NCBI GenBank assembly: GCA_002431945.1
Contig: DJET01000048.1
Span: 446 to 64,445 of the forward strand
Direction: 5' to 3'
DNA from: Ruminococcaceae bacterium UBA5891
GTDB lineage: Bacteria > Bacillota > Clostridia > Oscillospirales > Acutalibacteraceae
Length of the DNA stretch: 64,000 bases
How positions within the stretch are numbered: position 1 is the stretch's first letter; each line of letters starts with the position of its first letter. The position numbers were made by a program, and so were the translations under genes. Below, in pieces: positions 1 to 64,000 of the stretch. The notes below the pieces were generated by a model. The model did not search any database, had not been told where the DNA came from, and worked only from the letters and a program-made list of their open reading frames with translations.

Positions 1-8
1 ATAATGGG

Positions 9-1031
9 TTATATTGATTTGCCTTCAAAATTTCCGCTTTTATAAATATCGCAAATAAGTCTTTGAATCTTCAAGGCGTCCCTGCCTGAAATTTCAAGCC
101 TTTCCCTGCCCAATATGCTGTTGTAGAAATTATTGATCTGCATGGCATGCCCGGTTCCCCAATACTCCTTACCCGAAGAATATTTTGCGAGCATTTGCGG
201 GTGATTGCCGCTTCTTTCGGTTTCCCCGTTTGTGTATTTGATCTCGGCTTCATTATAAGAAAGCCTTGCATTGCCGTTTTCACACAAAAGCATTATTTCT
301 ACCTGCTCGTCAATAAGATAGTTATTCGTAGTATAAAAAGAAAGCAATGCGCCGTTTTCATATTTTATCAGGCCCTCGGCAGTATCCTCAACAGCAATAC
401 TTTTGTGATTACGGTTATGCAAAGAAGCCTGAACACAGATCGGATCGCTTCCGATAAACCAGTTTGCCAAATCAAGAGAGTGAATTGCCTGATTTATTAC
501 AACGCCGCCGCCCTCCTTATCCCATGTGCCCTTCCAGTCGGAATCGGCATAGTAATTGTCCTGACGGCACCACGTAAGAATTACGCGCGCGCATTTTACC
601 CTTCCCAGCCTTCCGTTATCGATCCGTTGCTTAACAAAAACCGACGGCGTATTATATCTGCACTGAAAAACCACGCTGTATTTAATATTCAGGCTTTCTG
701 CCGATTGAACGGTCGCCTCGGCCTCTTTATAGCCGATACTCATAGGCTTTTCGGAAATCACGTTTACGCCGTTATTTATAAAATACCGTGCTGCCGGTAT
801 ATGTAAGTAATGGGGTAAGCATAAATGAACCGCGTCTAATTTCTCGTTTAACAGCATATCCCTGTAATCACAGTAAGCCCTGCAGCCGTACAGCGACGCT
901 TTTGCCTCTGCTCTGTCCTTTTTAATATCGCATACGGCAACAATTTCGGATTGAGGAAGCGCCGCCGCAGAATCTAAATGCATACAAGAAATAGAACCGC
1001 ATCCTATTACGGCAACCTTTAATTCAGACAT
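9..1031 (-). CDS. Gfo/Idh/MocA family NAD(P)-dependent oxidoreductase
   Basis: 340-aa ORF. N-terminal Rossmann-type motif VAVIGCGSI and the family EKP motif (VISEKPMS). Last gene of the long minus-strand sugar cluster. Confidence 0.85.
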   Translation of the reverse strand: MSELKVAVIGCGSISCMHLDSAAALPQSEIVAVCDIKKDRAEAKASLYGCRAYCDYRDMLLNEKLDAVHLCLPHYLHIPAARYFINNGVNVISEKPMSIGYKEAEATVQSAESLNIKYSVVFQCRYNTPSVFVKQRIDNGRLGRVKCARVILTWCRQDNYYADSDWKGTWDKEGGGVVINQAIHSLDLANWFIGSDPICVQASLHNRNHKSIAVEDTAEGLIKYENGALLSFYTTNNYLIDEQVEIMLLCENGNARLSYNEAEIKYTNGETERSGNHPQMLAKYSSGKEYWGTGHAMQINNFYNSILGRERLEISGRDALKIQRLICDIYKSGNFEGKSI

Positions 1032-1080
1032 ACATATCCCTGCCTTTTGAATAACCGTTTATAATATATCCCCGCTGTCA

Positions 1081-2259
1081 TTAACACAAATCGGCGTTTG
1101 AGTATACCTGCTTGCCGGAAACCATAACAGTCACCACATTGAAATTTTTATCCAGTATTGTTATATCGGCGTCATATCCGTGCCGCAGACTTCCCTTACT
1201 GCTGAAATTCATTATTTCCGCAGGCGTTTGCGTCATCATTCGCACTGCGTCTGCCACGCTCACCCCTGCCGACTGTACCATATTACGAACCAATCTGTTG
1301 CAAAGAGCAACGCTTCCTGCAAAGGCAGAGCGGTCTAAAAGCTTTGCCACGCCGTCCTCTACAAGAACCTCCAATCCGTTTTTCAAGCCGCCGAGTATAC
1401 TTTTTCCCTCAGGCATACCCGCAGCGCGCATTGAGTCTGTTATCAAGGCAACCTTTGCGGGGCCCTTAATCTTCACAATAAGCTTTAACAGCTCCGGCGG
1501 GAGATGCGCGCCGTCCGCAATAATTTCAACGCTTACGTCGTCATCTAAATAAGCCGCTTCTACAATACCCGCATAGCGATATCCGTTTTTCCTGTGTACG
1601 CTGCTCATACCTGAATATAAATGAGTAATATGGGAAAATCCATCGCCGAAGGCCTTTAACGCACACGTGCACTCCGCGTCGCTGTGGCCTATACTGGCAA
1701 GTATATTCTTTTCCTTCATATACGCTGCAAATTTTTCCGCACCCTCCAATTCGGGCGCCGCGCTCCAGCGTATTACGGAATCTGTACCGTCTAAAATACC
1801 TTTGTACTCCTTTTCATTGAACGGGCGAACATATTTTTCATCCTGAGCGCCCCTCTGCGAAAGAGCAAAATACGGTCCTTCAAAGTGTAATCCGGGCATA
1901 TTTATGATAGTATCATATTCCTTTTTTACTTTTTCAAAGGTTTTTATTGCCTTACGCATATTTTCGGTATCACTGGAGGTAACGGTAGGTACAACGGTAG
2001 TCGCCCCTCCGCTTGCCTGCATTTTTGCCGCGCCCAAAAAGGCTTCGGGCGTATTGTCAAGATAATCATATCCTCCGGCTCCGTGCGTATGTATATCAAT
2101 AAATCCGGGGCAAACATAACAGTTTTTCGCGTCTATTATGCAATCGGCCTTTTCATCGGCAGCTGCGGAGGTTGTGATTTTCCCGTCGCGGAAAACCAAA
2201 TCGCCGTATTTGCACTGTGAATCGGAAACCAAAATACCGTTAATAATTCTTGTCAGCAT
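1081..2259 (-). CDS. nagA: N-acetylglucosamine-6-phosphate deacetylase
   Basis: 392-aa ORF. Amidohydrolase metal site FIDIHTHGAGG and the later SHITHLYSGM and IADGAHL segments, as in NagA. Start abuts or overlaps the stop of the upstream gene at 2259. Confidence 0.85.
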   Translation of the reverse strand: MLTRIINGILVSDSQCKYGDLVFRDGKITTSAAADEKADCIIDAKNCYVCPGFIDIHTHGAGGYDYLDNTPEAFLGAAKMQASGGATTVVPTVTSSDTENMRKAIKTFEKVKKEYDTIINMPGLHFEGPYFALSQRGAQDEKYVRPFNEKEYKGILDGTDSVIRWSAAPELEGAEKFAAYMKEKNILASIGHSDAECTCALKAFGDGFSHITHLYSGMSSVHRKNGYRYAGIVEAAYLDDDVSVEIIADGAHLPPELLKLIVKIKGPAKVALITDSMRAAGMPEGKSILGGLKNGLEVLVEDGVAKLLDRSAFAGSVALCNRLVRNMVQSAGVSVADAVRMMTQTPAEIMNFSSKGSLRHGYDADITILDKNFNVVTVMVSGKQVYSNADLC

Positions 2260-3245
2260 TAGCCATCATTCCTATCGGCTGATTTTTGAATCAGCAATGT
2301 CTGCTCCGCCGAGCGCAGGGTTTCGGTTGTAACGGTACGTTCGGCGGGATTCATTATCTCGTCTACTATATCGTCCAAATAAATTCTGTCGGGCTGCTTA
2401 CCTTTAACAATAACAGGCTCGCTGCCGAGTTTATATAAGGAAACGCCTTCGCTTGCGGCATTAAATGTGATCATACCCTTTTCTCCGCTGATTGCAAAAT
2501 TCCAATATAAGGGTATATTGTATCCGTGATTATCCGGCGTTGCATAAGAAACATCTGCAATTACGCCCGCGCCGTTACTCATTTTCAGCATAAACTGTGC
2601 GCTGTCGCGGAAATGCCTGCATTGCTTTGCATAGAAATTCCAGCAGCGGGCGCCGATAACCGTATCTAAATCACTGCCCGTAAAGCGGCGTACCAAATCA
2701 ACGCCGTGTATGGCAATATCGTTTATAACGCCGCCGTGCTTACCTTTTTCAAAATACCAATCGGGACGAACGCCGTACATCAACGGATGATACCCCTGAA
2801 AGCATATGTTATTGATTTTGCCTATTTCGCCGCTGTCTGTCAGCTCCTTTGCGGCAACAACATTTTTGTTATCCCTTAAATCCAGCATCATTCCAACGGT
2901 GAGCGATTTTTTCTCAGCCAATTCCCTTATTTTCGCAAGCTCGTCTAACCTAGTGCATAAGGGCTTATCGGCTATTACGTGTTTGCCGGCCTCAAGCGCC
3001 TCAATGCATAGTCTGCCCCTATCGGCATAAAATGTTCCCACGGCTACCGCGTCAACCTCTGCCAATAAAGATTTATAGTCGGTATGTGTAACAGCCACAT
3101 TGTTTTTCTCGGCCTCTGCCATTCCTTCGGGAGAATCCTCAAACACACCCGCAACGTCTAAATATTCATTTTGCCGAGCCAAATTATACAAACCGAAGAT
3201 ATGGCCGTGCCTTAGCCCTGCAAATCCTATACGAATTTTTTTCAT
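2259..3245 (-). CDS. Gfo/Idh/MocA family oxidoreductase
   Basis: 328-aa ORF. N-terminal IRIGFAGLRHGH nucleotide-binding region and VIADKPL (EKP-like) motif. Tightly packed between the neighbouring genes. Confidence 0.8.
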   Translation of the reverse strand: MKKIRIGFAGLRHGHIFGLYNLARQNEYLDVAGVFEDSPEGMAEAEKNNVAVTHTDYKSLLAEVDAVAVGTFYADRGRLCIEALEAGKHVIADKPLCTRLDELAKIRELAEKKSLTVGMMLDLRDNKNVVAAKELTDSGEIGKINNICFQGYHPLMYGVRPDWYFEKGKHGGVINDIAIHGVDLVRRFTGSDLDTVIGARCWNFYAKQCRHFRDSAQFMLKMSNGAGVIADVSYATPDNHGYNIPLYWNFAISGEKGMITFNAASEGVSLYKLGSEPVIVKGKQPDRIYLDDIVDEIMNPAERTVTTETLRSAEQTLLIQKSADRNDG

Positions 3246-3249
3246 AACC

Positions 3250-4356
3250 TTACCCTTTTTTTGAAGCTTTAATTTTTTCGTTTAATAATTCCGAAAACCT
3301 TGCCGGATCAAGAGGTAACGTAACCTTTTGCTCGGTCCATGCAGACACATAAATTGCATTTGCCAATTCAACCTCGTGTATTCCGTCGGCTCCCGGAGCT
3401 ATCAATGGCTCGCCGAACAGTATTGCATTAACAAAGTTTTGCGTTATATTTTGGTGCTTCATTTGTCCCTTCAACGGGGGTACCGTACACTCCCAAAATT
3501 CAGGCTTATCCATTACATCTTTATTATTCCTGTTATATTCGCGTTCGGACTGAACGTTTCTGAAAAACCTGATTTGTCCGCCTTCAAGAACAAGCTTACC
3601 CATATCGGCAGATATTTCAAGCCTGTTTGTTCCGGGGGTTTCGCCCGTTGACGCAATATAAACGCAGGAAAACGTAGGATATTTCAATATTGCGGTAGCT
3701 TCGTCATCAACCTCAATGTCATAATATTTACCGAATTCGGCAGTTGCCGTAACGCTTTCCGGAAGACCGAAAATCCATTGAATCAAATCTAAATTATGGG
3801 GACTTTGGTTAACCAAAACCCCTCCTCCCTCGCCCTTCCAGGAAGAGCGCCATGCCGAAGAATTATGATAAGCCTGCGGGCGGTACCAATCGGTTGCTAT
3901 CCAATTTACCCGCTTAATGCCGCCCAACTCTCCGCTTTGAACAAGCTTTTTGATCTTGCGGAAGTAGGGATCGGTCCTGACGCAGAACATTGATGAAAAC
4001 ACCTTGCCGCTCTCTTCGGCGGCTTTATTCATTTCAGCAACATTTTCTGCGTAAATTCCTACCGGCTTTTCCACAATTACATGCATATTATGCCTTAAGG
4101 CGTATGTAGCTATGATCGGATGCAAATAATGAGGAACCGCTATTATAACGGCGTCTGCTTCACCTGACCCGATCAGATCCTCATAATTCAGATAGCCCTT
4201 TATTTCGGGGTGATTTTTACAAAACGTATTTACCTTGTTTTGTTCTATATCACAAACGCAAGTCAATTCGGCGTTTTTAATTTCACCGTTAAGCAAATAA
4301 TTGGCATGCCCCGTACCCATACTTCCTATTCCTATTACGCCTATTCTTACAACCAT
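3250..4356 (-). CDS. Gfo/Idh/MocA family oxidoreductase
   Basis: 368-aa ORF. IGVIGIGSMGTGH Rossmann motif, VIVEKPV motif, and a C-terminal GGGVLVNQSPHNLD segment typical of the family. Confidence 0.85.
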   Translation of the reverse strand: MVVRIGVIGIGSMGTGHANYLLNGEIKNAELTCVCDIEQNKVNTFCKNHPEIKGYLNYEDLIGSGEADAVIIAVPHYLHPIIATYALRHNMHVIVEKPVGIYAENVAEMNKAAEESGKVFSSMFCVRTDPYFRKIKKLVQSGELGGIKRVNWIATDWYRPQAYHNSSAWRSSWKGEGGGVLVNQSPHNLDLIQWIFGLPESVTATAEFGKYYDIEVDDEATAILKYPTFSCVYIASTGETPGTNRLEISADMGKLVLEGGQIRFFRNVQSEREYNRNNKDVMDKPEFWECTVPPLKGQMKHQNITQNFVNAILFGEPLIAPGADGIHEVELANAIYVSAWTEQKVTLPLDPARFSELLNEKIKASKKG

Positions 4357-4390
4357 TAAAAACCTCTCCTAACCTTTAATTACGCAGTAA

Positions 4391-5158
4391 TTATTTATTG
4401 TTTAACAAAGAACTGCTGTCATTATCACAGTATAAAACCGAATTTTTCTTTGTTCTTAAAATGCCGGCGGGGCATTTTTCCGAAATATTTGAATATAAGG
4501 TTTCATAAACCGCCTTTGCCTTTGTCGGTCCGGGCACCACGCAAAAGCGGTATTTGGCAGCCATCATAACCGGTATTGTTAAGGTCATTGCGTACTTCGG
4601 TACATCATCTATGCTTGCAAAGCAGCCGTCATTTACCTGCTGCATACGGCACACCGCGTCCAGATCCACCACCTTGACCGCAGCCTTATCGTTAAAATCC
4701 GCAACATGAGGGTCATTAAACGCTATATGTCCGTTTTCGCCTATGCCCATACAAACTATATCGCAGGGATTATTGTAAAGCAGCTTTGAATAGCGCCTGC
4801 ATTCAGCTTCGCTGTCAATTACATCTGCGTTCAGGCAGTTAACCGACTTAAACGGTTTAATATCAAATATATGTGCCCTTAAATAGTTGCTGAAGCACTG
4901 CGGCGCGTCGCTTTTTAAGCCCACATACTCATCCATATGAAATGCATTTATGCGTTTCCAATCTATCCCTTTTTCGTCGCACAGGTATTTTAACATTTCA
5001 TTCTGAGAAGGCGCCGCTGCAAATATCATATTTACAACGGGCTGCTTTTCAAGCAGCGCTTTAATACATTCAGCAATATCGGAAGCAGCAGCACGGCCCA
5101 TATCGTCTCTGCTTTCATATTTTTTTATTTCCAAGTCATCTATTTTGAAACTATACAT
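4391..5158 (-). CDS. nagB: Glucosamine-6-phosphate deaminase/isomerase family protein (NagB-like)
   Basis: 255-aa ORF. MGIGENGHIAFNDP matches the NagB/6-phosphogluconolactonase-superfamily active-site segment. Lies in a cluster with nagA. Confidence 0.75.
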   Translation of the reverse strand: MYSFKIDDLEIKKYESRDDMGRAAASDIAECIKALLEKQPVVNMIFAAAPSQNEMLKYLCDEKGIDWKRINAFHMDEYVGLKSDAPQCFSNYLRAHIFDIKPFKSVNCLNADVIDSEAECRRYSKLLYNNPCDIVCMGIGENGHIAFNDPHVADFNDKAAVKVVDLDAVCRMQQVNDGCFASIDDVPKYAMTLTIPVMMAAKYRFCVVPGPTKAKAVYETLYSNISEKCPAGILRTKKNSVLYCDNDSSSLLNNK

Positions 5159-5214
5159 AGAAAAATCCTCTTAATTTCATAATTTGATTTATACAATAAA
5201 GCGCTTCCGACAGG

Positions 5215-6870
5215 CTATATCACCACGCTCAGCCTTTCGTTGATACGCTTACGCATATTAATTAAAACCTGCGGATCGTCAACACATATATTGCAGGTGA
5301 TTTCCCTGCCGTACTCCTCCTCCAAAAGCTTTACAACGGCGTCGTGGCCTATTTTGCTCTCAAGCAGCTTTGCGGCGCGCAGATCCTGCAGCGCTTCGGC
5401 AAATACGGTCATTCTCAGCGAATGCTCCGGTCCGTAGCTTTCGGGGTAAACGGAAAATGCGTCTCCGGCAGGAAAGGCTCCGTCCGCGTCGTTTTCACAA
5501 AACGGATTTATAAGTCTTTTTGAAAGCTGAGAATAATAAAAGTTATATCCCCAATGCAAAAACAGCTTTACGCCGAATTTGAAAATCTGAAATCCGATAA
5601 ATCGGTTTCTGCAAGACGGCATACTGATCAAACGGTTACTCACGCCGAGAACGTCGCCGCTGCAATAATAAACGCCGCATTGCTTAACGCCCCGCTCAAC
5701 AAAGCTTTTCATAGCGCTGATAGATACGATCGGGAATTCGGTTATTCCCTTTTCATAGTATTCGTAATGGGAAAGAGCGTCGATAATAGGTCTGCCTTCT
5801 ATTAAGGGTTCTATAATTTTCTTTGCCGCAAGATAACCCTCAAGCTGTTCATCATTCGGTTCATCGGAAATATGGAAAAAGGTTTTTTCAAAAACGCCCT
5901 CCTCCTTTAAAACGCTTAAAAGACAGGGAATCATTTTTTTCAAAAACAGCTTGTATGAATCGTCTGTTGCGGCAACCTTCCAGCCGAACATTGTTTGTTT
6001 TTTGCCGTTAACCGTGTTTTCTATATGCGGAGCGTATTTTGCGCCCCACTGCGAGAACATATGGCACATTTCAAAATATTCTATGCCGCACGACAGGCAC
6101 ATTCTTATCCAACGGCGCAGCTTTTCAAAGCCGAATGTGTATCCGCCGTTTTCGCAGTATACGTCTATAAGCTGAAAGCTTACGGGACGCCTGCCGCCTA
6201 TATTCGTATCAAGCGGCAAATTAAACAACGGAGTCAGGATCATATTGATGCCGTAGTCCACAGCGGTTTTAATGTATTTTTCAATCATAGACCAAAGCTC
6301 TTCGCTGTCATCCTCAAAGCCGTAATAGCCCTTAATGCAATCGGCATAAAGCCATTGAGTGCAAAGCAGCTCCTGATGCGGCAGAACCGCATTCATAACA
6401 TTTACTTCCATTACAGACGTAAGTACCGTCGGATCCGGTAAGGCTTTACTGCCGTTATCTTTAAATTCCTTAAATTTCACCTTTATTTTGTGTTTACCCG
6501 CAGGCACTGCCAGATCGGATTCGATCCATAAAGACTTGTAATAAATATTTGCCGTTAAAATACCGCTTTTATTGGGAATCAGTCTGTCAGGCAGAACCGC
6601 CGCCTCGTGACAAATGTAATTTGCGTCGTTCATTCCCTCAGGCGAGGTTGTAAGCTGCACAGCCATATTCCCCACGTCGTAAATTTTTAAATGCTCGGTT
6701 ATATCCGATTCTATTGTAAAGCTGTACTTTTCGGTATAGCTTGCCTTATAGGCTATCTGAAAGGTAAAGCGCTCGCCGCCCAATACTTCAATTTCTCCGA
6801 TAGGCACTGCGCTGCATTCACTCTTCGGCAATACCTTTTCAAGGGAAGATAACTGAATTATTTCCAACAT
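5215..6870 (-). CDS. DUF4091-type glycoside-hydrolase-like protein (possibly GH123-like beta-N-acetylhexosaminidase)
   Basis: 551-aa cytoplasmic ORF with no signal peptide. The family was recognised from overall sequence character only. Context is between the ABC permeases and the amino-sugar catabolic genes. Confidence 0.5.
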   Translation of the reverse strand: MLEIIQLSSLEKVLPKSECSAVPIGEIEVLGGERFTFQIAYKASYTEKYSFTIESDITEHLKIYDVGNMAVQLTTSPEGMNDANYICHEAAVLPDRLIPNKSGILTANIYYKSLWIESDLAVPAGKHKIKVKFKEFKDNGSKALPDPTVLTSVMEVNVMNAVLPHQELLCTQWLYADCIKGYYGFEDDSEELWSMIEKYIKTAVDYGINMILTPLFNLPLDTNIGGRRPVSFQLIDVYCENGGYTFGFEKLRRWIRMCLSCGIEYFEMCHMFSQWGAKYAPHIENTVNGKKQTMFGWKVAATDDSYKLFLKKMIPCLLSVLKEEGVFEKTFFHISDEPNDEQLEGYLAAKKIIEPLIEGRPIIDALSHYEYYEKGITEFPIVSISAMKSFVERGVKQCGVYYCSGDVLGVSNRLISMPSCRNRFIGFQIFKFGVKLFLHWGYNFYYSQLSKRLINPFCENDADGAFPAGDAFSVYPESYGPEHSLRMTVFAEALQDLRAAKLLESKIGHDAVVKLLEEEYGREITCNICVDDPQVLINMRKRINERLSVVI

Positions 6871-6882
6871 AAAATATTTCCC

Positions 6883-7821
6883 CTATCCTACAATTCCTAC
6901 GCGGTCAATACTTTTAATAAACTGCTTTTGCAAAACGGCATACAATATAAGCACCGGCAATATAAAAATCAAGCATGCCGCCATGGTAAGACCGCGGTTA
7001 TCATCTAATCCCCCGCTTGCAGCCGATGTATTAAGAAGCGACAATTGAACCGACAACGGGTAGTTATCTTCAAAATACAGCACCGAATAATAATACTCGT
7101 TCCAATGCCACACAACCGAAAATATAAACACTGTCAGTATGGCAACCTTGCTTGACGGAAGTATAACCCGTAAAAAGGTTTGCAGCGGTCCTGCGCCGTC
7201 AATTGCGGCGGCTTCTTCAAATTCCTTCGGCAGCCCCTTAAAAAACTGGCGGTAAATAAATATAAACAAGCCCGAATTCAGCCCTACCCCAAAAACAGAA
7301 GGCAGATAAAATACCAAACCGCTGTCAAGCAGATTGGGCTTAAGCATTTTACCGGTAAGCTTTCCGATAAGGCCTAAAATACCGAATATATCAAACCTTG
7401 CATAGTTTAAATACATAGGAACCGCTATCATCTGAGCGGGAACGGCAATGGTCAGAAGCACCATCGCAAACAGCAGCTTTTTACCGAAAAAATTATATCT
7501 TGCCAGGCCGTAAGCCGCTATTGCGCAGGAAAGCACCTCCAATATGCCGCTTATCAGCTGAATGGAAACCGTGTTGAAGACCGATTTGCCGTATTGCAAT
7601 ACCTTAGCCGCGTCTTTAATATGCTGTAATGTATAATTTTTAGAAAGCCAAACAACGCCGGGATCGGTTAAGTCGACCGTATCGCGAAAGGCATATGTAA
7701 AAATATAAAACAGCTGAAACATTACAATATAGCTTACGGTAATAAGAAAGAAATAACGGAAAACATTTGCAGATAAAGCCGCAAGCTTTTTTCTTTTTTT
7801 AATTCGGGATAAATTATCCAT
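6883..7821 (-). CDS. Carbohydrate ABC transporter permease (CUT1, MalG-like)
   Basis: Multi-TM ORF with EAA loop EAAAIDGAGPLQTFLRVILP. I moved the start to ATG 7821 (MDNLSRIKK), which follows RBS GGAAGGA just after the upstream stop. The ORF-track start at 7878 would overlap the upstream gene. Confidence 0.85.
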   Translation of the reverse strand: MDNLSRIKKRKKLAALSANVFRYFFLITVSYIVMFQLFYIFTYAFRDTVDLTDPGVVWLSKNYTLQHIKDAAKVLQYGKSVFNTVSIQLISGILEVLSCAIAAYGLARYNFFGKKLLFAMVLLTIAVPAQMIAVPMYLNYARFDIFGILGLIGKLTGKMLKPNLLDSGLVFYLPSVFGVGLNSGLFIFIYRQFFKGLPKEFEEAAAIDGAGPLQTFLRVILPSSKVAILTVFIFSVVWHWNEYYYSVLYFEDNYPLSVQLSLLNTSAASGGLDDNRGLTMAACLIFILPVLILYAVLQKQFIKSIDRVGIVG

Positions 7822-7831
7822 TATTCCTTCC

Positions 7832-8734
7832 TCACTCCCATTTCTTAAATATCTTTTTATTGATAAGCAGCAGCACAATGCCGAAAAGTATACCTATACC
7901 GGCAAAAAACAGCCACATCATAGCGGAGCTTTGTCCGTAATTCTGATCATCGGTCAAAACCGTATATGCCTGCTTCATAACCTTGTTGGATTCGCCCATA
8001 CAAAAGTCAATGGCCGTAAAGCAGAGAACCAGATTTATTGTTGTACTCATCATCGGTGTGGTTATATACCAAAATTCTTCCCATTTAGTTGCGCCCTCCA
8101 CCTTTGAAACCTCATACAGCTGCTCCGGAATAGACTGAAGACCGGAAATAAACAGCACGATCTGAATACCGCTGTTCCAAACAAGGTTGAAAATATCTTC
8201 AACATATCCGAAAATAATGTTGCCGATATTTTGCGGAATTCCAAGGTCGTTAAATACCTCATTAAAATCTATAAGACCGCTTAAATAAATGCTGCTGCTT
8301 TCCGCGCCGCGCATAGCCTCCATAACAGGATCGCCCTTAATGTACTGCATAACAACGCCGGTTGTAATAATAACGGGAACAAAAAATATCGAACGGAAAA
8401 AGGCTCTCCCCCTGAATTTTCCGTTAAGCACAACGGCAACAATATAACTTAGTATAAATATTATCGGGATCTGATAAAGGAATGCGGTTACGGAATCTCC
8501 TATATTGTCTACATACATTGCGGATTCAAACAATATATATCGGTATTCCTCAAGTCCGAGAAATTCCATTTTCAAACCTGTTTCGGTCATACTCACCCTT
8601 GAAAACGAAAACAGAAACGATTGAAGCAAGGGCTTTGCAAAGAATAGTAAAAAACCGATTATCCACGGAACCATAAACAAAAAACCGTATATTTTCTTTT
8701 TTTGTTCATAGCTTGTTTTATATAGCTTTTTCAT
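7832..8734 (-). CDS. Sugar ABC transporter permease (CUT1, MalF-like)
   Basis: 300-aa multi-TM ORF with EAA-like loop EVSKVEGATKWEEFWYITTP. There is a 4-nt overlap with the upstream gene. Confidence 0.85.
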   Translation of the reverse strand: MKKLYKTSYEQKKKIYGFLFMVPWIIGFLLFFAKPLLQSFLFSFSRVSMTETGLKMEFLGLEEYRYILFESAMYVDNIGDSVTAFLYQIPIIFILSYIVAVVLNGKFRGRAFFRSIFFVPVIITTGVVMQYIKGDPVMEAMRGAESSSIYLSGLIDFNEVFNDLGIPQNIGNIIFGYVEDIFNLVWNSGIQIVLFISGLQSIPEQLYEVSKVEGATKWEEFWYITTPMMSTTINLVLCFTAIDFCMGESNKVMKQAYTVLTDDQNYGQSSAMMWLFFAGIGILFGIVLLLINKKIFKKWE

Positions 8735-10941
8735 TTACTATTCCCTTCTTTGCTTATAAAATCAAATCCCTTAACACTGCCGAAGGGTGTTACGGCGGTC
8801 TCGGCGCCGAAATTTACATATATTTCCGTACCGTTGGAAAATACGGTATGAGCAAGCTCGCCCTGTTTTTCGTATTTAAGAATTTGCGCGCCCTTCACCG
8901 ATCTTAAGGCTGTGTTATAGCGATTTGAAAAATCAATGATATCATTTTTAACATCGCGGAAAACTCCCGATGAAAGACCGCTGTTTGCCGTGAAAATATA
9001 CGAATTCTCAAAATTCCGAATAACCGTAAATTCCAATGCCTGACCGGTAGAAACCGCCTTAAGAAAGCTTTGAACCTTATCAGACGAAAGATTAACAGAC
9101 TGGCTTGTCAAAAGCTTACTGCCCTTAAATATCATTTGATAAAAAGGTATTTCGGCGTCTATAAAATTATAGCCTGAGCTTTTTTCGGGCGTATCGGTAA
9201 TAATGTCAGACTGCATTGCGGCGTATAAATTGGCGCCGGCGGTAGCAACAACGCCGTTTTTAAATCCGGACAATATTTTTGCCGCGTCCTGCGACATACG
9301 GTTTTTAGCATAATATTCAGTATCGTTGCAATCACCGTAAGCGTCTGTACCGAGGCTTGAAAACGAAACTCCGGAAAGCTTCCAATCGGAAATTTTATCC
9401 TTTAATTTTTCCCCTGCCGCTATAAGCTTATCCCTGCTGAGCATTAAATCTCCGCCGTCCTCTATTTGGTGAGTAACCATAGAGTAGCTTTTCTTTTGAG
9501 CCGCAATAAGATCGGCTGTTTTGGCACTGTCGTAATTCTTTGAAAAGCCGGAGGTTGAGCTGCGGAAATAAATCAGATCAAAATCCATAATCAACGGTAT
9601 GCCTTGCTTTTCGCAGCTTTGGTACAATTTATTCAATTTTTTTATGCTGCCCAATGCAGGATCTATTTTAAATCCGCCGGCAAGCTTTTTACCGTCAAGT
9701 CCGCCCTTACCGAAGCCGCTGAGCTTTACCGCTATATCCGCGTCGGTCCTGTCGGTCAATTCATTCAGCATTTGGGGTATCTCGTCAAGCCTTGTTGCTG
9801 CAGAAACCGAATTATAAGGAATACCCAAAAAGCTTTTGCTTACGTTAATTCCGCCGATAACATTAAGCATTATGCCTATGCTGCTTTCCTCTCCCGTAAG
9901 CCCTAAATAATCGCGGTATGCCGCCGCAACACCGTTATAGCTGTTTTCATATCCCTTTATCGGGCAATACCTTACCGACAGGTATTTTGCCTTAGCCTTA
10001 CTCAGCGTAACCTTTTTAACGGTAGCCGTTTTCTTATCCGCGCCCTTAATAACCGATTCCGCCGTGCTTCTTATTCGAAACGACGGGTAAACCGCAGAAT
10101 ATCCGATTTGGCTATCGCCCGCAACAGCGTTTATTTTTGCAAGCTCCGCACCGTTTTCGATAATACCCATAAGCGATCTGTTTCTATCCTTAACCGAAAA
10201 AACCGGCAGTCTTACTGTTTCGGTTTCGGTTAACTGCTGCATCGGCTGCGACGCAGCGTCGTCGCCGTAAACAGACTCGGAATAATTCCTTATATTGCGG
10301 GTTGTATCGTCAACATACATTAAGGCGCCGCAGCCCGATGGTACAAACAAATAAGAATCGGTATTGTTTTTTGCCGAAGCAAAATACGGCATTACGGCTA
10401 CCTCAAGGAGAATGTTATCGCCCTCGGTTATTTTATCCGCAAGTATTCGTGTTTCCAAGCCGTCGTCACAAAGAATGTAATCTACCGGAAGGGAAATTTC
10501 AGCGTCGCGGAAATAGTAAATTACCCTTACGCCGTTTTTGATCTTCAGGCTGTATACATCACCGTTTCTAACGGCGTCAAATGAATTTTCCGCAGCGCTG
10601 TCCATTGTGGTTTTATTGCTGTAGGTAATCACAAATGAGGAGCATAGATTCAATTCCTGATATTCGTTGCTGCGGTCACCCGAACGGTAGTAATCATAAG
10701 GCACAGAGGACCATACCTCGCCGTCGGCGTTGTCATACAGTAAAACCGCGCCTGCATCGCCGTCCCATAAAAGGCTGTAATTTTCATTTTCAGCCACAGC
10801 TCCCGTTTCCAAAACCTTTATTTCATCGGGCACCGAAAAGGGCTTGTTTGTATTTGCTTTGGCGCCGAAGCAACCCGATAGGGCAAGTGACATTACAACA
10901 GCCGTAAACAAAACAAATGCTTTTTTAAAATTCATTGCCAT
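8731..10941 (-). CDS. Large secreted lipoprotein of unknown function (DUF5696-like, possible glycan-active)
   Basis: 736-aa ORF with signal peptide and lipobox LALSGCFG. The family name is a recollection only. It lies between the two permease pairs. Confidence 0.5.
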   Translation of the reverse strand: MAMNFKKAFVLFTAVVMSLALSGCFGAKANTNKPFSVPDEIKVLETGAVAENENYSLLWDGDAGAVLLYDNADGEVWSSVPYDYYRSGDRSNEYQELNLCSSFVITYSNKTTMDSAAENSFDAVRNGDVYSLKIKNGVRVIYYFRDAEISLPVDYILCDDGLETRILADKITEGDNILLEVAVMPYFASAKNNTDSYLFVPSGCGALMYVDDTTRNIRNYSESVYGDDAASQPMQQLTETETVRLPVFSVKDRNRSLMGIIENGAELAKINAVAGDSQIGYSAVYPSFRIRSTAESVIKGADKKTATVKKVTLSKAKAKYLSVRYCPIKGYENSYNGVAAAYRDYLGLTGEESSIGIMLNVIGGINVSKSFLGIPYNSVSAATRLDEIPQMLNELTDRTDADIAVKLSGFGKGGLDGKKLAGGFKIDPALGSIKKLNKLYQSCEKQGIPLIMDFDLIYFRSSTSGFSKNYDSAKTADLIAAQKKSYSMVTHQIEDGGDLMLSRDKLIAAGEKLKDKISDWKLSGVSFSSLGTDAYGDCNDTEYYAKNRMSQDAAKILSGFKNGVVATAGANLYAAMQSDIITDTPEKSSGYNFIDAEIPFYQMIFKGSKLLTSQSVNLSSDKVQSFLKAVSTGQALEFTVIRNFENSYIFTANSGLSSGVFRDVKNDIIDFSNRYNTALRSVKGAQILKYEKQGELAHTVFSNGTEIYVNFGAETAVTPFGSVKGFDFISKEGNSK

Positions 10942-10948
10942 ATCACCC

Positions 10949-13090
10949 TTACCTCAGCATTGCTTCCTTAATTATTCCCATAACAAAGCCCAAAAGATCC
11001 TGTCCTAACGTCAGCATAATAAACGCTATAAACAGCACTATTCCCATTCCTATAACAATTACAATGCCAAGACCCAGCGCCTTTGTAAAGCTGAAATCGT
11101 GTACCACTGTTATAGAAAGTAAAATCCACACAATAAATACCGCCGTAAATGCCGTTTTAATCAGTGTAAATCCGGCGTTAGACGTGGGTATTATTATATA
11201 AGAGGCTATTAAATAAAAAACCGAATACAGAATTAAAGGCTGCAGGCAATAACAGCCCGTACAGTAAATGCTTCTGAGATTACCCTTGCCCTCAAACAAA
11301 ACGCATGCCAGCCAGTTTATTATTACATAAAGCAACACTAAGCCGACCGTTCCGAACAGGGTATAAATTGCATTAAAATCAGAAATGTTCACTATATTAT
11401 ACATAAATCCGCCGAAAAGTGCGGAGCTTACCGTTGCTACATAGAACAGTATTAAATGTACGGTTGCAATCACCATAGAACCCTTATTTTCGTTTCGCAC
11501 CGCAGAAAAGACCTCTATCGGATGGCTTAAGGTCTTCAGCGCTGCCTTAAGCTTTTCATTTTTGATAAGCGTTATGCCTTTTTTTCTGCATTTTCTAAGC
11601 GCAATTACGGCAGCTGTAATAACCGTAACGACAATTATAAGCACCCACCAAAGATTTTCGCGCACAAATCGGTTACGAACCGCCTTATATGCCTGCGAAT
11701 ATGTAGCCTGATCCAGACCGCTCTTTGCATATGCCATTGATTCGTCGTATTTTTCTTCCGAAAGGCTTGCCTTCGCAAGACCGATATATGCCAACTGGCA
11801 GTTTTTATCCTGTGCGTTAACAGCCTCCCAATAGGGCTTTGCTTTAGCGTATTCGCCCTGATTGGTTAAGGTTTGCGCCGTTTTAAAGCACTTGCCGAAC
11901 TCATTTATACGGAATATCGTTAAATTGCCGTTCACTAAATCCAATACAACCAAATCTTCACCGCGGCAGGTAACCGAACCCGGCGTAACAAACGTGCCTA
12001 CCTGATTGCCTAAGCCCGTACCGCCACCGAAAACAGTCAAAAGATTACAGTTGCTGTCATACATATATATCCTGCCTTGGGTAGAGTCCAAAGCATAGAT
12101 ATAACCCTCATTATCGGTTGTTACGGCGTTTATTTTCTGACTGACGGGAACGCCGTAAGCCGAGGTTTTTTCAACATATGAATTCGGGAAATCGCCGAAG
12201 TTGTATTGATCGCCCTCCACAACGTCAAACTGCTCGGCTGCCCGCAAAATATTAGCTCCCGTGGGGGCAAACATCTTTATTTGACCGACGTCCTCCCCTA
12301 TTACGCCGCAAATAAATCCGTCATAGCTCATAGATATATCGGATAACTGATAAGGCAGCTTTTTCGCAGTGCCGTCGTGCTTCTCCTTTGTTTCAAAAGC
12401 AGATGTCAGCCAATCCTTAAGAGCGCCGAAAACAGTCGTCGCCACCTTATTGGCACCGAAGAATCCTAAAAAGTCGCCGTTTTTGGAAAATACCATTAAC
12501 CCGTAATACGAGCCTTCACACAAAACGTAAAGATAGCCGTTCTTATCCTTTTCAACTCTGATCGGCGTATAAGAAAAATCGGCGGGAATTATCGAAGAAT
12601 CAGGCTTTAATATAATATCCTTAACCTCTTCGTCCTTACAGCAAAGCACGCGTTCGTTTTCGGTATCCGCAACGTACAGAAGCCCCTCGCTGTCCACATA
12701 TATTCCCTTTGCGCCCGAAAATGTATATTCATTGCCGCCTCCGCTCAGGGATTTAATGCTTTTTACAAGCTTATATTCGGAATTGAAAATATAAATTATA
12801 CCCTGCTTGCCGTCAAGCAAATACGTGTTGTTCTCTTTATCACTGCATACATATTCAAAAGAGCTATTTTCCTGCTTTACAAACGAAAGATCGATAACCC
12901 TGTAAGGATTAAAAAGCGCCTTTGTCTCCACAGGCTTTTTATTGGTAAAACCGGTCCAGTAGGTGTAATTAGTGTAAGGCACACGGTCATTTTCAACCGT
13001 TGCTGCACCGACGCTAAGGCAGAAAAAAAGCATTACCGCCGCTATCAGCGCCCCAACGGTTTTAAAAAACGAAAAATGCCGTTTCAACAT
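10949..13090 (-). CDS. NHL-repeat beta-propeller / Yip1-domain integral membrane fusion protein
   Basis: 713-aa ORF. N-terminal signal/TM and repeated NHL-like strands (LYVADTENERVL, IYALDSTQGRIYMYD, LVVLDLVNGNLTIF). The C-terminal ~220 aa has five hydrophobic helices resembling a Yip1 domain. Confidence 0.6.
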   Translation of the reverse strand: MLKRHFSFFKTVGALIAAVMLFFCLSVGAATVENDRVPYTNYTYWTGFTNKKPVETKALFNPYRVIDLSFVKQENSSFEYVCSDKENNTYLLDGKQGIIYIFNSEYKLVKSIKSLSGGGNEYTFSGAKGIYVDSEGLLYVADTENERVLCCKDEEVKDIILKPDSSIIPADFSYTPIRVEKDKNGYLYVLCEGSYYGLMVFSKNGDFLGFFGANKVATTVFGALKDWLTSAFETKEKHDGTAKKLPYQLSDISMSYDGFICGVIGEDVGQIKMFAPTGANILRAAEQFDVVEGDQYNFGDFPNSYVEKTSAYGVPVSQKINAVTTDNEGYIYALDSTQGRIYMYDSNCNLLTVFGGGTGLGNQVGTFVTPGSVTCRGEDLVVLDLVNGNLTIFRINEFGKCFKTAQTLTNQGEYAKAKPYWEAVNAQDKNCQLAYIGLAKASLSEEKYDESMAYAKSGLDQATYSQAYKAVRNRFVRENLWWVLIIVVTVITAAVIALRKCRKKGITLIKNEKLKAALKTLSHPIEVFSAVRNENKGSMVIATVHLILFYVATVSSALFGGFMYNIVNISDFNAIYTLFGTVGLVLLYVIINWLACVLFEGKGNLRSIYCTGCYCLQPLILYSVFYLIASYIIIPTSNAGFTLIKTAFTAVFIVWILLSITVVHDFSFTKALGLGIVIVIGMGIVLFIAFIMLTLGQDLLGFVMGIIKEAMLR

Positions 13091-13102
13091 TAAAATTGCC
13101 TC

Positions 13103-14014
13103 CTATTCCTTAATTCCCGCACTGTTCATAGATTCAAGCACATTGCTCTGCGAAATGAAATACACAATTATCGGCGGTATCATCATAATAACCGTAACCG
13201 ACATAGCGCTTCCGGAGCGCGCAATTCCGCCTGCGGAAATTTGGGACATTACAGCCGGAAGGGTTTTAATGGTCTCTCTGAATATCATTCCGTTCGGGGC
13301 CTGCGACCATGTCGAGCTGAACTGAAACAGCATAAGGGTCATAATACACGACTTAACCATCGGAACAACAATTCTGAAAAAAATCTTAAACGGGTCGGCG
13401 CCGTCAATTTCAGCAGCCTCAAGCAAAGCGTTCGGTATGGCGCCCTCCATATACTGCTTCATAAGGAACACACCCATTGTAGACGCAAGACCGGGAAGAA
13501 TATACGCCCAATAGGTATCTATTATCCCGATATTTGCCGAAATAATATACTGCGGTATCGCCAAAGTAAAGCTGTTAAAAAGCAGCGCATACTGTATAAG
13601 TAAAAATAAGAATTTTTTTCCTTTAAAATCTGCCTTTGCAAGAGCAAACGCCGCTAAGGTTGCAATAAAAATATAAATTGCCGTACTTGCAACAGAAAGA
13701 AATACGCTGTTAAAAATGTATTTTGAAAGCGGTACGCTAAGGTTTGAAAGAAGCCTTGGCAATGCCGAATAGTTTTGAAGAGTCGGATTGTAAACAAAAA
13801 ACCTCGGCGGGAAAACAAGCAGTTCATCCAACGGCTTAAACGATGTTACCACCGAATAAACCAAGGGCAGCATTGAAAACAACCCGAAGGCGAATACAAT
13901 AATAAGATATATGCCGCTCCCGAAATTCGAGCGGGTATATTTTCGGCTGTAAGAGGAGCTTTCTTTCCTCGGTTTCAATTTAATTTTACGGTTTCCTGAT
14001 AATTTGGTTTTCAT
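13103..14014 (-). CDS. Carbohydrate ABC transporter permease
   Basis: Multi-TM ORF with EAA loop EAAEIDGADPFKIFFRIVVP. Start moved to ATG 14014 (MKTKLSG), after RBS GGTGGGG and directly after the upstream stop. Confidence 0.85.
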   Translation of the reverse strand: MKTKLSGNRKIKLKPRKESSSYSRKYTRSNFGSGIYLIIVFAFGLFSMLPLVYSVVTSFKPLDELLVFPPRFFVYNPTLQNYSALPRLLSNLSVPLSKYIFNSVFLSVASTAIYIFIATLAAFALAKADFKGKKFLFLLIQYALLFNSFTLAIPQYIISANIGIIDTYWAYILPGLASTMGVFLMKQYMEGAIPNALLEAAEIDGADPFKIFFRIVVPMVKSCIMTLMLFQFSSTWSQAPNGMIFRETIKTLPAVMSQISAGGIARSGSAMSVTVIMMIPPIIVYFISQSNVLESMNSAGIKE

Positions 14015-14024
14015 AATTCCCCAC

Positions 14025-14927
14025 CTACTTTCCCGTTCTGTTGAGTAAACGGGCAATTATCTCACGGGATATTGCCATAAGCAAAAACAGGAACACCGAG
14101 ATTGCCGAAGCATATCCCATTTCGTAACGCACCATACCTGCGTCGGATAAATACGGTACCAACATATCCACCGAATTGTCAACGCTGGGATAGCCCGCAA
14201 GCTCCGTAGCAACCGTGCCGACAGAAAACGCCGACGCTATTTGCATTACCGCACTGAAAAGCAATATATGCTTCATAACGGGCAGGGTTATGTACCAAAG
14301 CTCCTGCCAGCGGTTTCTGATGCCGTCTATTGCGCCGGCTTCAAATAATTCACCGTTAACGTTTTGCAAACCAGAAATATTGGCAAGAAATGAAACGCCC
14401 ATACTCTGCCAAAGCTGTACTATTATAATAATCGGCATAGTGTAGCTTGCGTTTTTAAGCCATGAAATCGGTTCGGTTATCAAATTTGCAGAAAGTAAAA
14501 TGCTGTTAATGTAGCCGTAGCTGTCACTACTGAAGGCGATCTGCCATATAAAATACGCGCTCCCTGCCAGTGCGGGACAGTATATCATAAACGACAGAAT
14601 ATTCCTGAACATAGGATTAAATTCGTTTATAAACCACGCCAGAACAAATGAAAGCAAAAATCCCGCAGGTCCTGTTATTACGGCAAAGGTTATAGTATTG
14701 GAAAGAGTTTTTACAAAAACCTCGTCGTCGATAAGCATTCTGATATAATTATCTATTCCCACAAATTTAGGGGCATTGATCATATCAAAATCAAAAAAGC
14801 TTAACACAACAGATGCAATAATCGGTATTACAAGGAAAACCAAAAAGCACACTAAAAAAGGAATCAGCATCGCATAATAGTAAAGCATTTTATTGGTTTT
14901 CTTTGCAAGCTTAGTTTTACTACCCAT
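14025..14927 (-). CDS. Sugar ABC transporter permease
   Basis: Multi-TM ORF with EAA loop EAGAIDGIRNRWQELWYITLP. Start moved to ATG 14927 (MGSKTKL), after RBS GAAGGAAG downstream of the SBP stop. Confidence 0.85.
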   Translation of the reverse strand: MGSKTKLAKKTNKMLYYYAMLIPFLVCFLVFLVIPIIASVVLSFFDFDMINAPKFVGIDNYIRMLIDDEVFVKTLSNTITFAVITGPAGFLLSFVLAWFINEFNPMFRNILSFMIYCPALAGSAYFIWQIAFSSDSYGYINSILLSANLITEPISWLKNASYTMPIIIIVQLWQSMGVSFLANISGLQNVNGELFEAGAIDGIRNRWQELWYITLPVMKHILLFSAVMQIASAFSVGTVATELAGYPSVDNSVDMLVPYLSDAGMVRYEMGYASAISVFLFLLMAISREIIARLLNRTGK

Positions 14928-14943
14928 AGTTTCTTCCTTCTCT

Positions 14944-17790
14944 TTATGAATAGGCATTTATCTTACGCTCAATTTCCTCATTGGCATAATCTGCGGCCTT
15001 TATAAGTGCGTCTTTTACATTTTCACCCTTGTTGTAGACCTTCCAAAAGGCTTGGTCTACTGCACGGGCAACAAAGTAGCTTCCCGGAACCTCGGGAATT
15101 TCTTTAATATATTTACGCTGAAGATTAAGAATTTCAAGGTCATTATAATCCCAGCCCATATTTTCAAACGCCTCGGTATTGGCGGTAGCAATTCTTGAGA
15201 TCGTACCTAAAATCGACTCGACTTCATTATTATATAAAAGCTGCGTATCGGCGTCTGTCCACCATTTAAGGAATTCCCATGCGCTTTTTACATTTTTTGA
15301 AGTATTTAATATGGCGCAGCCCGCGCCGCTTCCCGAAACAGTGTGATCTATATTGCCGTTTTCATCACGGGTTCCGGGAATAAGGGCAATGCCCCACTTT
15401 CCGTCTATTTCGGGCGCCATATCCTTAAGCTGTGTATAAACCGTATAATCGGAAATTCCCAAAGGCGTAATACCTATTCTGAAACGGTTATAAAACGAAA
15501 CCGAAACAGGCAGCTTATACTTAGTATAAAAAGAAGACCAGAACGAAAACGATGAAAGAGCAATAGGATCGTCTAACAGGCATTTGTTTTTATCCTCATT
15601 GTAAAATGAACCGCCGTTCTGCTGATAAACAGAGGCAAACATATTCAACCCGCCGATACCGGTATTGACCGTTGTTGACGAGGTTATCTGAACATACGGC
15701 ACCCACGTTTCCATATTGCTCATTCTAAGCACTGTCGACGTCGCTAAAAATTCGTCCCACGTTTCAGGAACGCTCAGTCCCAGTCTTTCAAAAATATCTC
15801 TTCGGTAAAACATAATATAAAACGACTGCGTTTCAGGTAAGGCATAGGTGCCGTTTTTATATTCGTAAGGAACGGTAGCCGTTGAGGCAAATCGTTCCTT
15901 TACCGATTGAAAATCCTCAAATTCCTCTAAATTTCTTACGGCTCCTCTGAGCGCAAAGTTAACAGGCTCGGTTCTTGAAAGGTTCAGCGCAACATCGGGC
16001 GCATTGCCTGTCAGCATACCGTTGATTATAGAGGCGCTTGTAAGCTCTACATGAACGTTTATTCCCGTTTTTGGAACAAACGAGGTATTTATAAGAGAAT
16101 TAAGCGCCATGGCCTGGTCTCTGCCCCAGTTCACCCAAAGAACAATGCTCTCGCCTTCATCTTTTTCCGAATCGGTCTTGTCGTAACCGTCAACAAACGA
16201 CGCAAAAAAGCGCTTAAAATTATAACTAAGCCTTGTAAAGAAAGCGGGCTTGGCGTATTCCGCCTTAGCGCCTGCGGGCGTAATTAAAATTCGGTCAAGG
16301 CTTAAAGGCATTACATTCATATTACTGAGCGAGGAGGAAAGCGATGAATAATTCGAATAAAAATCCGAAATATAATCCTCTGCCTTATAAATGTTTTTAA
16401 TCATATTAGCCACAACACGGTTTGTATTTACAAGCACCGAAATTTGGGAATTGGTTTTTTGACCCGAAATTTTCTTAAGCTCGTCAGCCGCTTTATCAAG
16501 CCTGCTGTTATAATATTTAAGCTTTTCTTCAAAGCCGTCGATCTGTTCATAAAGATTATAGTCGCGGTTGGGATCCGGCGATTCTCCGGTAATCATTATT
16601 ACGCTTAAATAAAGCTCTCTGAGTCCCGAAAGAATTTCCCTTATATCCTTATATACATTCGCCGTTTCCCCCAAGGTGACCTTTAACGATAATATATGGT
16701 CGCCTTCGGAAAGATAAATATCATATGCCCGTTCACTGTCTGCAAATTCATAAAGCTTCCATGAATTGCAATGTGAAAATCTGAGGTTTTCGGCTTCCTT
16801 AAACGGAGTAACCCCGTCTATCTTCAAAGAACGGTAAGCAAATCCGTTTTGAATTTGATCCTGATTATATATAAAACCGAAATTGTAAAGTCCCGGTTTT
16901 TCCACATGGAATTTCCATGTAATTTCTTCGTTTGTGTTTTGCCAGTTTGTATTTCCTATGTAGTTTATAACACGCTTCATAGGATCGTTGGGAGAAAGCC
17001 ATGCCGAATTATCGGACTTGGAGATAATTGATCTGGAATTTTTAAGAACTGCATTTTCGGCTTCTATAACTATACCCTGAGCGTCGGCTGACTTATAGCC
17101 CTTTTCTCTGTATTCATTTTCAACTTCATTATAGCTTTTAACATTTTCAATGCCTGAAATATTTATTTCAGACAGCACCAGCTCGCTGCTGTTTACTTTT
17201 AACGTTACAGTATTTTCACCCTCTGTAAAACAGAAGGCATAGGGATCTGTAACCACGCCCGAAACATCAAAAAGTGAAACTGTCACAAAGCCGTCATACG
17301 GCTTTTGCTGCGGGGCAATTTGATTGCCCATAGAATCGCTGCGGATATCTCCGTCATTTTCCCAATAACAGAAAAGCCGCATATTCTGCGCGCCCTCAAA
17401 CGGAATTACACCGTTTACAAAAAGTGATAATCCCGCTTCCTTGGCGGCGTCGGCTGATATTTTATAGTTAAGATTTATATTATAAAGACCGCTCTTCGGC
17501 ACGTTTACTTTATATGTAACCGACGTACCGCCCGAAATGCTGACGGCCTTATTTTCAGCAGTATTGACTGCACCGTCGGCTCCGATAAAATCGCAGCCGT
17601 TTATTTTTATATTTTCCGCATCGGACACAGGGGACTTACCGTGAATATAAGCGTCATAGTCCATATAATCCGCGTCGGTATTATTATCATTTTTAATATT
17701 TTCGGCACTATCGGAAACCGAAAATACATTAAGCGGTATAACCGCCGCTGTTAATACCAACACGGCTAATATTGCCATTATCTTTTTCAC
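14944..17790 (-). CDS. Extracellular solute-binding protein fused to N-terminal carbohydrate-binding-like modules
   Basis: 948-aa ORF with signal peptide. The N-terminal ~380 aa contains two similar beta-sandwich-like segments (GLYNINLNYK... / GLYNFGFIYN...). The C-terminal ~430 aa looks like a family-1 sugar SBP. It sits directly upstream of a permease pair. Confidence 0.7.
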   Translation of the reverse strand: MKKIMAILAVLVLTAAVIPLNVFSVSDSAENIKNDNNTDADYMDYDAYIHGKSPVSDAENIKINGCDFIGADGAVNTAENKAVSISGGTSVTYKVNVPKSGLYNINLNYKISADAAKEAGLSLFVNGVIPFEGAQNMRLFCYWENDGDIRSDSMGNQIAPQQKPYDGFVTVSLFDVSGVVTDPYAFCFTEGENTVTLKVNSSELVLSEINISGIENVKSYNEVENEYREKGYKSADAQGIVIEAENAVLKNSRSIISKSDNSAWLSPNDPMKRVINYIGNTNWQNTNEEITWKFHVEKPGLYNFGFIYNQDQIQNGFAYRSLKIDGVTPFKEAENLRFSHCNSWKLYEFADSERAYDIYLSEGDHILSLKVTLGETANVYKDIREILSGLRELYLSVIMITGESPDPNRDYNLYEQIDGFEEKLKYYNSRLDKAADELKKISGQKTNSQISVLVNTNRVVANMIKNIYKAEDYISDFYSNYSSLSSSLSNMNVMPLSLDRILITPAGAKAEYAKPAFFTRLSYNFKRFFASFVDGYDKTDSEKDEGESIVLWVNWGRDQAMALNSLINTSFVPKTGINVHVELTSASIINGMLTGNAPDVALNLSRTEPVNFALRGAVRNLEEFEDFQSVKERFASTATVPYEYKNGTYALPETQSFYIMFYRRDIFERLGLSVPETWDEFLATSTVLRMSNMETWVPYVQITSSTTVNTGIGGLNMFASVYQQNGGSFYNEDKNKCLLDDPIALSSFSFWSSFYTKYKLPVSVSFYNRFRIGITPLGISDYTVYTQLKDMAPEIDGKWGIALIPGTRDENGNIDHTVSGSGAGCAILNTSKNVKSAWEFLKWWTDADTQLLYNNEVESILGTISRIATANTEAFENMGWDYNDLEILNLQRKYIKEIPEVPGSYFVARAVDQAFWKVYNKGENVKDALIKAADYANEEIERKINAYS

Positions 17791-17830
17791 TGCTAAGTCC
17801 CCTTTTCGTTTTTACGGAAAATCTTAAGTT

Positions 17831-18811
17831 TTATTTCTTATTTCTTGCTTTTTTTGCGGCAAGGAATAAAATAACAAATCCCAAAACAACCAAAACACAA
17901 ATTCCGATTATGATCCAAAGCCACGGAAATTCCTGTTTTTCGTCCGCCTGTGCGGCGCCTTCCTTTGGCTGACGGGTAGTATAAATTTTATATGTTCGTT
18001 TAGAGCCGTCCTGTGCCTCTACCACAATACGGGTAATATTTTCGCCTATGTAGGGAAGATCGTCTCCTGTTATCGTAACCTTAGAGGTAGGGTCAACCGC
18101 CTCAGCCGTAATTTTTAATTTCTTAACATTATAAGGAACTACCGCCTTATAAATCTTAACATCAGAAGAAAATTCCGGCGTTATCTCGGCGTTGGCAACC
18201 TTAAGCGTTTTAAGACTGATAGAATCGTAAACATTGTTTTTGTCCGTTTCGCTGTTTTGTCCGTTATTTCGCGAAGATGTATAGCTGTTGTCCTTTTGAT
18301 TGCCGGAGCTGTTGTTTTTTTCCTCATTTACTGTTTGAGCTGCCGCGGTTTGAGCGAACGCTGCGTCGGCTATGCTTAAAACGCCTGTGCCTGCGGAAGC
18401 TGAAACGTCTGTTGCGGTAACGTTAAATTCGCCTGCCTTTTCAACCCTGAACGTAGCGGTCAGCATATCCGCTTTTACCTTAACGGGATTTTCCGTTGTC
18501 ATATCGCACATTACGAATTTTACAGAACCGTCCGATTTATTGTCGGTTAATTTCCAGCCGCCCGCAATATCCGAGCTTATTTCCTTTAGGGTGAGCATTG
18601 CCCCGTCATATTTCAAGGTTCCGTTAACGGCAATAATATCTTCCCTGTCAGGATTTTCTATTGAAAGCGTGATCTCTATTTCATCGCCCGAACGGACCGC
18701 AGAGGGTCCGCCGAGCTTTACCGATAATGAAGAAGCAGCATTAGCGGGGAAGGTCGAAAATACTCCGAGACAAGCAAATAAAATTAAAATCGCATTACGA
18801 ATTCTTTTCAT
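17831..18811 (-). CDS. Membrane-anchored cohesin-domain protein with cadherin-like beta-sandwich domain
   Basis: 326-aa ORF. It has a signal peptide and a ~130-aa cohesin-like module (GDEIEITLSIEN...LKYDGAMLTL...ATFRVEKAG). An Asn/Ser-rich linker follows, then a cadherin-like module (LKVANAEITPEFSSDVKIYKAVVP...) and a C-terminal TM helix with a basic tail. Confidence 0.6.
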   Translation of the reverse strand: MKRIRNAILILFACLGVFSTFPANAASSLSVKLGGPSAVRSGDEIEITLSIENPDREDIIAVNGTLKYDGAMLTLKEISSDIAGGWKLTDNKSDGSVKFVMCDMTTENPVKVKADMLTATFRVEKAGEFNVTATDVSASAGTGVLSIADAAFAQTAAAQTVNEEKNNSSGNQKDNSYTSSRNNGQNSETDKNNVYDSISLKTLKVANAEITPEFSSDVKIYKAVVPYNVKKLKITAEAVDPTSKVTITGDDLPYIGENITRIVVEAQDGSKRTYKIYTTRQPKEGAAQADEKQEFPWLWIIIGICVLVVLGFVILFLAAKKARNKK

Positions 18812-18823
18812 ATTCTCACCTCA

Positions 18824-21800
18824 TTATTTTAGCTTTACCTTGCCGTTTACCGCCAAAAGCAATACCGCAAGGTCATCAACGTCAATACCGGTTTTTCCGT
18901 TAACATTTGCCGCATACTCGCCGTAAACGTCAAGCCCTGCTTTTGTGCAAAGGTAATTTGCAAGTCTTTGTACGTCTTCCGTATTCACAGCCAGATTGCC
19001 GTCCGTATCGCCCAACATATACAGCGATACTCTGTGCTTGGTTTCAAAACCGTTCATAAGCGCAAACTGCATATCAATAGTAAGCGGTACGCTGTAATCC
19101 GTAATCTCGGTATTGCCCTTAAATACACGGATATATTCGTTGTGATCCAGCTTTTCAAGAACGGACTTAACCGTTTGGCCCAAGGTATAACCGATCATAA
19201 CATCACCGCTGACGGTAAATGTATCCGATGTAATTCTGTCGGGGAAATCATCAATTTCGTTAAGCGTCTTACCGTCGGAGGTTTTGAAGAGCTTGATGTT
19301 GTCAACATATGCCTCTCCTCCGCCGTCATATACGAAGAAGCCGACGCGCTTATAATCGCTTGTATTAAAGCTGAATGACGCTCTGGTCCATTTTGAATCT
19401 TCAGCAATATCTTCATCGCTGAACTCATACATTAAAATCTTATCCGGATGCCAGTAATTACCGTTGATCATACCGAAACCGCCGTTTCCTGCCTTAAGAA
19501 TACTGTATTCGGCAGTAAATGTATATTCGGTATTAGGCTCAACCTCGATCCACTTAATTAAGTATGTTTTCTTCGGATTACCGGTATATTTAAGGTTTGC
19601 GGTATAATGCATCGCTTTTCCTCTTGTGGTGCCGGTATTTTCGATTTGCGCGGTATAACCGTATGAACCTGCAGACTCCCAGAAGGAAATATCATCGTCT
19701 GAGAAATCACCGTTTTCAATAAGATTCTTGTTATCGTCACAGTCAAGCTTTTCAGGAGCGCTTGATGTAACGGTAACGCTTTTCATATCTCTTAAAGGAG
19801 GATTGTAAAGCTTTGCGTCGGTGCTCTCAAACAGGTACATATCGTCTACAAACAAAGACGAGCTTGCACCCTTAAAGCCGATACCGATCCTTTTGGCGTT
19901 TCCGCTGTTAAAGTTAAACCTTACAATATGGTATGCGTCGTCGCTGCTTACAAATAAGCCGTGAACCTCATAGTTGCGATTTGAAGTTTTAATGAACTCG
20001 CTGTTATACGGATCGACAATGCCAAAGCGGATATCGTTTTTATTTACCGAGTCTCTTTGTTCGGCTCTGGCAAAAACGGTAAAGTAATAATCCGTATTCG
20101 GTTTAACGTCAATATACATTATGTTCATTGTGGGCTTGGCAACATTCTGCGTTTTGAAATGTAAAGCCTTTTTGCCCGTATGCGCCTTATCGGTGGTAAC
20201 AGTAATATCCCCCGAACCCATAAGTGTGCTTTGATTCCAGTTGCCGTCTTCCTCAAAGCCGCCGTTGGTAATCAGGTTATCCGCATCATCGCAGATATAA
20301 GCTATACTCCAGGCGGTGCCTCTGTCTTCAAAACGTCTGTAACCACTTATCATATACGGAGCTACATAATCTCCGTTAAATTCCGTATCGGATTTATATT
20401 TCGGGTATAACAACGTAGTACCGCTCAGAATAGCGCCGCCGAATCTTTGAGAAAGCTTTTTGTCGATAGTCCACTCAACAAACTCGTCGTCAGGCAGGTC
20501 AGAAGCGTTCGGAATATTTGCTTCGGCTCCTACAGCGCCCGATATTCCCGTGTACTTTCCGTCGTTGTTCTTGTATATTATAAAACCGTCGTTTTCATTT
20601 ATAACCTCATTAACGGTTAAATCGTCTATATACATTTCAAAGCTGTTGCCTGCAGACTGTACGTAGAAGCAAAGATATTTATAGCTGTTGTCAACTACCG
20701 TGCCGGTATCGATTACCGTGCTGTACGTCGTCCACTCGGTATTGCCGGTAATTCCCGTAAGCGGTGCGGAACCGTTAAGACTCTTTTTGGCAGGATTTTC
20801 ACCGCCGTAAAAATTCCAGTTTGAAGCGTTGTTCCCAGCCATCAAATAGGGCTTGTTCGGTCTGCCGTTTAATTTATATTTAAATGTAACGGTATACTTT
20901 GTTTCAGGTCTTAACACAATATTATTAAAGCGTATCGGGAACTGAGCATATGCCGTACTTCCTGAAAATTTAACACTCTTGTTTTTGTATCCGTTTGCAA
21001 CAGATATACCGTCAAGAGCATAATGTATAGGATCGTTATCATTTTCAAAATCCTCTACAAAAAGCTCGTTTTGTTTAGCGCCGTATTCTGCGTAAAGCAG
21101 CGTTGTGCCTTCGGTGAACTTTCCGCCGAATTCCTGCGTTAAGCCTTTATCGGCATACCACTTTAAGAACTGCTTGCCGTCGGCGGAATCGGGACCGTTC
21201 GGTACGTTCGCGTCGGTGCCTACCGCGCCCGCTATCGCCTCGTAATCGCCGTCGCTGTTCTTATATATAACAACTCCGTCGGTATCGTTTGCGGTTTCAT
21301 AAACAGTAAAATCGTCTAAATACATTTCAAAGCTGTTACTGCCCGACTGCACGTAAAAGCAAAGGTATTTATAGCTGTCGTTTACAACAGTGCCGGTATC
21401 GATTACCGTGCTGTATGTCGTCCACTCGCTGTTGCCGGTAATTCCCGTAAGCGGCGTGGAACCGTTAAGGCTTTTTGCGGCAGGATTTTCGCCGCCGTAA
21501 AAATTCCAGTTTGAAGCGTTGTTCCCCGCCATTAAATAGGGCTTATTCGGTCTGCCGCTTAATTTATACTTAAAGGAAACGGCATACTTTGTGTTAGGCT
21601 TTAGCTCTATGTTATTAAGGCGAACCGGAAACTGAGCATACATTCCGCCCGTGTATTTAAGGGCGCTGTCCTCTTCAGTGCTTGTAACGGATATTCCGTC
21701 AAGAGCATAGTGTACGGGGTTCTCTCCCCCGAAGTCCTCTACAAAAAGGTCGTTTTGCTTAACGCCGTATTTTGCATAAAGCAACGTTGTGCCTTCGGTG

Positions 21801-23230
21801 AACTTTCCGCCGAATTCCTGCGTTAAGCCTTTATCGGTATACCACTTTAAGAACTGCTTGCCATCTGCGGAATCAGGTCCGTTCGGTACGTTCGCGTCGG
21901 TACCTACCGCGCCGGTTACCGCAGCATAATTACCCTCGCTGTTCTTATATATCACAACTCCGTCCGCTTCGTTTTCCACACGGCAAACCGTGAAATCGTC
22001 CAAATACATTTCAAAGCTGCTTCCGGCAGACTGTATGTAGAAGCAAAGGTATTTATAGCTGTCGTTTACAACAGTGCCCGTGTCGATTACCGTGCTGTAT
22101 GTCGTCCACTCGCTGTTGCCGGTAATTCCCGTAAGCGGTGTCGAACCGTTAAGGCTCTTTGCGGCAGGATTTTCGCCGCCGTAAAAATTCCAGTTTGAAG
22201 CGTTGTTTCCCGCCATCAAATAGGGCTTATTCGGTTTACCGCTTAATTTATATTTAAAAGAAACGGCATACTTGGTGTTGGGCTTTAGCTCTATGTTATT
22301 AAGGCGAACCGGAAACTGGGCATACATTCCGCCCGTATATTTAAGAACATTGCCCTCTTCCGAGTCTGTAACGGATATTCCGTCAAGAACATAATGTACG
22401 GGGTTATTTCCCTCAAAGTCCTCAACAAAAATCTCGTCACGTTTAGCGCCGTACTCTGCGTAAAGCAGCGTTGTGCCCTCGGTGAACTTTCCGCCGAATT
22501 CCTGCGTTAAGCCCTTATCGGTATACCACTTTAAGAACTGCTTGCCGTCGGCGGAATCGGGACCGTTCGGTACGTTAGCGTCTGCCCCTACCGCACCTGC
22601 TATTGCCGCATAATCGCCGTTGCTGCTCTTATATATAACAACTCCGTCGGTATCGTTTGCGGTTTCATAAACAGTAAAATCGTCTAAATACATTTCAAAG
22701 CTGCTGCCGGCAGACTGTATGTAGAAGCAAAGGTATTTATAGCTGTCGTTTACAACGGTGCCGGTATCGATTACCGTGCTGTATGTCGTCCACTCGCTGT
22801 TGCCGGTAATTCCCGTAAGCGGTGTCGAACCGTTAAGGCTTTTTGCGGCAGGATTTTCGCCGCCGTAAAAATTCCAGTTTGAAGCGTTGTTCCCCGCCAT
22901 CAAATAGGGCTTATTCGGTCTGCCGTTTAATTTATACTTAAAGGAAACGGCATACTTTGTGTTGGGCTTTAGCTCTATGTTATTAAGGCGAACCGGAAAC
23001 TGAGCATACATTCCGCCCGTGTATTTAAGGGCGCTGTCCTCTTCCGTGCTTGTAACGGATATTCCGTCAAGAACATAATGTACGGGGTTATTTCCCTCAA
23101 AATCTTCTACCTGCACATCATTTGAGGCCGCAAAGGCATTAAATCTGCCGCCCGAAACAGCTCCGGAGCAAACCGAACTGATTAAAACAGAAAGAGCGCA
23201 AAAAATACCGGCAATTCTTTTGATTTTCAT
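18824..23230 (-). CDS. Secreted multi-modular carbohydrate-binding protein with C-terminal dockerin
   Basis: 1468-aa ORF with signal peptide. It has four ~228-aa units, each a CBM-like module plus a Listeria/Bacteroides-type repeat (FLKWYTDKGLTQEFGGKFTEGTTLLYAEY). Two further CBM4_9-like modules follow (NLITNGGFEEDGNW, NLIENGDFSDDDISFW). The C-terminus carries duplicated dockerin Ca-loops (GDTDGNLAVNTEDV... / ANVNGKTGIDVDDL...). Confidence 0.75.
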   Translation of the reverse strand: MKIKRIAGIFCALSVLISSVCSGAVSGGRFNAFAASNDVQVEDFEGNNPVHYVLDGISVTSTEEDSALKYTGGMYAQFPVRLNNIELKPNTKYAVSFKYKLNGRPNKPYLMAGNNASNWNFYGGENPAAKSLNGSTPLTGITGNSEWTTYSTVIDTGTVVNDSYKYLCFYIQSAGSSFEMYLDDFTVYETANDTDGVVIYKSSNGDYAAIAGAVGADANVPNGPDSADGKQFLKWYTDKGLTQEFGGKFTEGTTLLYAEYGAKRDEIFVEDFEGNNPVHYVLDGISVTDSEEGNVLKYTGGMYAQFPVRLNNIELKPNTKYAVSFKYKLSGKPNKPYLMAGNNASNWNFYGGENPAAKSLNGSTPLTGITGNSEWTTYSTVIDTGTVVNDSYKYLCFYIQSAGSSFEMYLDDFTVCRVENEADGVVIYKNSEGNYAAVTGAVGTDANVPNGPDSADGKQFLKWYTDKGLTQEFGGKFTEGTTLLYAKYGVKQNDLFVEDFGGENPVHYALDGISVTSTEEDSALKYTGGMYAQFPVRLNNIELKPNTKYAVSFKYKLSGRPNKPYLMAGNNASNWNFYGGENPAAKSLNGSTPLTGITGNSEWTTYSTVIDTGTVVNDSYKYLCFYVQSGSNSFEMYLDDFTVYETANDTDGVVIYKNSDGDYEAIAGAVGTDANVPNGPDSADGKQFLKWYADKGLTQEFGGKFTEGTTLLYAEYGAKQNELFVEDFENDNDPIHYALDGISVANGYKNKSVKFSGSTAYAQFPIRFNNIVLRPETKYTVTFKYKLNGRPNKPYLMAGNNASNWNFYGGENPAKKSLNGSAPLTGITGNTEWTTYSTVIDTGTVVDNSYKYLCFYVQSAGNSFEMYIDDLTVNEVINENDGFIIYKNNDGKYTGISGAVGAEANIPNASDLPDDEFVEWTIDKKLSQRFGGAILSGTTLLYPKYKSDTEFNGDYVAPYMISGYRRFEDRGTAWSIAYICDDADNLITNGGFEEDGNWNQSTLMGSGDITVTTDKAHTGKKALHFKTQNVAKPTMNIMYIDVKPNTDYYFTVFARAEQRDSVNKNDIRFGIVDPYNSEFIKTSNRNYEVHGLFVSSDDAYHIVRFNFNSGNAKRIGIGFKGASSSLFVDDMYLFESTDAKLYNPPLRDMKSVTVTSSAPEKLDCDDNKNLIENGDFSDDDISFWESAGSYGYTAQIENTGTTRGKAMHYTANLKYTGNPKKTYLIKWIEVEPNTEYTFTAEYSILKAGNGGFGMINGNYWHPDKILMYEFSDEDIAEDSKWTRASFSFNTSDYKRVGFFVYDGGGEAYVDNIKLFKTSDGKTLNEIDDFPDRITSDTFTVSGDVMIGYTLGQTVKSVLEKLDHNEYIRVFKGNTEITDYSVPLTIDMQFALMNGFETKHRVSLYMLGDTDGNLAVNTEDVQRLANYLCTKAGLDVYGEYAANVNGKTGIDVDDLAVLLLAVNGKVKLK
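20377..23112 (-). repeat. Four tandem in-frame coding repeats, period 684 bp
   Basis: Landmark strings recur at exact 684-bp offsets (23094, 22410, ~21726, ~21042). Units 1-3 are near-identical at nucleotide level and unit 4 is more diverged. Confidence 0.9.
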
Positions 23231-23244
23231 TTTATCACCTCAAT

Positions 23245-25194
23245 TTAACGTAATTCTGTGATTGAGAAATCGTCGTAGTATGCTGTCATTGAATTTTTAT
23301 TACCTGTGCAAGCCTGCAATCTTACCTTTGAGTCCTCCGAATCCGTAACAATGGTAAAGGTTCGTTCTACCCAGCCCTCGCCGACAAGATTTTGTCCCGA
23401 ATACTGCACGGTTAAATTCTGCCACTTATTCTCGCTGTTTAAGCGGCTGCAGCGTATAAAGGAATTATCGCCCTCGCCGTTGTAGGTATAGCTGTCAAAC
23501 TTGATCTTGTAGCTAATTCGGTAATTCTTGTTAGGTTCAACGTCTACCACCTGATAGAAAGCGCCGTAATTTGACGCGTCGTTACCGTTGATAGTATCTA
23601 TTTTTGCAGACTTATTTCCGGTTGCGGCCTGTTCGTCAGTAACTCCGCCGACCTCAAAGGTCCAATTTTCTGCGCCGTCCTCAAAGCTGCTGTTTTTAAC
23701 AAGGTTTTGGGGTATAAACAGCTCTGCGGCGTTGTTCGCAGTGCCCACGCTGCTTCTTCCGTTTGCGTCGTAGCCGGTAACACGATAGCAGTAGGGTATT
23801 CCGGTAGGTACGGTAGTATCGGTATATTTAATAAGACCGTTATCTATACTGTATTCATTGATACCCAAATCATCTGCAACTGTTTTCCATGTGGCGCCGC
23901 CGTCATCCGAGCGCTCTAATTTGAATTTTTCTATGTTTCTTCCGGGTATCCAGAATACCTCGTTGCTTCCCTTATTTGCCAGCAGCACCGGCGCGTCAAG
24001 CACATCGGTAAGGCCCCTGTATTCATTTATGCCGTCATTGATAACATAGCGGAATTCCGGCGCCCAAATATGCATGGTTTCATAATCGGTTGTGTTACCC
24101 GTAAACATAACAAAGTTTTTACCGCCGTCGTAAGCGCCGCCGTATTTGAAGTAAAATGCTCCGAGCCAGCCGCCTTCTTTGGCTGTAACGATAAACTTTT
24201 GCTTAATTCTGCCCCAATAGGGTGTGGAAAAATCCGTTCCGTCGGAATCCTCGCCGATATTATATTCGCCGATATATCCCGGTCTGCCCTTGTAATGCTC
24301 TGCGATATTGCCGGTAGAACCGCCCGAATGATAAATATTATTGCCGATCAAATCAACCTTGGTATCGTTTAAGCGGTATTCCTTTTCGGTTCCGCCGCCC
24401 TCCTCGGTAGAGGTCAGCATATTAGGCATCTTTGCCTTTATTCTGTCGTGGAAAGCATTTAACCATTCGGAATAATGCTCCCATGTAGTACCAAAGCAAT
24501 CGCCCTGCATATCTCCGCGCTCAGGGTCGTTAACATAGGTTGTGGAATTTTCAACCGTTAATCCGCAGCAGATTACAACGTCCTGATATTCCGCTATAAT
24601 ATCCGCTATCGGATCAATAACATTATCAAAATACATTTCCCTTGCCGTATCGTTCCAGAGGTAGCTCGTATATTTTTCCCAAGAAACCGATCTCGGCTCC
24701 GAGGCGCATTCCGGTATACCGTGGGGCTGAATAGACGGAACAAGATACATTCCCAGATCGCGGCATAATTCAAGCAGATCTCTTAAATTTGTTTTAAACT
24801 GGTCGTCTAATTTTACGCAATATCCGTTTTCATCAAAATGAATACCCTGCATATCGGTCAACAGCCAATAATTTATGGCGTTAAAGCCCAAGGCCTTAAT
24901 ATTGTAAATATCAATATATGCCATATAATGGTTATATGTAGCCGATTTATTTGAAATAAAATTCGGTCCTAAGCTGTGCTCGTCAAAATCCACCATGCCT
25001 ACATAATTATAGTCGCAGCCGTAAACAAAGCCGTCGCGGTCTAAAAGATATTCCCAAGAGTTTTTAAAGCCCGCTTTCTCAAAGTCCCATTGCAATGCCG
25101 ACGTCTTGTTTATAACGGAAGTTGCTGTCACTGAACCCACAAGCAATGCCACTGCTGTTACGATTGCAGTAATTTTTGATCTGACTGCTTTCAT
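23245..25194 (-). CDS. Secreted glycoside hydrolase (TIM-barrel, clan GH-A/GH5-like) with Fn3-like and CBM-like C-terminal modules
   Basis: 649-aa ORF with signal peptide. The N-terminal ~400 aa looks like a (beta/alpha)8 hydrolase (GFNAINYWLL, CCGLTVENS). An Fn3-like segment follows (ERSDDGGATWKTV), then a CBM4_9-like start (NLVKNSSFEDGAENW). The exact GH family was not determined. Confidence 0.5.
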   Translation of the reverse strand: MKAVRSKITAIVTAVALLVGSVTATSVINKTSALQWDFEKAGFKNSWEYLLDRDGFVYGCDYNYVGMVDFDEHSLGPNFISNKSATYNHYMAYIDIYNIKALGFNAINYWLLTDMQGIHFDENGYCVKLDDQFKTNLRDLLELCRDLGMYLVPSIQPHGIPECASEPRSVSWEKYTSYLWNDTAREMYFDNVIDPIADIIAEYQDVVICCGLTVENSTTYVNDPERGDMQGDCFGTTWEHYSEWLNAFHDRIKAKMPNMLTSTEEGGGTEKEYRLNDTKVDLIGNNIYHSGGSTGNIAEHYKGRPGYIGEYNIGEDSDGTDFSTPYWGRIKQKFIVTAKEGGWLGAFYFKYGGAYDGGKNFVMFTGNTTDYETMHIWAPEFRYVINDGINEYRGLTDVLDAPVLLANKGSNEVFWIPGRNIEKFKLERSDDGGATWKTVADDLGINEYSIDNGLIKYTDTTVPTGIPYCYRVTGYDANGRSSVGTANNAAELFIPQNLVKNSSFEDGAENWTFEVGGVTDEQAATGNKSAKIDTINGNDASNYGAFYQVVDVEPNKNYRISYKIKFDSYTYNGEGDNSFIRCSRLNSENKWQNLTVQYSGQNLVGEGWVERTFTIVTDSEDSKVRLQACTGNKNSMTAYYDDFSITELR

Positions 25195-25234
25195 CGCTCT
25201 TCTCCTTTAATAGTTTTTTTCTGACTGTAAACGC

Positions 25235-26746
25235 CTATCCCCATTTTTTTATCTTAGAAATATTCTTATCAAGTACGCCCGACCATTTTTCAAGAACGGT
25301 CTTAACGTTGTTTGAGCCGCACTCGCTGAGCTCATTGAACATTTGACCTGCGGTATAGTTGCCGCCGTAAGCGACAATACCCTTGTAATTCATAAATGAT
25401 TTTTCCTGCTCCCACATCCAGCTGGTGAAGCTAAGCAGGCCGTCTGCTTTGTCCGACCAAAGAGGAGCGTCTGTGGGATCATATGCAGAATCAAGCCAAT
25501 AACGCAGCCAGTAGCCTGCCGCCTCGGCGTTCTTTGCTCCCTTGGGGAAGCCCCAAAGCTTTGCCTCGCCCGGAAGAACCACGTTACTGCCCTTAGGCGA
25601 AGGAGTGGGCGCAAAGCCCCAATTAAATTTAACGTTTTTATCAAAAACATCGCCGCGCTGGGCTACGTAATTTCCTGTAAGAAGCATCGGCACATCGCCC
25701 GAATAGAAGCCGCCGTAGCTTTCGCTGCCTAAAACCTTATGCTCGAATTTAAGCGTATTAAGGAACTGCCAGCCCTTTAAAACCTTATTATATGCCGTAC
25801 TGTTTTTCGGATCTGCATTATTTATAATTCCGCCGTTGCCGTCATATTCAATGGCGTCTGCTCCGGCTGAATTTGAAAGGAAATTCAAACCGTAGTCACC
25901 CGATAAGGGAGTTTTAATGCCTTTATCCTGTTTGAGCGTAAGACAGGTTTGAACAAGTGTTTCCCAATTCCAGTTGCCCTCCTGCCAAAGCTGATACGGA
26001 TCCTTAACGCCTAACTTTTTAAACAGATCCTTATTAAAAAACACGGGATAAAAGGTTACCATTGTGGAAGACTTGATCATTGCACCGTAATACTTGCCGT
26101 TCCATTTATACTGATTCATAGTATTAAGGTCGTATATCTTATCATCAAGGTTAAGCTTACCTGCGTCTAAGGTCTGGAAATAATCGTTTGTAATACTGGT
26201 GGGGAAATCGGTCATTGCCATAGGCGCCAAATCGGGCGAATTGCCCTGACCTATCATAGAGGCAAGCTTGGTTGTATGCTTATCAACGCCGCTTACGATC
26301 CACTTAATTTCAATTCCGGTTTCTTTTTTGAAAATTTCCGCCTTGCGTTTTTCGGTTGTACCGGGGTTCCACCAAATAAGATGCTTAACGGTTGTGCCCT
26401 TTAACGATTTCGGAACAGACTCAAGGAAGCTCTTGGTTGCCTCTTCATCTATTTCGTGATTGTCCTCAGGCTTATAAACAGAGTCTCCCGATGTAGACTT
26501 TCCGCCGCCGGAGCCGCTGCCCGAATTTAAAATTCCGTTGCTTTTGCCTCCATTACCGCCGCTGCCGCCGCCTGAACTGCCGTCGGCAATAACATCCTCG
26601 TCGTCAGAATCCACAGCGTTCTGAATCAGGTCGTCGCCTGTCGAATCAACCGATTCGGTGCTTGATTTGGAACAGCCCGAAAATACTGCCGTCACCATTA
26701 AAAGCACCATTAAAATTGCCGTAATTTTCTGTAATGCGGTTTTCAT
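25235..26746 (-). CDS. ABC transporter substrate-binding lipoprotein (sugar SBP)
   Basis: Signal peptide plus lipobox FSGCSK, a Gly/Ser-rich linker, then a family-1 SBP-like body. Start set at ATG 26746 (MKTALQK), after RBS GGGAGGA. First gene of the long minus-strand train. Confidence 0.8.
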   Translation of the reverse strand: MKTALQKITAILMVLLMVTAVFSGCSKSSTESVDSTGDDLIQNAVDSDDEDVIADGSSGGGSGGNGGKSNGILNSGSGSGGGKSTSGDSVYKPEDNHEIDEEATKSFLESVPKSLKGTTVKHLIWWNPGTTEKRKAEIFKKETGIEIKWIVSGVDKHTTKLASMIGQGNSPDLAPMAMTDFPTSITNDYFQTLDAGKLNLDDKIYDLNTMNQYKWNGKYYGAMIKSSTMVTFYPVFFNKDLFKKLGVKDPYQLWQEGNWNWETLVQTCLTLKQDKGIKTPLSGDYGLNFLSNSAGADAIEYDGNGGIINNADPKNSTAYNKVLKGWQFLNTLKFEHKVLGSESYGGFYSGDVPMLLTGNYVAQRGDVFDKNVKFNWGFAPTPSPKGSNVVLPGEAKLWGFPKGAKNAEAAGYWLRYWLDSAYDPTDAPLWSDKADGLLSFTSWMWEQEKSFMNYKGIVAYGGNYTAGQMFNELSECGSNNVKTVLEKWSGVLDKNISKIKKWG

Positions 26747-27118
26747 TTTTATTCCTCCCATTTATATGATAGTAGTTTTTTAAGTTCCTCTTCAAGAACC
26801 GTATTATACCGTTTGAGAATACGCACGTTATCCTGTCCTTAATTATGACGGTTAAAAAAAGACTGCAATTACATATCTCCACGGTATCGCCGTTAAGTCG
26901 GAGCCTTAACGGAGCATTAAGAATTTCCGCACCGTCTGTATTTTAATTGTAAATCTTACAGCTTTAAAAAACAATATGCGATAAGTATTATTTATGGATA
27001 AAACAATCAACTTTTTTAAGTTTTGCTGTTTTTGCCTTTTTAAACAGATTTTTAATATTATAAAATTTTAATTAAATTCAAAAAAATGTATTAAGAAATT
27101 TAATATTAAAATCATTTG

Positions 27119-27147
27119 TTGACATTTGATTTTATCTATTATATACT
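27119..27147 (+). promoter_or_regulatory. Candidate sigma-A promoter for the AraC-family gene
   Basis: TTGACA (27119-27124), a 17-nt spacer, then TATACT (27142-27147). It lies ~70 nt upstream of the start codon. Confidence 0.5.
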
Positions 27148-27217
27148 AAACATTAAGATACACCGCAAAAAACCGTCAATATGCTTTTTTATTAAAAAAG
27201 GAGGATAAAATTACCAT

Positions 27218-28084
27218 ATGTCCATTTTTAAACGCGCAATATATTCAGACGACGATATCTGCTCTCCTCTGCCGTTTTCCGTTAACAATGTAGGGTATAC
27301 GTTAATTGATAATTATAAATCCGTAACTAACCGTCCGGGCGGCAGAAACGATTACCAAATCATATATATAAAAAGAGGCGTAGGCCATTTCCAGTTCGGT
27401 GAAGGGCAGGTCATTGCGGTTCCTCAGAACAACATTGTGTTTTACAAACCTCATCAGCCCCAGATATATACATATTATCCGCAGGATAACACCGAATCGT
27501 ATTGGATACATTTCAGCGGAACCGAAGCGGAAGCATTTTTAAAAAGCCTTAATTTGGATAAGGTAAAGCAGCTGCCGTTTTCCGACAGCTATTCCTTTGT
27601 AAGCACCGTTAACAAAATAACAAATGAAATGCGCTTTCAGCGCGCGCATTATAACACCGTGTGCGTAGCGGAGCTTACAAAGCTGCTGGTTCTTATAAAC
27701 AGGGAAAGCGCCTCAAAGAAAAACAAGACTAATCAAACAGACGCTATACAGCATATATGCCGCGATATTGAGGATAATTATTTTTTAGATATTTCAAACA
27801 GCGAATATGCGGATAAGTACAATATGTCGGTTTCAAATTTTTTAAGACTGTTTAAAAAAAGCACCGGCACCACGCCGCTGCATTATAAGCTTACCCTTCG
27901 TATTCAAATGGCTGAAAACCTGCTTGTTGCGTCAGATTACTCAATTTCTCAAATAGCGCAGATCGTAGGCTTTACCGACAAGCTGTATTTCAGCCGCATT
28001 TTTAAAAAAATCAATTCTGTATCCCCTTCGGAATATCGTAAAAACGCGTTACTTAAAAGCATAAAAGGCTCATCAAACAGTTGA
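27218..28084 (+). CDS. AraC family transcriptional regulator
   Basis: 288-aa ORF. N-terminal cupin-like sensor region and a C-terminal double HTH (SNFLRLFKKSTGTTPLHYKLTLRI..., ISQIAQIVGFTDKLYFSRIFKK). Divergent from the glycan cluster. Confidence 0.85.
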   Translation: MSIFKRAIYSDDDICSPLPFSVNNVGYTLIDNYKSVTNRPGGRNDYQIIYIKRGVGHFQFGEGQVIAVPQNNIVFYKPHQPQIYTYYPQDNTESYWIHFSGTEAEAFLKSLNLDKVKQLPFSDSYSFVSTVNKITNEMRFQRAHYNTVCVAELTKLLVLINRESASKKNKTNQTDAIQHICRDIEDNYFLDISNSEYADKYNMSVSNFLRLFKKSTGTTPLHYKLTLRIQMAENLLVASDYSISQIAQIVGFTDKLYFSRIFKKINSVSPSEYRKNALLKSIKGSSNS

Positions 28085-28091
28085 TACCCGT

Positions 28092-28136
28092 AAAAAAGCG
28101 GAGGCTGTGACTTTGCTGTCACAGCCTCCGCTTTTA
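28092..28136. terminator. Bidirectional intrinsic terminator
   Basis: A 15-bp perfect stem pairs AGCGGAGGCTGTGAC (28097-28111) with GTCACAGCCTCCGCT (28118-28132). It is flanked by an A-run and a T-run, between convergent genes. Confidence 0.85.
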
Positions 28137-28155
28137 TAGATATAAAATGAATATA

Positions 28156-28821
28156 TTATTCAAAAATCTTAACGTCGCCGATCAATTTGATATTTCCGTT
28201 ATCCACAAGAACGGCGCCGGCTCCCTCCGCCGTTGCATAAACCCTTTTACCGCGTTCTTTGATTATTCTCTTAATTGACGCGTTTTGTATATCGCTGTTT
28301 CTGTAATGAACCTCCAAATAAAAATCCTTAAGATAAGGTATACCCTTGTAATAGTTAAATTCGGCGTAATCCTTATCGGGGGACATATGGTAATCCGCCA
28401 ATTGAATTACAGCGCCCGCACTTGACCCCATTGCAATGCCCTTATGATTAAGCAGCGCTTCATAAATACCGAATTCAACTATTCTGTCCTTCATTCTGTC
28501 CGGCAATCCGGCCGTGAAGAAAATAATATCGGAATTTGTGATTTTTTCAACAGCCGTTTCCTTTGTATCCGTAAAATAATTGATAAAGCTTATGTTTTCT
28601 TCGGGAATACCGTACACGGCAAAGCTGTCTACAATACTCGGATAAGCGGTGCTTTTTTCTTTACCGAATATCAATTCCCAATCCTCTGCGTTTTTTACCT
28701 GCGCGTCACGAAATGAAAACGCAACTACCGCAACCTTATGCTCCGGCTTAATATACTCCTTTAAATCGTCATAGATCCAGGGAGCGCCGAAGCCATAACC
28801 CTCATGCAAAATGTTAACCAT
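28156..28821 (-). CDS. Peptidase S51 (peptidase E / type-1 glutamine-amidotransferase-like) family protein
   Basis: 221-aa ORF with FFTAGLPDRM and MGSSAGA segments that resemble the S51 nucleophile region. Confidence 0.6.
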   Translation of the reverse strand: MVNILHEGYGFGAPWIYDDLKEYIKPEHKVAVVAFSFRDAQVKNAEDWELIFGKEKSTAYPSIVDSFAVYGIPEENISFINYFTDTKETAVEKITNSDIIFFTAGLPDRMKDRIVEFGIYEALLNHKGIAMGSSAGAVIQLADYHMSPDKDYAEFNYYKGIPYLKDFYLEVHYRNSDIQNASIKRIIKERGKRVYATAEGAGAVLVDNGNIKLIGDVKIFE

Positions 28822-28905
28822 TACAAAGCCCTACTTTCTTTAATAAATTTATTTTTATACTTAAACGGCTCTTTGAGCCGATAAAGATACAGCAAGGATA
28901 TATGC

Positions 28906-31281
28906 CTACCACTCGATCAAATTCAATTCCTTACCCGCGGTATTAAAGGTTTTAATTTCATTATGCCCGATATCGGTTTCAACCGTTTTCCCGAAAACGG
29001 TAAATGAAACCGAGGAATCGATCCCGTCAGCCTCGTAAAAGCGTATAACGGTTTCATCGTTATCCTCTGCTTTTTTTATTGCCGTAATTATTACACTGTC
29101 CTCTTTTTTGCTGAAACAGCTGCCGTGTTCCGGCAATTTCCCGCCATGAAAGCCGCCCAAAACACCCCTGAGCCCGAAATCAAGCTCCTGTGCCCTTTCC
29201 TCAGCGGATCTATTGTCGGTAAAGGGGTATATCCAATAGGTAAAATCGTGTTCGCCCTGATCCATATATTCACAGAATTCATCGCGCACGCCTACATGGT
29301 CCGCATAAACCGCCCCGCGCAGCACAGTTAAACGCATTTCACCGTCAACAGCGTCATATCCGTATTTACCGTCATTGGCAACACAGAATATACCGTTTGA
29401 TATCCATGCCCCGCAAGGCTCCTCTCCCGAATTTTTATTTCTGATAACAGTTGAATAAGGTATTTCGGAAATTACCGAATCGCCGTCAGTCGGGAATGAA
29501 AGCTTAAACGATTTGTGCTTTTCGTGAAAATCCACACGGGCAGTTACCTTAACTGCGTCGCTTCCGCTTTCCAAACAATAATCGCGCCGCAGTACCGAGC
29601 TGTTAAAGGCTGCCGTAACACGCAGAACCGAGCGGACGTTACCGTTTTCAATTACGGTAAATTCAGGCTTTTCAAACATACCTGCGACTGCCCCAAGGCT
29701 ATCCTTCCAATGCGCCCATGTGTCGCATTCGGTTTCATCAAGCAAAACCGCCTTGCTTTCGCCTTTTAGGATAAATCTGCCGTTTTTCTTATCGTATATA
29801 CTGCATATGTCGCCTGTTTTTTCGCTGAATTCCACGCGTATAATGCTGTTTTCAAGAAAATTTATGCCAACCGAAGTATCGGGCGCAAAATTATTTTTCC
29901 CTTCCTCTTCAACAAAAATACGGTAAACCGCATAACCCAGCGGCTCTATATCAGCCATAAAAACAGTATGCCACTTATCCATCCAATCGTTTGTCTGATC
30001 TCCGCGAACGGCTTGGAATGGTATTGCATTGCCCTTGTAATCCTTAATTCCGGTAGCTTTAAAGCTGATATCGATCGGCATTTTCACACGCCACGTATGC
30101 GGATTAAACACCACAAAAGGCATACCGATCCCCTCGGCTTCCCAAATATGCCAATGCTTGATCGTACCGTCTTTATATGTTGTAAGCCTTTTACCATTAA
30201 GAGTATCTATATTATGAGCGATACTCATAATAGCTCCGGTAATTTCCTGCTCGGTAACACTCATGGTTTCACCGAAAAGATAACCGGCGTCATCATAGGC
30301 CTTTTTAACGGCGCAGCCCGCCAAAATATCATGAAACTGGTTAAACAGCAGGTTTTTCCAGCCCTTATTTAATTTCTGTCGGGGATATTTATAACCGGTC
30401 AGATAGCCCGCCATCGAGCATAGCTTTTCGGCGGCAAGCAAATTGTTTTCGCATTTGCAGTTTTGAGATTTTACAAAGGTCATAGCGCTGTAACACCCGC
30501 GGGCATGATGCTGAAGCTCGCCTGCAATTACCGGCAGCTTGGATTTATCTATACATTTAAAATATTCATCGGGCGTTGAATATATAAAATCATCCGATAT
30601 CAGCTTTTCAATCTCTGATAAAAGCTTTACGGTAGGACCTCCCCCGTGATTTCCCACGCCGTAAAACGCCATCATATCAATATTGTCGCGGCAGGAGATA
30701 TCTTTTATTTCATAAAGCTTATCAATTTTTTCCGCGTCAATATTATAATACATAGGTATTCGATAGGCGGGTATCTGCGTGCCGTCTGCGCTTTCCCAAA
30801 GAAAAACGTTTTCGTTTCTGCCCTGTTCCTTCGGAAACGGGCGCATAAACGTATAGCTGTTAATGCCGCTCTTTTTTAAAATTTGAGGTAATGCGGCGTT
30901 ATGCCCGAATGAATCCACATTGTAGCCCGCCGTAACGGCAACACCGAATTTTTCTTTAAAATATCTTTGCGAGATCAGTGCGTGCCTTGCATAGCTTTCA
31001 CCGCAAGGGATATTGCAGTCGGGCTGTAAAAACCAACCGCCCGCAATACACCATCTGCCCTGGTCTGCATAATGCCTGATTTCCGCAAGCATATCCGGAT
31101 CGATTTTTTCAATCCACTGATAGTAGACCGCTCCCGCACATGTAAATTTATAATTCGGAAACTCCTTCATTCGGTCAAGCGCGCTGCGAAAGGTTGAAAG
31201 GATTTCGGAAAGTCCCTCCTGCCAACGCCAAAGCCAAACAATATCCAAATGAGCATTTCCTATCAGATGTACCTTCGACAT
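28906..31281 (-). CDS. Glycoside hydrolase family 38 alpha-mannosidase
   Basis: N-terminal GH38 signature HLIGNAHLDIVWLWRWQEG. Start set at ATG 31281 (MSKVHL), after RBS GGAGA. No signal peptide. Confidence 0.85.
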   Translation of the reverse strand: MSKVHLIGNAHLDIVWLWRWQEGLSEILSTFRSALDRMKEFPNYKFTCAGAVYYQWIEKIDPDMLAEIRHYADQGRWCIAGGWFLQPDCNIPCGESYARHALISQRYFKEKFGVAVTAGYNVDSFGHNAALPQILKKSGINSYTFMRPFPKEQGRNENVFLWESADGTQIPAYRIPMYYNIDAEKIDKLYEIKDISCRDNIDMMAFYGVGNHGGGPTVKLLSEIEKLISDDFIYSTPDEYFKCIDKSKLPVIAGELQHHARGCYSAMTFVKSQNCKCENNLLAAEKLCSMAGYLTGYKYPRQKLNKGWKNLLFNQFHDILAGCAVKKAYDDAGYLFGETMSVTEQEITGAIMSIAHNIDTLNGKRLTTYKDGTIKHWHIWEAEGIGMPFVVFNPHTWRVKMPIDISFKATGIKDYKGNAIPFQAVRGDQTNDWMDKWHTVFMADIEPLGYAVYRIFVEEEGKNNFAPDTSVGINFLENSIIRVEFSEKTGDICSIYDKKNGRFILKGESKAVLLDETECDTWAHWKDSLGAVAGMFEKPEFTVIENGNVRSVLRVTAAFNSSVLRRDYCLESGSDAVKVTARVDFHEKHKSFKLSFPTDGDSVISEIPYSTVIRNKNSGEEPCGAWISNGIFCVANDGKYGYDAVDGEMRLTVLRGAVYADHVGVRDEFCEYMDQGEHDFTYWIYPFTDNRSAEERAQELDFGLRGVLGGFHGGKLPEHGSCFSKKEDSVIITAIKKAEDNDETVIRFYEADGIDSSVSFTVFGKTVETDIGHNEIKTFNTAGKELNLIEW

Positions 31282-31455
31282 ATTTATCTCCGAATATTTA
31301 TTTACGAAAAGCATTTGACCAATATTGCTTTTGTTTATATGTCAATTTTAATTCCCTGCAAAAAAATATTCAATATGAAATAAAACCATTATATGGACAA
31401 AAAGCCAAGTACCTGCCGGCATATCAAGCGGCTTTACCAGATTTCAAAGCTGCCG

Positions 31456-33624
31456 TCAACAGTTTTCATCTAAAACGGCATTCATTTTTTTAGGAGCGTC
31501 AGCCGGTTTTTCGGGAAGGCGGTACAGCAATACATATTTTGAAGAATAATCGCCTGCCTCCAGAATTATATGAAGCGTATCCGCGTCATTAACAAACGGC
31601 AGCTCAAACCTTACGGTAGGACCGACTGCGTTTTTGCAAACGGGCACATTTGAATATTCCCACCGCAAAAGCTTGATTTTTTCATCATCACCTATTTGTA
31701 TATAAATATCAACAATTCCGTCGGGAAGCTTGTCAAGAGAATCGTTAAGCAGGTAAACATCGAAATCAATTGTTTCCCCCGCATAGTAAACAAATTTTCT
31801 GTACCGTGCGCTGGCAAGTACGCTTCTGCAAGCCCTTGCAACAGCATAATACGCCGGTTTTGTATTATCGGGATAGCATATAAGGCTGTTATTTCCGGTA
31901 TTCGGCCATGGTTCGTTGAAGCACCAGTTCGAAACTATTGAGCAATACGGTTTTTGTCTTCTTGCCTCTTCAAAAATAAACTGCTGAACTACATTCTGCA
32001 TTAACTGACCGCATTCTATAAGCTTATCAAAATCGGTGATTTTCCCGAAATACCGCTCTGTTTCAAGGCTTAAAGCGTGAGTTCCGTGTGCAACGGCAAT
32101 TTCATTTTCAAGATTTAAAGGCTTCAGCTCTGAAATATCCGCTATTTGCAAAAGTGTTTCTTTTGTTGAAAAGCCTCCGCCGCCGAATTCGGTATAACCC
32201 GTATTGCGGCTCTTCTGCAGCGCCTCTATAACCTCCCCGCCGTCAGACATATTAAAATTGTACGGTCCGTGCGCCATTCCCATTACCGGAGAGGTAGGCA
32301 AAAACGGTATTTCGGGCGTTTTTTCAAACGTCAGCTTATCCATAAGTCTGATGGCCTTATCCTGATCGGTCATACACGACCAGTTATTAAACAGCTCGTT
32401 TCCGCCGCACCAAAGCATAAGGCAAACGTGTTCCTTAATACGCTCAATAATGGCTTCCGCCTCTTTTTTCAAAACCGAAATATAAGCCTCGGTGCCCTCG
32501 TAACGGTTACAGGCAAGCGGAAATTCCTGCCATACCAGAATTCCCAGCTCATCGCAGATTTCAAAAAAGCTGTCCTTATTTATAACAGCTCCGCCCCAGC
32601 AGCGCAAAAAATTCAAATGTGCTTTTTTAACAAGCAAAAGCTGTTTGCGGTAACGGTCGTAATTCAGCCTGCCGTAAAAAATTTCCGGACACACCCAGTT
32701 CGAGCCTTTGGCAAAAATCACCGTATTATTAAGCCTTACGGTTATAGGCGGCGTGTTACGCGTCATAGGGTAATTTAATCCCTCTCCCCACGAGCCCGCC
32801 GCCTTAACAAGCTCAATGCGTTTTATTCCCACCCTGCGTGTTACCGAAATATCGCCCGATACAGCCGTATAAGAATACAGCGGCTGATCTCCGTAGCCGT
32901 TACACCACCAAAGCAGCGGGTTCTTAAGCGTAAAGCCGCATTTCTCACCGCAGCCGCTGAATAAAATCTCTCCGTCGGGCGCTCTGAATTCCCATAACGT
33001 ATCGGGTTGACCTGCCGAAGCAAGCCTGATTTCGGCAATTTTCAGATCCTTTGAAAGCTCATAGTCGCATTTAGGCTCCGGAACGCTGTTACAGGTTGTT
33101 TCCAAAATAAAAATGTCTTCCCAAATACCAAGCGGAACAAGCCGAGGGTGAAAATCCCAGCCGTAGCTTACCGCCGGCTTGCAGCATTGATTTGCTTCGT
33201 CGCGGGTATCCTTATGAACACCCGGAAGCGTACTTTTCGGAACCGGCATAATAATTATTTTCAGTTTGATCCTCCCGCCGGAAAAGCGTGTCAGATCAAG
33301 CCTTTGAATTTTATACATTCCCTCGTATTTGCAAAGCCTTTCACCGTTAGCATATATTTCATAGCTGTAATCAATTCCGTTTACAACCAAAAACAGCTTA
33401 TTACCTTGCGAACAAGCGGCGTCGTATTCCGTAGTATATACCCAGTACAGATCCTCTAACGGTCTGTATTTTTTAAAATTCAGACCCCTGTTATAATCAG
33501 GCAGTCCGTACTCCCTTGCATAATCCAATTGAACCGCTCCGGGAACGGCGGCGTTAAAGAATTTTTCCGGTTCCTCGCCGTACCTGCTGCAAAATCCGAC
33601 CTTCCAATCAAGTAAATGCTTCAT
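31456..33624 (-). CDS. Glycoside hydrolase family 2, beta-mannosidase-like
   Basis: 722-aa ORF. NFLRCWGGAVINKDSFFEICDELGILVWQEFPLACN and WCGGNE match the conserved catalytic-barrel segments of GH2 beta-mannosidases. There is a 17-nt overlap with the upstream GH38 gene. Confidence 0.75.
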   Translation of the reverse strand: MKHLLDWKVGFCSRYGEEPEKFFNAAVPGAVQLDYAREYGLPDYNRGLNFKKYRPLEDLYWVYTTEYDAACSQGNKLFLVVNGIDYSYEIYANGERLCKYEGMYKIQRLDLTRFSGGRIKLKIIIMPVPKSTLPGVHKDTRDEANQCCKPAVSYGWDFHPRLVPLGIWEDIFILETTCNSVPEPKCDYELSKDLKIAEIRLASAGQPDTLWEFRAPDGEILFSGCGEKCGFTLKNPLLWWCNGYGDQPLYSYTAVSGDISVTRRVGIKRIELVKAAGSWGEGLNYPMTRNTPPITVRLNNTVIFAKGSNWVCPEIFYGRLNYDRYRKQLLLVKKAHLNFLRCWGGAVINKDSFFEICDELGILVWQEFPLACNRYEGTEAYISVLKKEAEAIIERIKEHVCLMLWCGGNELFNNWSCMTDQDKAIRLMDKLTFEKTPEIPFLPTSPVMGMAHGPYNFNMSDGGEVIEALQKSRNTGYTEFGGGGFSTKETLLQIADISELKPLNLENEIAVAHGTHALSLETERYFGKITDFDKLIECGQLMQNVVQQFIFEEARRQKPYCSIVSNWCFNEPWPNTGNNSLICYPDNTKPAYYAVARACRSVLASARYRKFVYYAGETIDFDVYLLNDSLDKLPDGIVDIYIQIGDDEKIKLLRWEYSNVPVCKNAVGPTVRFELPFVNDADTLHIILEAGDYSSKYVLLYRLPEKPADAPKKMNAVLDENC

Positions 33625-36226
33625 ATTTATTCTCCGTTTTATATTTTTTAATCAGACAAAGCCTGAATGTAACTATCTTTTTTGCCGAAACCGTATAGCT
33701 TACAGCTCCGTTTACTAATAAATTATCGGATATTTCCTTCTCGTCAATGCGCGTCAGACGCACCGAGCTTACATTTTTGTTAAAAGAAACGGTAATGCGT
33801 TCATCAGCTTCGGTGGGGTTATATATACGCAGTATTGCACCGTTGCCGTCTTCCGCAGATTTATAGGCCGATATTTCGCATCTGTCCGATTCAATTTTAA
33901 CAGCAGTAAATTCCGGCGCTAAGCTTCCGCGCTGTATCTTAAGCTGTTCTGCGTAAAGCGGCGGCATTGAAAAATTCCTGCCGCTTCGGTAAGCCGCGTA
34001 TTTTGTTTTACCCGAATACGGCACTGCGGCGTATTCAAACGTATGGCTGCCTATGCACTGCCCGCCGGGGGTGGGAAAGCTTCCCCAATCGCCTATTTGA
34101 CCGATAGAGCGAAGAAGCGTCAGCGCCATTGTGCGGCTTTCATCACGCATAATTTCATATTCACAAAGACCGCGCGCCGCAACAAGAAGACCGTATTCTC
34201 CGTTTTCGGCAGCAAAAAATTCATGCATACGCTGAGTATTTTCGGGATTTTCCCAAAGCTTACCCGGTAATAGGCTGCGCTTTGTTATATCAAACTGACC
34301 GCTTGAAAGAGAAAAATCCGTATTGATCTGCGACGGAAACAACACACGCAAACGATGATTTTTACATTTATTATCAAAGTTCGCGGTAATATCCAGTCTG
34401 TCTACCCCGTCTGTAATCGTAATCAGACTTTCAATCGGATAAAGCGTACCTTCAATTTCAATTTGTGAGTTGATTTTAAAGACTGCGGAAAAGCTGTTTT
34501 TCTTTATAAGCGACCACCGTGCCGGATTATCCCTTGAATATGTTCGGGTTGAATTACTTTTTTCTCTGAAATCATACAGATCCCCGTTATCCTCTGCATT
34601 TTCAAATGTATTCAGCCCGTAATACTGCCTGCCAGTTCGCTTATCGGTTAGTGTAACAGAGCCGTCGCGGCATATTCGGAAGGCTATAATTTCATTTTCT
34701 GCACCGTTTTCTCTTACTGTCAGCCTGTTTTCCGAGCCGGAGGCATATGCTTGTGACCTCGGCATATATGCCTCTGTATGAATTTCAAAGCATTTCCAAC
34801 CTATTCCGTGCGCTTTCACAACAAATTCGGCTTTAAATCTATGAACGTATTTAGGTACGCGAAAGCTGTTTTCCGGCAATTCATATGTAAATTCTTTTCC
34901 TATATATTCTATATCCGCCGAAACAACAACGCCGTCTGCGTCGGTAATAAAAACATTGTCGGGCTTTTCACCCTCAAAATCAATAAAGGTTTCTATCCTT
35001 TCCGCCGTTTCAAACGGCGAAAAACAAAATATTGCCAAGCCGTGCCTGCCGGCAAATTTAATATTTTTCACAATGCTTTTTGCCGCGTCTGCCGCAACAG
35101 CCGAGGATACCTGAACAGACTTTTTAAAACGAATTTTCATTTCCTCCGCAACTGCGTCGTCACTGCATGCGCATATCGAATCATGCGGATGATTCTGCAT
35201 AAGCTTTTTCCATGAATAGTATAGCTGATCGCCGTAGCCCTTACCTCCGCAGAGTACCCACAGCGCATTAAGCGGTTCCGCAATTCTTTCAAGTATATAC
35301 TGCGCCTTATGGTTCAGCTGCTTTAGAGGAATATGTGAAGACGCAGTGCCCACCAGCCGACAATTCCCTTTGGTATTTTGCGAGCATAGCTCTCCTATCA
35401 CGGTTTGAAAATTATTTTTATAATCGTCAAGCTTAGGCAGGTAATCCTTAAAATCACTTATTATGAATCTGATATCAGACCTCATAGCCTGCGCCTTTTT
35501 AAGGATTTCCGGCAGATCGGTCTGTACGGGCTGATGATCGCAGCCGTTCATACCGAGAATAAACGGCGTAGACGAAGAGCTTTCCGCAGCCGCTATTAAA
35601 TCATCGATTTTTTTTGAAAGCAATTCCGTATTTTCGGGAAGCTGCATTGCATTGTTGTACCAATGAGAAAACATAACTCCTATAACGCTGCTGCCGTCCG
35701 GAGAGCTCCATATAATCTCAGACGGGTTGATTCGCTCCGGATTTACGGTGTTATTGTACTGAACTTCATTTATTCCGCGCCCGAATGCGGCATATCTTAT
35801 TCCGAAGCCCGAAAGAATTTGCGGCATCTGACCTATATTTCCGAACGCGTCCGGAAAGTAGCCGAGCAATAATGGCTCCGCCCCTATGCCGCAGCACATT
35901 TTCAGCCCGTAAAGCAAATTTCTGACATTGGCTTCGCCGCTTGTTAAAAATTCGTCCTGCAAAACGTAAAACGGACCTATTTGTATTCGGTCTGATTTTA
36001 TCAGCCTTAAAAGCCGCTCCCTCATTTGCGGTCTTATTTCAAGATAGTCGTCAATTATTATATATTGACCGTCTAAATGAAAGTGCAGAAAATCCGGCTT
36101 GTTTTCAAGCGTTTCAATAAGCTGATCCATAAAACGCACCAAATAAAAGCGATGCTCCTCAAAGCTCATATACCATTCTCTGTCCCAATGGGTATGTGCA
36201 ATAATATGTAATTCGGTAGCCTTCAT
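33608..36226 (-). CDS. Glycoside hydrolase family 38 alpha-mannosidase (mannosylglycerate-hydrolase-like subgroup)
   Basis: 872-aa ORF starting with the GH38 motif IIAHTHWDREWY. Cytoplasmic. Confidence 0.85.
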   Translation of the reverse strand: MKATELHIIAHTHWDREWYMSFEEHRFYLVRFMDQLIETLENKPDFLHFHLDGQYIIIDDYLEIRPQMRERLLRLIKSDRIQIGPFYVLQDEFLTSGEANVRNLLYGLKMCCGIGAEPLLLGYFPDAFGNIGQMPQILSGFGIRYAAFGRGINEVQYNNTVNPERINPSEIIWSSPDGSSVIGVMFSHWYNNAMQLPENTELLSKKIDDLIAAAESSSSTPFILGMNGCDHQPVQTDLPEILKKAQAMRSDIRFIISDFKDYLPKLDDYKNNFQTVIGELCSQNTKGNCRLVGTASSHIPLKQLNHKAQYILERIAEPLNALWVLCGGKGYGDQLYYSWKKLMQNHPHDSICACSDDAVAEEMKIRFKKSVQVSSAVAADAAKSIVKNIKFAGRHGLAIFCFSPFETAERIETFIDFEGEKPDNVFITDADGVVVSADIEYIGKEFTYELPENSFRVPKYVHRFKAEFVVKAHGIGWKCFEIHTEAYMPRSQAYASGSENRLTVRENGAENEIIAFRICRDGSVTLTDKRTGRQYYGLNTFENAEDNGDLYDFREKSNSTRTYSRDNPARWSLIKKNSFSAVFKINSQIEIEGTLYPIESLITITDGVDRLDITANFDNKCKNHRLRVLFPSQINTDFSLSSGQFDITKRSLLPGKLWENPENTQRMHEFFAAENGEYGLLVAARGLCEYEIMRDESRTMALTLLRSIGQIGDWGSFPTPGGQCIGSHTFEYAAVPYSGKTKYAAYRSGRNFSMPPLYAEQLKIQRGSLAPEFTAVKIESDRCEISAYKSAEDGNGAILRIYNPTEADERITVSFNKNVSSVRLTRIDEKEISDNLLVNGAVSYTVSAKKIVTFRLCLIKKYKTENKYEAFT

Positions 36227-36575
36227 TTTCCCCTCCGTATTTACTTACAAAACTGCCGGACGCCGACCTTGTAAATTATGTTATTACCCATTTTACATAA
36301 AAACCGATTTTCTTATCCGTAATATCAAATTAAAGCAGCGCAAAACGGGAAATATCACATTACTAATATTATAACATTCGATTTTTATTGTAAATATGAA
36401 ATAATCGCATATTATGGACAATACTATAACATTTCCGTTAAAATTTTCCTTACCGGCTTTTAAGCACCTAAAGCTTATAAAGGCTTTTTATGCAGAATTT
36501 GTAAATTACCGGTGGAAATTTACGCCGAACAATGATATAATTAAATTACAAATTTTCAAAAAAGGATGACTGCAT

Positions 36576-37388
36576 ATGAATATTACATCCAATAAAATTG
36601 ATTTCAACACAAAAAAGGGCTTTATTTGCGATATGGACGGCGTGATATACCACGGAAATAAGATCCTGCCGGGCGTGGCGGAGTTTATTCAGTGGCTGCA
36701 CGATGAAAATAAGGAATACCTGTTTTTAACAAATAACAGCGGATATACTCCGAGAGAACTGAATCAAAAGCTTGCCCGAATGGGACTGGACGTACCCGAA
36801 GAGCATTTTTACACAAGCGCTTTGGCAACGGCGGCGTTTTTAAAGGAGCAGGCGCCCGGCTGCTCTGTTTTCGCAATCGGCGAAGCCGGACTTTTAAATG
36901 CACTTTACGACGCAGGTATCACGATGAACGACGTAAATCCGGATTACGTCGTTGTGGGCGAAGGTCGGTCCTATTCCCTTGATACGCTTACAAAGGCAAC
37001 CAATCTGGTTATGGCGGGAGCAAAGCTTATAGGAGCCAACTCCGATGTTTCGGGACCTATTGAAAACGGTATTGCCCCTGCCTGCCGCGCGCTGATTGCC
37101 CCGATAGAAATGGCAACCGGAAAGCAGGCGTATTTTTGCGGAAAGCCTAATCCGCTGATGATGCGCACCGGTCTGCGAATGCTCAACTGCCACTCGGCTG
37201 AGGCTGTGATGGTAGGCGACCGTATGGATACCGATGTTATTTCAGGTATGGAAAGCGGTATGTCTACGGTTTTGGTACTCTCCGGAGTATCTACCCGCGA
37301 AACGCTTAAAACCTATGCCTTCCGTCCGAGCATTGTCCTGAACGGCGTCGGCGATATTCCGACCTTGGCAGCGAAAAACAAGAAATAA
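36576..37388 (+). CDS. HAD-IIA family sugar-phosphate phosphatase (NagD-like)
   Basis: 270-aa ORF. HAD motif I FICDMDGVIYHG, the motif LTNNS, and motif IV MVGDRMDTDV. Confidence 0.8.
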   Translation: MNITSNKIDFNTKKGFICDMDGVIYHGNKILPGVAEFIQWLHDENKEYLFLTNNSGYTPRELNQKLARMGLDVPEEHFYTSALATAAFLKEQAPGCSVFAIGEAGLLNALYDAGITMNDVNPDYVVVGEGRSYSLDTLTKATNLVMAGAKLIGANSDVSGPIENGIAPACRALIAPIEMATGKQAYFCGKPNPLMMRTGLRMLNCHSAEAVMVGDRMDTDVISGMESGMSTVLVLSGVSTRETLKTYAFRPSIVLNGVGDIPTLAAKNKK

Positions 37389-37409
37389 TTTACTGCGTAT
37401 ACATAACTA

Positions 37410-37473
37410 AAAAATCCGAATCGGGTTAAGGCTGATTTTAAGTACATTTAAGCCTTACCTGATTCGGATTTTT
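37410..37473. terminator. Bidirectional intrinsic terminator
   Basis: Long near-perfect hairpin, AAAAATCCGAATCGGGTTAAGGCT ... AGCCTTACCTGATTCGGATTTTT, between convergent genes. Confidence 0.8.
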
Positions 37474-37481
37474 AATTACTG

Positions 37482-40400
37482 TCAGCTTTTGTAGGATATT
37501 TCGCCTGCTTCGCCGGTCGGAGGTATTTTAAAGCTTGCCATAGCCTGCCAATAATTGCTGTTTAATACGGTAGGAACAGCGGTGCCGGTATGGTCGGAGT
37601 TATTATACACCACCTTGTAGGCGTAAAGGAAATCATTGGTTATATCCCTGTCGTCGTCGCACAAAAAAACATCGAGCTGAATATCAGAGTTTGATTTATT
37701 CGTGACGGTAATAATATACACGCCGTTTGCATAATCGGAGCTGTAATCGGGGTCATTCGAATCCATTTTCTTAAAGGACAGATTGACCGAAAAATTGTTC
37801 TGATTTGTTCCCTGCGGCGCCGTTGTTGAGAAAAGCAAAACCGAATAATTGTTTTCCCCAAGCCTTGCCGGAGCGGTGCGGTACTCGGTTTTAAAGGCGT
37901 TGGTTACGGCATTGCCCTCAGAGCTGATAACCTTTTTTATCGCTTCACCGCCGTTTGCGGCAATGTCAAGATAAATAAGGTATGCGCCGGTTTTACCGCT
38001 TACCGAGCCGAGGCAGTATTCGCCCTTGTTGCAGGGTATTTCAAAATAATATATGTTATTACCTTTGCGGTTGAATCCGGGATTTTTTATCCATTCGGTT
38101 TTAAAGACAGATTTATAATCCGAAATATCGACATCGGCAGAATATGTGTTGTCTTTAAACTTGTATACATAAGAGACTGCTGAGCCCTTTTCCTTATGCT
38201 CATATATTTCTTCAATTTCCTTAATGTCGGTTATTTTATTGTTTTCATCTCTGAAAACCTGATGAAGTGAGAAGAATGAGTTGTTGCCTGTAAAATAATC
38301 GCCCGCAAAAAAGTTAATTGAGCCTCTTTCAATAACATTAAAGTCAATGCTGTCCATCGGCATTTCGTAATTATCGTATTCCTTGCCTAAAACAACCGCT
38401 TTTTCGGCAGTTACAAGATAATCCTTGGAAATTTTAGCGTCCATAAAGTGCAGCCCGTAAACAGAAGTGGAACCATCAAGCGTATCAAGCAGCTGTTTTG
38501 ACGCCGTTTGGTAAGCCGGAGAATTTGCGGTGTATGAATGTTTTCCGTTTCCGTCAACCGTATAAATAGTTTTGAAAGCTTCGGGATCTTCAGTATCATA
38601 AGAACCGCTTACAGAGCTTATCGAGAAGTATGAAATACGTATATCTCCGTATGCTTTCTGACCATCATCTGTGGCTGTTGAATCCTCCAAGCGTGCGCCG
38701 CTTATAATATATCCCGTGTTTTTTTGCGAAACCTTAAAAGGATCCGCAGCGTCGTACCAACCGTTTTCATTTTCGTCTGCAATTCTAAGCGGGAAGTAAG
38801 ACTGATATCCGCCGATAACATTTGTCTTTGTTTCTTTTGTAATTCTTTTTTGAGTGGTCTTTTCAAAATCAAGGCTGTAATCAACCGTAATGGGATTTGA
38901 AATATTAACATTCGGTGAAGGAACGACCTTTTCCTGCACTGCAATTTCCGGAAGATTATCCGAACGGGCTTCTGCCGCAACGTGTTCAAAAATCGGTGTA
39001 AAAGTAAGCGTAGTCCCCGTTGTGTTTAAATCCTTCCACGAATTGTTTGTTGTGATATAAAAATTAGCGTTCTGACCCCAGCCACTATTTTTATTAACGT
39101 AAAGTTTATTGCCGTTATTTAACCAGTTTTCACCTGAATTATTACTGGTATTTAATGTATAAGAATAGCTGCCATACCAATTCCTGCTTCGGCTGACGCT
39201 AAGGTATTTTGTGGTTCCGTTTATTACGGTTGAGATAGTCCCGGAATAGGTGCTTGGATTTGAAAACGTCCATTTTGCGGCATTTGCTTGATTTGTTTCA
39301 TTTATTATGTTGCCGCTCGAATCGATACTCAAATAATTGTTACCGGAAGAAATTGTATACTTGGGGAGTGAAATCTTCCAACCGCCGTCATAAACAAGAT
39401 AATAATCGGTATTGTCCGCTCTTAAACATCCGTCGGCGGTAAAGGACCAATTTGTTGCGGTGTCAGCAAAAGAGCCGTTGCTCACCCCTAAATAATACTG
39501 AGAATTGTTAAAATTATAAGTGATGTTACCGGAATCGGAGTTTGAAAAATAAAAACGGGTTGCATTATCTGCCGTGGCATTTGAAAAGCTGTTGTTGCCG
39601 TCGGCCTTAAGGTAATTTCCGTTGCCGTCGGTTATAAGCTTATATTCAAGTGTAACCGCTTCCCAACCGTTATTATAACGGATATAATAATCCCTGCCGT
39701 TATTGGTATAATAGTATGAATTGCCGTCTTTTTTCCAGTTAAACGGGGTTTCGCTTACGGTAAGTCCGGAGTTAAAGCTTATATAATACGGTACGGAATT
39801 TATAAATGTATAAAACCTTATGCCGTTTGCGTCCTCTTCGGTCTGCCAAACAAGAGCGGTGTTCTCTGCGGCATTTTTAATGCTTTTTGTATCGGCAGAA
39901 AGGTAATTGTTATTGCCGTCGGTAATCAGCTTACCGATACAGGCGGCTTTCCAGCCGTTATCGTAAACCAGCCTGTATTTAACGCTCACATTGCCGAATG
40001 TGAGGGTTCTTGTAAAATATCCGTCGCTTTCAAGCGTCCATAAAATATCTTCGTCTTTTGTCGACTCGGTCAGCGCAAGACTGCCGTTTACGGTAAGATA
40101 ACAGCTCTTATCACCGATTTCGGTGCGAAATTTATACTTATCACCCGAAACGGTCACCTGCCATTTAACCGAACTGCTTTCGGAGCGCGCGTTTGCAATC
40201 TCGGCACCGCCCGTACCGTTTGTTGCCGAAAGGAAATTACCGTTGCCGTCTGAAATATAGCAGTATTGCGTAAAGGACGATATTCCCCATTCGGCGGAGC
40301 AGTTAAGATAATAGTCGATTCCGTTCACGGTTGTATAAAGCGCGTCTTGTTCATTGCGAATCCAAACCGTGCTTGCAGACTGCGATACCGTAACGCCGGA

Positions 40401-41831
40401 CAGACCGTTACGGTTTAAATAATAGGTTTCATTATTTATATAAGTGAAAAGATAACCGCTTTCGTCAAAGCTCCATTTTGAAGCGCCGCTTTTATCGGAG
40501 CTTGTAATACCGCCCTTAACCGCTTTCAGATATACGCCGCCGTCGCTTATATAAAAAGCGTTGAGATCCTCGGTGGATATTGTGTAAGTGTTTACGGTTT
40601 TCGGCATTCTTGAGCTGTCGCCGTACATACACATATACTGACCGTTCGAATCATTTATATAATAATACTCACCTGCATACTTATTTGCGGTTGTATAATA
40701 TAGGTATTGAACGTTATCGCGCGGATTAACATTTGTAAGTCCGTCGCGGCTTACAACACGGGTGTTGTTATTTTCATCAATCACTATATTTTCAATGGAA
40801 TAATACTGCGTAGGCTTAATTGTCGGAGAATTAGTCGGGTTGTACGAATCATACAAAGCAGCTATGCTTGTTAACCTGTCATGCATTTGCTTCATATCCA
40901 CACTGCCGCCGAAGCCTGCGTTATCGCCCTTTGTGCGTTGGGTTATAATTTCCTGACCCAAGGTTGTAACAATGTTTCCGTCCTTATCCTCCACGCAGCC
41001 GAAAAAGCCGAAACCGGAATACGCTTCGTTTCCTCCGGTAACGGTGCAGTTATTAACATATACGTCGTTCACCTGCGCGCCGGTTATTATATGTCCGGCA
41101 ATATAGCCTACGTATGCGGCGTGGTCGGTGTGCTTGGTCGGGTCGTGCGTTACTGTGGTTGAAGTGTTTAAATGCTCGCCAGATATATCAACATTTGTAA
41201 GATCAATCGTCATACTGTCGATATACAGGTTTTTAATTGTGGGCGTTTGCTCGGTGTTGCCGCCTTTATTGCTTACATAACCGAATAAGCCTATATCCGG
41301 CGTTGTATAGGTTGTTCCGTTAAGGCTTGTGCTGCCTACAATTTTTAAGTTTTTAAGGGTAATGTTTTCGCCGTCAAGCGTTGCCTGAAATGGCTTTTCG
41401 GCAGAGCCTATCGGAAACAGTCCGTCCGTGTAGCTTGCAAGGTTAAGGGTTTGTGAAGTATTATTGTTTGTTACGCCGCTGTCGTCATATTCAAAAACCG
41501 AAAATTCCTTCAATTCATCTATTCCGTCAAGGTCCAAATCCTTAGTACCTATGCGGAAATGGGTAGACGCCGTAATAAAATCCGATCCCTTAACAGCCGG
41601 ATTCGCCTGATAAAGCATTACCAAATTATAAAAATGAACAGGTCTTGTAATTTCGTAAGGATTTTCCGCCGTGCCGTCGCCTTTATGAAAATAACGCGTC
41701 ACCACCGAGCCGCCGTTTTCATCTAAATCGGCGGAATTAAGCTTGGCAAACCACGCAAAGGACACCGAAACGCTTGTTAAAAGCATAACCGCCGCCGTAA
41801 ATAAAGCGATAATTCTGTTTCTTTTGCTCAT
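37482..41831 (-). CDS. Giant secreted adhesin-like protein with TasA/SipW-type N-terminal signal, beta-helix-like region and lectin-like repeats
   Basis: 1449 aa from ATG 41831; the RBS AAGGAG lies inside the end of the upstream gene. The N-terminus is a basic stretch, a hydrophobic helix, then SFAWFAK. A beta-helix/GLUG-like region follows (ENPYEITRPVHFYNL, PIGSAEKPFQATLDGENITLKNLKI, GLFGYV). About 490 aa of repeated Y-Y-L...W units come next, and the C-terminal ~540 aa is unassigned. Confidence 0.6.
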   Translation of the reverse strand: MSKRNRIIALFTAAVMLLTSVSVSFAWFAKLNSADLDENGGSVVTRYFHKGDGTAENPYEITRPVHFYNLVMLYQANPAVKGSDFITASTHFRIGTKDLDLDGIDELKEFSVFEYDDSGVTNNNTSQTLNLASYTDGLFPIGSAEKPFQATLDGENITLKNLKIVGSTSLNGTTYTTPDIGLFGYVSNKGGNTEQTPTIKNLYIDSMTIDLTNVDISGEHLNTSTTVTHDPTKHTDHAAYVGYIAGHIITGAQVNDVYVNNCTVTGGNEAYSGFGFFGCVEDKDGNIVTTLGQEIITQRTKGDNAGFGGSVDMKQMHDRLTSIAALYDSYNPTNSPTIKPTQYYSIENIVIDENNNTRVVSRDGLTNVNPRDNVQYLYYTTANKYAGEYYYINDSNGQYMCMYGDSSRMPKTVNTYTISTEDLNAFYISDGGVYLKAVKGGITSSDKSGASKWSFDESGYLFTYINNETYYLNRNGLSGVTVSQSASTVWIRNEQDALYTTVNGIDYYLNCSAEWGISSFTQYCYISDGNGNFLSATNGTGGAEIANARSESSSVKWQVTVSGDKYKFRTEIGDKSCYLTVNGSLALTESTKDEDILWTLESDGYFTRTLTFGNVSVKYRLVYDNGWKAACIGKLITDGNNNYLSADTKSIKNAAENTALVWQTEEDANGIRFYTFINSVPYYISFNSGLTVSETPFNWKKDGNSYYYTNNGRDYYIRYNNGWEAVTLEYKLITDGNGNYLKADGNNSFSNATADNATRFYFSNSDSGNITYNFNNSQYYLGVSNGSFADTATNWSFTADGCLRADNTDYYLVYDGGWKISLPKYTISSGNNYLSIDSSGNIINETNQANAAKWTFSNPSTYSGTISTVINGTTKYLSVSRSRNWYGSYSYTLNTSNNSGENWLNNGNKLYVNKNSGWGQNANFYITTNNSWKDLNTTGTTLTFTPIFEHVAAEARSDNLPEIAVQEKVVPSPNVNISNPITVDYSLDFEKTTQKRITKETKTNVIGGYQSYFPLRIADENENGWYDAADPFKVSQKNTGYIISGARLEDSTATDDGQKAYGDIRISYFSISSVSGSYDTEDPEAFKTIYTVDGNGKHSYTANSPAYQTASKQLLDTLDGSTSVYGLHFMDAKISKDYLVTAEKAVVLGKEYDNYEMPMDSIDFNVIERGSINFFAGDYFTGNNSFFSLHQVFRDENNKITDIKEIEEIYEHKEKGSAVSYVYKFKDNTYSADVDISDYKSVFKTEWIKNPGFNRKGNNIYYFEIPCNKGEYCLGSVSGKTGAYLIYLDIAANGGEAIKKVISSEGNAVTNAFKTEYRTAPARLGENNYSVLLFSTTAPQGTNQNNFSVNLSFKKMDSNDPDYSSDYANGVYIITVTNKSNSDIQLDVFLCDDDRDITNDFLYAYKVVYNNSDHTGTAVPTVLNSNYWQAMASFKIPPTGEAGEISYKS
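39100..40570 (-). repeat. Degenerate in-frame protein repeats (beta-trefoil/ricin-like lectin pattern) in the giant protein
   Basis: Recurrent ~40-50-aa units such as ISDGNGNFLSAT...VKWQV, LITDGNNNYLSAD...LVWQT, LITDGNGNYLKAD..., ISSGNNYLSID...AKWTF. These alternate with YYLN / YYIS / YYLG ... W units. Boundaries are approximate. Confidence 0.45.
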
Positions 41832-41836
41832 AGCCC

Positions 41837-42577
41837 TCACTCCTTAATTACTTCAATCGAAGAAATGTCGCCTTTGTACTGCGTGGTTTCGTTTTCACCG
41901 TCAAACGCTATATCCTTACTTTGAATTACATTCGAGTAATAATCAACCAAAATATATATTGCCCCGCCCTCGTCCATAGTAAGACTGTCTGTTTCAAAAG
42001 CGGTCCGCTTTTCGGTAATGCTTCCGTCTTGTTCGGTGATAAATAAGTAATCCGTATATTTATCATCGTTTTCAAGCTCTGTTACGGCGCTTTTATAAAT
42101 TTCCTCTTCTGTTCCCGTTAAATTAAGCGAAGCGGCGCGGAATTTTACCATATCCGAAATATAGTTAAGCTTGGCATCAGCGTCGGTGCAATTGAATTTA
42201 AGACGGAATTTATCGCCGCCGCTAAGCCCCTTTACCTCTATTTTTATTATAACCGCATTTTCTTCATTTCGGCTTGTAAACACGGTATCGTATTCATTAA
42301 GCGTTGCGTCGGTACCGGTATAAAAGCTATATTTAAACTTATCGCGGTCATATTCATTTTTATAAACGGTAAAGCCTAAAACGGAAAAATCCGAATCGTC
42401 AGCCGCGGTGATCGTCATATTGCTTGCGGTTACGGCATTACCGTTTGCAAACCAACCGAGAGAATTGTTTAAAAAAACAATAATCGCAAGGAGCAGAATC
42501 ACCGAAATTGCAATAAGAGAAGCAAACTGCATATACTGTTTTCTGGTTTGCAGAAAGCCCATTATCCTCTGTGCCAC
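41837..42577 (-). CDS. TasA/camelysin-like secreted protein (minor fibre subunit candidate)
   Basis: I place the start at GTG 42577, which sits 9 nt after RBS AAAGGAG (42593-42587) and immediately after the riboswitch terminator. N-terminal TM helix, then LGWFANGNAVTASNMTITAADD, which parallels the 251-aa protein. C-terminal AFDGENETTQYKGDISSIEVI resembles the TasA-family C-terminal strand motif. Confidence 0.6.
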   Translation of the reverse strand: MAQRIMGFLQTRKQYMQFASLIAISVILLLAIIVFLNNSLGWFANGNAVTASNMTITAADDSDFSVLGFTVYKNEYDRDKFKYSFYTGTDATLNEYDTVFTSRNEENAVIIKIEVKGLSGGDKFRLKFNCTDADAKLNYISDMVKFRAASLNLTGTEEEIYKSAVTELENDDKYTDYLFITEQDGSITEKRTAFETDSLTMDEGGAIYILVDYYSNVIQSKDIAFDGENETTQYKGDISSIEVIKE

Positions 42578-42600
42578 GGCGCCCCGCTCCTTTCCGTAAT

Positions 42601-42635
42601 ATAAAAGCCGTGCCGCATAACGAATGCGGCACGGC
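42601..42635 (-). terminator. Intrinsic terminator (expression platform of minus-strand riboswitch)
   Basis: The minus strand reads GCCGUGCCGCAU-UCGUU-AUGCGGCACGGC-UUUUAU, a 12-bp GC-rich stem plus a U-tract. Its 5' GCC overlaps the aptamer 3' end. Confidence 0.8.
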
Positions 42636-42706
42636 AACTGGCTGACTTAAACTAAAGTCCCTATAGCTTTGCGTCACCGGATTGCTCCGGCTTTGCTTTT
42701 TCTTTT
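42633..42706 (-). promoter_or_regulatory. c-di-GMP-I (GEMM-I)-like riboswitch aptamer, copy A
   Basis: The minus strand reads AAAAGCAAAG-CCGGA-GCAA-UCCGG-UGACGCAAAGCUAUAGGGAC...GUCAGCCAGUUGCC. It has a GNRA-capped hairpin, the ACGCAAAGC junction and a GGGAC/GUC helix in the GEMM-I order. Confidence 0.75.
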
Positions 42707-42716
42707 TTTCTTATAT

Positions 42717-42745
42717 ATTATATAGCCCTATATTGTAAAAGTCAA
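42717..42745 (-). promoter_or_regulatory. Sigma-A consensus promoter (minus strand)
   Basis: On the minus strand: TTGACT (42745-42740), a 17-nt spacer, then TATAAT (42722-42717). Confidence 0.7.
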
Positions 42746-42797
42746 CTTTTTTTTACGAAAAAAAACCGCCCAGATTTTCAAAAAACTTAAAAATAAC

Positions 42798-42826
42798 TTG
42801 ACACGAAAAAAAACAGTGTATATAAT
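42798..42826 (+). promoter_or_regulatory. Sigma-A consensus promoter
   Basis: TTGACA (42798-42803), a 17-nt spacer, then TATAAT (42821-42826). Confidence 0.75.
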
Positions 42827-42835
42827 GTAAAAGAT

Positions 42836-42910
42836 GATTATTTTGGGTAAAATCGGAGCAATCCGATGACACAAAGCTATAGGGTCCATCAAGTGGATTG
42901 CCAGCTGCAA
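42836..42910 (+). promoter_or_regulatory. c-di-GMP-I (GEMM-I)-like riboswitch aptamer, copy B
   Basis: UUGGGUAAA-AUCGGA-GCAA-UCCGAU-GACACAAAGCUAUAGGGUCC-AUCAAGU-GGAUUGCCAGCUGCAA. The architecture matches copies A and C, and the GNRA hairpin stem differs by compensatory changes. Confidence 0.75.
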
Positions 42911-42948
42911 TTTTCAACGGGTCTAACGTTGTTTATTGCAGTTTTTTT
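42903..42948 (+). terminator. Intrinsic terminator (expression platform of copy B)
   Basis: CUGCAAU (42905-42911) pairs with AUUGCAG (42935-42941). There is an inner CAACG/CGUUG helix, followed by U7 (42942-48). The 5' arm overlaps the aptamer 3' strand. Confidence 0.8.
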
Positions 42949-42972
42949 ATATTCGGGTTTTGGGGTGATAAT

Positions 42973-43812
42973 ATGACTGATGAAAAAAATACGGTAAATG
43001 AAGAGGCGGCGGAAAACAAATCCCCTGTCGACTATGTTGATATGGCGGTTCATTCGGGCGTGGCGCCGCTTGAGACGCGTTATTGCGGAATATACGACTG
43101 CTATTCAAAATCCCCCGTTGCTTACAGAAGCTTTACCTATATAAACAGCGTGCTTGAAGGGGTTATACCGCCAGAAAAATATTGCTTCGCCGCAGACAGC
43201 ACAGATACCGGCATAAGGCTTGCAAAATATAATATTATAAATGCAATAAATATGATAAAGCGTCTTGAAGACGCCGGCAGGCATATCAGATTTGTAACGG
43301 CGCGCTGCCCTGCCCTGCTAGCCGAAAGGGACGGTTTATATGAATTTGTGCAGTCGCTTATGAAGCAGTGCGATTTTCACGAGCCCGAAAAGCTTTGTCT
43401 TGAATTTCCGCAATCCTTGCTTTACGGGGAAAAAGAAAAGGTGCGTATAGGTATTCTTAATATGAAGCTGCTTAAGGTTATGACTATGATGTCCGGCTGC
43501 GGTGCGGACGACTGCCCGATAACCCCCTTAATGGATATTCCCGTAGACAGCGTGCTTTTATCGCCCGAAATTACGGCGCTTACCGATTCGCGCGGCAGAT
43601 CGTCGCATATATCCTCTTTTATCTCATTTATAAAGGATATGGATATTAAGGTCTACGCCGACGGAGTTAATAACGACGACCAGATAACCTCGCTTTTACG
43701 GCTTGACTGTTCGGGATATGCGCCCTCCTCAGGGTATACGGGAGCAGCCGTTCACGGCAGACTGCGTATGACCGGCGAAGAAGCAATTTCCCAAAAGGAG
43801 GAAACCGACTGA
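42973..43812 (+). CDS. Degenerate EAL-domain protein (catalytically inactive; possible c-di-GMP receptor)
   Basis: 279 aa from ATG 42973, after RBS GGGGTG. The EAL-domain order is retained but key residues are replaced: YRS for EAL, LCLEFPQ for xxEITE, MSGCGADDC for DDFGTGYSS, YADGVN for AEGVE, CSGY for QGY. The stop overlaps the next start (TGATG). Confidence 0.6.
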   Translation: MTDEKNTVNEEAAENKSPVDYVDMAVHSGVAPLETRYCGIYDCYSKSPVAYRSFTYINSVLEGVIPPEKYCFAADSTDTGIRLAKYNIINAINMIKRLEDAGRHIRFVTARCPALLAERDGLYEFVQSLMKQCDFHEPEKLCLEFPQSLLYGEKEKVRIGILNMKLLKVMTMMSGCGADDCPITPLMDIPVDSVLLSPEITALTDSRGRSSHISSFISFIKDMDIKVYADGVNNDDQITSLLRLDCSGYAPSSGYTGAAVHGRLRMTGEEAISQKEETD

Positions 43813-44561
43813 TGGCAAGGCAACATATAGTTGAATCGGTTGTGGAAAGAACCGCAAACGAGGTAAAGCGTTACCGCCTTTATATGCGGATAATTCCGAT
43901 AGGCGCCGCCGTTCTTTCGCTCATACTGATAATAGGCTACGTTATTTCCGTGCTTTATATGAAGTTCGGCGCATTTACCGTAATGGTAAACAAGTTCGAT
44001 AACCTTGATTACGCGCTTACCCTCTCCCCAAGCTCGGATTTCAACACCAAAACCTCGCGCCTTAATGCAGAGATCGATAAGGAAATAACCAATATAGACG
44101 GAAAAACCCTGCCCAACTATCTTGATAACGTAGACGGCGAGCACAACGGCGAAAATTATGTTGCATATACCTTTTACTGCCGTAACGAGGGCAAGCACAG
44201 AATAACTTATACCTACGATCTGTACATCGCCAATATGACCTATGAAATTGAAAAGGCGGTCAGGGTAAGGCTTTATGTAGACGGCGAGGCTACCGACTAC
44301 GCCTATGCCAGAACAGACGGCGTTAAGGGGCCCGAACCCGGAACAACGCAGTTTCAAACCGGCAATACGATAGTAAAAAAGGAAATAGCTCATTTCAAGC
44401 CCGGCGACGTTACCAAATATACGGTTGTAATTTGGCTTGAGGGCAACGACCCCGACTGCGTGGATAAAATTATAGGCGGAAAATTCAAGGTTGATATGGC
44501 GCTTACCGTTATAAAGGACGAGGAAGAAAAGGAACAGGCCAAGGCAAAAGAGCTTATTTAA
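43812..44561 (+). CDS. TasA-like membrane-anchored/secreted protein
   Basis: 249-aa ORF. It has a basic N-terminus, a TM helix, then KFGAFTVMVNKFDN. C-terminal YTVVIWLEGNDPDCVDKIIGGKFKVDMALTVI parallels the FDGEN...-type motif of the other two small proteins. Confidence 0.5.
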   Translation: MARQHIVESVVERTANEVKRYRLYMRIIPIGAAVLSLILIIGYVISVLYMKFGAFTVMVNKFDNLDYALTLSPSSDFNTKTSRLNAEIDKEITNIDGKTLPNYLDNVDGEHNGENYVAYTFYCRNEGKHRITYTYDLYIANMTYEIEKAVRVRLYVDGEATDYAYARTDGVKGPEPGTTQFQTGNTIVKKEIAHFKPGDVTKYTVVIWLEGNDPDCVDKIIGGKFKVDMALTVIKDEEEKEQAKAKELI

Positions 44562-44590
44562 AAAAATCAGCCGAAAAATTCAAAAAATAC

Positions 44591-44619
44591 TTGACAAGTG
44601 AAAAAGCAATTTGTATAAT
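44591..44619 (+). promoter_or_regulatory. Sigma-A consensus promoter
   Basis: TTGACA (44591-44596), a 17-nt spacer, then TATAAT (44614-44619). Confidence 0.75.
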
Positions 44620-44631
44620 AAATTAGCAAAA

Positions 44632-44704
44632 TAAGTTTGGTAAAACCGTTGTAAAGCGGCGACACAAAGCTATAGGGTCCATAAAATGGATTGCCAGCTG
44701 CAAC
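44632..44704 (+). promoter_or_regulatory. c-di-GMP-I (GEMM-I)-like riboswitch aptamer, copy C
   Basis: UUUGGUAAAA-CCGUU-GUAA-AGCGG-CGACACAAAGCUAUAGGGUCC-AUAAAAU-GGAUUGCCAGCUGCAAC. The 3' half is almost identical to copy B. The GNRA hairpin is entirely different but still base-paired. Confidence 0.75.
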
Positions 44705-44741
44705 CGATAACAGTTCTTCTGTTATTTGTTGCAGCTTTTTT
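44696..44741 (+). terminator. Intrinsic terminator (expression platform of copy C)
   Basis: AGCUGCAAC (44696-44704) pairs with GUUGCAGCU (44728-44736). There is an inner GAUAACAG/CUGUUAU helix, then UUUUUUGUUU. The 5' arm uses the aptamer AGCU and CAA nucleotides. Confidence 0.8.
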
Positions 44742-44818
44742 GTTTGTCTTTAATTGCCGTCGGTTGTGGCGACTTCCGGCGGCAATGAAATAAAAATTTT
44801 ATAAAGGGGAAAACCATA

Positions 44819-45574
44819 ATGAAAAAAATGAAAAAACTCTTTCCTGCCCTTTGCCTGCTGCTGGTTTCGGCAACACTTCTGGGCACCTCCACCTACGCTT
44901 GGTTCTCGATGAACAAGAACGTGCATGCAAACAATATGCAAATCACCGCAAAAGCAGACACAACTTATCTGTTGATTAGTGCCGATAAAAACACTGCCGC
45001 AGGAATTCAAGAAGATAAAAAGATTGAAGTAAGTTTAGGTGAAAATAAAAATCTTTACCCTGCTGCACTTAAAACCAACACCAATCCGTTCACGGACGCA
45101 GACGACAACTGGTGGTATGCTTCGGCAAGCACAAGCGACAAATCTACAAAGGACGATGAAACAGTAGTAACCTTTGGCGAGGCAAAATCTAAAAAGCCTA
45201 CCGATGCAGAAGCTAAAGAAGACGCCACAACATTCACTGAGCGCGTACTTAAAAAGACCGTTTATCTAACTCTTGCAAAAGGCTCTGTAAATAAAGGCAA
45301 GTTAACGGTTAAGGCTACTGATTTTACAGACAGTATTGGTTCCGCCAATGCTACAAAGCTTGTGGTTGCAACTGCGACTAAGGCTCTCTACTTTGACGGA
45401 AATAATGCCGCAACTGCACAGGAACTCGTAGCCGACGGCGGAATGAGCGATAGTGAAGTTATCACTGTTAATATATATATGTATTTCGACGGTGAAAACG
45501 CTGATGTTTACACCGATAACATCACAGCACTCACTAGTGCATCAGCAAACATTCACTTTGCAATTGCAGACTGA
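44819..45574 (+). CDS. TasA/camelysin-like secreted protein (major fibre subunit candidate)
   Basis: 251-aa ORF after RBS AAGGGG. The signal LLLVSATLLGTSTYAWFSMNKN resembles B. subtilis TasA GGGTWAAFND. C-terminal VNIYMYFDGENADVYTDN...ANIHFAIAD resembles the TasA-family terminal strands. It appears to be a monocistronic unit between a riboswitch and a hairpin. Confidence 0.65.
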   Translation: MKKMKKLFPALCLLLVSATLLGTSTYAWFSMNKNVHANNMQITAKADTTYLLISADKNTAAGIQEDKKIEVSLGENKNLYPAALKTNTNPFTDADDNWWYASASTSDKSTKDDETVVTFGEAKSKKPTDAEAKEDATTFTERVLKKTVYLTLAKGSVNKGKLTVKATDFTDSIGSANATKLVVATATKALYFDGNNAATAQELVADGGMSDSEVITVNIYMYFDGENADVYTDNITALTSASANIHFAIAD

Positions 45575-45631
45575 TTTTTTTGGAATAACCGGCCGATAAA
45601 ATTGCTGCAACCGCAACAATTGCCGGAAATG

Positions 45632-45660
45632 CACGCACGGGGATTTCTTTCCCGTGCGTG
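45632..45660 (+). terminator. Terminator-like hairpin after the major subunit gene
   Basis: A 10-bp perfect stem, CACGCACGGG / CCCGTGCGTG, with a 9-nt loop. The downstream U-tract is weak (GUCACGGUUAUUUUC). Confidence 0.5.
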
Positions 45661-45764
45661 GTCACGGTTATTTTCACTTTAAATTAAAATTAGGTTATTA
45701 AGCGGTAGGACGCGGACCGCACAGAGCCTTGTTAATTTTCTTTTCGGCATTTTTTAACAAATTA

Positions 45765-45793
45765 TTGACAGCTTTCGCTTAAACTGCTATAAT
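45765..45793 (+). promoter_or_regulatory. Sigma-A consensus promoter with extended -10
   Basis: TTGACA (45765-45770), a 17-nt spacer ending in TGc, then TATAAT (45788-45793). Confidence 0.75.
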
Positions 45794-45850
45794 TTAATCT
45801 GGCATTTTATAATTTTTTTGGATATTATCAATTTGAAAGGAAGTAAATAA

Positions 45851-46567
45851 ATGGCAGGAAAAAAAAGTGCTGAAAAGGCAATTAAAATTGTTGTAAATAC
45901 TTTGGTTTGGCTTTTCGTTGTTTTTGCAATCGTTATAACGGTTTTGGCTTTCGCCGCCCAGTCCGATCCGGACGGGGTTCCGGCTATCGGTGGCAAGTGC
46001 ATTTTAACCGTTCAGTCCGATTCAATGAAGGGCGTTTTTAACAAGGGCGATATTATCATTGCAGAAAAGCTTAGCGATAAAGAAAAAAGCGAGCTTGCGG
46101 TAAAGGATATTATCAGCTTTAAAACCGACCTTAACGGCGACGGCGTAAAGGAAATAAACTCCCACCGCATTACCGAGGTTATAAAAGGCGAAAACGGCGA
46201 AATTTCTTATAAAACAATGGGTGATAACACACTCGGCGAGGATACCGGAGAGGTTGCCGCCGCCGATGTTATAGGCAAATACAACGGCACGCGCATTAAG
46301 GGACTCGGCGGCTTTCTTGATTTTCTTCAGAAGCCTAAGGGCTTTTTGGTAGTTGTTGTTATTCCGTTAATTCTTTTCTTTGTGTTTGAGCTTGCAAACT
46401 TTATTAAAACGTTTATTCAGGTTAAAAACGGCGATAAAAAGCAGATTACCGCCGAGGACGAGGCGCTCATTCGCAAACAGGCTGTTGAAGAATATCTGCG
46501 CCAGCAAAAGGCGGCGGCAGACAGTAACGGGGAAAATTCCTCTGACGCTACCGACATTGATAAATAG
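45851..46567 (+). CDS. sipW: Signal peptidase I, archaeal/ER-type (SipW-like), paralog 1
   Basis: 238-aa ORF. N-terminal TM, catalytic-Ser segment VQSDSMKG, His segment INSHRITEV, MGDNTLGED box, a C-terminal TM and an acidic/basic tail. Confidence 0.8.
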   Translation: MAGKKSAEKAIKIVVNTLVWLFVVFAIVITVLAFAAQSDPDGVPAIGGKCILTVQSDSMKGVFNKGDIIIAEKLSDKEKSELAVKDIISFKTDLNGDGVKEINSHRITEVIKGENGEISYKTMGDNTLGEDTGEVAAADVIGKYNGTRIKGLGGFLDFLQKPKGFLVVVVIPLILFFVFELANFIKTFIQVKNGDKKQITAEDEALIRKQAVEEYLRQQKAAADSNGENSSDATDIDK

Positions 46568-46580
46568 TTTTATTGGCTGT

Positions 46581-46615
46581 CGCTCTGCGCCTGCTAAGGC
46601 GGCAGAGCGGTTTTT
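46581..46615 (+). terminator. Intrinsic terminator/attenuator after sipW paralog 1
   Basis: CGCTCTGCGCC (46581-46591) pairs with GGCGGCAGAGCG (46598-46609), with one bulged G. GTTTTTATAT follows. Confidence 0.6.
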
Positions 46616-54526: not shown

Positions 54527-56209
54527 ATGGATGTGCATACCGTCCGCCGGCAAATGCGGACTAAGAGCATTTACGATATACCGCTCAGAGTCACTTTTTA
54601 CGCACGCGTATCCTCCGAAAAGGACGAGCAGCTAAACTCGCTTGACAACCAAATATCCTATTACCGCAATTTCATAAAGAAAAATGCTAACTGGGAGTTT
54701 GTTGACGGGTATATAGACGAAGGTCTTTCGGGAATGAGCACCAAAAAGCGCGAGAATTTTCACAATATGGTGAACGACGCCAAAGCCGGACTCTTCGACC
54801 TTGTTATCACAAAGGAGATCACCCGTTTTGCCCGTAACACGCTTGACAGTATTCAGTACACCCGTGAGCTTTTAAGCTGCGGTGTGGGCGTGTTTTTTCA
54901 AAACGATAATATAAACACGCTCGATGAGGACAGCGAGCTGCGCTTAACCATTATGTCGGGCATAGCGCAGGACGAGCTGCGCAAGCTTTCAAGCCGTATT
55001 AAATTCGGGCATCAGGAAGCAATAAAGAAAAGCGTTGTTTTAGGCAACAGCCGCATATTCGGCTACCGCAAGGATAACAAAAGGCTTGTTATCGATGAAA
55101 AAGAGGCGGAAATGGTAAGAGAATTATTTACCCTTTACGCTACCGATAAATACAGTATGAAGCAGCTTGAGGATATTTTTTGGAGCAAGGGCTACCGCAA
55201 CAATAACGGCAAAAAAATTTGTCACAGCACAATGTCAAACACCATTTCAAACCCTAAATACAAGGGCTATTATGTCGGCAATAAGGTAAAAATCGTTGAT
55301 ATGTTTACTAAAAAGCAAAAGTTCCTGCCGCCGGAGGAATGGGTAATGTTTAAGGACGAAACGGGAGAGATCGTTCCGGCAATTGTAAGCGAAGAGCTGT
55401 GGGAGCAGGCAAACGCCGTTTTGAAAAGGCGCAGCCGTGATGTTAAAAACAGGCAAAATCAGTGCAACCACGCAAATTTATTAACAGGCAAAATGTACTG
55501 CACCCACTGTGGAAGGCTTTATTACCGTAAGGACAGCAAGGACAGAAAGGGAAACATGCTGTCACGCTGGATATGTTCGGGAAAGATTGCAAACGGCGCG
55601 GCCTCCTGCCCTTCGTTTACAATTTACGAGGAAGAGATCAAAGAGGTTTTGTACGAGGTGTTTAAGGACACCGCCGAGGACTCAAAGCGAATAATTGAGG
55701 AATATACAAGCCTATACGCCGAAATGACCGAAAAGGACGCCTCTGCCGCCGACTTTAAAAGGCTGAAAGACAGACTTGATTTGTTATCAAGAAAAAAGTC
55801 AAAGCTGCTTGAATATAATATTGCGGGGCAGATAAGCGACAGGGATTTTATTGAAATGAACAGGCAAATTACCAAAGAGTCCTCCGAGGTTTACTCCGCA
55901 ATTGAAGAAACGGAAAACGAAATAAACTCGCAAGCGGGATTTAAAGAAAAAATTGAAGAAATTAAAACCGTTCTTCAAAAAGCGGAAAAAGACGCGTCAA
56001 AGGAAATGATAGACTCTGCCTTTGTAAACAAGTATATAGATAAGATATATGTAACCCCCGTTGACGACGGCGTTATTGATATTTCGGTAAAGCTTTTCAC
56101 AGGCGATACGTTCGCTAAGGTCTTTGAAAAGTCGGAACATCGACTTGCAGGTCGTACGGGACATACGTTTAAAAAGATGATCGAGTCTTACGAAAACAGC
56201 ATGAAATAA
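54527..56209 (+). CDS. Large serine recombinase (resolvase/invertase N-domain + recombinase + zinc-ribbon + coiled coil)
   Basis: Start at ATG 54527, 7 nt after AAGGAGA. Catalytic region YARVSSEKDEQLNSLDNQ, TKEITRFARN, a Cys cluster (CTHCGRLYY...WICSG...CPS) and a long C-terminal coiled-coil. Confidence 0.85.
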   Translation: MDVHTVRRQMRTKSIYDIPLRVTFYARVSSEKDEQLNSLDNQISYYRNFIKKNANWEFVDGYIDEGLSGMSTKKRENFHNMVNDAKAGLFDLVITKEITRFARNTLDSIQYTRELLSCGVGVFFQNDNINTLDEDSELRLTIMSGIAQDELRKLSSRIKFGHQEAIKKSVVLGNSRIFGYRKDNKRLVIDEKEAEMVRELFTLYATDKYSMKQLEDIFWSKGYRNNNGKKICHSTMSNTISNPKYKGYYVGNKVKIVDMFTKKQKFLPPEEWVMFKDETGEIVPAIVSEELWEQANAVLKRRSRDVKNRQNQCNHANLLTGKMYCTHCGRLYYRKDSKDRKGNMLSRWICSGKIANGAASCPSFTIYEEEIKEVLYEVFKDTAEDSKRIIEEYTSLYAEMTEKDASAADFKRLKDRLDLLSRKKSKLLEYNIAGQISDRDFIEMNRQITKESSEVYSAIEETENEINSQAGFKEKIEEIKTVLQKAEKDASKEMIDSAFVNKYIDKIYVTPVDDGVIDISVKLFTGDTFAKVFEKSEHRLAGRTGHTFKKMIESYENSMK

Positions 56210-56226
56210 GACTTCGTGTCGATAAA

Positions 56227-56255
56227 GGGGGCCCGGCAGCGGGCTCCCTTTTTTT
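56227..56255 (+). terminator. Intrinsic terminator
   Basis: GGGGGCCCG-GCAG-CGGGCTCCC followed by T7. Confidence 0.8.
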
Positions 56256-56305
56256 GAATAAAACCGTTTTCTCAGTTAAAAATATTTATAAAGGAGTGAT
56301 AAATA

Positions 56306-56515
56306 ATGTTTGATAAAATTTGCCTTATACTTGTTATTATCGGCGCTCTTAACTGGGGCCTTGTAGGTCTTTTTGAGTTTGACCTTGTAGCTTGGGCTTT
56401 CGGCGGAGCAACGGCAATCATCAGCAGAATTATTTACACCGTTATTGCTCTTGCAGGCATATGGTGTATTTCCCTGCTGTTCAGAGAAAAAGCAACCGCC
56501 ACGGTAAGCGATTAA
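56306..56515 (+). CDS. DUF378-family small membrane protein
   Basis: 69-aa ORF with two TM helices. IIGALNWGLVGLFEFDLV is the characteristic DUF378 segment. RBS AAAGGAG lies upstream. Confidence 0.7.
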   Translation: MFDKICLILVIIGALNWGLVGLFEFDLVAWAFGGATAIISRIIYTVIALAGIWCISLLFREKATATVSD

Positions 56516-56520
56516 CAAAA

Positions 56521-56562
56521 AGCGGCAGCCGAATCGTAAAAACGTTCGGCTGCCGCTTTTTT
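56521..56562. terminator. Bidirectional intrinsic terminator
   Basis: AGCGGCAGCCGAA (56521-33) pairs with TTCGGCTGCCGCT (56545-57). It is flanked by an A-run and a T-run, between convergent genes. Confidence 0.85.
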
Positions 56563-56568
56563 ATTAGG

Positions 56569-57927
56569 CTAACCTATAATACCTATAATAAATATTGCAA
56601 GAATAAGCACGGGCAGCACCAAAAGGAAATACCACTTCATCCATGCGGCAACCTTTAGCCCCTTGCCGATATTCGCTTCTTCCCTGTATTTTTCAAAGCC
56701 CCAGCCGTAACGCGTAACGCAGAAAAGCAAATACACAAGCGAGCCGAGCGGTAAAAGAATATTACTTACTATGAAATCCTCGCTGTCGAGAATATCCCTG
56801 CCGCCTATCGGGTGAATATTGCTCCAGACATTATAGCCCAAAACGCACGGAATACTTGCAACAAGAATTATAATGCCGTTTATAAGAGCGGCTTTTTTTC
56901 TGCTCCAACCGAAATTATCCATACACGAGGACATTATATTCTCAAATACCGCTATAACCGTTGAAAATGAGGCAAAGGTCATAAACAGGAAGAAAAGACT
57001 GCCCCAAATACGGCCGCCCGACATATTAACAAACACATTTGGCAGCGTTACAAATATAAGACCGGGGCCCTGCGTAACCTCAACATTATAGCTGAAGCAG
57101 GCGGGGAAAATTATCAAACCTGCGGAAACGGCAACAAAGGTATCAAGAGCGCATATACGCGCGCCCTCGCCGAGGAGAGTATGCTCCTTACCCATATAGC
57201 TGCCGAAAATTTCCATTGCCGCTATACCGAGACTCAAGGTAAAAAACGATTGGTTCATTGCCGCCGCAACAACACTGCCCAACCCTACCGTTTTTACATT
57301 TTCCATATTCGGTACAAGGTAAAACTTAAGACCTTCACCCGCGCCCGATAGCGTAAAACTGTGTATTGCAAGAATAAGTATAAGCACAAAAAGCGCGCTC
57401 ATCATAACCTTGCTTACCCTTTCAAGACCCTTTTGCACGCCTATACTGCAAATAAGTATTCCCGCAACAACCGTAATTGCCATCCAAAGCCCCATTTCGG
57501 CAGGGCTTGCAAGCATATCCGAAAACACATTTGCACCGGCCGCCGCGTCCATTCCGGGTTTAAACGTACCGCTTGCAAACTTAAAGAAATAGTTTAACAT
57601 CCAACCGGAAACGTTTGTGTAATACATCATAAGTATGTAACAGCCGATTATTGCAAACCAACCGTGAATATGCCATTTCGATTTCGGTTTTTCAAGCGCC
57701 TTATAGGCTAAAACCGCGCTTTTTCGGCTTGCTCTGCCCACTGCCAGCTCCATAGATAAAACGGGCAAACCCATTATAACAAGCATTATAAGATAAATAA
57801 GTACGAATATGCCGCCGCCGTTTTGTCCCACAACATAGGGAAATCTCCAAACGTTTCCTATTCCTATGGCGCAGCCGGCGCTGACAAGCAAAAAGCCAAG
57901 CCGTGATTTGAATGATTCTCTCTCCAT
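56569..57927 (-). CDS. Sodium-dependent transporter, neurotransmitter:sodium symporter (NSS/SNF) family
   Basis: Multi-TM ORF with GCAIGIGNVWRFPYVVGQNGGG, the NSS TM1 signature. Start set at ATG 57927 (MERESF), after RBS AAGGGG. Confidence 0.85.
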   Translation of the reverse strand: MERESFKSRLGFLLVSAGCAIGIGNVWRFPYVVGQNGGGIFVLIYLIMLVIMGLPVLSMELAVGRASRKSAVLAYKALEKPKSKWHIHGWFAIIGCYILMMYYTNVSGWMLNYFFKFASGTFKPGMDAAAGANVFSDMLASPAEMGLWMAITVVAGILICSIGVQKGLERVSKVMMSALFVLILILAIHSFTLSGAGEGLKFYLVPNMENVKTVGLGSVVAAAMNQSFFTLSLGIAAMEIFGSYMGKEHTLLGEGARICALDTFVAVSAGLIIFPACFSYNVEVTQGPGLIFVTLPNVFVNMSGGRIWGSLFFLFMTFASFSTVIAVFENIMSSCMDNFGWSRKKAALINGIIILVASIPCVLGYNVWSNIHPIGGRDILDSEDFIVSNILLPLGSLVYLLFCVTRYGWGFEKYREEANIGKGLKVAAWMKWYFLLVLPVLILAIFIIGIIG

Positions 57928-58054
57928 TTTTAAACCCCTTAACATTATATAATATTAAAAACCTTTTTCAGTATACAAAAATTTTCAAATTTTGTCAAGT
58001 AAACTGTAACATATTTAAAATCTTACGCATATAATTGCGTAGCGGAGGTGCTTT

Positions 58055-58540
58055 ATGAACAACAAAGATACATTATGCGAAATTTTAAGCGGCAGCCCGA
58101 AAGCGGCTGCAAAAATACACGGCAGCGACAGCTATCCCGATATTTGCGGCAGGGCGGCGTTTTATTCTTTCGGTAACGCGGTTTTGGTGCGCGCCGAGAT
58201 AATGGGACTGCCGCAAAGCAGTGGTAAATGCAAAAGCCCCGTTTTTGCGTTCCATATACACGCGGGCGGCAGCTGCACAGGAAATGCCGAAGACACGTTT
58301 TCGGGCGCCGGCTCGCATTATAACCCTAACAGTTGCCCTCACCCGTACCATGCGGGCGATATGCCGCCGCTGTTCGGCGTTAACGGCAGGGCGCTTATGA
58401 TTTTTATTACCGATAGATTTACAATTCCCGAAATAATAGGCAAAGCGGTAATAATTCATAAGAATCCCGATGATTTTATGACGCAGCCCTCAGGTAATTC
58501 CGGTGAAAAAATCGCCTGCGGCATAATTGCGGAATTATAA
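58055..58540 (+). CDS. Cu/Zn superoxide dismutase family protein (no signal peptide)
   Basis: 161-aa ORF. The metal-ligand pattern is retained: FHIHAGGSC, GSHYNPNSCPHPYHAGDMPPL, AVIIHKNPDD, and a C-terminal IACGII. Confidence 0.75.
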   Translation: MNNKDTLCEILSGSPKAAAKIHGSDSYPDICGRAAFYSFGNAVLVRAEIMGLPQSSGKCKSPVFAFHIHAGGSCTGNAEDTFSGAGSHYNPNSCPHPYHAGDMPPLFGVNGRALMIFITDRFTIPEIIGKAVIIHKNPDDFMTQPSGNSGEKIACGIIAEL

Positions 58541-58550
58541 ACCTAAATTC

Positions 58551-58818
58551 ATATGGGGCAGCTGCCCCAGTTTGTTCGATAAGCTACAAATTTTATTTTT
58601 GCGGCGTTCAAGCCGCATTTCTGTTTTTCCGCTGACATGTGCGGCGGAAAAACACCTTATAAGCGAAAAACCGCTAAACAAGCGGTTTTTCAAGGGCACT
58701 GGGGTGGGTACCCACGGGGATAGAGTGCAGTCCGAAAATCTTTGATTTTCGAGCGAGCGGCATTCCCGTAGGGGGGCGTGTCGACTTTTTCGACACGCTC
58801 GGCGCAGCTGCCCCATAT
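58551..58818. repeat. Inverted-repeat-bounded, hairpin-dense intergenic element (MITE-like or structured RNA)
   Basis: ATATGGGGCAGCTGC (58551-58565) is the exact reverse complement of GCAGCTGCCCCATAT (58804-58818). The interior holds several strong hairpins (GAAAAACCGC...GCGGTTTTTC, GCGTGTCGA...TCGACACGC, GAAAATC...GATTTTC). Confidence 0.6.
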
Positions 58819-58820
58819 TC

Positions 58821-59336
58821 TTAAACCAGCATTGAATAAGGAAAATACATACCGTCAAGGTTTTGTTTAACCCTTGAATAATACATAGCGCGGCGTTCAT
58901 ATCCGCCGTCTTCCCTCTCGCCGCGGGAAAGAGGTATAAACCCGCCTGTTAAATTAACGTATTTATCGTTTTTCCTGTAACCTGCAATATCAAATTCGCA
59001 AAAGCCGAGTTTTTTGTAAAACGGTATAAGCTCCGCTTTTTCGGGAACCAGAAAAACCGTATCCGCACTGCTTTTAACCGATTCGATAAGCCCTGTCATA
59101 ATCCCTTTTCCGCGGTAATCGCTGTGTGTTGCCGCGGCATATATATATACGGCGCTTTTTTTACCGTTTTCGCCGCATATTTCGCACGGCAGCGCAAAAA
59201 GCATAGAAACCGTATGCCCGTTTTCTTCGTGCGTTTTACAGTAAGAAAAACAGTTTTTAAAAAGCTTATCCTCAAATTCCGTATCGGGATCGCAGAACGC
59301 CTGCCTGTATAACATACGGCAATCAAGCTCACTCAT
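58821..59336 (-). CDS. GNAT family N-acetyltransferase
   Basis: 171-aa ORF. The acetyl-CoA-binding segment YIYAAATHSDYRGKGIMTGLI is followed by FYKKLGF. There is a 4-nt overlap with the upstream gene. Confidence 0.75.
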   Translation of the reverse strand: MSELDCRMLYRQAFCDPDTEFEDKLFKNCFSYCKTHEENGHTVSMLFALPCEICGENGKKSAVYIYAAATHSDYRGKGIMTGLIESVKSSADTVFLVPEKAELIPFYKKLGFCEFDIAGYRKNDKYVNLTGGFIPLSRGEREDGGYERRAMYYSRVKQNLDGMYFPYSMLV

Positions 59337-60220
59337 ATCATATTCCTCGGTAAACAGGTATATTTTTTCAACAGTATATCCGGCTTATAGGAAAGCTTTG
59401 CCTTTCTTAACCCTTCAAGTCCCATATCGTCCTCGCGGTTTATATACATATAATCCGCAAGCTCGTTTTCGGCAAACTCGCGGTTTATTACGGTGTAAGC
59501 CTCGCCGTAATCGCCAAGAGCCTTTTCAAAGTGTATATCGTAAACCTTTTCGTTTATGGGCGAGCCTACCGTAAAGGCAACCGCCTTATCCTGCACATAT
59601 ATTGCGCCGCCCCTTGCACCCAAAAGCTCCATATTTTCAAGCACTGTTTCTAGCCCGCGCTTTTCGCACTGCAAATGTCTGTCCTCGCGGTCCTTATTTT
59701 CAAAATACCACTGTTCCGCGCAAAGAAGTATGTCTTCCTTATTTTCCTCAGTTATCGGTTTATAGCGCCAGTCGTACTTTTTTGAAAAGGAGCTTATATG
59801 GTTGCGCTTTGAATGGTATTTTTTGCCCTTAAGCTCCGCTAAATTTTCTCTTAAATATATATAATCGAATGCGTCGCGCTCTTCCTTCAGTATATAATCC
59901 CTGCCGAGGTATTCCTCTAACTCGTCAAGTCTTTTGCCGTCCTGCACCCAAAAGCGCGGGTATTCCTCTTTGCTGTACTCGCGTATCAGGCTTATTCCCT
60001 TATGAAAATCGTTGCCGAACGGCAGGCGGAAAACCTGATTTTTTTCCGTTCCGGAGCTTATTACAAGCTGACCGTCGCTTTCCGCCCACATATTGGCGTA
60101 TGCCTCCTGCCATACAAGCAGATTTATAAACGCGCTTTCGCAGGAAAACTCTTCATTGCTGCCTATATAATGCTTAAATGTGTTTATATCTGATAACTCT
60201 ATCGGTTTAAAGCTGAGCAT
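59333..60220 (-). CDS. DUF2156-domain protein (lysyl-phosphatidylglycerol-synthase C-terminal-like)
   Basis: 295-aa ORF. The family was recognised by overall resemblance and by the frequent pairing with a GNAT gene. No single diagnostic motif was verified. Confidence 0.5.
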   Translation of the reverse strand: MLSFKPIELSDINTFKHYIGSNEEFSCESAFINLLVWQEAYANMWAESDGQLVISSGTEKNQVFRLPFGNDFHKGISLIREYSKEEYPRFWVQDGKRLDELEEYLGRDYILKEERDAFDYIYLRENLAELKGKKYHSKRNHISSFSKKYDWRYKPITEENKEDILLCAEQWYFENKDREDRHLQCEKRGLETVLENMELLGARGGAIYVQDKAVAFTVGSPINEKVYDIHFEKALGDYGEAYTVINREFAENELADYMYINREDDMGLEGLRKAKLSYKPDILLKKYTCLPRNMI

Positions 60221-60235
60221 AATATCCCCGTATAT

Positions 60236-62551
60236 TTATTGGTTTGACGACGCCGCAGAAGACGCAGCGGCAGCGTCCGACGAGCTTGCAGCCGCCTTTG
60301 AAGCCGCCTCCGCTTCTGCCTTTCTTACGTCTGCCGGCGTTGCCGCAGCGTCTCCGCTGTGCGCGGTGCAAAGCGGCGGTACGTTGCTTTTTTTGTACCA
60401 ACCTATCGCCTTTGACGGGCAGGCGGTTGTAGCAATGTTTCCGGTTGAGGTGCAGTAATACTTTTCAACCGCATAGTTGCTCACCTCAAATTCCTTCGGT
60501 TCAAGGTCGGCGTGTACCTTAGACATTACGGCGCCCCACATCTTGTGGGCTATTCCGGCGTTGGAAATCTTTTGCTGTTTATCGTAGCCGCACCAGCAGG
60601 AAGCCACATAGTAAGGGCTGCCGCCGACAAACCACAAATCGTTAGAGTTGTTTGAGGTTCCCGTTTTTGCATATATTTTCATATTTTTAATATAACCCTT
60701 GGCACCTGCGCCCGTTCCGTGCGAACCGTAAACTACCGTTTGCAAAAGCTTGTTCATTACCGTAGCCGTATCCTCGCTTATTGCCATTTGCGGCTCGGAA
60801 TTATACTCAAGCACCGTTTCGCCGTGCTGGTCGGTAACCTTGGTATAAAGCGTAGGCTTATGGAACTGCCCTAAATTGCCGAATACGGCAAAGGCTCCCG
60901 CCGATTCAAGCGTGGTTATACCGCCGTTGGTTCCGCCCATTCCGAGCGGCGAAAGATTTATATCCTCGCTGTTAAGGGTGGTAATTCCGAGCTTTTGCGT
61001 AATAAAATCATACGATTTCTGCGGCGTTAATTTGTTTACAAGATAAACCGGAATTGTATTTACCGAACGTTCAAGCGCATACTGCACGGTAATATTACCC
61101 CAGTATGAATTATACCAGTTTACGGGGGTCCACCCGTTATAGTTGGTCTTGGTATCGTTTACAATGCTTGAATAATGAATAATATCGTCTTCTATTGCAG
61201 GCGCATATGCCGCTATCGGCTTCATGGTAGAGCCCGGCTGGCGCTTTGCGCTTGTAGCGCGGTTAAGACTGCGCTTGCCTACCTTTTCGCCTATTCCGCC
61301 CACAATACCCCTAACGTGACCGTTATAGTCCATAAGCGTCATAGAGCCCTGAAGCGTCGTACCGTCCGCTCCCTTTAAGCCGTAGGTCTTGCTGTCTGAA
61401 AAGACCTCTTCCATAATGCCCTGAATTTTATTATCGACGGTTGCGTAAATTTTATAACCGCCCGAATAAAAAATATTGGTCGCGTGGTTTTTTTCGTAGC
61501 CGTATTTATCCATAAGATCGGCTATAACCTGATCTATAAGCGCGTCAACAAAATAAGTATTATTCTCATTTTCCTTAAGCGCTTCCTTAGAAGCCACTAA
61601 GTTAATGTCCTCTTCCTTGGCCTTTTCATACTGTTCCTTTGTTATATAGCCCTGATCGTACATTTCCCATAAAACGGTGTTGCGGCGTTTTTTATTTTCC
61701 TCCGGATGATCGTCAGGCGCATAATAGGTAGGACTTTTTGTAATAGCGGCAAGGCAGGCGCACTCGGTAAGGGTAAGATCCTTTACATTTTTGCCGAAAT
61801 AATAGTTTGCCGCAACCTCTACGCCGTAGGTGCCGTGGCCCATTGCTATTGTGTTTAAATAGCACTCTATTATGGTTTCCTTAACATAATGGTTTTCAAT
61901 ATACCTTGCGCGCATTATTTCGCGTATTTTACGGCTTGGGCGCTGCGAGGTATCGCCGGTAAGGTTTTTTACAAGCTGCTGGGTTATTGTAGAACCGCCC
62001 TGATTTGAAGAATAAAAATGCAAAAACATATTTGCAAACGCCGCAAACGTACGCTTCCAGTCAACGCCGTTATGATCCATAAAACGCTTGTCCTCAATAG
62101 CAACAAAGGCGTTTACAAGGTTTTGCGGTATGCCGTCGTAGGTAATATCGCCCGATTTTGCTTTATCCTTATCATAATTAACCCAAATGCGGTTAAACTG
62201 ACCGTGCAGGCGCTGATACTCGGAATAATTTCCGTTACCGTCGTCCGCATATATCGTAGTGGTAAAATTAAGCTTTAAATCGTCAAGATTTTCATCCATC
62301 GAGCCGTCAACCATAGTAAACGCATAAAGCAGGAATGCGGATATTACAATACTTACCGTAATGATGCCCACAAGAAATACGGTAAGCACCGCCCTTAATA
62401 TCCTTTCCTTGCGCTTTCCCTTACGTTTGGTTTTTTTACCGCCCGTTTTATTTTCAGTATGGGAAGAAAAGCTGTTAAGATCAAAGCTTGTCTCTCCGGT
62501 TTCTTCAAGATTACCGGAATTATCATAGCTGAACAAATCTCTGTCGTCCAT
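60236..62551 (-). CDS. Class A penicillin-binding protein (PBP1A-type transglycosylase/transpeptidase)
   Basis: 771-aa ORF. GT51 motifs AIEDKRFMDHNGVD and GGSTITQQLVKN, transpeptidase STMKP (PGSTMKP) and KTGTS, an N-terminal TM and a C-terminal Ala/Ser-rich tail. Confidence 0.9.
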   Translation of the reverse strand: MDDRDLFSYDNSGNLEETGETSFDLNSFSSHTENKTGGKKTKRKGKRKERILRAVLTVFLVGIITVSIVISAFLLYAFTMVDGSMDENLDDLKLNFTTTIYADDGNGNYSEYQRLHGQFNRIWVNYDKDKAKSGDITYDGIPQNLVNAFVAIEDKRFMDHNGVDWKRTFAAFANMFLHFYSSNQGGSTITQQLVKNLTGDTSQRPSRKIREIMRARYIENHYVKETIIECYLNTIAMGHGTYGVEVAANYYFGKNVKDLTLTECACLAAITKSPTYYAPDDHPEENKKRRNTVLWEMYDQGYITKEQYEKAKEEDINLVASKEALKENENNTYFVDALIDQVIADLMDKYGYEKNHATNIFYSGGYKIYATVDNKIQGIMEEVFSDSKTYGLKGADGTTLQGSMTLMDYNGHVRGIVGGIGEKVGKRSLNRATSAKRQPGSTMKPIAAYAPAIEDDIIHYSSIVNDTKTNYNGWTPVNWYNSYWGNITVQYALERSVNTIPVYLVNKLTPQKSYDFITQKLGITTLNSEDINLSPLGMGGTNGGITTLESAGAFAVFGNLGQFHKPTLYTKVTDQHGETVLEYNSEPQMAISEDTATVMNKLLQTVVYGSHGTGAGAKGYIKNMKIYAKTGTSNNSNDLWFVGGSPYYVASCWCGYDKQQKISNAGIAHKMWGAVMSKVHADLEPKEFEVSNYAVEKYYCTSTGNIATTACPSKAIGWYKKSNVPPLCTAHSGDAAATPADVRKAEAEAASKAAASSSDAAAASSAASSNQ

Positions 62552-62666
62552 TTAACACCTCCGCCGAAAAACGGCATTTGCTGTAAATATTTTTTCCGAA
62601 ATTAAACTTATTATAGCATATATCCTATATAAAATCAATCACAATAAACCGTTCCACAGCGTTTGC

Positions 62667-63554
62667 CTATAAATCGGTTTGCAGACCGCCCGTAAAATCA
62701 AGCACACAGCTTTTAAGCTGTGCCAGCCCTTCCGTCATACGTGCGTTTATATCTGTGCCCATTCCAAGCTCTCTTGCGGTAACAGGGCTTATCGGCAATA
62801 CCTTAACGCCGTTTGTTCTGCCCTTTATCATCATTTCGCTCATCATTGAAATGCCAAGGCCCTTTCCCACCATTCGTATAACCGTTTCGTCGTCCACGTG
62901 CGCCTGCCTGATATTGGGCTTTACGCCGTTTTTTTCAAGCGCCGCGTTAACGTCGATATCAAATTTGCCGTAAGGCATTAAAAACTCCCTGCCCTCGTAT
63001 TCGGCAATTGAAAAGCTTTCCTTGGAAAGCGTTTTGTAATCCGGCGGCAGTATGGCATACATAATGTCGCTGTAAAGCGGCGTCCAGTCGCAGCTTATCC
63101 TACTTTGCCTTGCCGCAAAAATAACGTCGGTACGGCCGCTCTCAAGCAGCTTAAACGGCTCTAAGGCGTTATCCACCATTCTAAGGTCAACGTTTATTTC
63201 GGGGCAAACACGTCTGAACCTATACAGTATTTCGGGCAGCCAATGCATTGCAATGCTTGCATATGCGGCTACGCGTATGGTCTCGCTCCTTTTTTCGGAT
63301 ATTGCGGATATTCGGTTTTCAAGGCTTGCATTAGCCCTTAAAAACTCCCTTATGCAGGGCATAAGCTCCTTTCCCTCTTTGGTAAGCGAAATGCCGTTGT
63401 GGTCGCGCGTTATAAGGGTAAGCCCTATATCGCGTTCAAGGCTGTCTACCAAATGCGTAAGTCCGGATTGGGTGTAGCCGACTACCTCGGACGCCTTTGA
63501 AAAGCTTCCGAGATCGACTGCCGTCATCAGTATTTCAAGCTTTTTACTGTCCAT
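62667..63554 (-). CDS. LysR family transcriptional regulator
   Basis: 295-aa ORF. N-terminal wHTH LGSFSKASEVVGYTQSGLTHLVDSLERDIGLTLITRD. Divergent from brnQ. Confidence 0.85.
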   Translation of the reverse strand: MDSKKLEILMTAVDLGSFSKASEVVGYTQSGLTHLVDSLERDIGLTLITRDHNGISLTKEGKELMPCIREFLRANASLENRISAISEKRSETIRVAAYASIAMHWLPEILYRFRRVCPEINVDLRMVDNALEPFKLLESGRTDVIFAARQSRISCDWTPLYSDIMYAILPPDYKTLSKESFSIAEYEGREFLMPYGKFDIDVNAALEKNGVKPNIRQAHVDDETVIRMVGKGLGISMMSEMMIKGRTNGVKVLPISPVTARELGMGTDINARMTEGLAQLKSCVLDFTGGLQTDL

Positions 63555-63672
63555 AATTTTACTCCCTATACATAGGTATTACAAAATGTCATATAACTAT
63601 TATAATCCTGTGCTTTATTTTTTGCAAGCTATAAAGTACAATATTTACCGTTAAAGGAGTTGTTTTACATAA

Positions 63673-64000
63673 ATGAATGCAAATAAGCTTACACTAAAGC
63701 AAAAAATACTTGTTGCCGGAACCCTGTTCGGTATGTTTTTCGGCGCGGGCAACCTTATATTCCCCGTGCATTTGGGACAAATGGCGGGCAGCAACGTTAT
63801 TTATGCCATTATAGGCTTTGTTATAACGGCGGTAGGTATACCGATACTCGGCGTTGCCGCGATAGGCATTACCCATTCGGACGGGCTTCAGACACTTGCA
63901 AGCAAGGTTGGCAAGGGCTACGGAATTTTCTTCACCTGCATACTTTACCTTACGATAGGTCCGCTTTTCGCTATTCCGAGATGCGCTACCGTTTCCTTTA
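63673..64000 (+). CDS. brnQ: Branched-chain amino acid transport system II carrier protein (5' part; runs off the window)
   Basis: ATG 63673 after RBS AAAGGAG. The translation MNANKLTLKQKILVAGTLFGMFFGAGNLIFPVHLGQ... contains the BrnQ FGAGNLIFP signature. The frame stays open to the window end. Confidence 0.8.
   Translation, partial: MNANKLTLKQKILVAGTLFGMFFGAGNLIFPVHLGQMAGSNVIYAIIGFVITAVGIPILGVAAIGITHSDGLQTLASKVGKGYGIFFTCILYLTIGPLFAIPRCATVSF

Follow-up and report, generated by a model that had tools for sequence, protein, structure and literature searches.

RESULTS

Two adjacent genes in an ABC-type glycan locus

Two adjacent minus-strand open reading frames (ORFs), P0001 and P0002, lie in an operon-like block of the window, the whole stretch of DNA that was analyzed (64,000 nucleotides). 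The main features of the locus are as follows.

8731..13090 (-): NHL/Yip1 membrane protein (713 aa) and DUF5696 protein (736 aa), conserved cassette core
13103..14957 (-): two ABC permeases (BPD_transp_1)
14944..17790 (-): P0003, substrate-binding protein (SBP) of 948 aa with a ~540-aa N-terminal CBM-like extension; SBP_bac_1 69.6 bits, aa 575-850
17831..18811 (-): P0002, 326-aa ORF, predicted membrane-anchored single-cohesin protein
18812..18823 (-): P0001/P0002 spacer, 12 nt with a Shine-Dalgarno, TAA tgaGGTGAGaata ATG, read from the sequence
18824..23230 (-): P0001, 1468-aa ORF with translation, predicted secreted noncatalytic glycan-binding array with a C-terminal X module and dockerin
23245..26761 (-): P0004 and P0005, which continue the operon-like block upstream
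27218..28084 (+): divergent AraC-family regulator

Both ORFs were found where the original prediction had placed them, and the SBP and permeases that it claimed beyond the pair are present: the 948-aa SBP, followed by the two permeases, lies directly downstream of P0002. No terminator-like site was seen at the P0001-P0002 junction, and the two genes are presumably cotranscribed. The block encodes two SBPs, four permeases, a GH123, two GH38 proteins, one GH2-like protein, NagA-/NagB-like proteins, and the AraC regulator; no ATPase gene is present in it. With SBP, permeases, glycoside hydrolases, and a regulator, it has the defining components of a Gram-positive ABC-type polysaccharide utilization locus. 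The extension of P0003, a member of a widespread family, gave weak CBM_35/Golvesin_C/DUF5077 matches. Of 83 related loci, 73-79 have the NHL/Yip1 and DUF5696 genes together with the long SBP. Upstream of the pair, P0004 (649 aa) combines an N-terminal domain without an assigned family with CBM_4_9; it has no dockerin, and no relative was found in the PDB. P0005 is a 508-aa SBP_bac_8 lipoprotein. The order of SBP8, P0004-like, and P0001-like genes is retained in three other loci (L006, L077, and L087), one of which (L006) also has an AraC gene at the equivalent position.

P0001 carries repeated glycan-binding modules

The N-terminal two-thirds of P0001 are dominated by tandem repeats, followed by two CBM-like modules.

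23126..23230 (-): signal peptide, aa 1-35, MKIKRIAGIFCALSVLISSVCSG...AFA/AS, read from the sequence
20366..23110 (-): four tandem 228-aa units (aa 41-268, 269-496, 497-724, and 725-~955)
19898..20278 (-): CBM_4_9 module 1, aa 985-1113, 28.2 bits when tested alone
19331..19729 (-): CBM_4_9-like module 2, aa 1168-1300, 25.0 bits alone, slightly below the cut-off

Hydropathy analysis showed one hydrophobic segment at the N terminus; the signal-peptide cleavage site is putative. The whole protein scored 60.8 bits with CBM_4_9 and 33.8 bits with Flg_new (Pfam). Each tandem unit consists of a beta-sandwich (sub-threshold CBM_4_9) and a Flg_new repeat; a single unit scored 18 bits with CBM_4_9, below threshold, and 20.5 bits with Flg_new. 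Identity among units 1 to 3 is 88-93% for protein and 89-94% for DNA, and unit 4 has diverged (66% identity). Some strain variants have three units (1238 aa). The unit is rare: a search of 1.84 billion representatives gave 54 matches at E≤1e-3. CBM-like modules had been predicted throughout the protein; against the Pfam cut-off for CBM_4_9 (25.9 bits) this held for aa 985-1113, while aa 1168-1300 and the N-terminal units fell below it. Module 2 is conserved in orthologs, to which aa 978-1468 are 32-38% identical. A search of P0001 for a catalytic family in Pfam and NCBIfam gave no match, in agreement with the proposal that the dockerin protein lacks a catalytic domain.

P0001 ends in an X module and a divergent dockerin

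Two further modules occupy the C terminus of P0001.

19022..19246 (-): X module, aa 1329-1403, small beta domain ahead of the dockerin
18845..19012 (-): divergent dockerin, aa 1407-1462, GDTDGNLAVNTEDVQRLANYL ... ANVNGKTGIDVDDLAVLLLAV

The X module matched no Pfam family, is conserved in all relatives (alignment A1), and was modeled by AF2 as a beta-rich domain (pLDDT about 87-96). The two dockerin segments quoted in the original prediction were located at aa 1407-1462. That prediction was to be abandoned if the modules lacked cohesin or dockerin HMM hits. The cohesin of P0002 scored 42.2 bits (cut-off, 24.1); on the dockerin side there is, narrowly, no HMM hit, because Dockerin_1 (PF00404; cut-off, 22.9 bits) reached only 13.4 bits (E about 0.09) on the isolated C terminus and 12.5 bits in the genome scan. 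The 140-aa X-dockerin piece likewise gave no match to Pfam Dockerin_1. Six of seven members of the dockerin family pass this model (the aligned segments of P0046, P0052, and P0053 score 27.7, 35.2, and 43.8 bits), and P0001 is the lowest scoring and the only one below significance.

Other comparisons recovered the dockerin relationship. The top phmmer matches of the segment in the PDB were all dockerins (E 0.002-0.005), and a profile of alignment A1 matched PDB dockerins at E 4e-15 to 1e-7 with both segments covered. An HMM built from 10 dockerins of the same genome found the P0001 segment among 17,788 ORFs (E 1.3e-5, 25 bits), covering 51 of 56 positions; the next nondockerin match had an E of 0.064. 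The first loop (DTDGNLAVNTED) has D, D, N, N, and D at positions 1, 3, 5, 9, and 12. The second (NVNGKTGIDVDD) has N, N, K, D, and D, its position 5 being Lys and not a calcium ligand; the C63 dockerin, a Pfam-passing one, shares this GKTGID second loop. AF2 modeled three helices in all, with helices following each loop (pLDDT 65-79). The best Foldseek matches were two dockerins, 4uyq_B and 4uyp_B, with a probability of 0.96; the match is weak (E 0.02, target-normalized TM-score 0.40, rmsd 12 Å). Between strain variants the segment is 97-100% conserved, though the upstream repeat number varies. Judged by these sequence comparisons, the C-terminal segment of P0001 is a divergent dockerin despite its sub-cut-off Pfam score.

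P0002 is a putative membrane-anchored cohesin

P0002 begins with a signal peptide, which is followed by three features.

18383..18724 (-): cohesin module, aa 30-143; PF00963 42.2 bits, cut-off 24.1
17969..18199 (-): Cadherin-like beta-sandwich, aa 205-281; PF12733 39.8 bits, cut-off 24.2
17858..17926 (-): C-terminal transmembrane (TM) helix, aa ~296-318, then the basic tail KKARNKK

The cohesin-like and cadherin-like modules and C-terminal TM helix foreseen for this gene were therefore borne out by the Pfam scores and by a single hydrophobic helix (Kyte-Doolittle >2.0 in windows starting at aa 294-304). In the genome scan the cohesin scored 44.4 bits, and its best PDB sequence match was the Clostridium perfringens NagJ cohesin (E 0.002). 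The cohesin fold, a nine-stranded beta-sandwich, was seen in the homologous module of P0052 (31% identical to P0002; AF2 pLDDT about 81-93), for which the top Foldseek matches were mostly cohesins and the best was 2jh2 (E 3e-8, target-normalized TM-score 0.83, rmsd 2.0 Å). The cadherin-like module is probably a stalk between the membrane and the cohesin. A search of P0002 for an LPXTG-like motif found none; the genome has four sortases.

The gene pair is conserved and occurs as natural fusions

A dockerin-ending gene directly precedes a cohesin-cadherin-TM gene in six of seven loci from related species. In L001, L003, and L004 the dockerin protein is followed by the cohesin and then the long SBP (34-38% identity), and one orthologous locus keeps this order at 35% cohesin identity. 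In four other species, represented by separate assemblies, the two genes are a single ORF (P0052 in L006, P0053 in L007, and those of L077 and L087), with the order CBM array, X, dockerin, cohesin, cadherin, TM; the fused ORF occupies the place of the pair, upstream of the long SBP. P0002 aligns end to end with the last 334 aa of fused P0052 (31% identity, E 3e-31). The linker of ~10 residues between dockerin and cohesin in the fused relatives was disordered in AF2, and the segment had a pTM of 0.64; these values therefore give no support for a fixed in-cis complex. A second dockerin protein is frequent in the loci (L001 has two, and L006 has one of 990 aa).

Cohesins and dockerins across the genome

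The 2.4-Mb genome has three cohesin modules in total, one per protein, the other two lying on C10 and C79. All three proteins lack an LPXTG-like motif and have a TM helix and a basic tail at the C terminus. All three cohesin genes adjoin a dockerin gene, for which a rough chance estimate is 2.5e-6. Since gene order is conserved, fusions occur, and every cohesin gene of the genome adjoins a dockerin gene, the link between P0001 and P0002 is supported, at the level of sequence, much more strongly than by adjacency in one genome.

About 15 dockerin ORFs share the three cohesins, so the P0002 cohesin is probably not exclusive to P0001. Within the genome, the P0001 dockerin is most similar to the small C63 dockerin and then to those of C60 and C1, and the P0002 cohesin may also take the small dockerin-only proteins of C63 and C1 and the C60 protein. 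Elsewhere, dockerin proteins carry PL8, SASA, and AXE1 domains. Also present in the genome are 13 cassettes of paralogous ABC genes (each with a CBM-extended SBP, permeases, NHL/Yip1, and DUF5696), and 9 of 15 dockerin genes lie within 15 kb of one (P 5.6e-4).

A multicohesin scaffoldin was sought genome-wide, and none is present. With no scaffoldin of several cohesins and no enzyme domain on the dockerin partner, the system does not qualify as a cellulosome or multienzyme complex. "Cellulosome-like," the term originally applied to the pair, is too strong because the pair has one cohesin and no enzyme.

DISCUSSION

A candidate tether for a glycan-binding array

We consider it fairly probable that P0001 and P0002 form a cognate dockerin-cohesin pair that tethers a glycan-binding array at the membrane beside an ABC importer. 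Both proteins would be exported by Sec, with the C-terminal helix keeping P0002 in the membrane and the cadherin-like stalk and low-complexity linker raising its one cohesin above it. The X-dockerin of P0001 would then plug into this cohesin, and the array would be retained on the cell surface. There it could capture a glycan or glycoconjugate and pass it to the CBM-extended SBP P0003 and the downstream permeases. Because the neighbors include two GH38, GH2-like, GH123, and NagA-/NagB-like proteins, the substrate may contain mannose and HexNAc, as in an N-glycan-type host or fungal glycan.

The excess of dockerins over cohesins suggests a different arrangement, in which P0002 is a general anchor mainly for other clients (the small dockerin-only proteins, the C60 protein, and perhaps the PL8 lyase and esterases) or P0001 docks on the C10 or C79 cohesin; adjacency would then reflect shared regulation and not exclusive pairing. 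The similarity of the P0001 dockerin to those of C63, C60, and C1, the enzymatic domains on other dockerin proteins, and the clustering of dockerin genes near the ABC cassettes all fit such an arrangement. However, the fusions and the cross-species order of dockerin then cohesin argue that the neighbor is at least one cognate partner, and each cohesin has its own adjacent dockerin gene, the three adjacent dockerins differing clearly in sequence. We regard this alternative as unlikely. Quite improbable, in our judgment, is that the contact serves self-assembly instead of anchoring, through head-to-tail clustering on the membrane or bridging of cells. Such contacts would be obligatory in the fused orthologs, where each chain holds one dockerin and one cohesin joined by the disordered linker, and the split form would make P0001-P0002 heteromers. 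Second dockerin proteins are common in the loci, and self-recognition has precedents in Ruminococcus bromii Amy4, which has both modules (PMC9112005), and in ScaH, whose dockerin binds its own cohesin (PMC5301203). The proteins of the window, however, carry one module each, and chains therefore cannot exceed a 1:1 complex.

The low Pfam score of the P0001 dockerin, the only one of seven below significance, and the Lys in its second calcium loop could also mean that it has decayed and lost its binding. In that case P0001 would act as a lectin-like protein, either secreted and free or loosely associated with the wall, and the P0002 cohesin would have some other use. Yet the segment is nearly invariant among strain variants that differ in repeat number, its first loop retains the full D-x-D-x-N...N..D ligand pattern, and its second loop is identical to that of a dockerin that passes Pfam, making decay very improbable. 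Tethering through a cognate pair thus remains our preferred reading of P0001 and P0002. Because the array is already covalently anchored in the fusions, tethering cannot be the sole role of the contact, and the fusions raise the question of its function where covalent linkage already exists.

A broader possibility, which we put forward tentatively, is a genome-wide plug-in system in which variable dockerin surface proteins (binding arrays, the PL8 lyase, esterases, and dockerin-only proteins of ~100 aa) compete for three TM-anchored single cohesins beside importers. If so, the cell could swap the glycan-capture or degrading module at its surface, the fused array-anchor proteins of relatives could chain head to tail, and the system would amount to a Gram-positive equivalent, based on cohesins, of the Sus-like surface complexes. 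It would also show how surface glycan capture, much better understood for Bacteroidota than for Firmicutes, is organized in Gram-positive gut bacteria with small genomes.

Cohesin-dockerin systems are textbook knowledge for cellulose and have lately been extended to starch and mucin; all of these are built on sortase- or SLH-anchored scaffoldins. The predicted pair would be a minimal version in an ABC glycan locus of an uncultured Acutalibacteraceae-like gut bacterium, and its natural fused and split forms offer a clean, testable case of how dockerin-cohesin pairs arise.

Comparison with known systems

The closest solved relatives of the P0002 cohesin by sequence are those of the C. perfringens GH84C/NagJ enzymes (2ozn, 2jh2, and 2o4e; E 0.002) and not ScaE, and 2jh2 is also closest by fold to the orthologous cohesin of P0052. 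These enzymes act on host-type glycans and not on plant cell wall. In C. perfringens the cohesin reportedly lies within a secreted enzyme and joins enzymes to each other (Adams et al. 2008), whereas that of P0002 stands alone on a membrane-anchored stalk. The SusD/SusE/SusF proteins of Bacteroidota PULs are a functional analogy only, as noncatalytic surface binders encoded within the utilization locus beside an importer; they are unrelated proteins, lipid-anchored in the outer membrane, that work with a TonB-dependent transporter and have no cohesin-dockerin contact.

The Limousia "mucinolysome" (Acutalibacteraceae) is a cohesin-dockerin system for host glycans in gut genomes of about 2 Mb (PMC12997984). 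It belongs to the same bacterial family neighborhood, but it consists of multicohesin scaffoldins with dockerin-tagged mucin GHs, in contrast to three single-cohesin TM proteins and a noncatalytic dockerin partner here. In the R. bromii amylosome, the dockerin of Sas20 binds the second cohesin of Sca5 (PMC9112005). As predicted for our pair, a cell-anchored cohesin holds nonenzymatic, dockerin-bearing glycan binders, Sas20 and Sas6, on the surface of a Gram-positive gut bacterium. Sca5, however, has two cohesins, starch-binding X25 modules, and a sortase signal, and the system targets starch. No adjacent gene pair in an ABC locus is described for it, and the papers cited here contain no fused form.

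The nearest parallel is CttA-ScaE of Ruminococcus flavefaciens, in which a noncatalytic CBM protein ending in an X module-dockerin binds the single cohesin of ScaE, encoded in the same cluster, and has a presumed role in substrate targeting and adhesion (PMC5301203). Like CttA, P0001 has CBMs, no catalytic domain, and an X module-dockerin dyad at its C terminus; like ScaE, P0002 is a predicted single-cohesin surface anchor from the same cluster, its gene starting 12 nt after that of P0001. Sortase links ScaE covalently to the wall via LPXTG, a motif missing from P0002, which has a TM helix instead. ScaE also anchors a whole cellulosome via ScaB, whereas this genome has no multicohesin scaffoldin. 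The CttA-ScaE system targets cellulose, and the sca genes do not form an ABC-transporter locus. By analogy, P0001 and P0002 appear to match an anchoring cohesin and X-dockerin binding protein of the CttA-ScaE type, and what would be new relative to CttA-ScaE and Sas20-Sca5 is the TM anchor in place of sortase, the ABC-locus setting, and the natural fusions.

A dockerin-cohesin gene pair in an ABC-type glycan utilization locus

The two adjacent minus-strand ORFs of the original prediction were recovered as P0001, a 1468-aa secreted protein, and P0002, a 326-aa cohesin protein. Both lie within a long minus-strand gene block; its features discussed here, and two further minus-strand ORFs, are as follows.

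Features of the window
8731-10941, minus strand: DUF5696 protein (411.9 bits)
10949-13090, minus strand: NHL-repeat/Yip1 membrane protein
14944-17790, minus strand: P0003, 948-aa solute-binding protein (SBP) with a ~540-aa CBM-like N-terminal extension
17831-18811, minus strand: P0002, 326-aa ORF
18824-23230, minus strand: P0001, 1468-aa ORF
20366-23110, minus strand: tandem repeat array, 684-nt unit, 89-94% DNA identity in units 1-3
37482-41840, minus strand: 1452-aa protein with a weak Fascin-like match only and no dockerin
41837-42637, minus strand: 266-aa ORF overlapping and preceding the 1452-aa protein, with no family match and no dockerin

The block starts with an SBP_bac_8 lipoprotein (P0005), followed by P0004, P0001, P0002 and, directly downstream of the pair as predicted, the long SBP P0003 and two permeases. 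The NHL/Yip1 membrane protein, the DUF5696 protein, two further permeases and a GH123 gene come next, and then a NagB-like gene, two GFO/IDH/MocA oxidoreductases and a NagA-like amidohydrolase. Upstream of the block, a divergent AraC regulator is followed by genes for a peptidase S51, two GH38 alpha-mannosidase-family proteins and a GH2-like protein. The gene content is that of an ABC-type glycan utilization locus of Gram-positive bacteria, and its enzymes suggest a candidate substrate that contains mannose and HexNAc.

Several neighbors were also characterized. The 649-aa P0004 comprises CBM_4_9 and an N-terminal domain of no assigned family, for which the PDB gave no relative and NCBIfam no name; a GH5-like reading of its motifs was only a guess and was dropped. 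The P0003 extension holds two weak CBM_35/Golvesin_C/DUF5077-like stretches, and more than 580 related stretches occur in GTDB species genomes, Paenibacillus, Lederbergia and Treponema among them. The DUF5696 and NHL/Yip1 proteins are invariant partners of the long SBP; DUF5696 was mentioned in no paper of the literature searched. Elsewhere in the window, a plus-strand block (42898-56209) encodes an EAL protein, several family-less ORFs, DUF2357 and a Peptidase_S24-like protein, and also a 771-aa EAL protein, a GGDEF protein and a large serine recombinase (54521-56209). The GC-skew changes sign there, and the block is thus possibly a mobile element or one that has integrated.

P0001 is a repetitive binding array with a divergent dockerin

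In P0001, a signal peptide is followed by four tandem 228-aa units, each a beta-sandwich (matching CBM_4_9 below threshold only) and a Flg_new repeat. Units 1 to 3 share 88-93% identity with one another, and unit 4 aligns at 66%. These repeats were delimited by alignment in place of Tandem Repeats Finder, whose maximum period is shorter than 684 nt and which therefore returned no repeats. The unit has been amplified in tandem recently, and its copy number is strain dependent: variants with three units are 1238 aa rather than 1468 aa long. It is also nearly an orphan: of 1.84 billion representatives searched, 54 proteins matched at E≤1e-3. Beyond the units lie two CBM_4_9 modules (28.2 and 25.0 bits, each scored alone), a ~75-aa X module that matched no known fold in Foldseek, and a C-terminal two-segment motif. 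No catalytic family in Pfam or NCBIfam matched P0001, in agreement with the prediction of a dockerin protein lacking a catalytic domain.

Whether the C-terminal motif is a dockerin, as originally proposed, depended on the method. In Pfam, Dockerin_1 stayed below the cut-off (13.4 bits for the isolated segment, 12.5 bits in the genome scan), and P0001 is the sole one of seven family members with no Pfam dockerin match. The segment is therefore not counted as a Pfam-level member, its assignment rests on relatives and profiles, and four other tests were applied. A phmmer search of 67 residues against PDB sequences placed dockerins in all top positions (E 0.002-0.005). Over its last 169 aa, P0001 shows 35-38% identity (E 1e-16 to 1e-17) to proteins in which the corresponding segment is a Pfam-significant Dockerin_1; the scores of these segments were 35.2 and 43.8 bits for P0052 and P0053, two relatives in which dockerin and cohesin are fused, and 27.7 bits for the positional orthologue P0046. 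A profile of the X-dockerin family matched solved dockerins across both segments (E 4e-15 to 1e-7). For the fourth test, an HMM was built from ten dockerins that the same genome encodes and that pass Pfam, with relatives of P0001 left out. Among the full set of 17,788 six-frame ORFs it recovered the P0001 segment at E 1.3e-5, with 25 bits and 51 of 56 positions covered; the first match outside the dockerins followed only at E 0.064.

In the AF2 model of the X-dockerin (pLDDT 82.8 overall, 65-79 within the dockerin), the X module is a confidently predicted beta domain and the C-terminal part forms three helices; in Foldseek, dockerins ranked at the top for this model but weakly (E 0.02, TM 0.40). 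Calcium loop 1 has the complete ligand pattern, and loop 2 carries a Lys at position 5, as does a Pfam-passing dockerin on contig C63 of the same genome. Taken as a prediction from sequence, the C-terminus of P0001 is a divergent but genuine dockerin homologue: relatives, profiles and the own-genome HMM upheld the proposal, and the Pfam cut-off did not.

P0002 is a single-cohesin protein with a transmembrane helix

The prediction of a cohesin, a cadherin-like module and a TM anchor in the next gene was borne out. Following a signal peptide, Pfam identified Cohesin at aa 30-143 (42.2 bits; cut-off, 24.1 bits) and Cadherin-like at aa 205-281 (39.8 bits), with an N/S/Q-rich linker between them. 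The C-terminus consists of a single hydrophobic helix (aa ~296-318) and the sequence KKARNKK; no LPXTG-like motif was seen there, despite four sortases in the genome. The closest solved sequence was the noncellulosomal cohesin of C. perfringens GH84C/NagJ (E 0.002).

Gene order and natural fusions link the two proteins

Only 12 nt, with GAGGTG inside, separate P0001 from P0002. When P0002 was used as a query in genome contigs, no related loci were found, and the long SBP alignment served as the query of a second scan. The cohesin protein is only 34-35% identical to P0002 in a human-gut MAG (GCA_902477205.1; locus L001) and in two further assemblies, yet the order there is the same: a 994-aa CBM/X-dockerin protein precedes the cohesin-cadherin-TM protein, and the long SBP, the permeases, NHL/Yip1 and DUF5696 come after it, with an additional 1112-aa CBM protein bearing a degenerate dockerin upstream. 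Among seven loci of other species, picked via a cadherin-like or cohesin match, six have a dockerin-ending gene immediately before the cohesin-cadherin-TM gene.

In four other species, both genes are one ORF at exactly the P0001-P0002 position (L006, P0052, 1642 aa; L007, P0053, 1588 aa; L077; L087), running from CBM array through X, dockerin, a ~10-residue linker, cohesin and cadherin-like module to TM. P0002 matches the final 334 residues of P0052 end to end (E 3e-31), and the modeled P0052 cohesin superposes on solved cohesins (2jh2; target-normalized TM-score 0.83, rmsd 2.0 Å). These ORFs are a classical Rosetta-stone link between P0001-type and P0002-type proteins.

The window's genome holds three cohesin modules, each in a protein with a signal peptide, a single cohesin and a C-terminal TM, and each gene directly adjoins a dockerin-bearing gene. 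Given ~15 dockerin genes in a total of roughly 2,200, a rough estimate puts the chance of three of three at 2.5e-6. The other two pairs are as follows.

Other cohesin-dockerin pairs
G000:C79:21705-25016: second two-gene module, also at loci L009-L015
G000:C10:3219-10819: third pair, a cohesin-TM protein immediately followed by a 1986-aa secreted protein

The C79-type module is widely conserved and encodes an SH3_3-containing ~590-aa protein with a symmetric C-terminal dockerin and then a ~500-aa protein with cohesin, cadherin-like module, TM and acidic cytoplasmic tail. Of 24 species sampled from the genus, 22 had P0002 matches, mainly to the cadherin-like part in such ~500-aa frames. In the 1986-aa protein the dockerin is N-terminal, directly behind the signal peptide, an unusual position.

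Thus, kept gene order, fusions and the adjacency of all three cohesins favor a predicted cognate neighboring pair; as read from comparative genomics, the pairing is supported.

To place the cohesin-bearing loci, trees of SBP and NHL/Yip1 were compared for the window, L001, L006, L007, L077 and L087. In the NHL/Yip1 tree these six form one clade, with split and fused forms as sister groups inside it; the SBP tree conflicts on the placement of the window and L001. This disagreement suggests recombination within a mosaic locus, in which either fusion or fission may have taken place.

Paralogous cassettes and dockerin genes

Gut MAGs of Acutalibacteraceae and other Oscillospirales commonly carry the core of long SBP, permeases, NHL/Yip1 and DUF5696, which is present in Paenibacillus, Lederbergia and Treponema as well. 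A cohesin accompanies it only in the window, the L001 type and the four fused loci; about 65 of 80 species loci have neither cohesin nor dockerin within 10 kb. The window's 2.4-Mb genome contains 13 paralogous core copies with two permeases each (contigs C50, which is the window's own, C1, C63, C71 [two], C38 [two], C59, C48, C65, C78, C9 and C60). Nine of 15 dockerin genes lie ≤15 kb from a core copy, a span that makes up 19% of this genome (P 5.6e-4, binomial). Among the products of these dockerin genes are a PL8 lyase and two esterases, one SASA-type and one AXE1.

Cassette C1, whose SBP is 49.5% identical, is the closest paralogue; there, a ~100-aa ORF comprising signal peptide and dockerin takes the place of P0002 directly upstream of the long SBP, as a ~100-aa dockerin ORF does in the three species with the closest SBPs (L016-L018).

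Dockerin-only ORFs of ~100 aa
G000:C1:13760-14068 and G000:C63:72210-72569: signal peptide and dockerin, window's genome
L016:2688-2987, L017:9429-9734, L018:9463-9774 and L053:9362-9715: other loci

The C63 ORF is the closest match to the dockerin of P0001. These small proteins are possibly competitors, caps or remnants.

A model for anchoring and docking

P0002 would act as a membrane anchor presenting one cohesin on a cadherin-like stalk, on which P0001 would dock via its X-dockerin. Docking would hold a long noncatalytic glycan-binding array at the surface, beside the CBM-extended SBP and permeases, and the array may hand glycan over to the transporter. This anchor-and-dock reading is the best supported; the domains, gene order, conservation and fusions described here are observed, and binding, localization, ligand and hand-over are inferred. 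The natural fusion of L006 was modeled as a stand-in for the complex, and AF2 of its X-dockerin-cohesin gave confident domains joined by a disordered linker (pTM 0.64), an outcome compatible with docking in cis and with its absence alike.

The fused relatives already have a covalently anchored array, and there the dockerin-cohesin contact must therefore serve something beyond tethering; it might, for example, recruit the locus's second dockerin protein or link molecules head to tail. Since the genome has three cohesins versus about 15 dockerins, and the P0001 dockerin most resembles those of two ~100-aa dockerin-only proteins and a C60 protein, the P0002 cohesin is probably shared among dockerins. 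The system would be of higher interest if dockerin-tagged cassette proteins did share three membrane cohesins genome-wide.

Comparison with known cohesin-dockerin systems

In R. flavefaciens CttA-ScaE, a nonenzymatic CBM protein is tethered via an X-dockerin and a single anchoring cohesin (PMC5301203); in R. bromii, starch-binding proteins with dockerins dock on Sca5 (PMC9112005); and in Limousia, also of the Acutalibacteraceae, cohesin-dockerin systems that target host glycans have recently been reported (PMC12997984). The literature searched, to which this absence is limited, held nothing specific on TM-anchored cohesins in ABC or N-glycan loci. Unlike known systems, P0002 has a TM helix rather than sortase attachment, the pair has a single cohesin with no scaffoldin, and natural fused forms exist. 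The pair also lies inside an ABC-transporter locus whose predicted substrate is neither cellulose nor starch, and among solved structures the relatives of P0002 are cohesins of C. perfringens, not the type III ScaE. The label "cellulosome-like" overstates the case, as the pair lacks the defining multicohesin scaffoldin with enzymes; it is instead predicted to act as an anchoring cohesin with an X-dockerin binding protein.

Follow-up and report, generated by a model that had tools for sequence, protein, structure and literature searches.

The prototype of the class-I c-di-GMP (GEMM-I) riboswitches, Rfam family RF01051, is Vc2 of Vibrio cholerae. In Bacillus thuringiensis, the collagen-adhesion gene cap is preceded by the riboswitch Bc2, experimentally shown to be an ON switch (PMC4933901), and the cell-surface-protein operon cspABCDE by the triple tandem Bc3-5 (PMC4933901, PMC4759541). 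In Geobacter metallireducens, a pilus operon is controlled by pilM, a cGAMP riboswitch (GEMM-Ib) that acts as a transcriptional ON switch with mutually exclusive aptamer and terminator folds (PMC9262584). On the protein side, sipW-tasA in Bacillus subtilis and sipW-bsaA-bsaB-bsaC in Clostridium perfringens are matrix-fibre operons, and the conserved segment that follows the signal helix serves as donor strand in both TasA and BsaA (PMC7395162, PMC11580942).

The 64 kb stretch of DNA analysed here (the window) carries three elements, A, B and C, that resemble these riboswitches. With Vc2 they share a two-hairpin aptamer with a GNRA-capped P2, a GACRCAAAG junction and a P3, as well as G20/A47/C92 in copies B and C; they differ from it by a short P3, by the lack of a supported P1, by a U-rich 5' linker in B and C and by an A at position 20 of copy A. 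Like Bc2 and Bc3-5, they are class-I c-di-GMP riboswitches of Firmicutes, predicted to act through terminators on surface or adhesion proteins, and Bc2 provides the precedent for an ON switch controlling an adhesin (PMC4933901). However, Bc3-5 stand in series on one leader, whereas in the window each aptamer has a promoter of its own, two of the three being divergent, and the targets are not LPXTG proteins. We consider, with a probability of about 0.78, that the three class-I c-di-GMP riboswitches are transcription-termination ON switches, each in the leader of its own promoter-driven unit.

Aptamer class and ligand-reading bases

The whole window was scanned against 4227 Rfam families. RF01051, with a gathering score of 35 bits, was matched by aptamer A on the reverse strand (42630 to 42707; 60.2 bits, E = 2.8e-9) and by aptamers B (42836 to 42912; 50.3 bits, E = 7.2e-7) and C (44629 to 44705; 49.5 bits, E = 1.1e-6) on the forward strand, each over the full length of the model (positions 1-87 of 87). 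No other Rfam family reached its gathering score anywhere in the 64 kb, and no match to RF01786 (c-di-GMP-II) appeared in the window, even in a permissive scan. The GEMM-I identity proposed in an earlier note on this DNA thus passed the RF01051 threshold for all three copies, and the motifs described there all lie where it had placed them. Judged from their sequence, the elements are ordinary class-I (GEMM-I) c-di-GMP riboswitches, which would be expected to bind this ligand.

Other assignments were set aside. The variant c-di-GMP-I-UAU (RF03168) scored 56.1 on A against a gathering score of 65.9, and A does not carry U20/A47/U92; the variant c-di-GMP-I-GGC (RF03167) scored 44.2 on B against 59, and B does not carry G20/G47/C92. 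Plant miRNA precursors (MIR2646, MIR8007 and others) reported across 42643-42895 by the permissive Rfam scan are artefacts, because the back-to-back aptamers A and B form an imperfect palindrome.

The bases that read c-di-GMP are G20, A47 and C92 in Vc2 numbering (ligand contacts in PMC6140456 and PMC5888326). This set is present in B (G20 at 42846, A47 at 42873, G91/C92 at 42907/42908) and in C (G20 at 44639, A47 at 44666, G91/C92 at 44700/44701). Copy A reads A/A/C, without G20 (A at position 20, 42697; A47, 42670; G91/C92, 42635/42634). The P2 tetraloops, of the GNRA type known to dock into P3, are GCAA in A and B and GUAA in C. It had been stated in the earlier note that the P2 hairpins share no stem sequence and all pair perfectly; neither statement holds, as P2 of both A and B contains CGGA-GCAA-UCCG and the stem of C has a U.G wobble and an A.C mismatch at its base. 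Several features speak against the proposed reading, among them the A20 of copy A and the lack of a supported P1; in addition, positions 17-19 are U-rich in B and C (UUG and UUU), whereas the family consensus has A residues there, which contact the ligand in solved structures (PMC5888326).

The adenine at position 20 of copy A had gone unremarked in the earlier note. It is shared with pilM and recurs in the orthologue of copy A in a related locus (L061); within the window this mark of GEMM-Ib is found in copy A only, B and C having G, and the host, unlike that of pilM, is a Clostridium-class gut organism. Copy A might accordingly be of the GEMM-Ib type and sense 3',3'-cGAMP or both dinucleotides, so that unit A would respond to a signal different from, or additional to, that of B and C. 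In keeping with this possibility, the Vc2 G20A mutant has about equal affinity for c-di-GMP (53 nM) and cGAMP (120 nM), and cGAMP is also bound by natural A20 aptamers, from Geobacter and from Clostridium beijerinckii (PMC6140456). Yet A20 alone is insufficient for cGAMP selectivity (PMC6140456), and RF01051 takes in A20 members too. Furthermore, the site of aptamer B, ahead of the EAL operon, is orthologous to 58 aptamers in related loci, and position 20 at this one site is A in 7 cases and G in 50, a mixture that points to a single common ligand. The window has one intact GGDEF cyclase, and its guanine-reading residues are the canonical N...D (INDVNGHDIGDE, read from the sequence). No synthase for cGAMP was seen within the 64 kb. 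A cGAMP-sensing copy A therefore appears unlikely.

Promoters, terminators and switch direction

Sigma-70 promoters precede the three aptamers at identical spacing. That of unit A, TTGACT-17-TATAAT (42717 to 42745, reverse strand), matches the consensus at 11 of 12 positions, and those of units B (42798 to 42826) and C (44591 to 44619), both TTGACA-17-TATAAT on the forward strand, match it at 12 of 12. Each aptamer is also associated with a terminator. Terminator A (42601 to 42635, reverse strand) has a 12-bp stem, GCCGUGCCGCAU/AUGCGGCACGGC (42635-42607), followed by UUUUAU. On the forward strand, terminator B (42903 to 42948) is formed by AGCUGCAAU...AUUGCAGUU (42903-42943) and a U-run, and terminator C (44696 to 44741) by AGCUGCAAC...GUUGCAGCU (44696-44736) and U6. 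The arrangement of one aptamer per promoter-terminator unit, as previously proposed, is borne out by these positions.

In the free, ligand-less ensemble, the terminator had a probability of 0.99-1.0 for A, B and C. The 5' arms of terminators B and C hold the base of P3 (4 nt in B), G91 and C92, and enforcing the aptamer with its pocket dissolved both terminator stems. Bound aptamer and terminator are thus mutually exclusive in B and C, which predicts ON switches. In copy A, the 5' arm of the terminator begins exactly at G91 of the aptamer and the overlap is confined to G91-C93; a 10-bp terminator stem persisted with the pocket enforced, and the dynamic range of this copy may therefore be small. 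Enforcing aptamer and pocket cost 5.5 kcal/mol in A, 9.9 kcal/mol in B and 11.4 kcal/mol in C; reasoning from MFE folds takes no account of co-transcriptional kinetics. The terminator A stem is kept in the L061 orthologue through compensatory changes. Among the family members, C92 is paired to a downstream base in 76 of 83, and at least 55 of these stems are followed by a U-tract. Aptamer identity, the positions of promoters and terminators, the mutual exclusivity in B and C and the conservation of this design in relatives were all computed.

In the mechanism that we propose, the strong intrinsic terminator would form when the ligand is absent, leaving the unit off. Binding of c-di-GMP would lock basal P3, G91 and C92, the aptamer's 3' strand, which doubles as the 5' arm of the terminator; with this arm sequestered, RNA polymerase would read through and the unit would be ON. 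High c-di-GMP would then co-induce units A, B and C. Given the terminator-based design, the ON direction is probable for the three copies.

We also considered the opposite direction, in which c-di-GMP would promote termination and the fibre genes would be expressed at low c-di-GMP. In its favour, the MFE structure of copy A accommodates the full terminator together with the two hairpins of the aptamer, as happens in the Cd1 OFF switch. Yet, no alternative anti-terminator pairing was found for copy A, by eye or in the ensemble, and the terminator already dominates without ligand. Furthermore, the terminators of B and C consume the P3 base and C92, which precludes coexistence with the aptamer, and the same exclusive design is found in most of the 83 relatives. 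The layout agrees with a pilM-type ON switch and disagrees with a Cd1-type OFF switch (PMC9262584), and we regard OFF switching as very improbable.

The aptamer in related loci

A model built from A, B and C retrieved 82 further aptamers in 60 related loci, bringing the set to 85; all 26 aptamers that were checked against Rfam, in 11 of the related loci, were confirmed. Tandem series of 2-4 aptamers occur in four relatives (L042, L070, L030 and L071). Over the 85 aptamers, 94.1% of cells were paired, as compared with 25-38% when the partners were slid, and compensatory changes were present at 14 of 19 pairs, with a score that 0 of 500 shuffles matched; this alignment was fitted to the model, which somewhat favours the structure. 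No closing P1 helix was detected beyond chance when anti-diagonal pairing was assessed in the flanks of 83 aptamers (3.66 vs 3.74 +/- 0.14 bp).

The 3' halves of B and C are identical at 41 of 45 positions, in agreement with the near-identity noted earlier, and this likeness means that the two are not independent witnesses. From the sequences, copy C likely arose from B by recent duplication or gene conversion, which is the best explanation; its orthologue in L061 has diverged below the gathering score. Covariation, on which the earlier note relied, is thus thin in the window itself (three pairs only, with B and C non-independent), and it is the set of 85 aptamers that supports it. That the elements might be a repeated intergenic sequence rather than functional riboswitches, with copy C a decaying duplicate, would fit the kinship of B and C and the degenerate orthologue in L061, but is hardly credible in view of the strong compensatory covariation over 85 copies, the fixed position before the same operon in 58 cases and the intact consensus promoter, pocket bases and terminator of every window copy.

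Genes of the three units and the conserved module

Unit A, on the reverse strand, would provide a small xWF protein and a putative adhesin. Its first gene (41837 to 42577; GTG start 9 nt after AAAGGAG) encodes a protein of ~246 aa with a GWFA motif and, at its N-terminus, a helix. This protein belongs to no family in Pfam or NCBIfam, and its N-terminus is related to that of sub251, the product of unit C (hhalign probability 87%). The second (37482 to 41840) encodes a protein of 1452 aa, a candidate adhesin, whose N-terminus carries an AWFA motif and which also contains repeats and a beta-trefoil domain of the fascin-like type (PF06268, 24.2 bits, cut-off 23.1). Orthologues of this protein lie downstream of aptamers in L061, L011, L058, L028 and L010.

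Unit B, on the forward strand, would yield a degenerate EAL protein and a membrane protein. The EAL-only protein (42973 to 43812; 279 aa; PF00563, 64.5 bits) was aligned to PDB 5yrp, which revealed that AYR, EFPQ, MSGC, L and DGVN replace the EAL, N, ExxE, DDFG, K, EGVE set. The loss of the catalytic motifs is common to 49 orthologues, and a BLASTP comparison of this protein with the active EAL domain that the neighbouring 771-aa protein carries gave no match. By its motifs, it has an EAL fold with catalytic degeneration and would not be an active phosphodiesterase; a role as c-di-GMP receptor is possible. The start of the second gene, TM249 (43812 to 44561), overlaps the EAL stop (TGATG). It encodes a membrane-anchored beta-sandwich protein of ~250 aa, the most widespread partner of the aptamer in related loci; a fold search with its model (pLDDT 72) ranked the TasA fibre 8aur tenth, a weak match (E = 8e-4, TM 0.3).

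Unit C (44819 to 45574, forward strand) encodes sub251, a 251-aa putative major fibre subunit in which a helix is followed by GTSTYAWFSMN. A fold search with its model (pLDDT 84) gave no significant match; the best PDB entry had E = 7e-3 and a TM of 0.3 or lower, and TasA was absent from the list. None of the TasA/camelysin and SipW-substrate profiles (Pfam, NCBIfam) matched sub251, p241, the N-terminus of p1452 or TM249 at E up to 10. Membership of the subunits in the TasA/camelysin family is therefore unsupported by profiles and, for sub251, by fold. The description of all three transcripts as fibre/adhesin transcripts was thus partly right: it does not suit unit B, and the subunits elsewhere are unmatched by the Pfam and NCBIfam models. 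We infer a fibre function for the products.

The module consists of degenerate EAL, TM protein, AWFS subunit, SipW, McrB-like ATPase, DUF2357 and SipW, and together with the riboswitch it recurs among Clostridia of gut and rumen, in about 60 related loci. Both SipW-type (archaeal/ER-type) signal peptidases I match TIGR02228 above its cut-off of 51.85 bits (45851-46567, 64.6 bits; 49656-50294, 92.5 bits). A GGDEF-EAL gene and a GGDEF gene adjoin the module, and the target genes of the units fit an output towards a sessile lifestyle. The McrB-like protein matches the PADLOC candidate PDC-M26A. An inserted defence island was nevertheless rejected as the simplest reading of the McrB-like/DUF2357 pair, because in more than 40 loci the two genes lie collinear with those for SipW, and in four they stand behind a GEMM-I aptamer of their own.

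As in sipW-tasA and sipW-bsaA-bsaB-bsaC, SipW-type genes adjoin secreted beta-rich proteins of ~250 aa, and, as in TasA and BsaA, a conserved segment directly follows the signal helix (GTxxA, then xF). In contrast to these operons, the window subunits lack a profile match of the TasA/camelysin or SipW-substrate type, and the module adds the degenerate EAL protein, a membrane-anchored McrB-like ATPase, DUF2357, a second SipW and riboswitch control, features that our literature searches did not find described for the known operons. A search for c-di-GMP riboswitches together with SipW found nothing, and the single co-mention of SipW and McrB was an E. coli strain genotype.

We tentatively suggest that the module may be a surface-fibre system, widely conserved among Clostridia of gut and rumen, that has so far gone undescribed. 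The subunits, in which an xWF(S/A) motif comes after a helix, would presumably be processed by the two SipW-type peptidases, and fibre assembly may be aided by the membrane-anchored McrB-like AAA+ protein and its DUF2357 partner. Control by c-di-GMP would be double: transcriptional, by GEMM-I ON switches that number one to four in each locus, and post-translational, by a degenerate EAL receptor coupled to the membrane protein. Copy A, with its A20, could give the adhesin unit a ligand threshold or specificity that differs from those of the other units.

The riboswitches themselves are additional examples of a well-known class; the RNA finding is routine, since c-di-GMP-I riboswitches are very common and any Rfam-based annotation would detect the three. 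The module that they control is more interesting. The aptamers lend a ligand-level label (c-di-GMP-induced, with a probable sessile or adhesive link) to a seven-gene module devoid of annotated function and conserved in uncultured Oscillospiraceae/Ruminococcaceae-type Clostridia of the human gut and rumen. Moreover, the divergent, serial and tandem layouts across relatives, together with orthologous sites that carry G20 in some cases and A20 in others, offer a natural series for studying how c-di-GMP riboswitches set thresholds.

Identity and covariation of the three aptamers

The motifs that the earlier note had described as three GEMM-I-like riboswitches are present in the region. In the Rfam scan it proposed, three matches in the 64-kb window, and no more, exceeded a gathering score; all were full-length matches to RF01051 (c-di-GMP-I; gathering score 35): copy A at 42707-42630 on the minus strand (60.2 bits, E = 2.8e-9), copy B at 42836-42912 (plus strand; 50.3 bits, E = 7.2e-7) and copy C at 44629-44705 (plus strand; 49.5 bits, E = 1.1e-6). 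With all three sites above this score, the reading as class-I c-di-GMP riboswitches was supported. Neither a further riboswitch nor a c-di-GMP-II element emerged from a permissive scan of the window. The spacing between aptamer and upstream, near-consensus sigma-70 promoter is the same in all three copies (12/12 consensus match in B and in C, 11/12 in A), and a hairpin with a U-run follows each aptamer. Judged by their sequences, A, B and C are ordinary RF01051 members as RNAs. The back-to-back copies A (-) and B (+) form an imperfect palindrome of about 250 nt (42643-42895), which explains spurious sub-threshold matches to plant miRNA precursors (MIR2646, MIR8007, MIR2655) in the permissive scan.

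Covariation within the window was thinner than claimed. A and B have most of the P2 stem plus loop in common, and the 3' halves of B and C are identical at 41 of 45 positions. Because the element at the position of copy C in L061, the closest relative of the window locus, has diverged (it falls below the Rfam threshold) while the window's C instead resembles B, copy C is best explained as having arisen recently from B by duplication or gene conversion; the use of B and C as separate witnesses was not borne out. Independent sequences were provided by 80 loci from named genomes, each encoding a relative of sub251, the 251-aa putative major fibre subunit of unit C. A covariance model built from the three copies and run against these loci found 82 further aptamers in 60 of them, and Rfam's curated model confirmed all 26 model-found aptamers in the 11 loci tested. 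In the resulting 85-sequence alignment, standard pairs filled 94.1% of cells, as compared with 25-38% with slid partners, both-sided changes occurred in 14 of 19 pairs (238 cells), and the observed covariation score was reached by none of 500 shuffles. The covariation thus holds on 85 sequences.

Ligand-reading bases and the proposed switch

The variant families RF03168 (UAU) and RF03167 (GGC) ranked top by E-value for A and B in the permissive scan. Both assignments were rejected, A scoring 56.1 against RF03168's own gathering score of 65.9, and B 44.2 against 59 for RF03167. The diagnostic positions 20, 47 and 92 (Vc2 numbering) were fixed from the consensus lines of these two families, position 20 being the unpaired base that immediately precedes the GC/GU pair, A47 the first A to follow GACRC and C92 the first C to follow UG. 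This assignment accords with the structures, in which G20 reads G-alpha via its Watson-Crick edge and C92 pairs with G-beta (PMC6140456, PMC5888326). B and C show the canonical G/A/C, and copy A shows A/A/C, a natural G20A; positions 17-19 are U-rich linkers in B and C and A residues in the family consensus. The G20A form of the Vc2 aptamer is bispecific (c-di-GMP, 53 nM; cGAMP, 120 nM; PMC6140456, PMC5888326). Ahead of the EAL gene in related loci, the same orthologous position holds A20 in 7 aptamers and G20 in 50, an argument for a continued response of this clade's A20 copies to c-di-GMP. The earlier interpretation was retained, with A20 in copy A as a correction.

The 5' arm of the terminator in B and C (AGCUGCAAU and AGCUGCAAC) is made up of the four nucleotides at the base of P3, G91 and C92, and a further three bases. 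In the unconstrained fold, C92 pairs downstream with a probability of 1.0; forcing the aptamer and its pocket in the folding computation dissolves the terminator stem, at a cost of 9.9 (B) or 11.4 (C) kcal/mol. Ligand-bound aptamer and terminator would be mutually exclusive, creating an ON switch. This layout resembles the mutually exclusive folds of the pilM ON switch, unlike the Cd1 OFF switch, where aptamer and terminator coexist (PMC9262584). A direct precedent is Bc2, upstream of an adhesin gene, experimentally shown to be an ON switch (PMC4933901). Terminator A has 12 bp and starts exactly at G91. ON logic is likely for copy A in the folding model, though this switch may be weaker, since forcing the pocket costs only 5.5 kcal/mol and leaves a stem of 10 bp, shifted away from the U-run.

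In 76 of 83 family aptamers, C92 has a downstream pairing partner, and at least 55 of those 76 stems carry a U-tract. Of the latter, 41 start the 5' arm within the P3 base (37 of them at position 1 or 2), 13 start it at G91 and 1 at C92, so that both the B/C and the A design recur across the family. The aptamer flanks offered no support for a P1 helix. Past terminator C, ahead of the sub251 ribosome-binding site, lies a 10-11-bp hairpin without a U-tract (UUGCCGUCGG...CCGGCGGCAA; 44757-44788). It is partly conserved in L061 and could stabilise the 5' end of the mRNA or serve as a processing site.

Genes under predicted control

Unit A encodes two proteins. One, of about 246 aa, has a GWFA motif; the other, of 1452 aa (37482-41840, minus strand), has an AWFA motif and a fascin-like domain, one region scoring above the Pfam fascin (beta-trefoil) cut-off. 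Several repeats of about 70 aa (DGNGNYL...-type) are also present, and the sequence would fit a carbohydrate- or surface-binding adhesin. Unit C encodes sub251, whose N-terminus (helix-GTSTYAWFSMN) is near-invariant across the family. The claim that all three units are fibre or adhesin transcripts fails for unit B, which encodes a 279-aa EAL-only protein (42973-43812) and the 249-aa membrane protein TM249 (43812-44561). The EAL-only protein has AYR for EAL, EFPQ for ExxE, MSGC for DDFG, L for K and DGVN for EGVE, and this loss of catalytic motifs is also seen in 49 orthologues. We infer that the domain is inactive; it may be a c-di-GMP receptor. Together with the overlap of its stop codon with the TM249 start codon (TGATG), the motif loss suggests a c-di-GMP receptor in the cytoplasm that has TM249 as its membrane partner.

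Two signal peptidases encoded downstream of unit C both score above the cut-off of the SipW-type model TIGR02228. The SipW operon has its own promoter (45765-45793; 12/12 consensus, extended -10 TG), with no aptamer in the window genome; a GEMM-I aptamer occupies this position in four related loci. The two SipW genes flank, here and in L008-L083, genes for a membrane-anchored McrB-like AAA+ protein (46651-48237) and a DUF2357 protein (48371-49669); in over 40 genomes this pair is collinear with the fibre genes. Of the module's proteins, the McrB-like one is the most strongly conserved (57-88% identity where subunits show 30-40%). It matches the PADLOC defence candidate PDC-M26A (E = 6e-35), and may thus be listed as a defence candidate though part of a fibre-gene module. 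Directly downstream of the module (50630-54352) lie a GGDEF-EAL gene and a GGDEF gene. The product of the first has its EAL motifs intact and a weak GGDEF domain, and that of the second an intact GGDEF motif, by sequence a local source and sink of c-di-GMP beside the riboswitch-controlled genes. The GGDEF-EAL gene also adjoins the module in L061 and several other loci.

A conserved module

More than 40 genomes share the collinear order EAL-like, TM249, sub251, SipW, McrB-like, DUF2357, SipW. The first recognisable gene 3' of the aptamer is EAL-like in 58 of 82 cases, TM249 in 9, SipW in 4, and a subunit or a unit-A-type gene in 3 each; in L050, L067, L063 and L040, SipW-McrB-DUF2357 comes directly after a GEMM-I aptamer. 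The relatives L042, L070, L030, L050, L029 and L071 carry two to four serial aptamers. In L042 (3966-4171), L030 (4669-5093), L050 (3665-3894) and L071 (3799-4324; four copies), the series consists of complete c-di-GMP-I aptamers in one leader, all above the Rfam gathering score. Such series resemble the published Bc3-5 triple tandem in length or exceed it.

As in sipW-tasA and sipW-bsaA, SipW genes in the regulated module adjoin genes for beta-rich proteins of about 250 aa that have a conserved post-signal segment (PMC11580942). The subunits, however, match no TasA/camelysin or SipW-substrate profile. The predicted model of sub251 (pLDDT 84) resembles no PDB entry significantly; for the TM249 model (pLDDT 72), the matches were weak beta-sandwich ones only, the TasA fibre ranking tenth. 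In literature searches, no SipW locus under riboswitch control was found described. The riboswitches belong to an already known class and are, taken alone, of modest interest; the part worth pursuing is the module, which is conserved and unannotated and appears to be turned on by c-di-GMP.

Follow-up and report, generated by a model that had tools for sequence, protein, structure and literature searches.

A 64,000-nucleotide stretch of a Clostridia genome (the window, that is, the whole of the DNA analysed here) holds a gene for a 279-aa protein that resembles an EAL domain and appears to have lost the residues that make such domains enzymes, set directly ahead of a gene for a 249-aa membrane-anchored protein (p249) in what looks like a surface-fibre locus. 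What does a dead EAL protein do in such a place: does it sense c-di-GMP, serve as a partner for the membrane protein, or act on some other target? The c-di-GMP outputs studied best in Clostridia are riboswitches, and little is known there about effectors that are proteins. Features below lie on the forward (+) strand unless stated otherwise.

Fold, residues and age of the 279-aa protein

The 279-aa open reading frame (42973..43812) begins at ATG 42973 with GGGGTGA just 5' of it, a credible start because the upstream TTG at 42898 falls within a riboswitch aptamer, and its product is predicted to be cytoplasmic, having neither a signal peptide nor a transmembrane segment. The likeness to the EAL fold that was claimed in the initial annotation was borne out both by alignment and by structure. 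Against Pfam EAL (PF00563) the protein scores 64.5 bits (cut-off 31.3; E 1.3e-17), covering profile positions 13-226 of 236, and its AlphaFold (AF2) model is well formed (pLDDT 87.3, pTM 0.83), with the top 50 Foldseek matches all being EAL domains (TM 0.65-0.85) and those of MucR, MorA, TBD1265 and FimX lying at TM 0.72-0.80.

Alignments to RocR, to the intact EAL domain of a 771-aa protein encoded in the same window and to the family's own HMM gave a residue table that places the motifs listed by the initial annotation at the correct canonical positions. The EAL motif itself reads YRS (Glu to Arg), the Arg of ExLxR is Tyr, the metal-ligand Asn is Ala, DDFGTGYSS reads SGCGADDCP (DD to SG), KLD reads LLS (catalytic Lys to Leu), EGVE reads DGVN (general-base Glu to Asp), QGY reads SGY, and the Gln of the QP motif is also missing; within ExxE the second Glu has become Gln and the first is retained (E144, a position that does not vary in the family). 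Of about ten residues for catalysis or metal binding a single one is unchanged, and 8-9 of 10 are lost, such that the earlier statement that essentially all of them are gone holds for most positions and overstates the case for the metal ligand that is kept and for the conservative change of Glu to Asp. With the window's own intact EAL as reference, the table ruled out an active phosphodiesterase, and on these residues the protein is almost certainly a non-catalytic EAL fold.

The same replacements recur across a family. Thirty-six homologs with 47-74% identity to the 279-aa protein carry the same replacement motifs (AYRSFTYINS, FVTARCP, CLEFPQ/R, GCGxxDCP and ADGVxND), and in a wider set of 131 full-length proteins, each representing a cluster at 50% identity, every member keeps at most 3 of the 10 canonical residues, with the EAL Glu changed to Arg, DD to xG and Lys to a hydrophobic residue as signature changes. 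Arg stands at the EAL-Glu position in 93 of the 131 representatives and in 34 of the 36 close homologs (the other two having Lys or His), and the first Glu of ExxE is kept in 105 of the 131; the ExLxR position holds an Arg in none of the 36 close homologs, and the Arg is back in a minority of distant family members. Because the 36 homologs and the 131 representatives share these replacements, the degeneracy is, judged from conservation, ancient and under selection, and the same conservation excludes recent pseudogenisation. At E<=1e-30 the family divides into 86 clusters of 50% identity, and its top representatives are nearly all stand-alone proteins of 240-300 aa. What is now defined is thus a pseudo-EAL family, large and old, whose stand-alone members have a fixed genomic partner (see below), and it offers a natural comparison for the residues that a metal-free EAL receptor really needs. 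A crude test made without model coordinates gave a conservation of 0.75 for the active-site face of the barrel and 0.76 for the opposite face.

One could imagine that the new residues serve an enzyme with changed chemistry, in which C142, E144, C176, D180, R52 and R111 would make up a new site for catalysis or metal binding, and several of them are indeed invariant or nearly so at the former active-site strands. This is highly improbable given that neither the general base nor the catalytic Lys survives, that the two DD metal ligands have been lost as well, that the new positions vary among distant family members, and that a non-enzymatic PilZ protein is able to fill the same gene slot.

The transcription unit and the surrounding fibre locus

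The two genes form a transcription unit of their own, consisting of a promoter, a c-di-GMP-I riboswitch and two cistrons. The promoter is of sigma-A type (TTGACA-17-TATAAT, 42798..42826, 12 of 12 consensus matches) and is followed by the aptamer in the leader of the EAL-like gene (copy B, 42836..42912, Rfam RF01051), which scores 50.3 bits against a gathering threshold of 35 (E 7e-7), so the c-di-GMP riboswitch first reported ahead of this gene pair is genuine. An intrinsic terminator hairpin with a U7 tract follows (42903..42950; strand folding -18.2 kcal/mol, z -3.6), and because the aptamer's 3' end and the hairpin's 5' arm (AGCUGCAAU) overlap, the layout implies that copy B would work as an ON switch.

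The coupling of the EAL-like gene to the membrane-protein gene is likewise evident from the sequence. An AGGAGG Shine-Dalgarno for the p249 gene (43796..43801) sits inside the acidic, conserved C-terminus (..QKEEE..) of the EAL-like protein, with GAGGAGG at the same place in most of 25 loci, and a TGATG overlap (43810..43814) joins TGA 43810-43812 to ATG 43812-43814 through one shared base, just as first read. A T[GA]ATG overlap is found in 21 of the 25 loci, with gaps of 0-3 nt in three and of 137 nt in one, which upholds the translational coupling proposed initially. Given the one-base overlap and a Shine-Dalgarno within the first gene, the 279-aa and 249-aa proteins are made together, a pairing that recurs in rumen and gut Clostridia.

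Two further c-di-GMP-I riboswitches lie close by. Copy A (42630..42707, reverse strand, Rfam 60.2 bits) serves a divergent unit (42637..37482) that encodes a 266-aa protein and a 1452-aa giant adhesin-like protein, and copy C (44629..44705, Rfam 49.5 bits) serves the next unit, with a promoter at 44591-44619 and a terminator that overlaps as well. Further along come a secreted, subunit-like protein of 251 aa that carries a SipW-type signal (..GTSTYAWFSMNKN..; 44819..45574, from its ORF and homologs), which is always next after p249 in relatives; a SipW-type signal peptidase (paralog 1, 45851..46567; NCBIfam SipW NF046067 E 1.2e-26, TIGR02228 E 9e-18); a CoCoPALM-type module of a membrane McrB-like NTPase (528 aa) and a DUF2357 McrC-like partner (432 aa) at 46651..49669 (NCBIfam McrB 3e-5, Pfam DUF2357 1e-9); and a second SipW-type signal peptidase (paralog 2, 49656..50294, from its ORF and homologs in related loci). 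Beyond these are two membrane proteins of c-di-GMP turnover. The 771-aa GGDEF(weak)-EAL protein (50630..52945; Pfam EAL 191 bits, genome search), whose EAL domain was the internal reference for the residue table, keeps every canonical residue (SEALVRW, VNVS, LEFTES, DDFGTGYSS, KLD, QEGV and QGY) and is on that basis likely an active phosphodiesterase, and the 448-aa diguanylate cyclase (53006..54352; PF00990 119 bits) has an intact GGDEF. All three c-di-GMP-I riboswitches and both EAL genes of the window's own genome (86% complete) fall within this locus, and no PilZ was found in that genome. Elsewhere the triad of EAL-like protein, p249 and subunit was seen with no McrBC module within ~10 kb downstream at two loci (L003 and L004) and, over less downstream sequence, at two others (L010 and L020).

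Among relatives, the aptamer accompanies the EAL-like gene often and not always. It was found at the homologous position in 22 of 33 related loci and before 23 of 34 stand-alone EAL-like genes, and 9 of 25 close loci lack it over the 1.2 kb before the gene (Rfam gathering scan, nhmmer --max), L029 and L033 likewise having none within 1.2 kb upstream of the EAL-like gene. The 11 of 34 stand-alone loci with no aptamer within that distance rule out a universal riboswitch for this gene, and the c-di-GMP-I aptamer was seen in 0 of 6 PilZ-linked loci and 0 of 3 HD-EAL-linked loci.

The membrane protein p249 and the gene slot before it

Alignment of homologs, AF2 modelling and Foldseek were applied to p249 (43812..44561), which consists of a basic cytoplasmic tail, one TM helix, a G-A-F-T-V motif and a beta-sandwich ectodomain ending in WLEGNDPDC; the model (pLDDT 73) has a long helix (residues 15-51) followed by the beta-sandwich. 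The invariant G-A-F-T-V after the TM helix resembles a SipW-type site, the TYA-WF of the neighbouring subunits, and p249 and the family of the neighbouring subunit give a weak profile match (53% probability in hhalign, E 1.4e-4). Neither Pfam nor NCBIfam gave a match to p249 at E<=1, Peptidase_M73 included, its profile retrieved nothing relevant and no solved TasA from PDB sequences, and the 251-aa subunit family showed no sequence-level link to solved TasA. The TasA fibre structure 8aur_A ranked seventh in Foldseek for the p249 model (E 1.4e-3, TM 0.31-0.33), with other beta-sandwiches higher. The label TasA-like, given to p249 at first, therefore has a weak Foldseek match in its favour (8aur, TM 0.31) and the want of any sequence-level match against it. 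In our reading, the role of p249 in a CoCoPALM-type surface fibre, SipW-dependent and TasA-like, is that of the subunit that forms its base, anchors it or initiates it.

The cytoplasmic tail carries an invariant motif, RRTAxEVKRYR (R13, A15, E17, K19 and R22), whose conservation beside the membrane suggests a cytoplasmic binding partner. Its [RK][RK]T[AS] core was found in p249 homologs with an EAL, an HD-EAL, a PilZ and no partner, and because the upstream partner makes no difference to its presence, the motif is no specific sign of the EAL-like protein; co-variation of the motif with partner type is ruled out by the core being common to all types. That the 279-aa protein contacts p249 through this tail is a tentative proposal.

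A p249 homolog lies directly 3' of the EAL-like gene in all 24 loci that reach that far, and all 10 EAL-like matches in a 201-genome sample of the order adjoin p249. As an unbiased test, 24 genomes were picked by p249 alone and the gene directly upstream was then read, which revealed a degenerate stand-alone EAL in 17, an HD-GYP-like/EAL (HD_5+EAL) fusion in 3, a PilZ protein in 2 and neither in 2 (L027 and L039, whose p249 has no c-di-GMP-domain gene upstream). We consider a functional partnership of the 279-aa protein with p249 very probable.

The neighbouring enzymes have also to be weighed as targets. Were the pseudo-EAL protein a regulator of local enzymes, it would bind and modulate the adjacent cyclase or the intact GGDEF-EAL phosphodiesterase within a local signalling module, and its coupling to p249 would serve only co-expression; about 16 of 25 loci have a homolog of the 448-aa cyclase divergently beside the EAL-like gene, an intact GGDEF-EAL protein closes the operon in many loci, and EAL domains commonly dimerise. 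The invariant neighbour, however, is p249 and not the cyclase, six loci (L002, L003, L004, L006, L010 and L020) keep the EAL-p249 pair with no adjacent DGC homolog, and the PilZ proteins that take the slot are effectors and not enzyme subunits, all of which leaves such a role improbable.

At L028 the slot protein is PilZNR+PilZ (PF07238, E 8e-16), and a homologous PilZ partner stands upstream of p249 in a different order (L040). A large protein collection yielded 15 homologs of the L028-type PilZ, and all four contexts read show a PilZ-p249 pair, in the order PilZ, p249 (E 1e-56 to 1e-61 against p249 alignment A2), two subunits and SipW; the PilZ proteins of these four further loci are 51-67% identical with RxxxR and DxSxxG intact, and a TGATG or TAATG overlap with p249 occurs in two of them (L043 and L045). 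A sample of the two families concerned, with each genus represented by a single genome, yielded no PilZ-p249 pairs beyond the index genomes. In other lineages a YcgR-like PilZ protein or an HD-GYP-like/EAL fusion precedes p249 homologs, often with the one-base overlap, and this gene order independently favours the idea that a c-di-GMP-responsive protein has its place in this slot. Since PilZ occupies exactly the same place in some lineages, the 279-aa protein probably takes part in fibre assembly as a sensor of the signal or as an adaptor, and not as an enzyme.

Our main reading, to which we give a rough probability of 0.55, is that the 279-aa protein is a dead stand-alone EAL that acts as the cytoplasmic partner of p249 and probably senses c-di-GMP. 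As a first step, c-di-GMP would open the riboswitch through antitermination; the pseudo-EAL protein would then act on p249 at the protein level, most likely by metal-free sensing of c-di-GMP, and would license p249 export, SipW processing or the start of polymerisation. Riboswitch, pseudo-EAL protein and the locus's own cyclase and phosphodiesterase would together make a coherent feed-forward loop. The notion of metal-free sensing arises because Arg replaces the metal-binding EAL Glu, as Lys does in the receptor LapD. Against it stand the ExLxR Arg, central to the LapD site and here a Tyr, and the absence of most ligand and metal contacts, and we regard the case for c-di-GMP as the ligand as evenly balanced.

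The same losses would suit a ligand-blind adaptor or chaperone resembling YdiV, a pseudo-EAL protein that binds no nucleotide and holds, targets or stabilises the p249 pre-protein, or in a variant links p249 to SipW or to the McrB-like machine, with c-di-GMP entering via the riboswitches only. Not only are 8-9 of 10 canonical residues gone, the ExLxR Arg among them, but YdiV with a similar loss is unable to bind c-di-GMP (PMC3510510). Riboswitch and PilZ partner are also mutually exclusive in our sample (aptamer in 0 of 6 PilZ loci), which suggests that a single c-di-GMP sensor per locus is enough, and translational coupling is compatible with a stoichiometric chaperone. The distribution of riboswitches thereby fits sensing having moved to RNA, with the EAL-like protein as a ligand-blind adaptor. 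We nonetheless consider this rather unlikely, given that in the 11 of 34 aptamer-less loci the EAL-like protein would be the sole c-di-GMP-related element of its unit, that the alternative occupants of the slot (PilZ and HD-GYP-like/EAL) are all c-di-GMP-domain proteins, and that a basic residue has become all but fixed in place of the EAL Glu, as in the receptor LapD.

Returning to the sensing partner of p249, we put forward with some reserve a more specific form, in which the pseudo-EAL protein, interchangeable with a YcgR-like PilZ, would be a c-di-GMP-operated cytoplasmic gate on the initiator of a SipW-dependent TasA-like fibre. If this is true, the gate would add a Gram-positive 'inside-out' checkpoint to the riboswitch in a feed-forward loop, and would be the first protein effector tying c-di-GMP to SipW/TasA-type fibres and CoCoPALM systems; none of the papers in our literature search connects a degenerate EAL protein, or a PilZ protein, with fibres of the SipW/TasA type. 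The natural swap between pseudo-EAL and PilZ beside a fixed partner gives a concrete candidate, open to testing, for how c-di-GMP might control a Gram-positive surface fibre after translation, and the family provides a handle on uncharacterised CoCoPALM-type fibre loci, which are common in rumen and gut bacteria.

Comparison with known systems

LapD is a degenerate EAL receptor for c-di-GMP with KVL at the EAL motif and R450 central to its dinucleotide site (PMC3032553). The LapD of Pseudomonas fluorescens and the 279-aa protein share a non-catalytic EAL fold with a basic residue in place of the EAL Glu (KVL versus YRS), and the output of LapD, a cell-surface adhesion structure under inside-out control, is reminiscent of the fibre locus. 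LapD differs in being a TM-HAMP-GGDEF-EAL protein that sequesters the protease LapG and keeps the Arg downstream of the EAL motif, whereas the 279-aa protein is soluble and stand-alone, comes from Clostridia, has lost that Arg and is coupled to a separate membrane protein. LapD was not among the PDB sequence matches of the 279-aa protein or of its profile, and so is no close sequence relative.

The FimX EAL domain of Pseudomonas and Xanthomonas is similarly degenerate, senses c-di-GMP and controls the assembly of a surface filament, the type IV pilus, and is a structural neighbour of the 279-aa model (Foldseek E about 1e-12, TM about 0.7, identity 11-14%). FimX, however, is multidomain and works through PilZ and PilB on the type IV pilus, and here the system is SipW-dependent. 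YdiV, which has lost 8 of 10 residues, does not bind c-di-GMP and binds FlhD (PMC3510510), offers the precedent for a protein-binding role: YdiV/STM1344 (class III, Enterobacteria) likewise stands alone as an EAL-like protein and has lost most of its catalytic residues. It works by binding its partner FlhD, whereas there is no FlhDC here, the partner would be a fibre protein and the lineage is another one; no YdiV chain appeared among PDB sequence matches at E<=0.001 with the 279-aa protein or its profile as query. The YcgR/MotI-type architecture (PilZN+PilZ) is an analog by position, taking the pseudo-EAL place in six loci, but has an unrelated fold, and its known members act on flagellar motors and not on SipW-type fibres.

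For the locus as a whole, CoCoPALM systems combine a membrane McrB-like GTPase and a DUF2357 partner in association with signal peptidases (PMC11090510), and the McrB-like GTPase, DUF2357 partner and signal peptidases likewise stand together here; the published account gives this association one paragraph, without EAL, PilZ, c-di-GMP or riboswitches (PMC11090510). The Bacillus subtilis tapA-sipW-tasA operon shares a SipW-type peptidase, secreted beta-sandwich subunits and an aromatic residue after the cleavage site, but is without an EAL or PilZ partner, a riboswitch or a McrBC-like module. By analogy with that operon, where TapA anchors and initiates the TasA fibres, p249 is a candidate TapA-like minor base subunit and, unlike the neighbouring subunit p251, it has a long conserved cytoplasmic tail.

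The degenerate EAL protein and its leader

The 279-aa protein encoded at window positions 42973-43812 (+), hereafter pseudo-EAL, matches Pfam EAL (E 1.3e-17), and its closest solved structures by sequence are active phosphodiesterases (e.g., DcpA, RocR, MucR). Modelled with AlphaFold from 36 homologs (pLDDT 87.3, pTM 0.83), the protein gave TM scores of 0.65-0.85 to the EAL domains of MucR, MorA, Bd1971, TBD1265, and FimX. As references for a residue table, we used RocR and, internally, the intact EAL of a 771-aa GGDEF-EAL protein in the same window (SEALVRW, VNVS, LEFTES, DDFGTGYSS, KLD, QEGV, QGY). This comparison bore out the motif replacements listed in the initial annotation, with the Glu of EAL replaced by Arg, the Arg of ExLxR by Tyr, the conserved Asn by Ala, the second Glu of ExxE by Gln, DD by SG, the Lys of KxD by Leu, the Glu of EGVE by Asp, and the Gln of QGY by Ser. 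That essentially all catalytic or metal residues are lost, as also claimed, holds for most positions and is slightly overstated, since the first Glu of ExxE (E144) is kept. The protein is thus predicted, by sequence and model, to be an EAL fold without the chemistry.

A word-indexed search recovered 156 relatives, mostly unnamed proteins from uncultured rumen and gut Clostridia. When 1.84 billion cluster representatives were searched exhaustively with a profile, 86 clusters matched at E<=1e-30 and, with the cut-off relaxed to E<=1e-10, 1144; the top matches are nearly all stand-alone proteins of 240-300 aa. Every one of 131 full-length top representatives keeps at most three of the 10 canonical residues: the EAL-Glu position is Arg in 93, the second Asp of DD is Gly in 83, and the catalytic Lys position is hydrophobic throughout, with the first ExxE Glu retained in 105. 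The replacement motifs are themselves conserved in 36 relatives at 47-74% identity (AYRSFTYINS, FVTARCP, CLEFPQ/R, GCGxxDCP, PVDyvLL, ADGVxND), which rules out decay as the cause; degeneracy is, judging from these alignments, a family character.

The gene sits in a compact unit (42798-44561, +) comprising a perfect TTGACA-17-TATAAT promoter (42798-42826, +), the previously claimed c-di-GMP riboswitch, here confirmed as a c-di-GMP-I aptamer (42836-42912, +; Rfam 50.3 bits, gathering score 35), a hairpin terminator with its U7 tract (5' arm from 42903, +), the 279-aa ORF, and the ORF of a 249-aa membrane-anchored protein, p249 (43812-44561, +). Because the terminator 5' arm overlaps the aptamer 3' end, ligand binding would prevent termination, and the fold implies an ON switch. 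As in the window, 22 of the 33 relatives scanned, distant ones included, have an aptamer directly 5' of the stand-alone EAL-like gene, with tandem copies in several loci (pairs in L001, L003, L016, and L022). In a distant relative (G122), four tandem c-di-GMP-I aptamers (57.7, 63, 36.4, and 63 bits; L031:4579-5104, -) precede one degenerate-EAL/p249 pair. None was found in nine close EAL-like loci, even by nhmmer --max, nor in PilZ-linked (0/6) or HD-EAL-linked (0/3) loci.

The organism's own genome (2.38 Mb, 86% complete) holds three c-di-GMP-I riboswitches, all within window 42630-44705, five GGDEF genes, two EAL genes, both in the fibre locus, and two HD_5 genes, with no PilZ found in that assembly. 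Since riboswitches and EAL genes all fall in one locus and PilZ was not detected, the detectable c-di-GMP output seems devoted to the fibre system.

Partnership with p249

The strongest result for pseudo-EAL is its partnership with p249. The TGATG coupling noted initially is present, with one base common to the TGA of the 279-aa ORF and the ATG of p249, and an AGGAGG lies 10 nt 5' of that ATG, within the 279-aa gene. Across 25 loci, the two genes overlap by a single base (T[GA]ATG) in 21 and are 0-3 nt apart in three and 137 nt apart in one; GAGGAGG falls within the sequence coding for the upstream protein's conserved acidic C-terminus. A p249 homolog directly follows the EAL-like gene in all 24 related loci extending far enough, and all 10 EAL-like matches among 201 genomes sampled from the order adjoin p249, which has 849 relatives (59-90% identity) and is the more conserved of the two proteins. 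Third in related loci comes a secreted subunit of the 251-aa type, followed either by SipW-McrB-like-McrC-like-SipW-GGDEF/EAL genes or by a 266-aa-type protein and giant adhesin.

To avoid circularity, we also surveyed in reverse, from p249 alone, 24 p249-carrying genomes (order and class samples). Directly 5' of p249 were a stand-alone degenerate EAL in 17 (one broken by a stop), a fusion of HD_5 (HD-GYP-like) with a partly degenerate EAL in three, a PilZ protein in two, and neither EAL nor PilZ type in two. At locus L028, the gene 3 nt from p249 encodes a 215-aa YcgR-like PilZNR+PilZ protein (PF07238 E 8e-16) with 15 homologs in a large protein collection. In all four contexts sampled (51-67% identity), PilZ is followed by p249 (profile E 1e-56 to 1e-61), two subunits, and SipW, with RxxxR and DxSxxG motifs intact in 4/4 and a TGATG or TAATG overlap in 2/4; a homologous PilZ protein (25% identity, E 3e-16) is also the partner at L040, which comes from another order. 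A genuine, non-enzymatic c-di-GMP receptor can therefore replace pseudo-EAL position for position, and of the evidence at hand this swap argues most strongly that the slot would be that of a c-di-GMP-responsive p249 regulator rather than of an enzyme. We consider pseudo-EAL a non-catalytic partner of p249 with a probability of roughly 85%.

Several loci show further features. One rumen MAG (RGIG8257) carries three EAL-like/p249 loci on different contigs (L009, L013, L016), so a single genome can hold several copies of the cassette. At L030:3120-4043 (G063), an in-frame TAA splits the EAL-like gene into ORFs of 153 and 134 aa, possibly a pseudogene or assembly error, with p249 intact. A 562-aa large serine recombinase gene (54521-56209, +) directly follows the diguanylate cyclase closing the window's fibre locus, and MobA/ParB/recombinase genes lie just 5' of the L005 fibre locus; mobile elements may carry the cassette. 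Inserted at L003:12878-13182, between the subunit gene and the next riboswitch-controlled unit of a related fibre locus, are group II intron domains (RF02001, 151 bits; RF01998, 48 bits). In three related genomes a Gut-1 RNA (RF01706, 55-76 bits) adjoins a tRNA a few kb 5' of the fibre locus (L008:585-774, L009:108-297, L012:3913-4103), and in two relatives small DUF559 (Vsr-like endonuclease-domain) ORFs interrupt the series of fibre-locus genes (L004:13008-13364, L005:13873-14109).

Nature of p249 and a proposed mechanism

The first ~26 residues of p249 are basic, with an invariant RRTAxEVKRYR motif, and precede a single TM helix, an invariant G-A-F-T-V, similar to the TYA-WF site in neighbouring SipW-type substrates, and a beta-sandwich ending in WLEGNDPDC. 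For its earlier description as TasA-like, Foldseek gave weak, generic matches (TasA fibre 8aur at rank 7, E 1.4e-3, TM 0.31), and no match to TasA was found by sequence; p249 is also weakly linked to the 251-aa subunit family (hhalign E 1.4e-4, C-terminal EG(N/E)D in common). We therefore take the label as an analogy. We read p249 as a putative base, anchor, or initiator subunit in a TapA-like role. A 654-aa homolog (L029:2259-4223, G068) carries ~400 residues of (D/N)VTR(Y/F)-type tandem repeats between TM helix and conserved beta-sandwich, and the gene before it encodes an EAL that is less degenerate (Pfam E 2e-47, NDFG, EAL Glu kept).

In the mechanism we deem most likely, c-di-GMP would open the riboswitch, pseudo-EAL and p249 would then be produced together, and pseudo-EAL, as a putative metal-free c-di-GMP sensor, would probably act on p249, licensing export, processing, or the start of polymerisation. 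Whether pseudo-EAL binds c-di-GMP we judge, from its residues and context, to be an even bet. Such sensing is favoured by PilZ and HD-EAL proteins occupying the same slot and by EAL-like loci that have no riboswitch, and disfavoured by the missing ExLxR arginine, by the mutual exclusion of riboswitch and PilZ in our sample, and by a p249 tail motif that is not partner-specific. Conservation was 0.75 on the active-site barrel face versus 0.76 opposite, in a crude test without model coordinates.

Comparison with known systems

There is precedent both for degenerate EAL receptors (LapD, FimX) and for EAL-like adaptors blind to the ligand (YdiV). Our literature search found no paper on the pseudo-EAL family, the conserved coupling of its translation to that of p249, or its displacement by PilZ. 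The surrounding locus type, a membrane McrB-like NTPase and DUF2357 McrC-like partner with signal peptidases, received the name CoCoPALM in a single paragraph, which leaves c-di-GMP unmentioned (PMC11090510). Against sensing stands YdiV, which has lost 8/10 residues and does not bind c-di-GMP (PMC3510510), whereas the nearly fixed Arg in place of the EAL Glu of pseudo-EAL, a point in favour of sensing, parallels LapD, which carries KVL at its EAL motif (PMC3032553).
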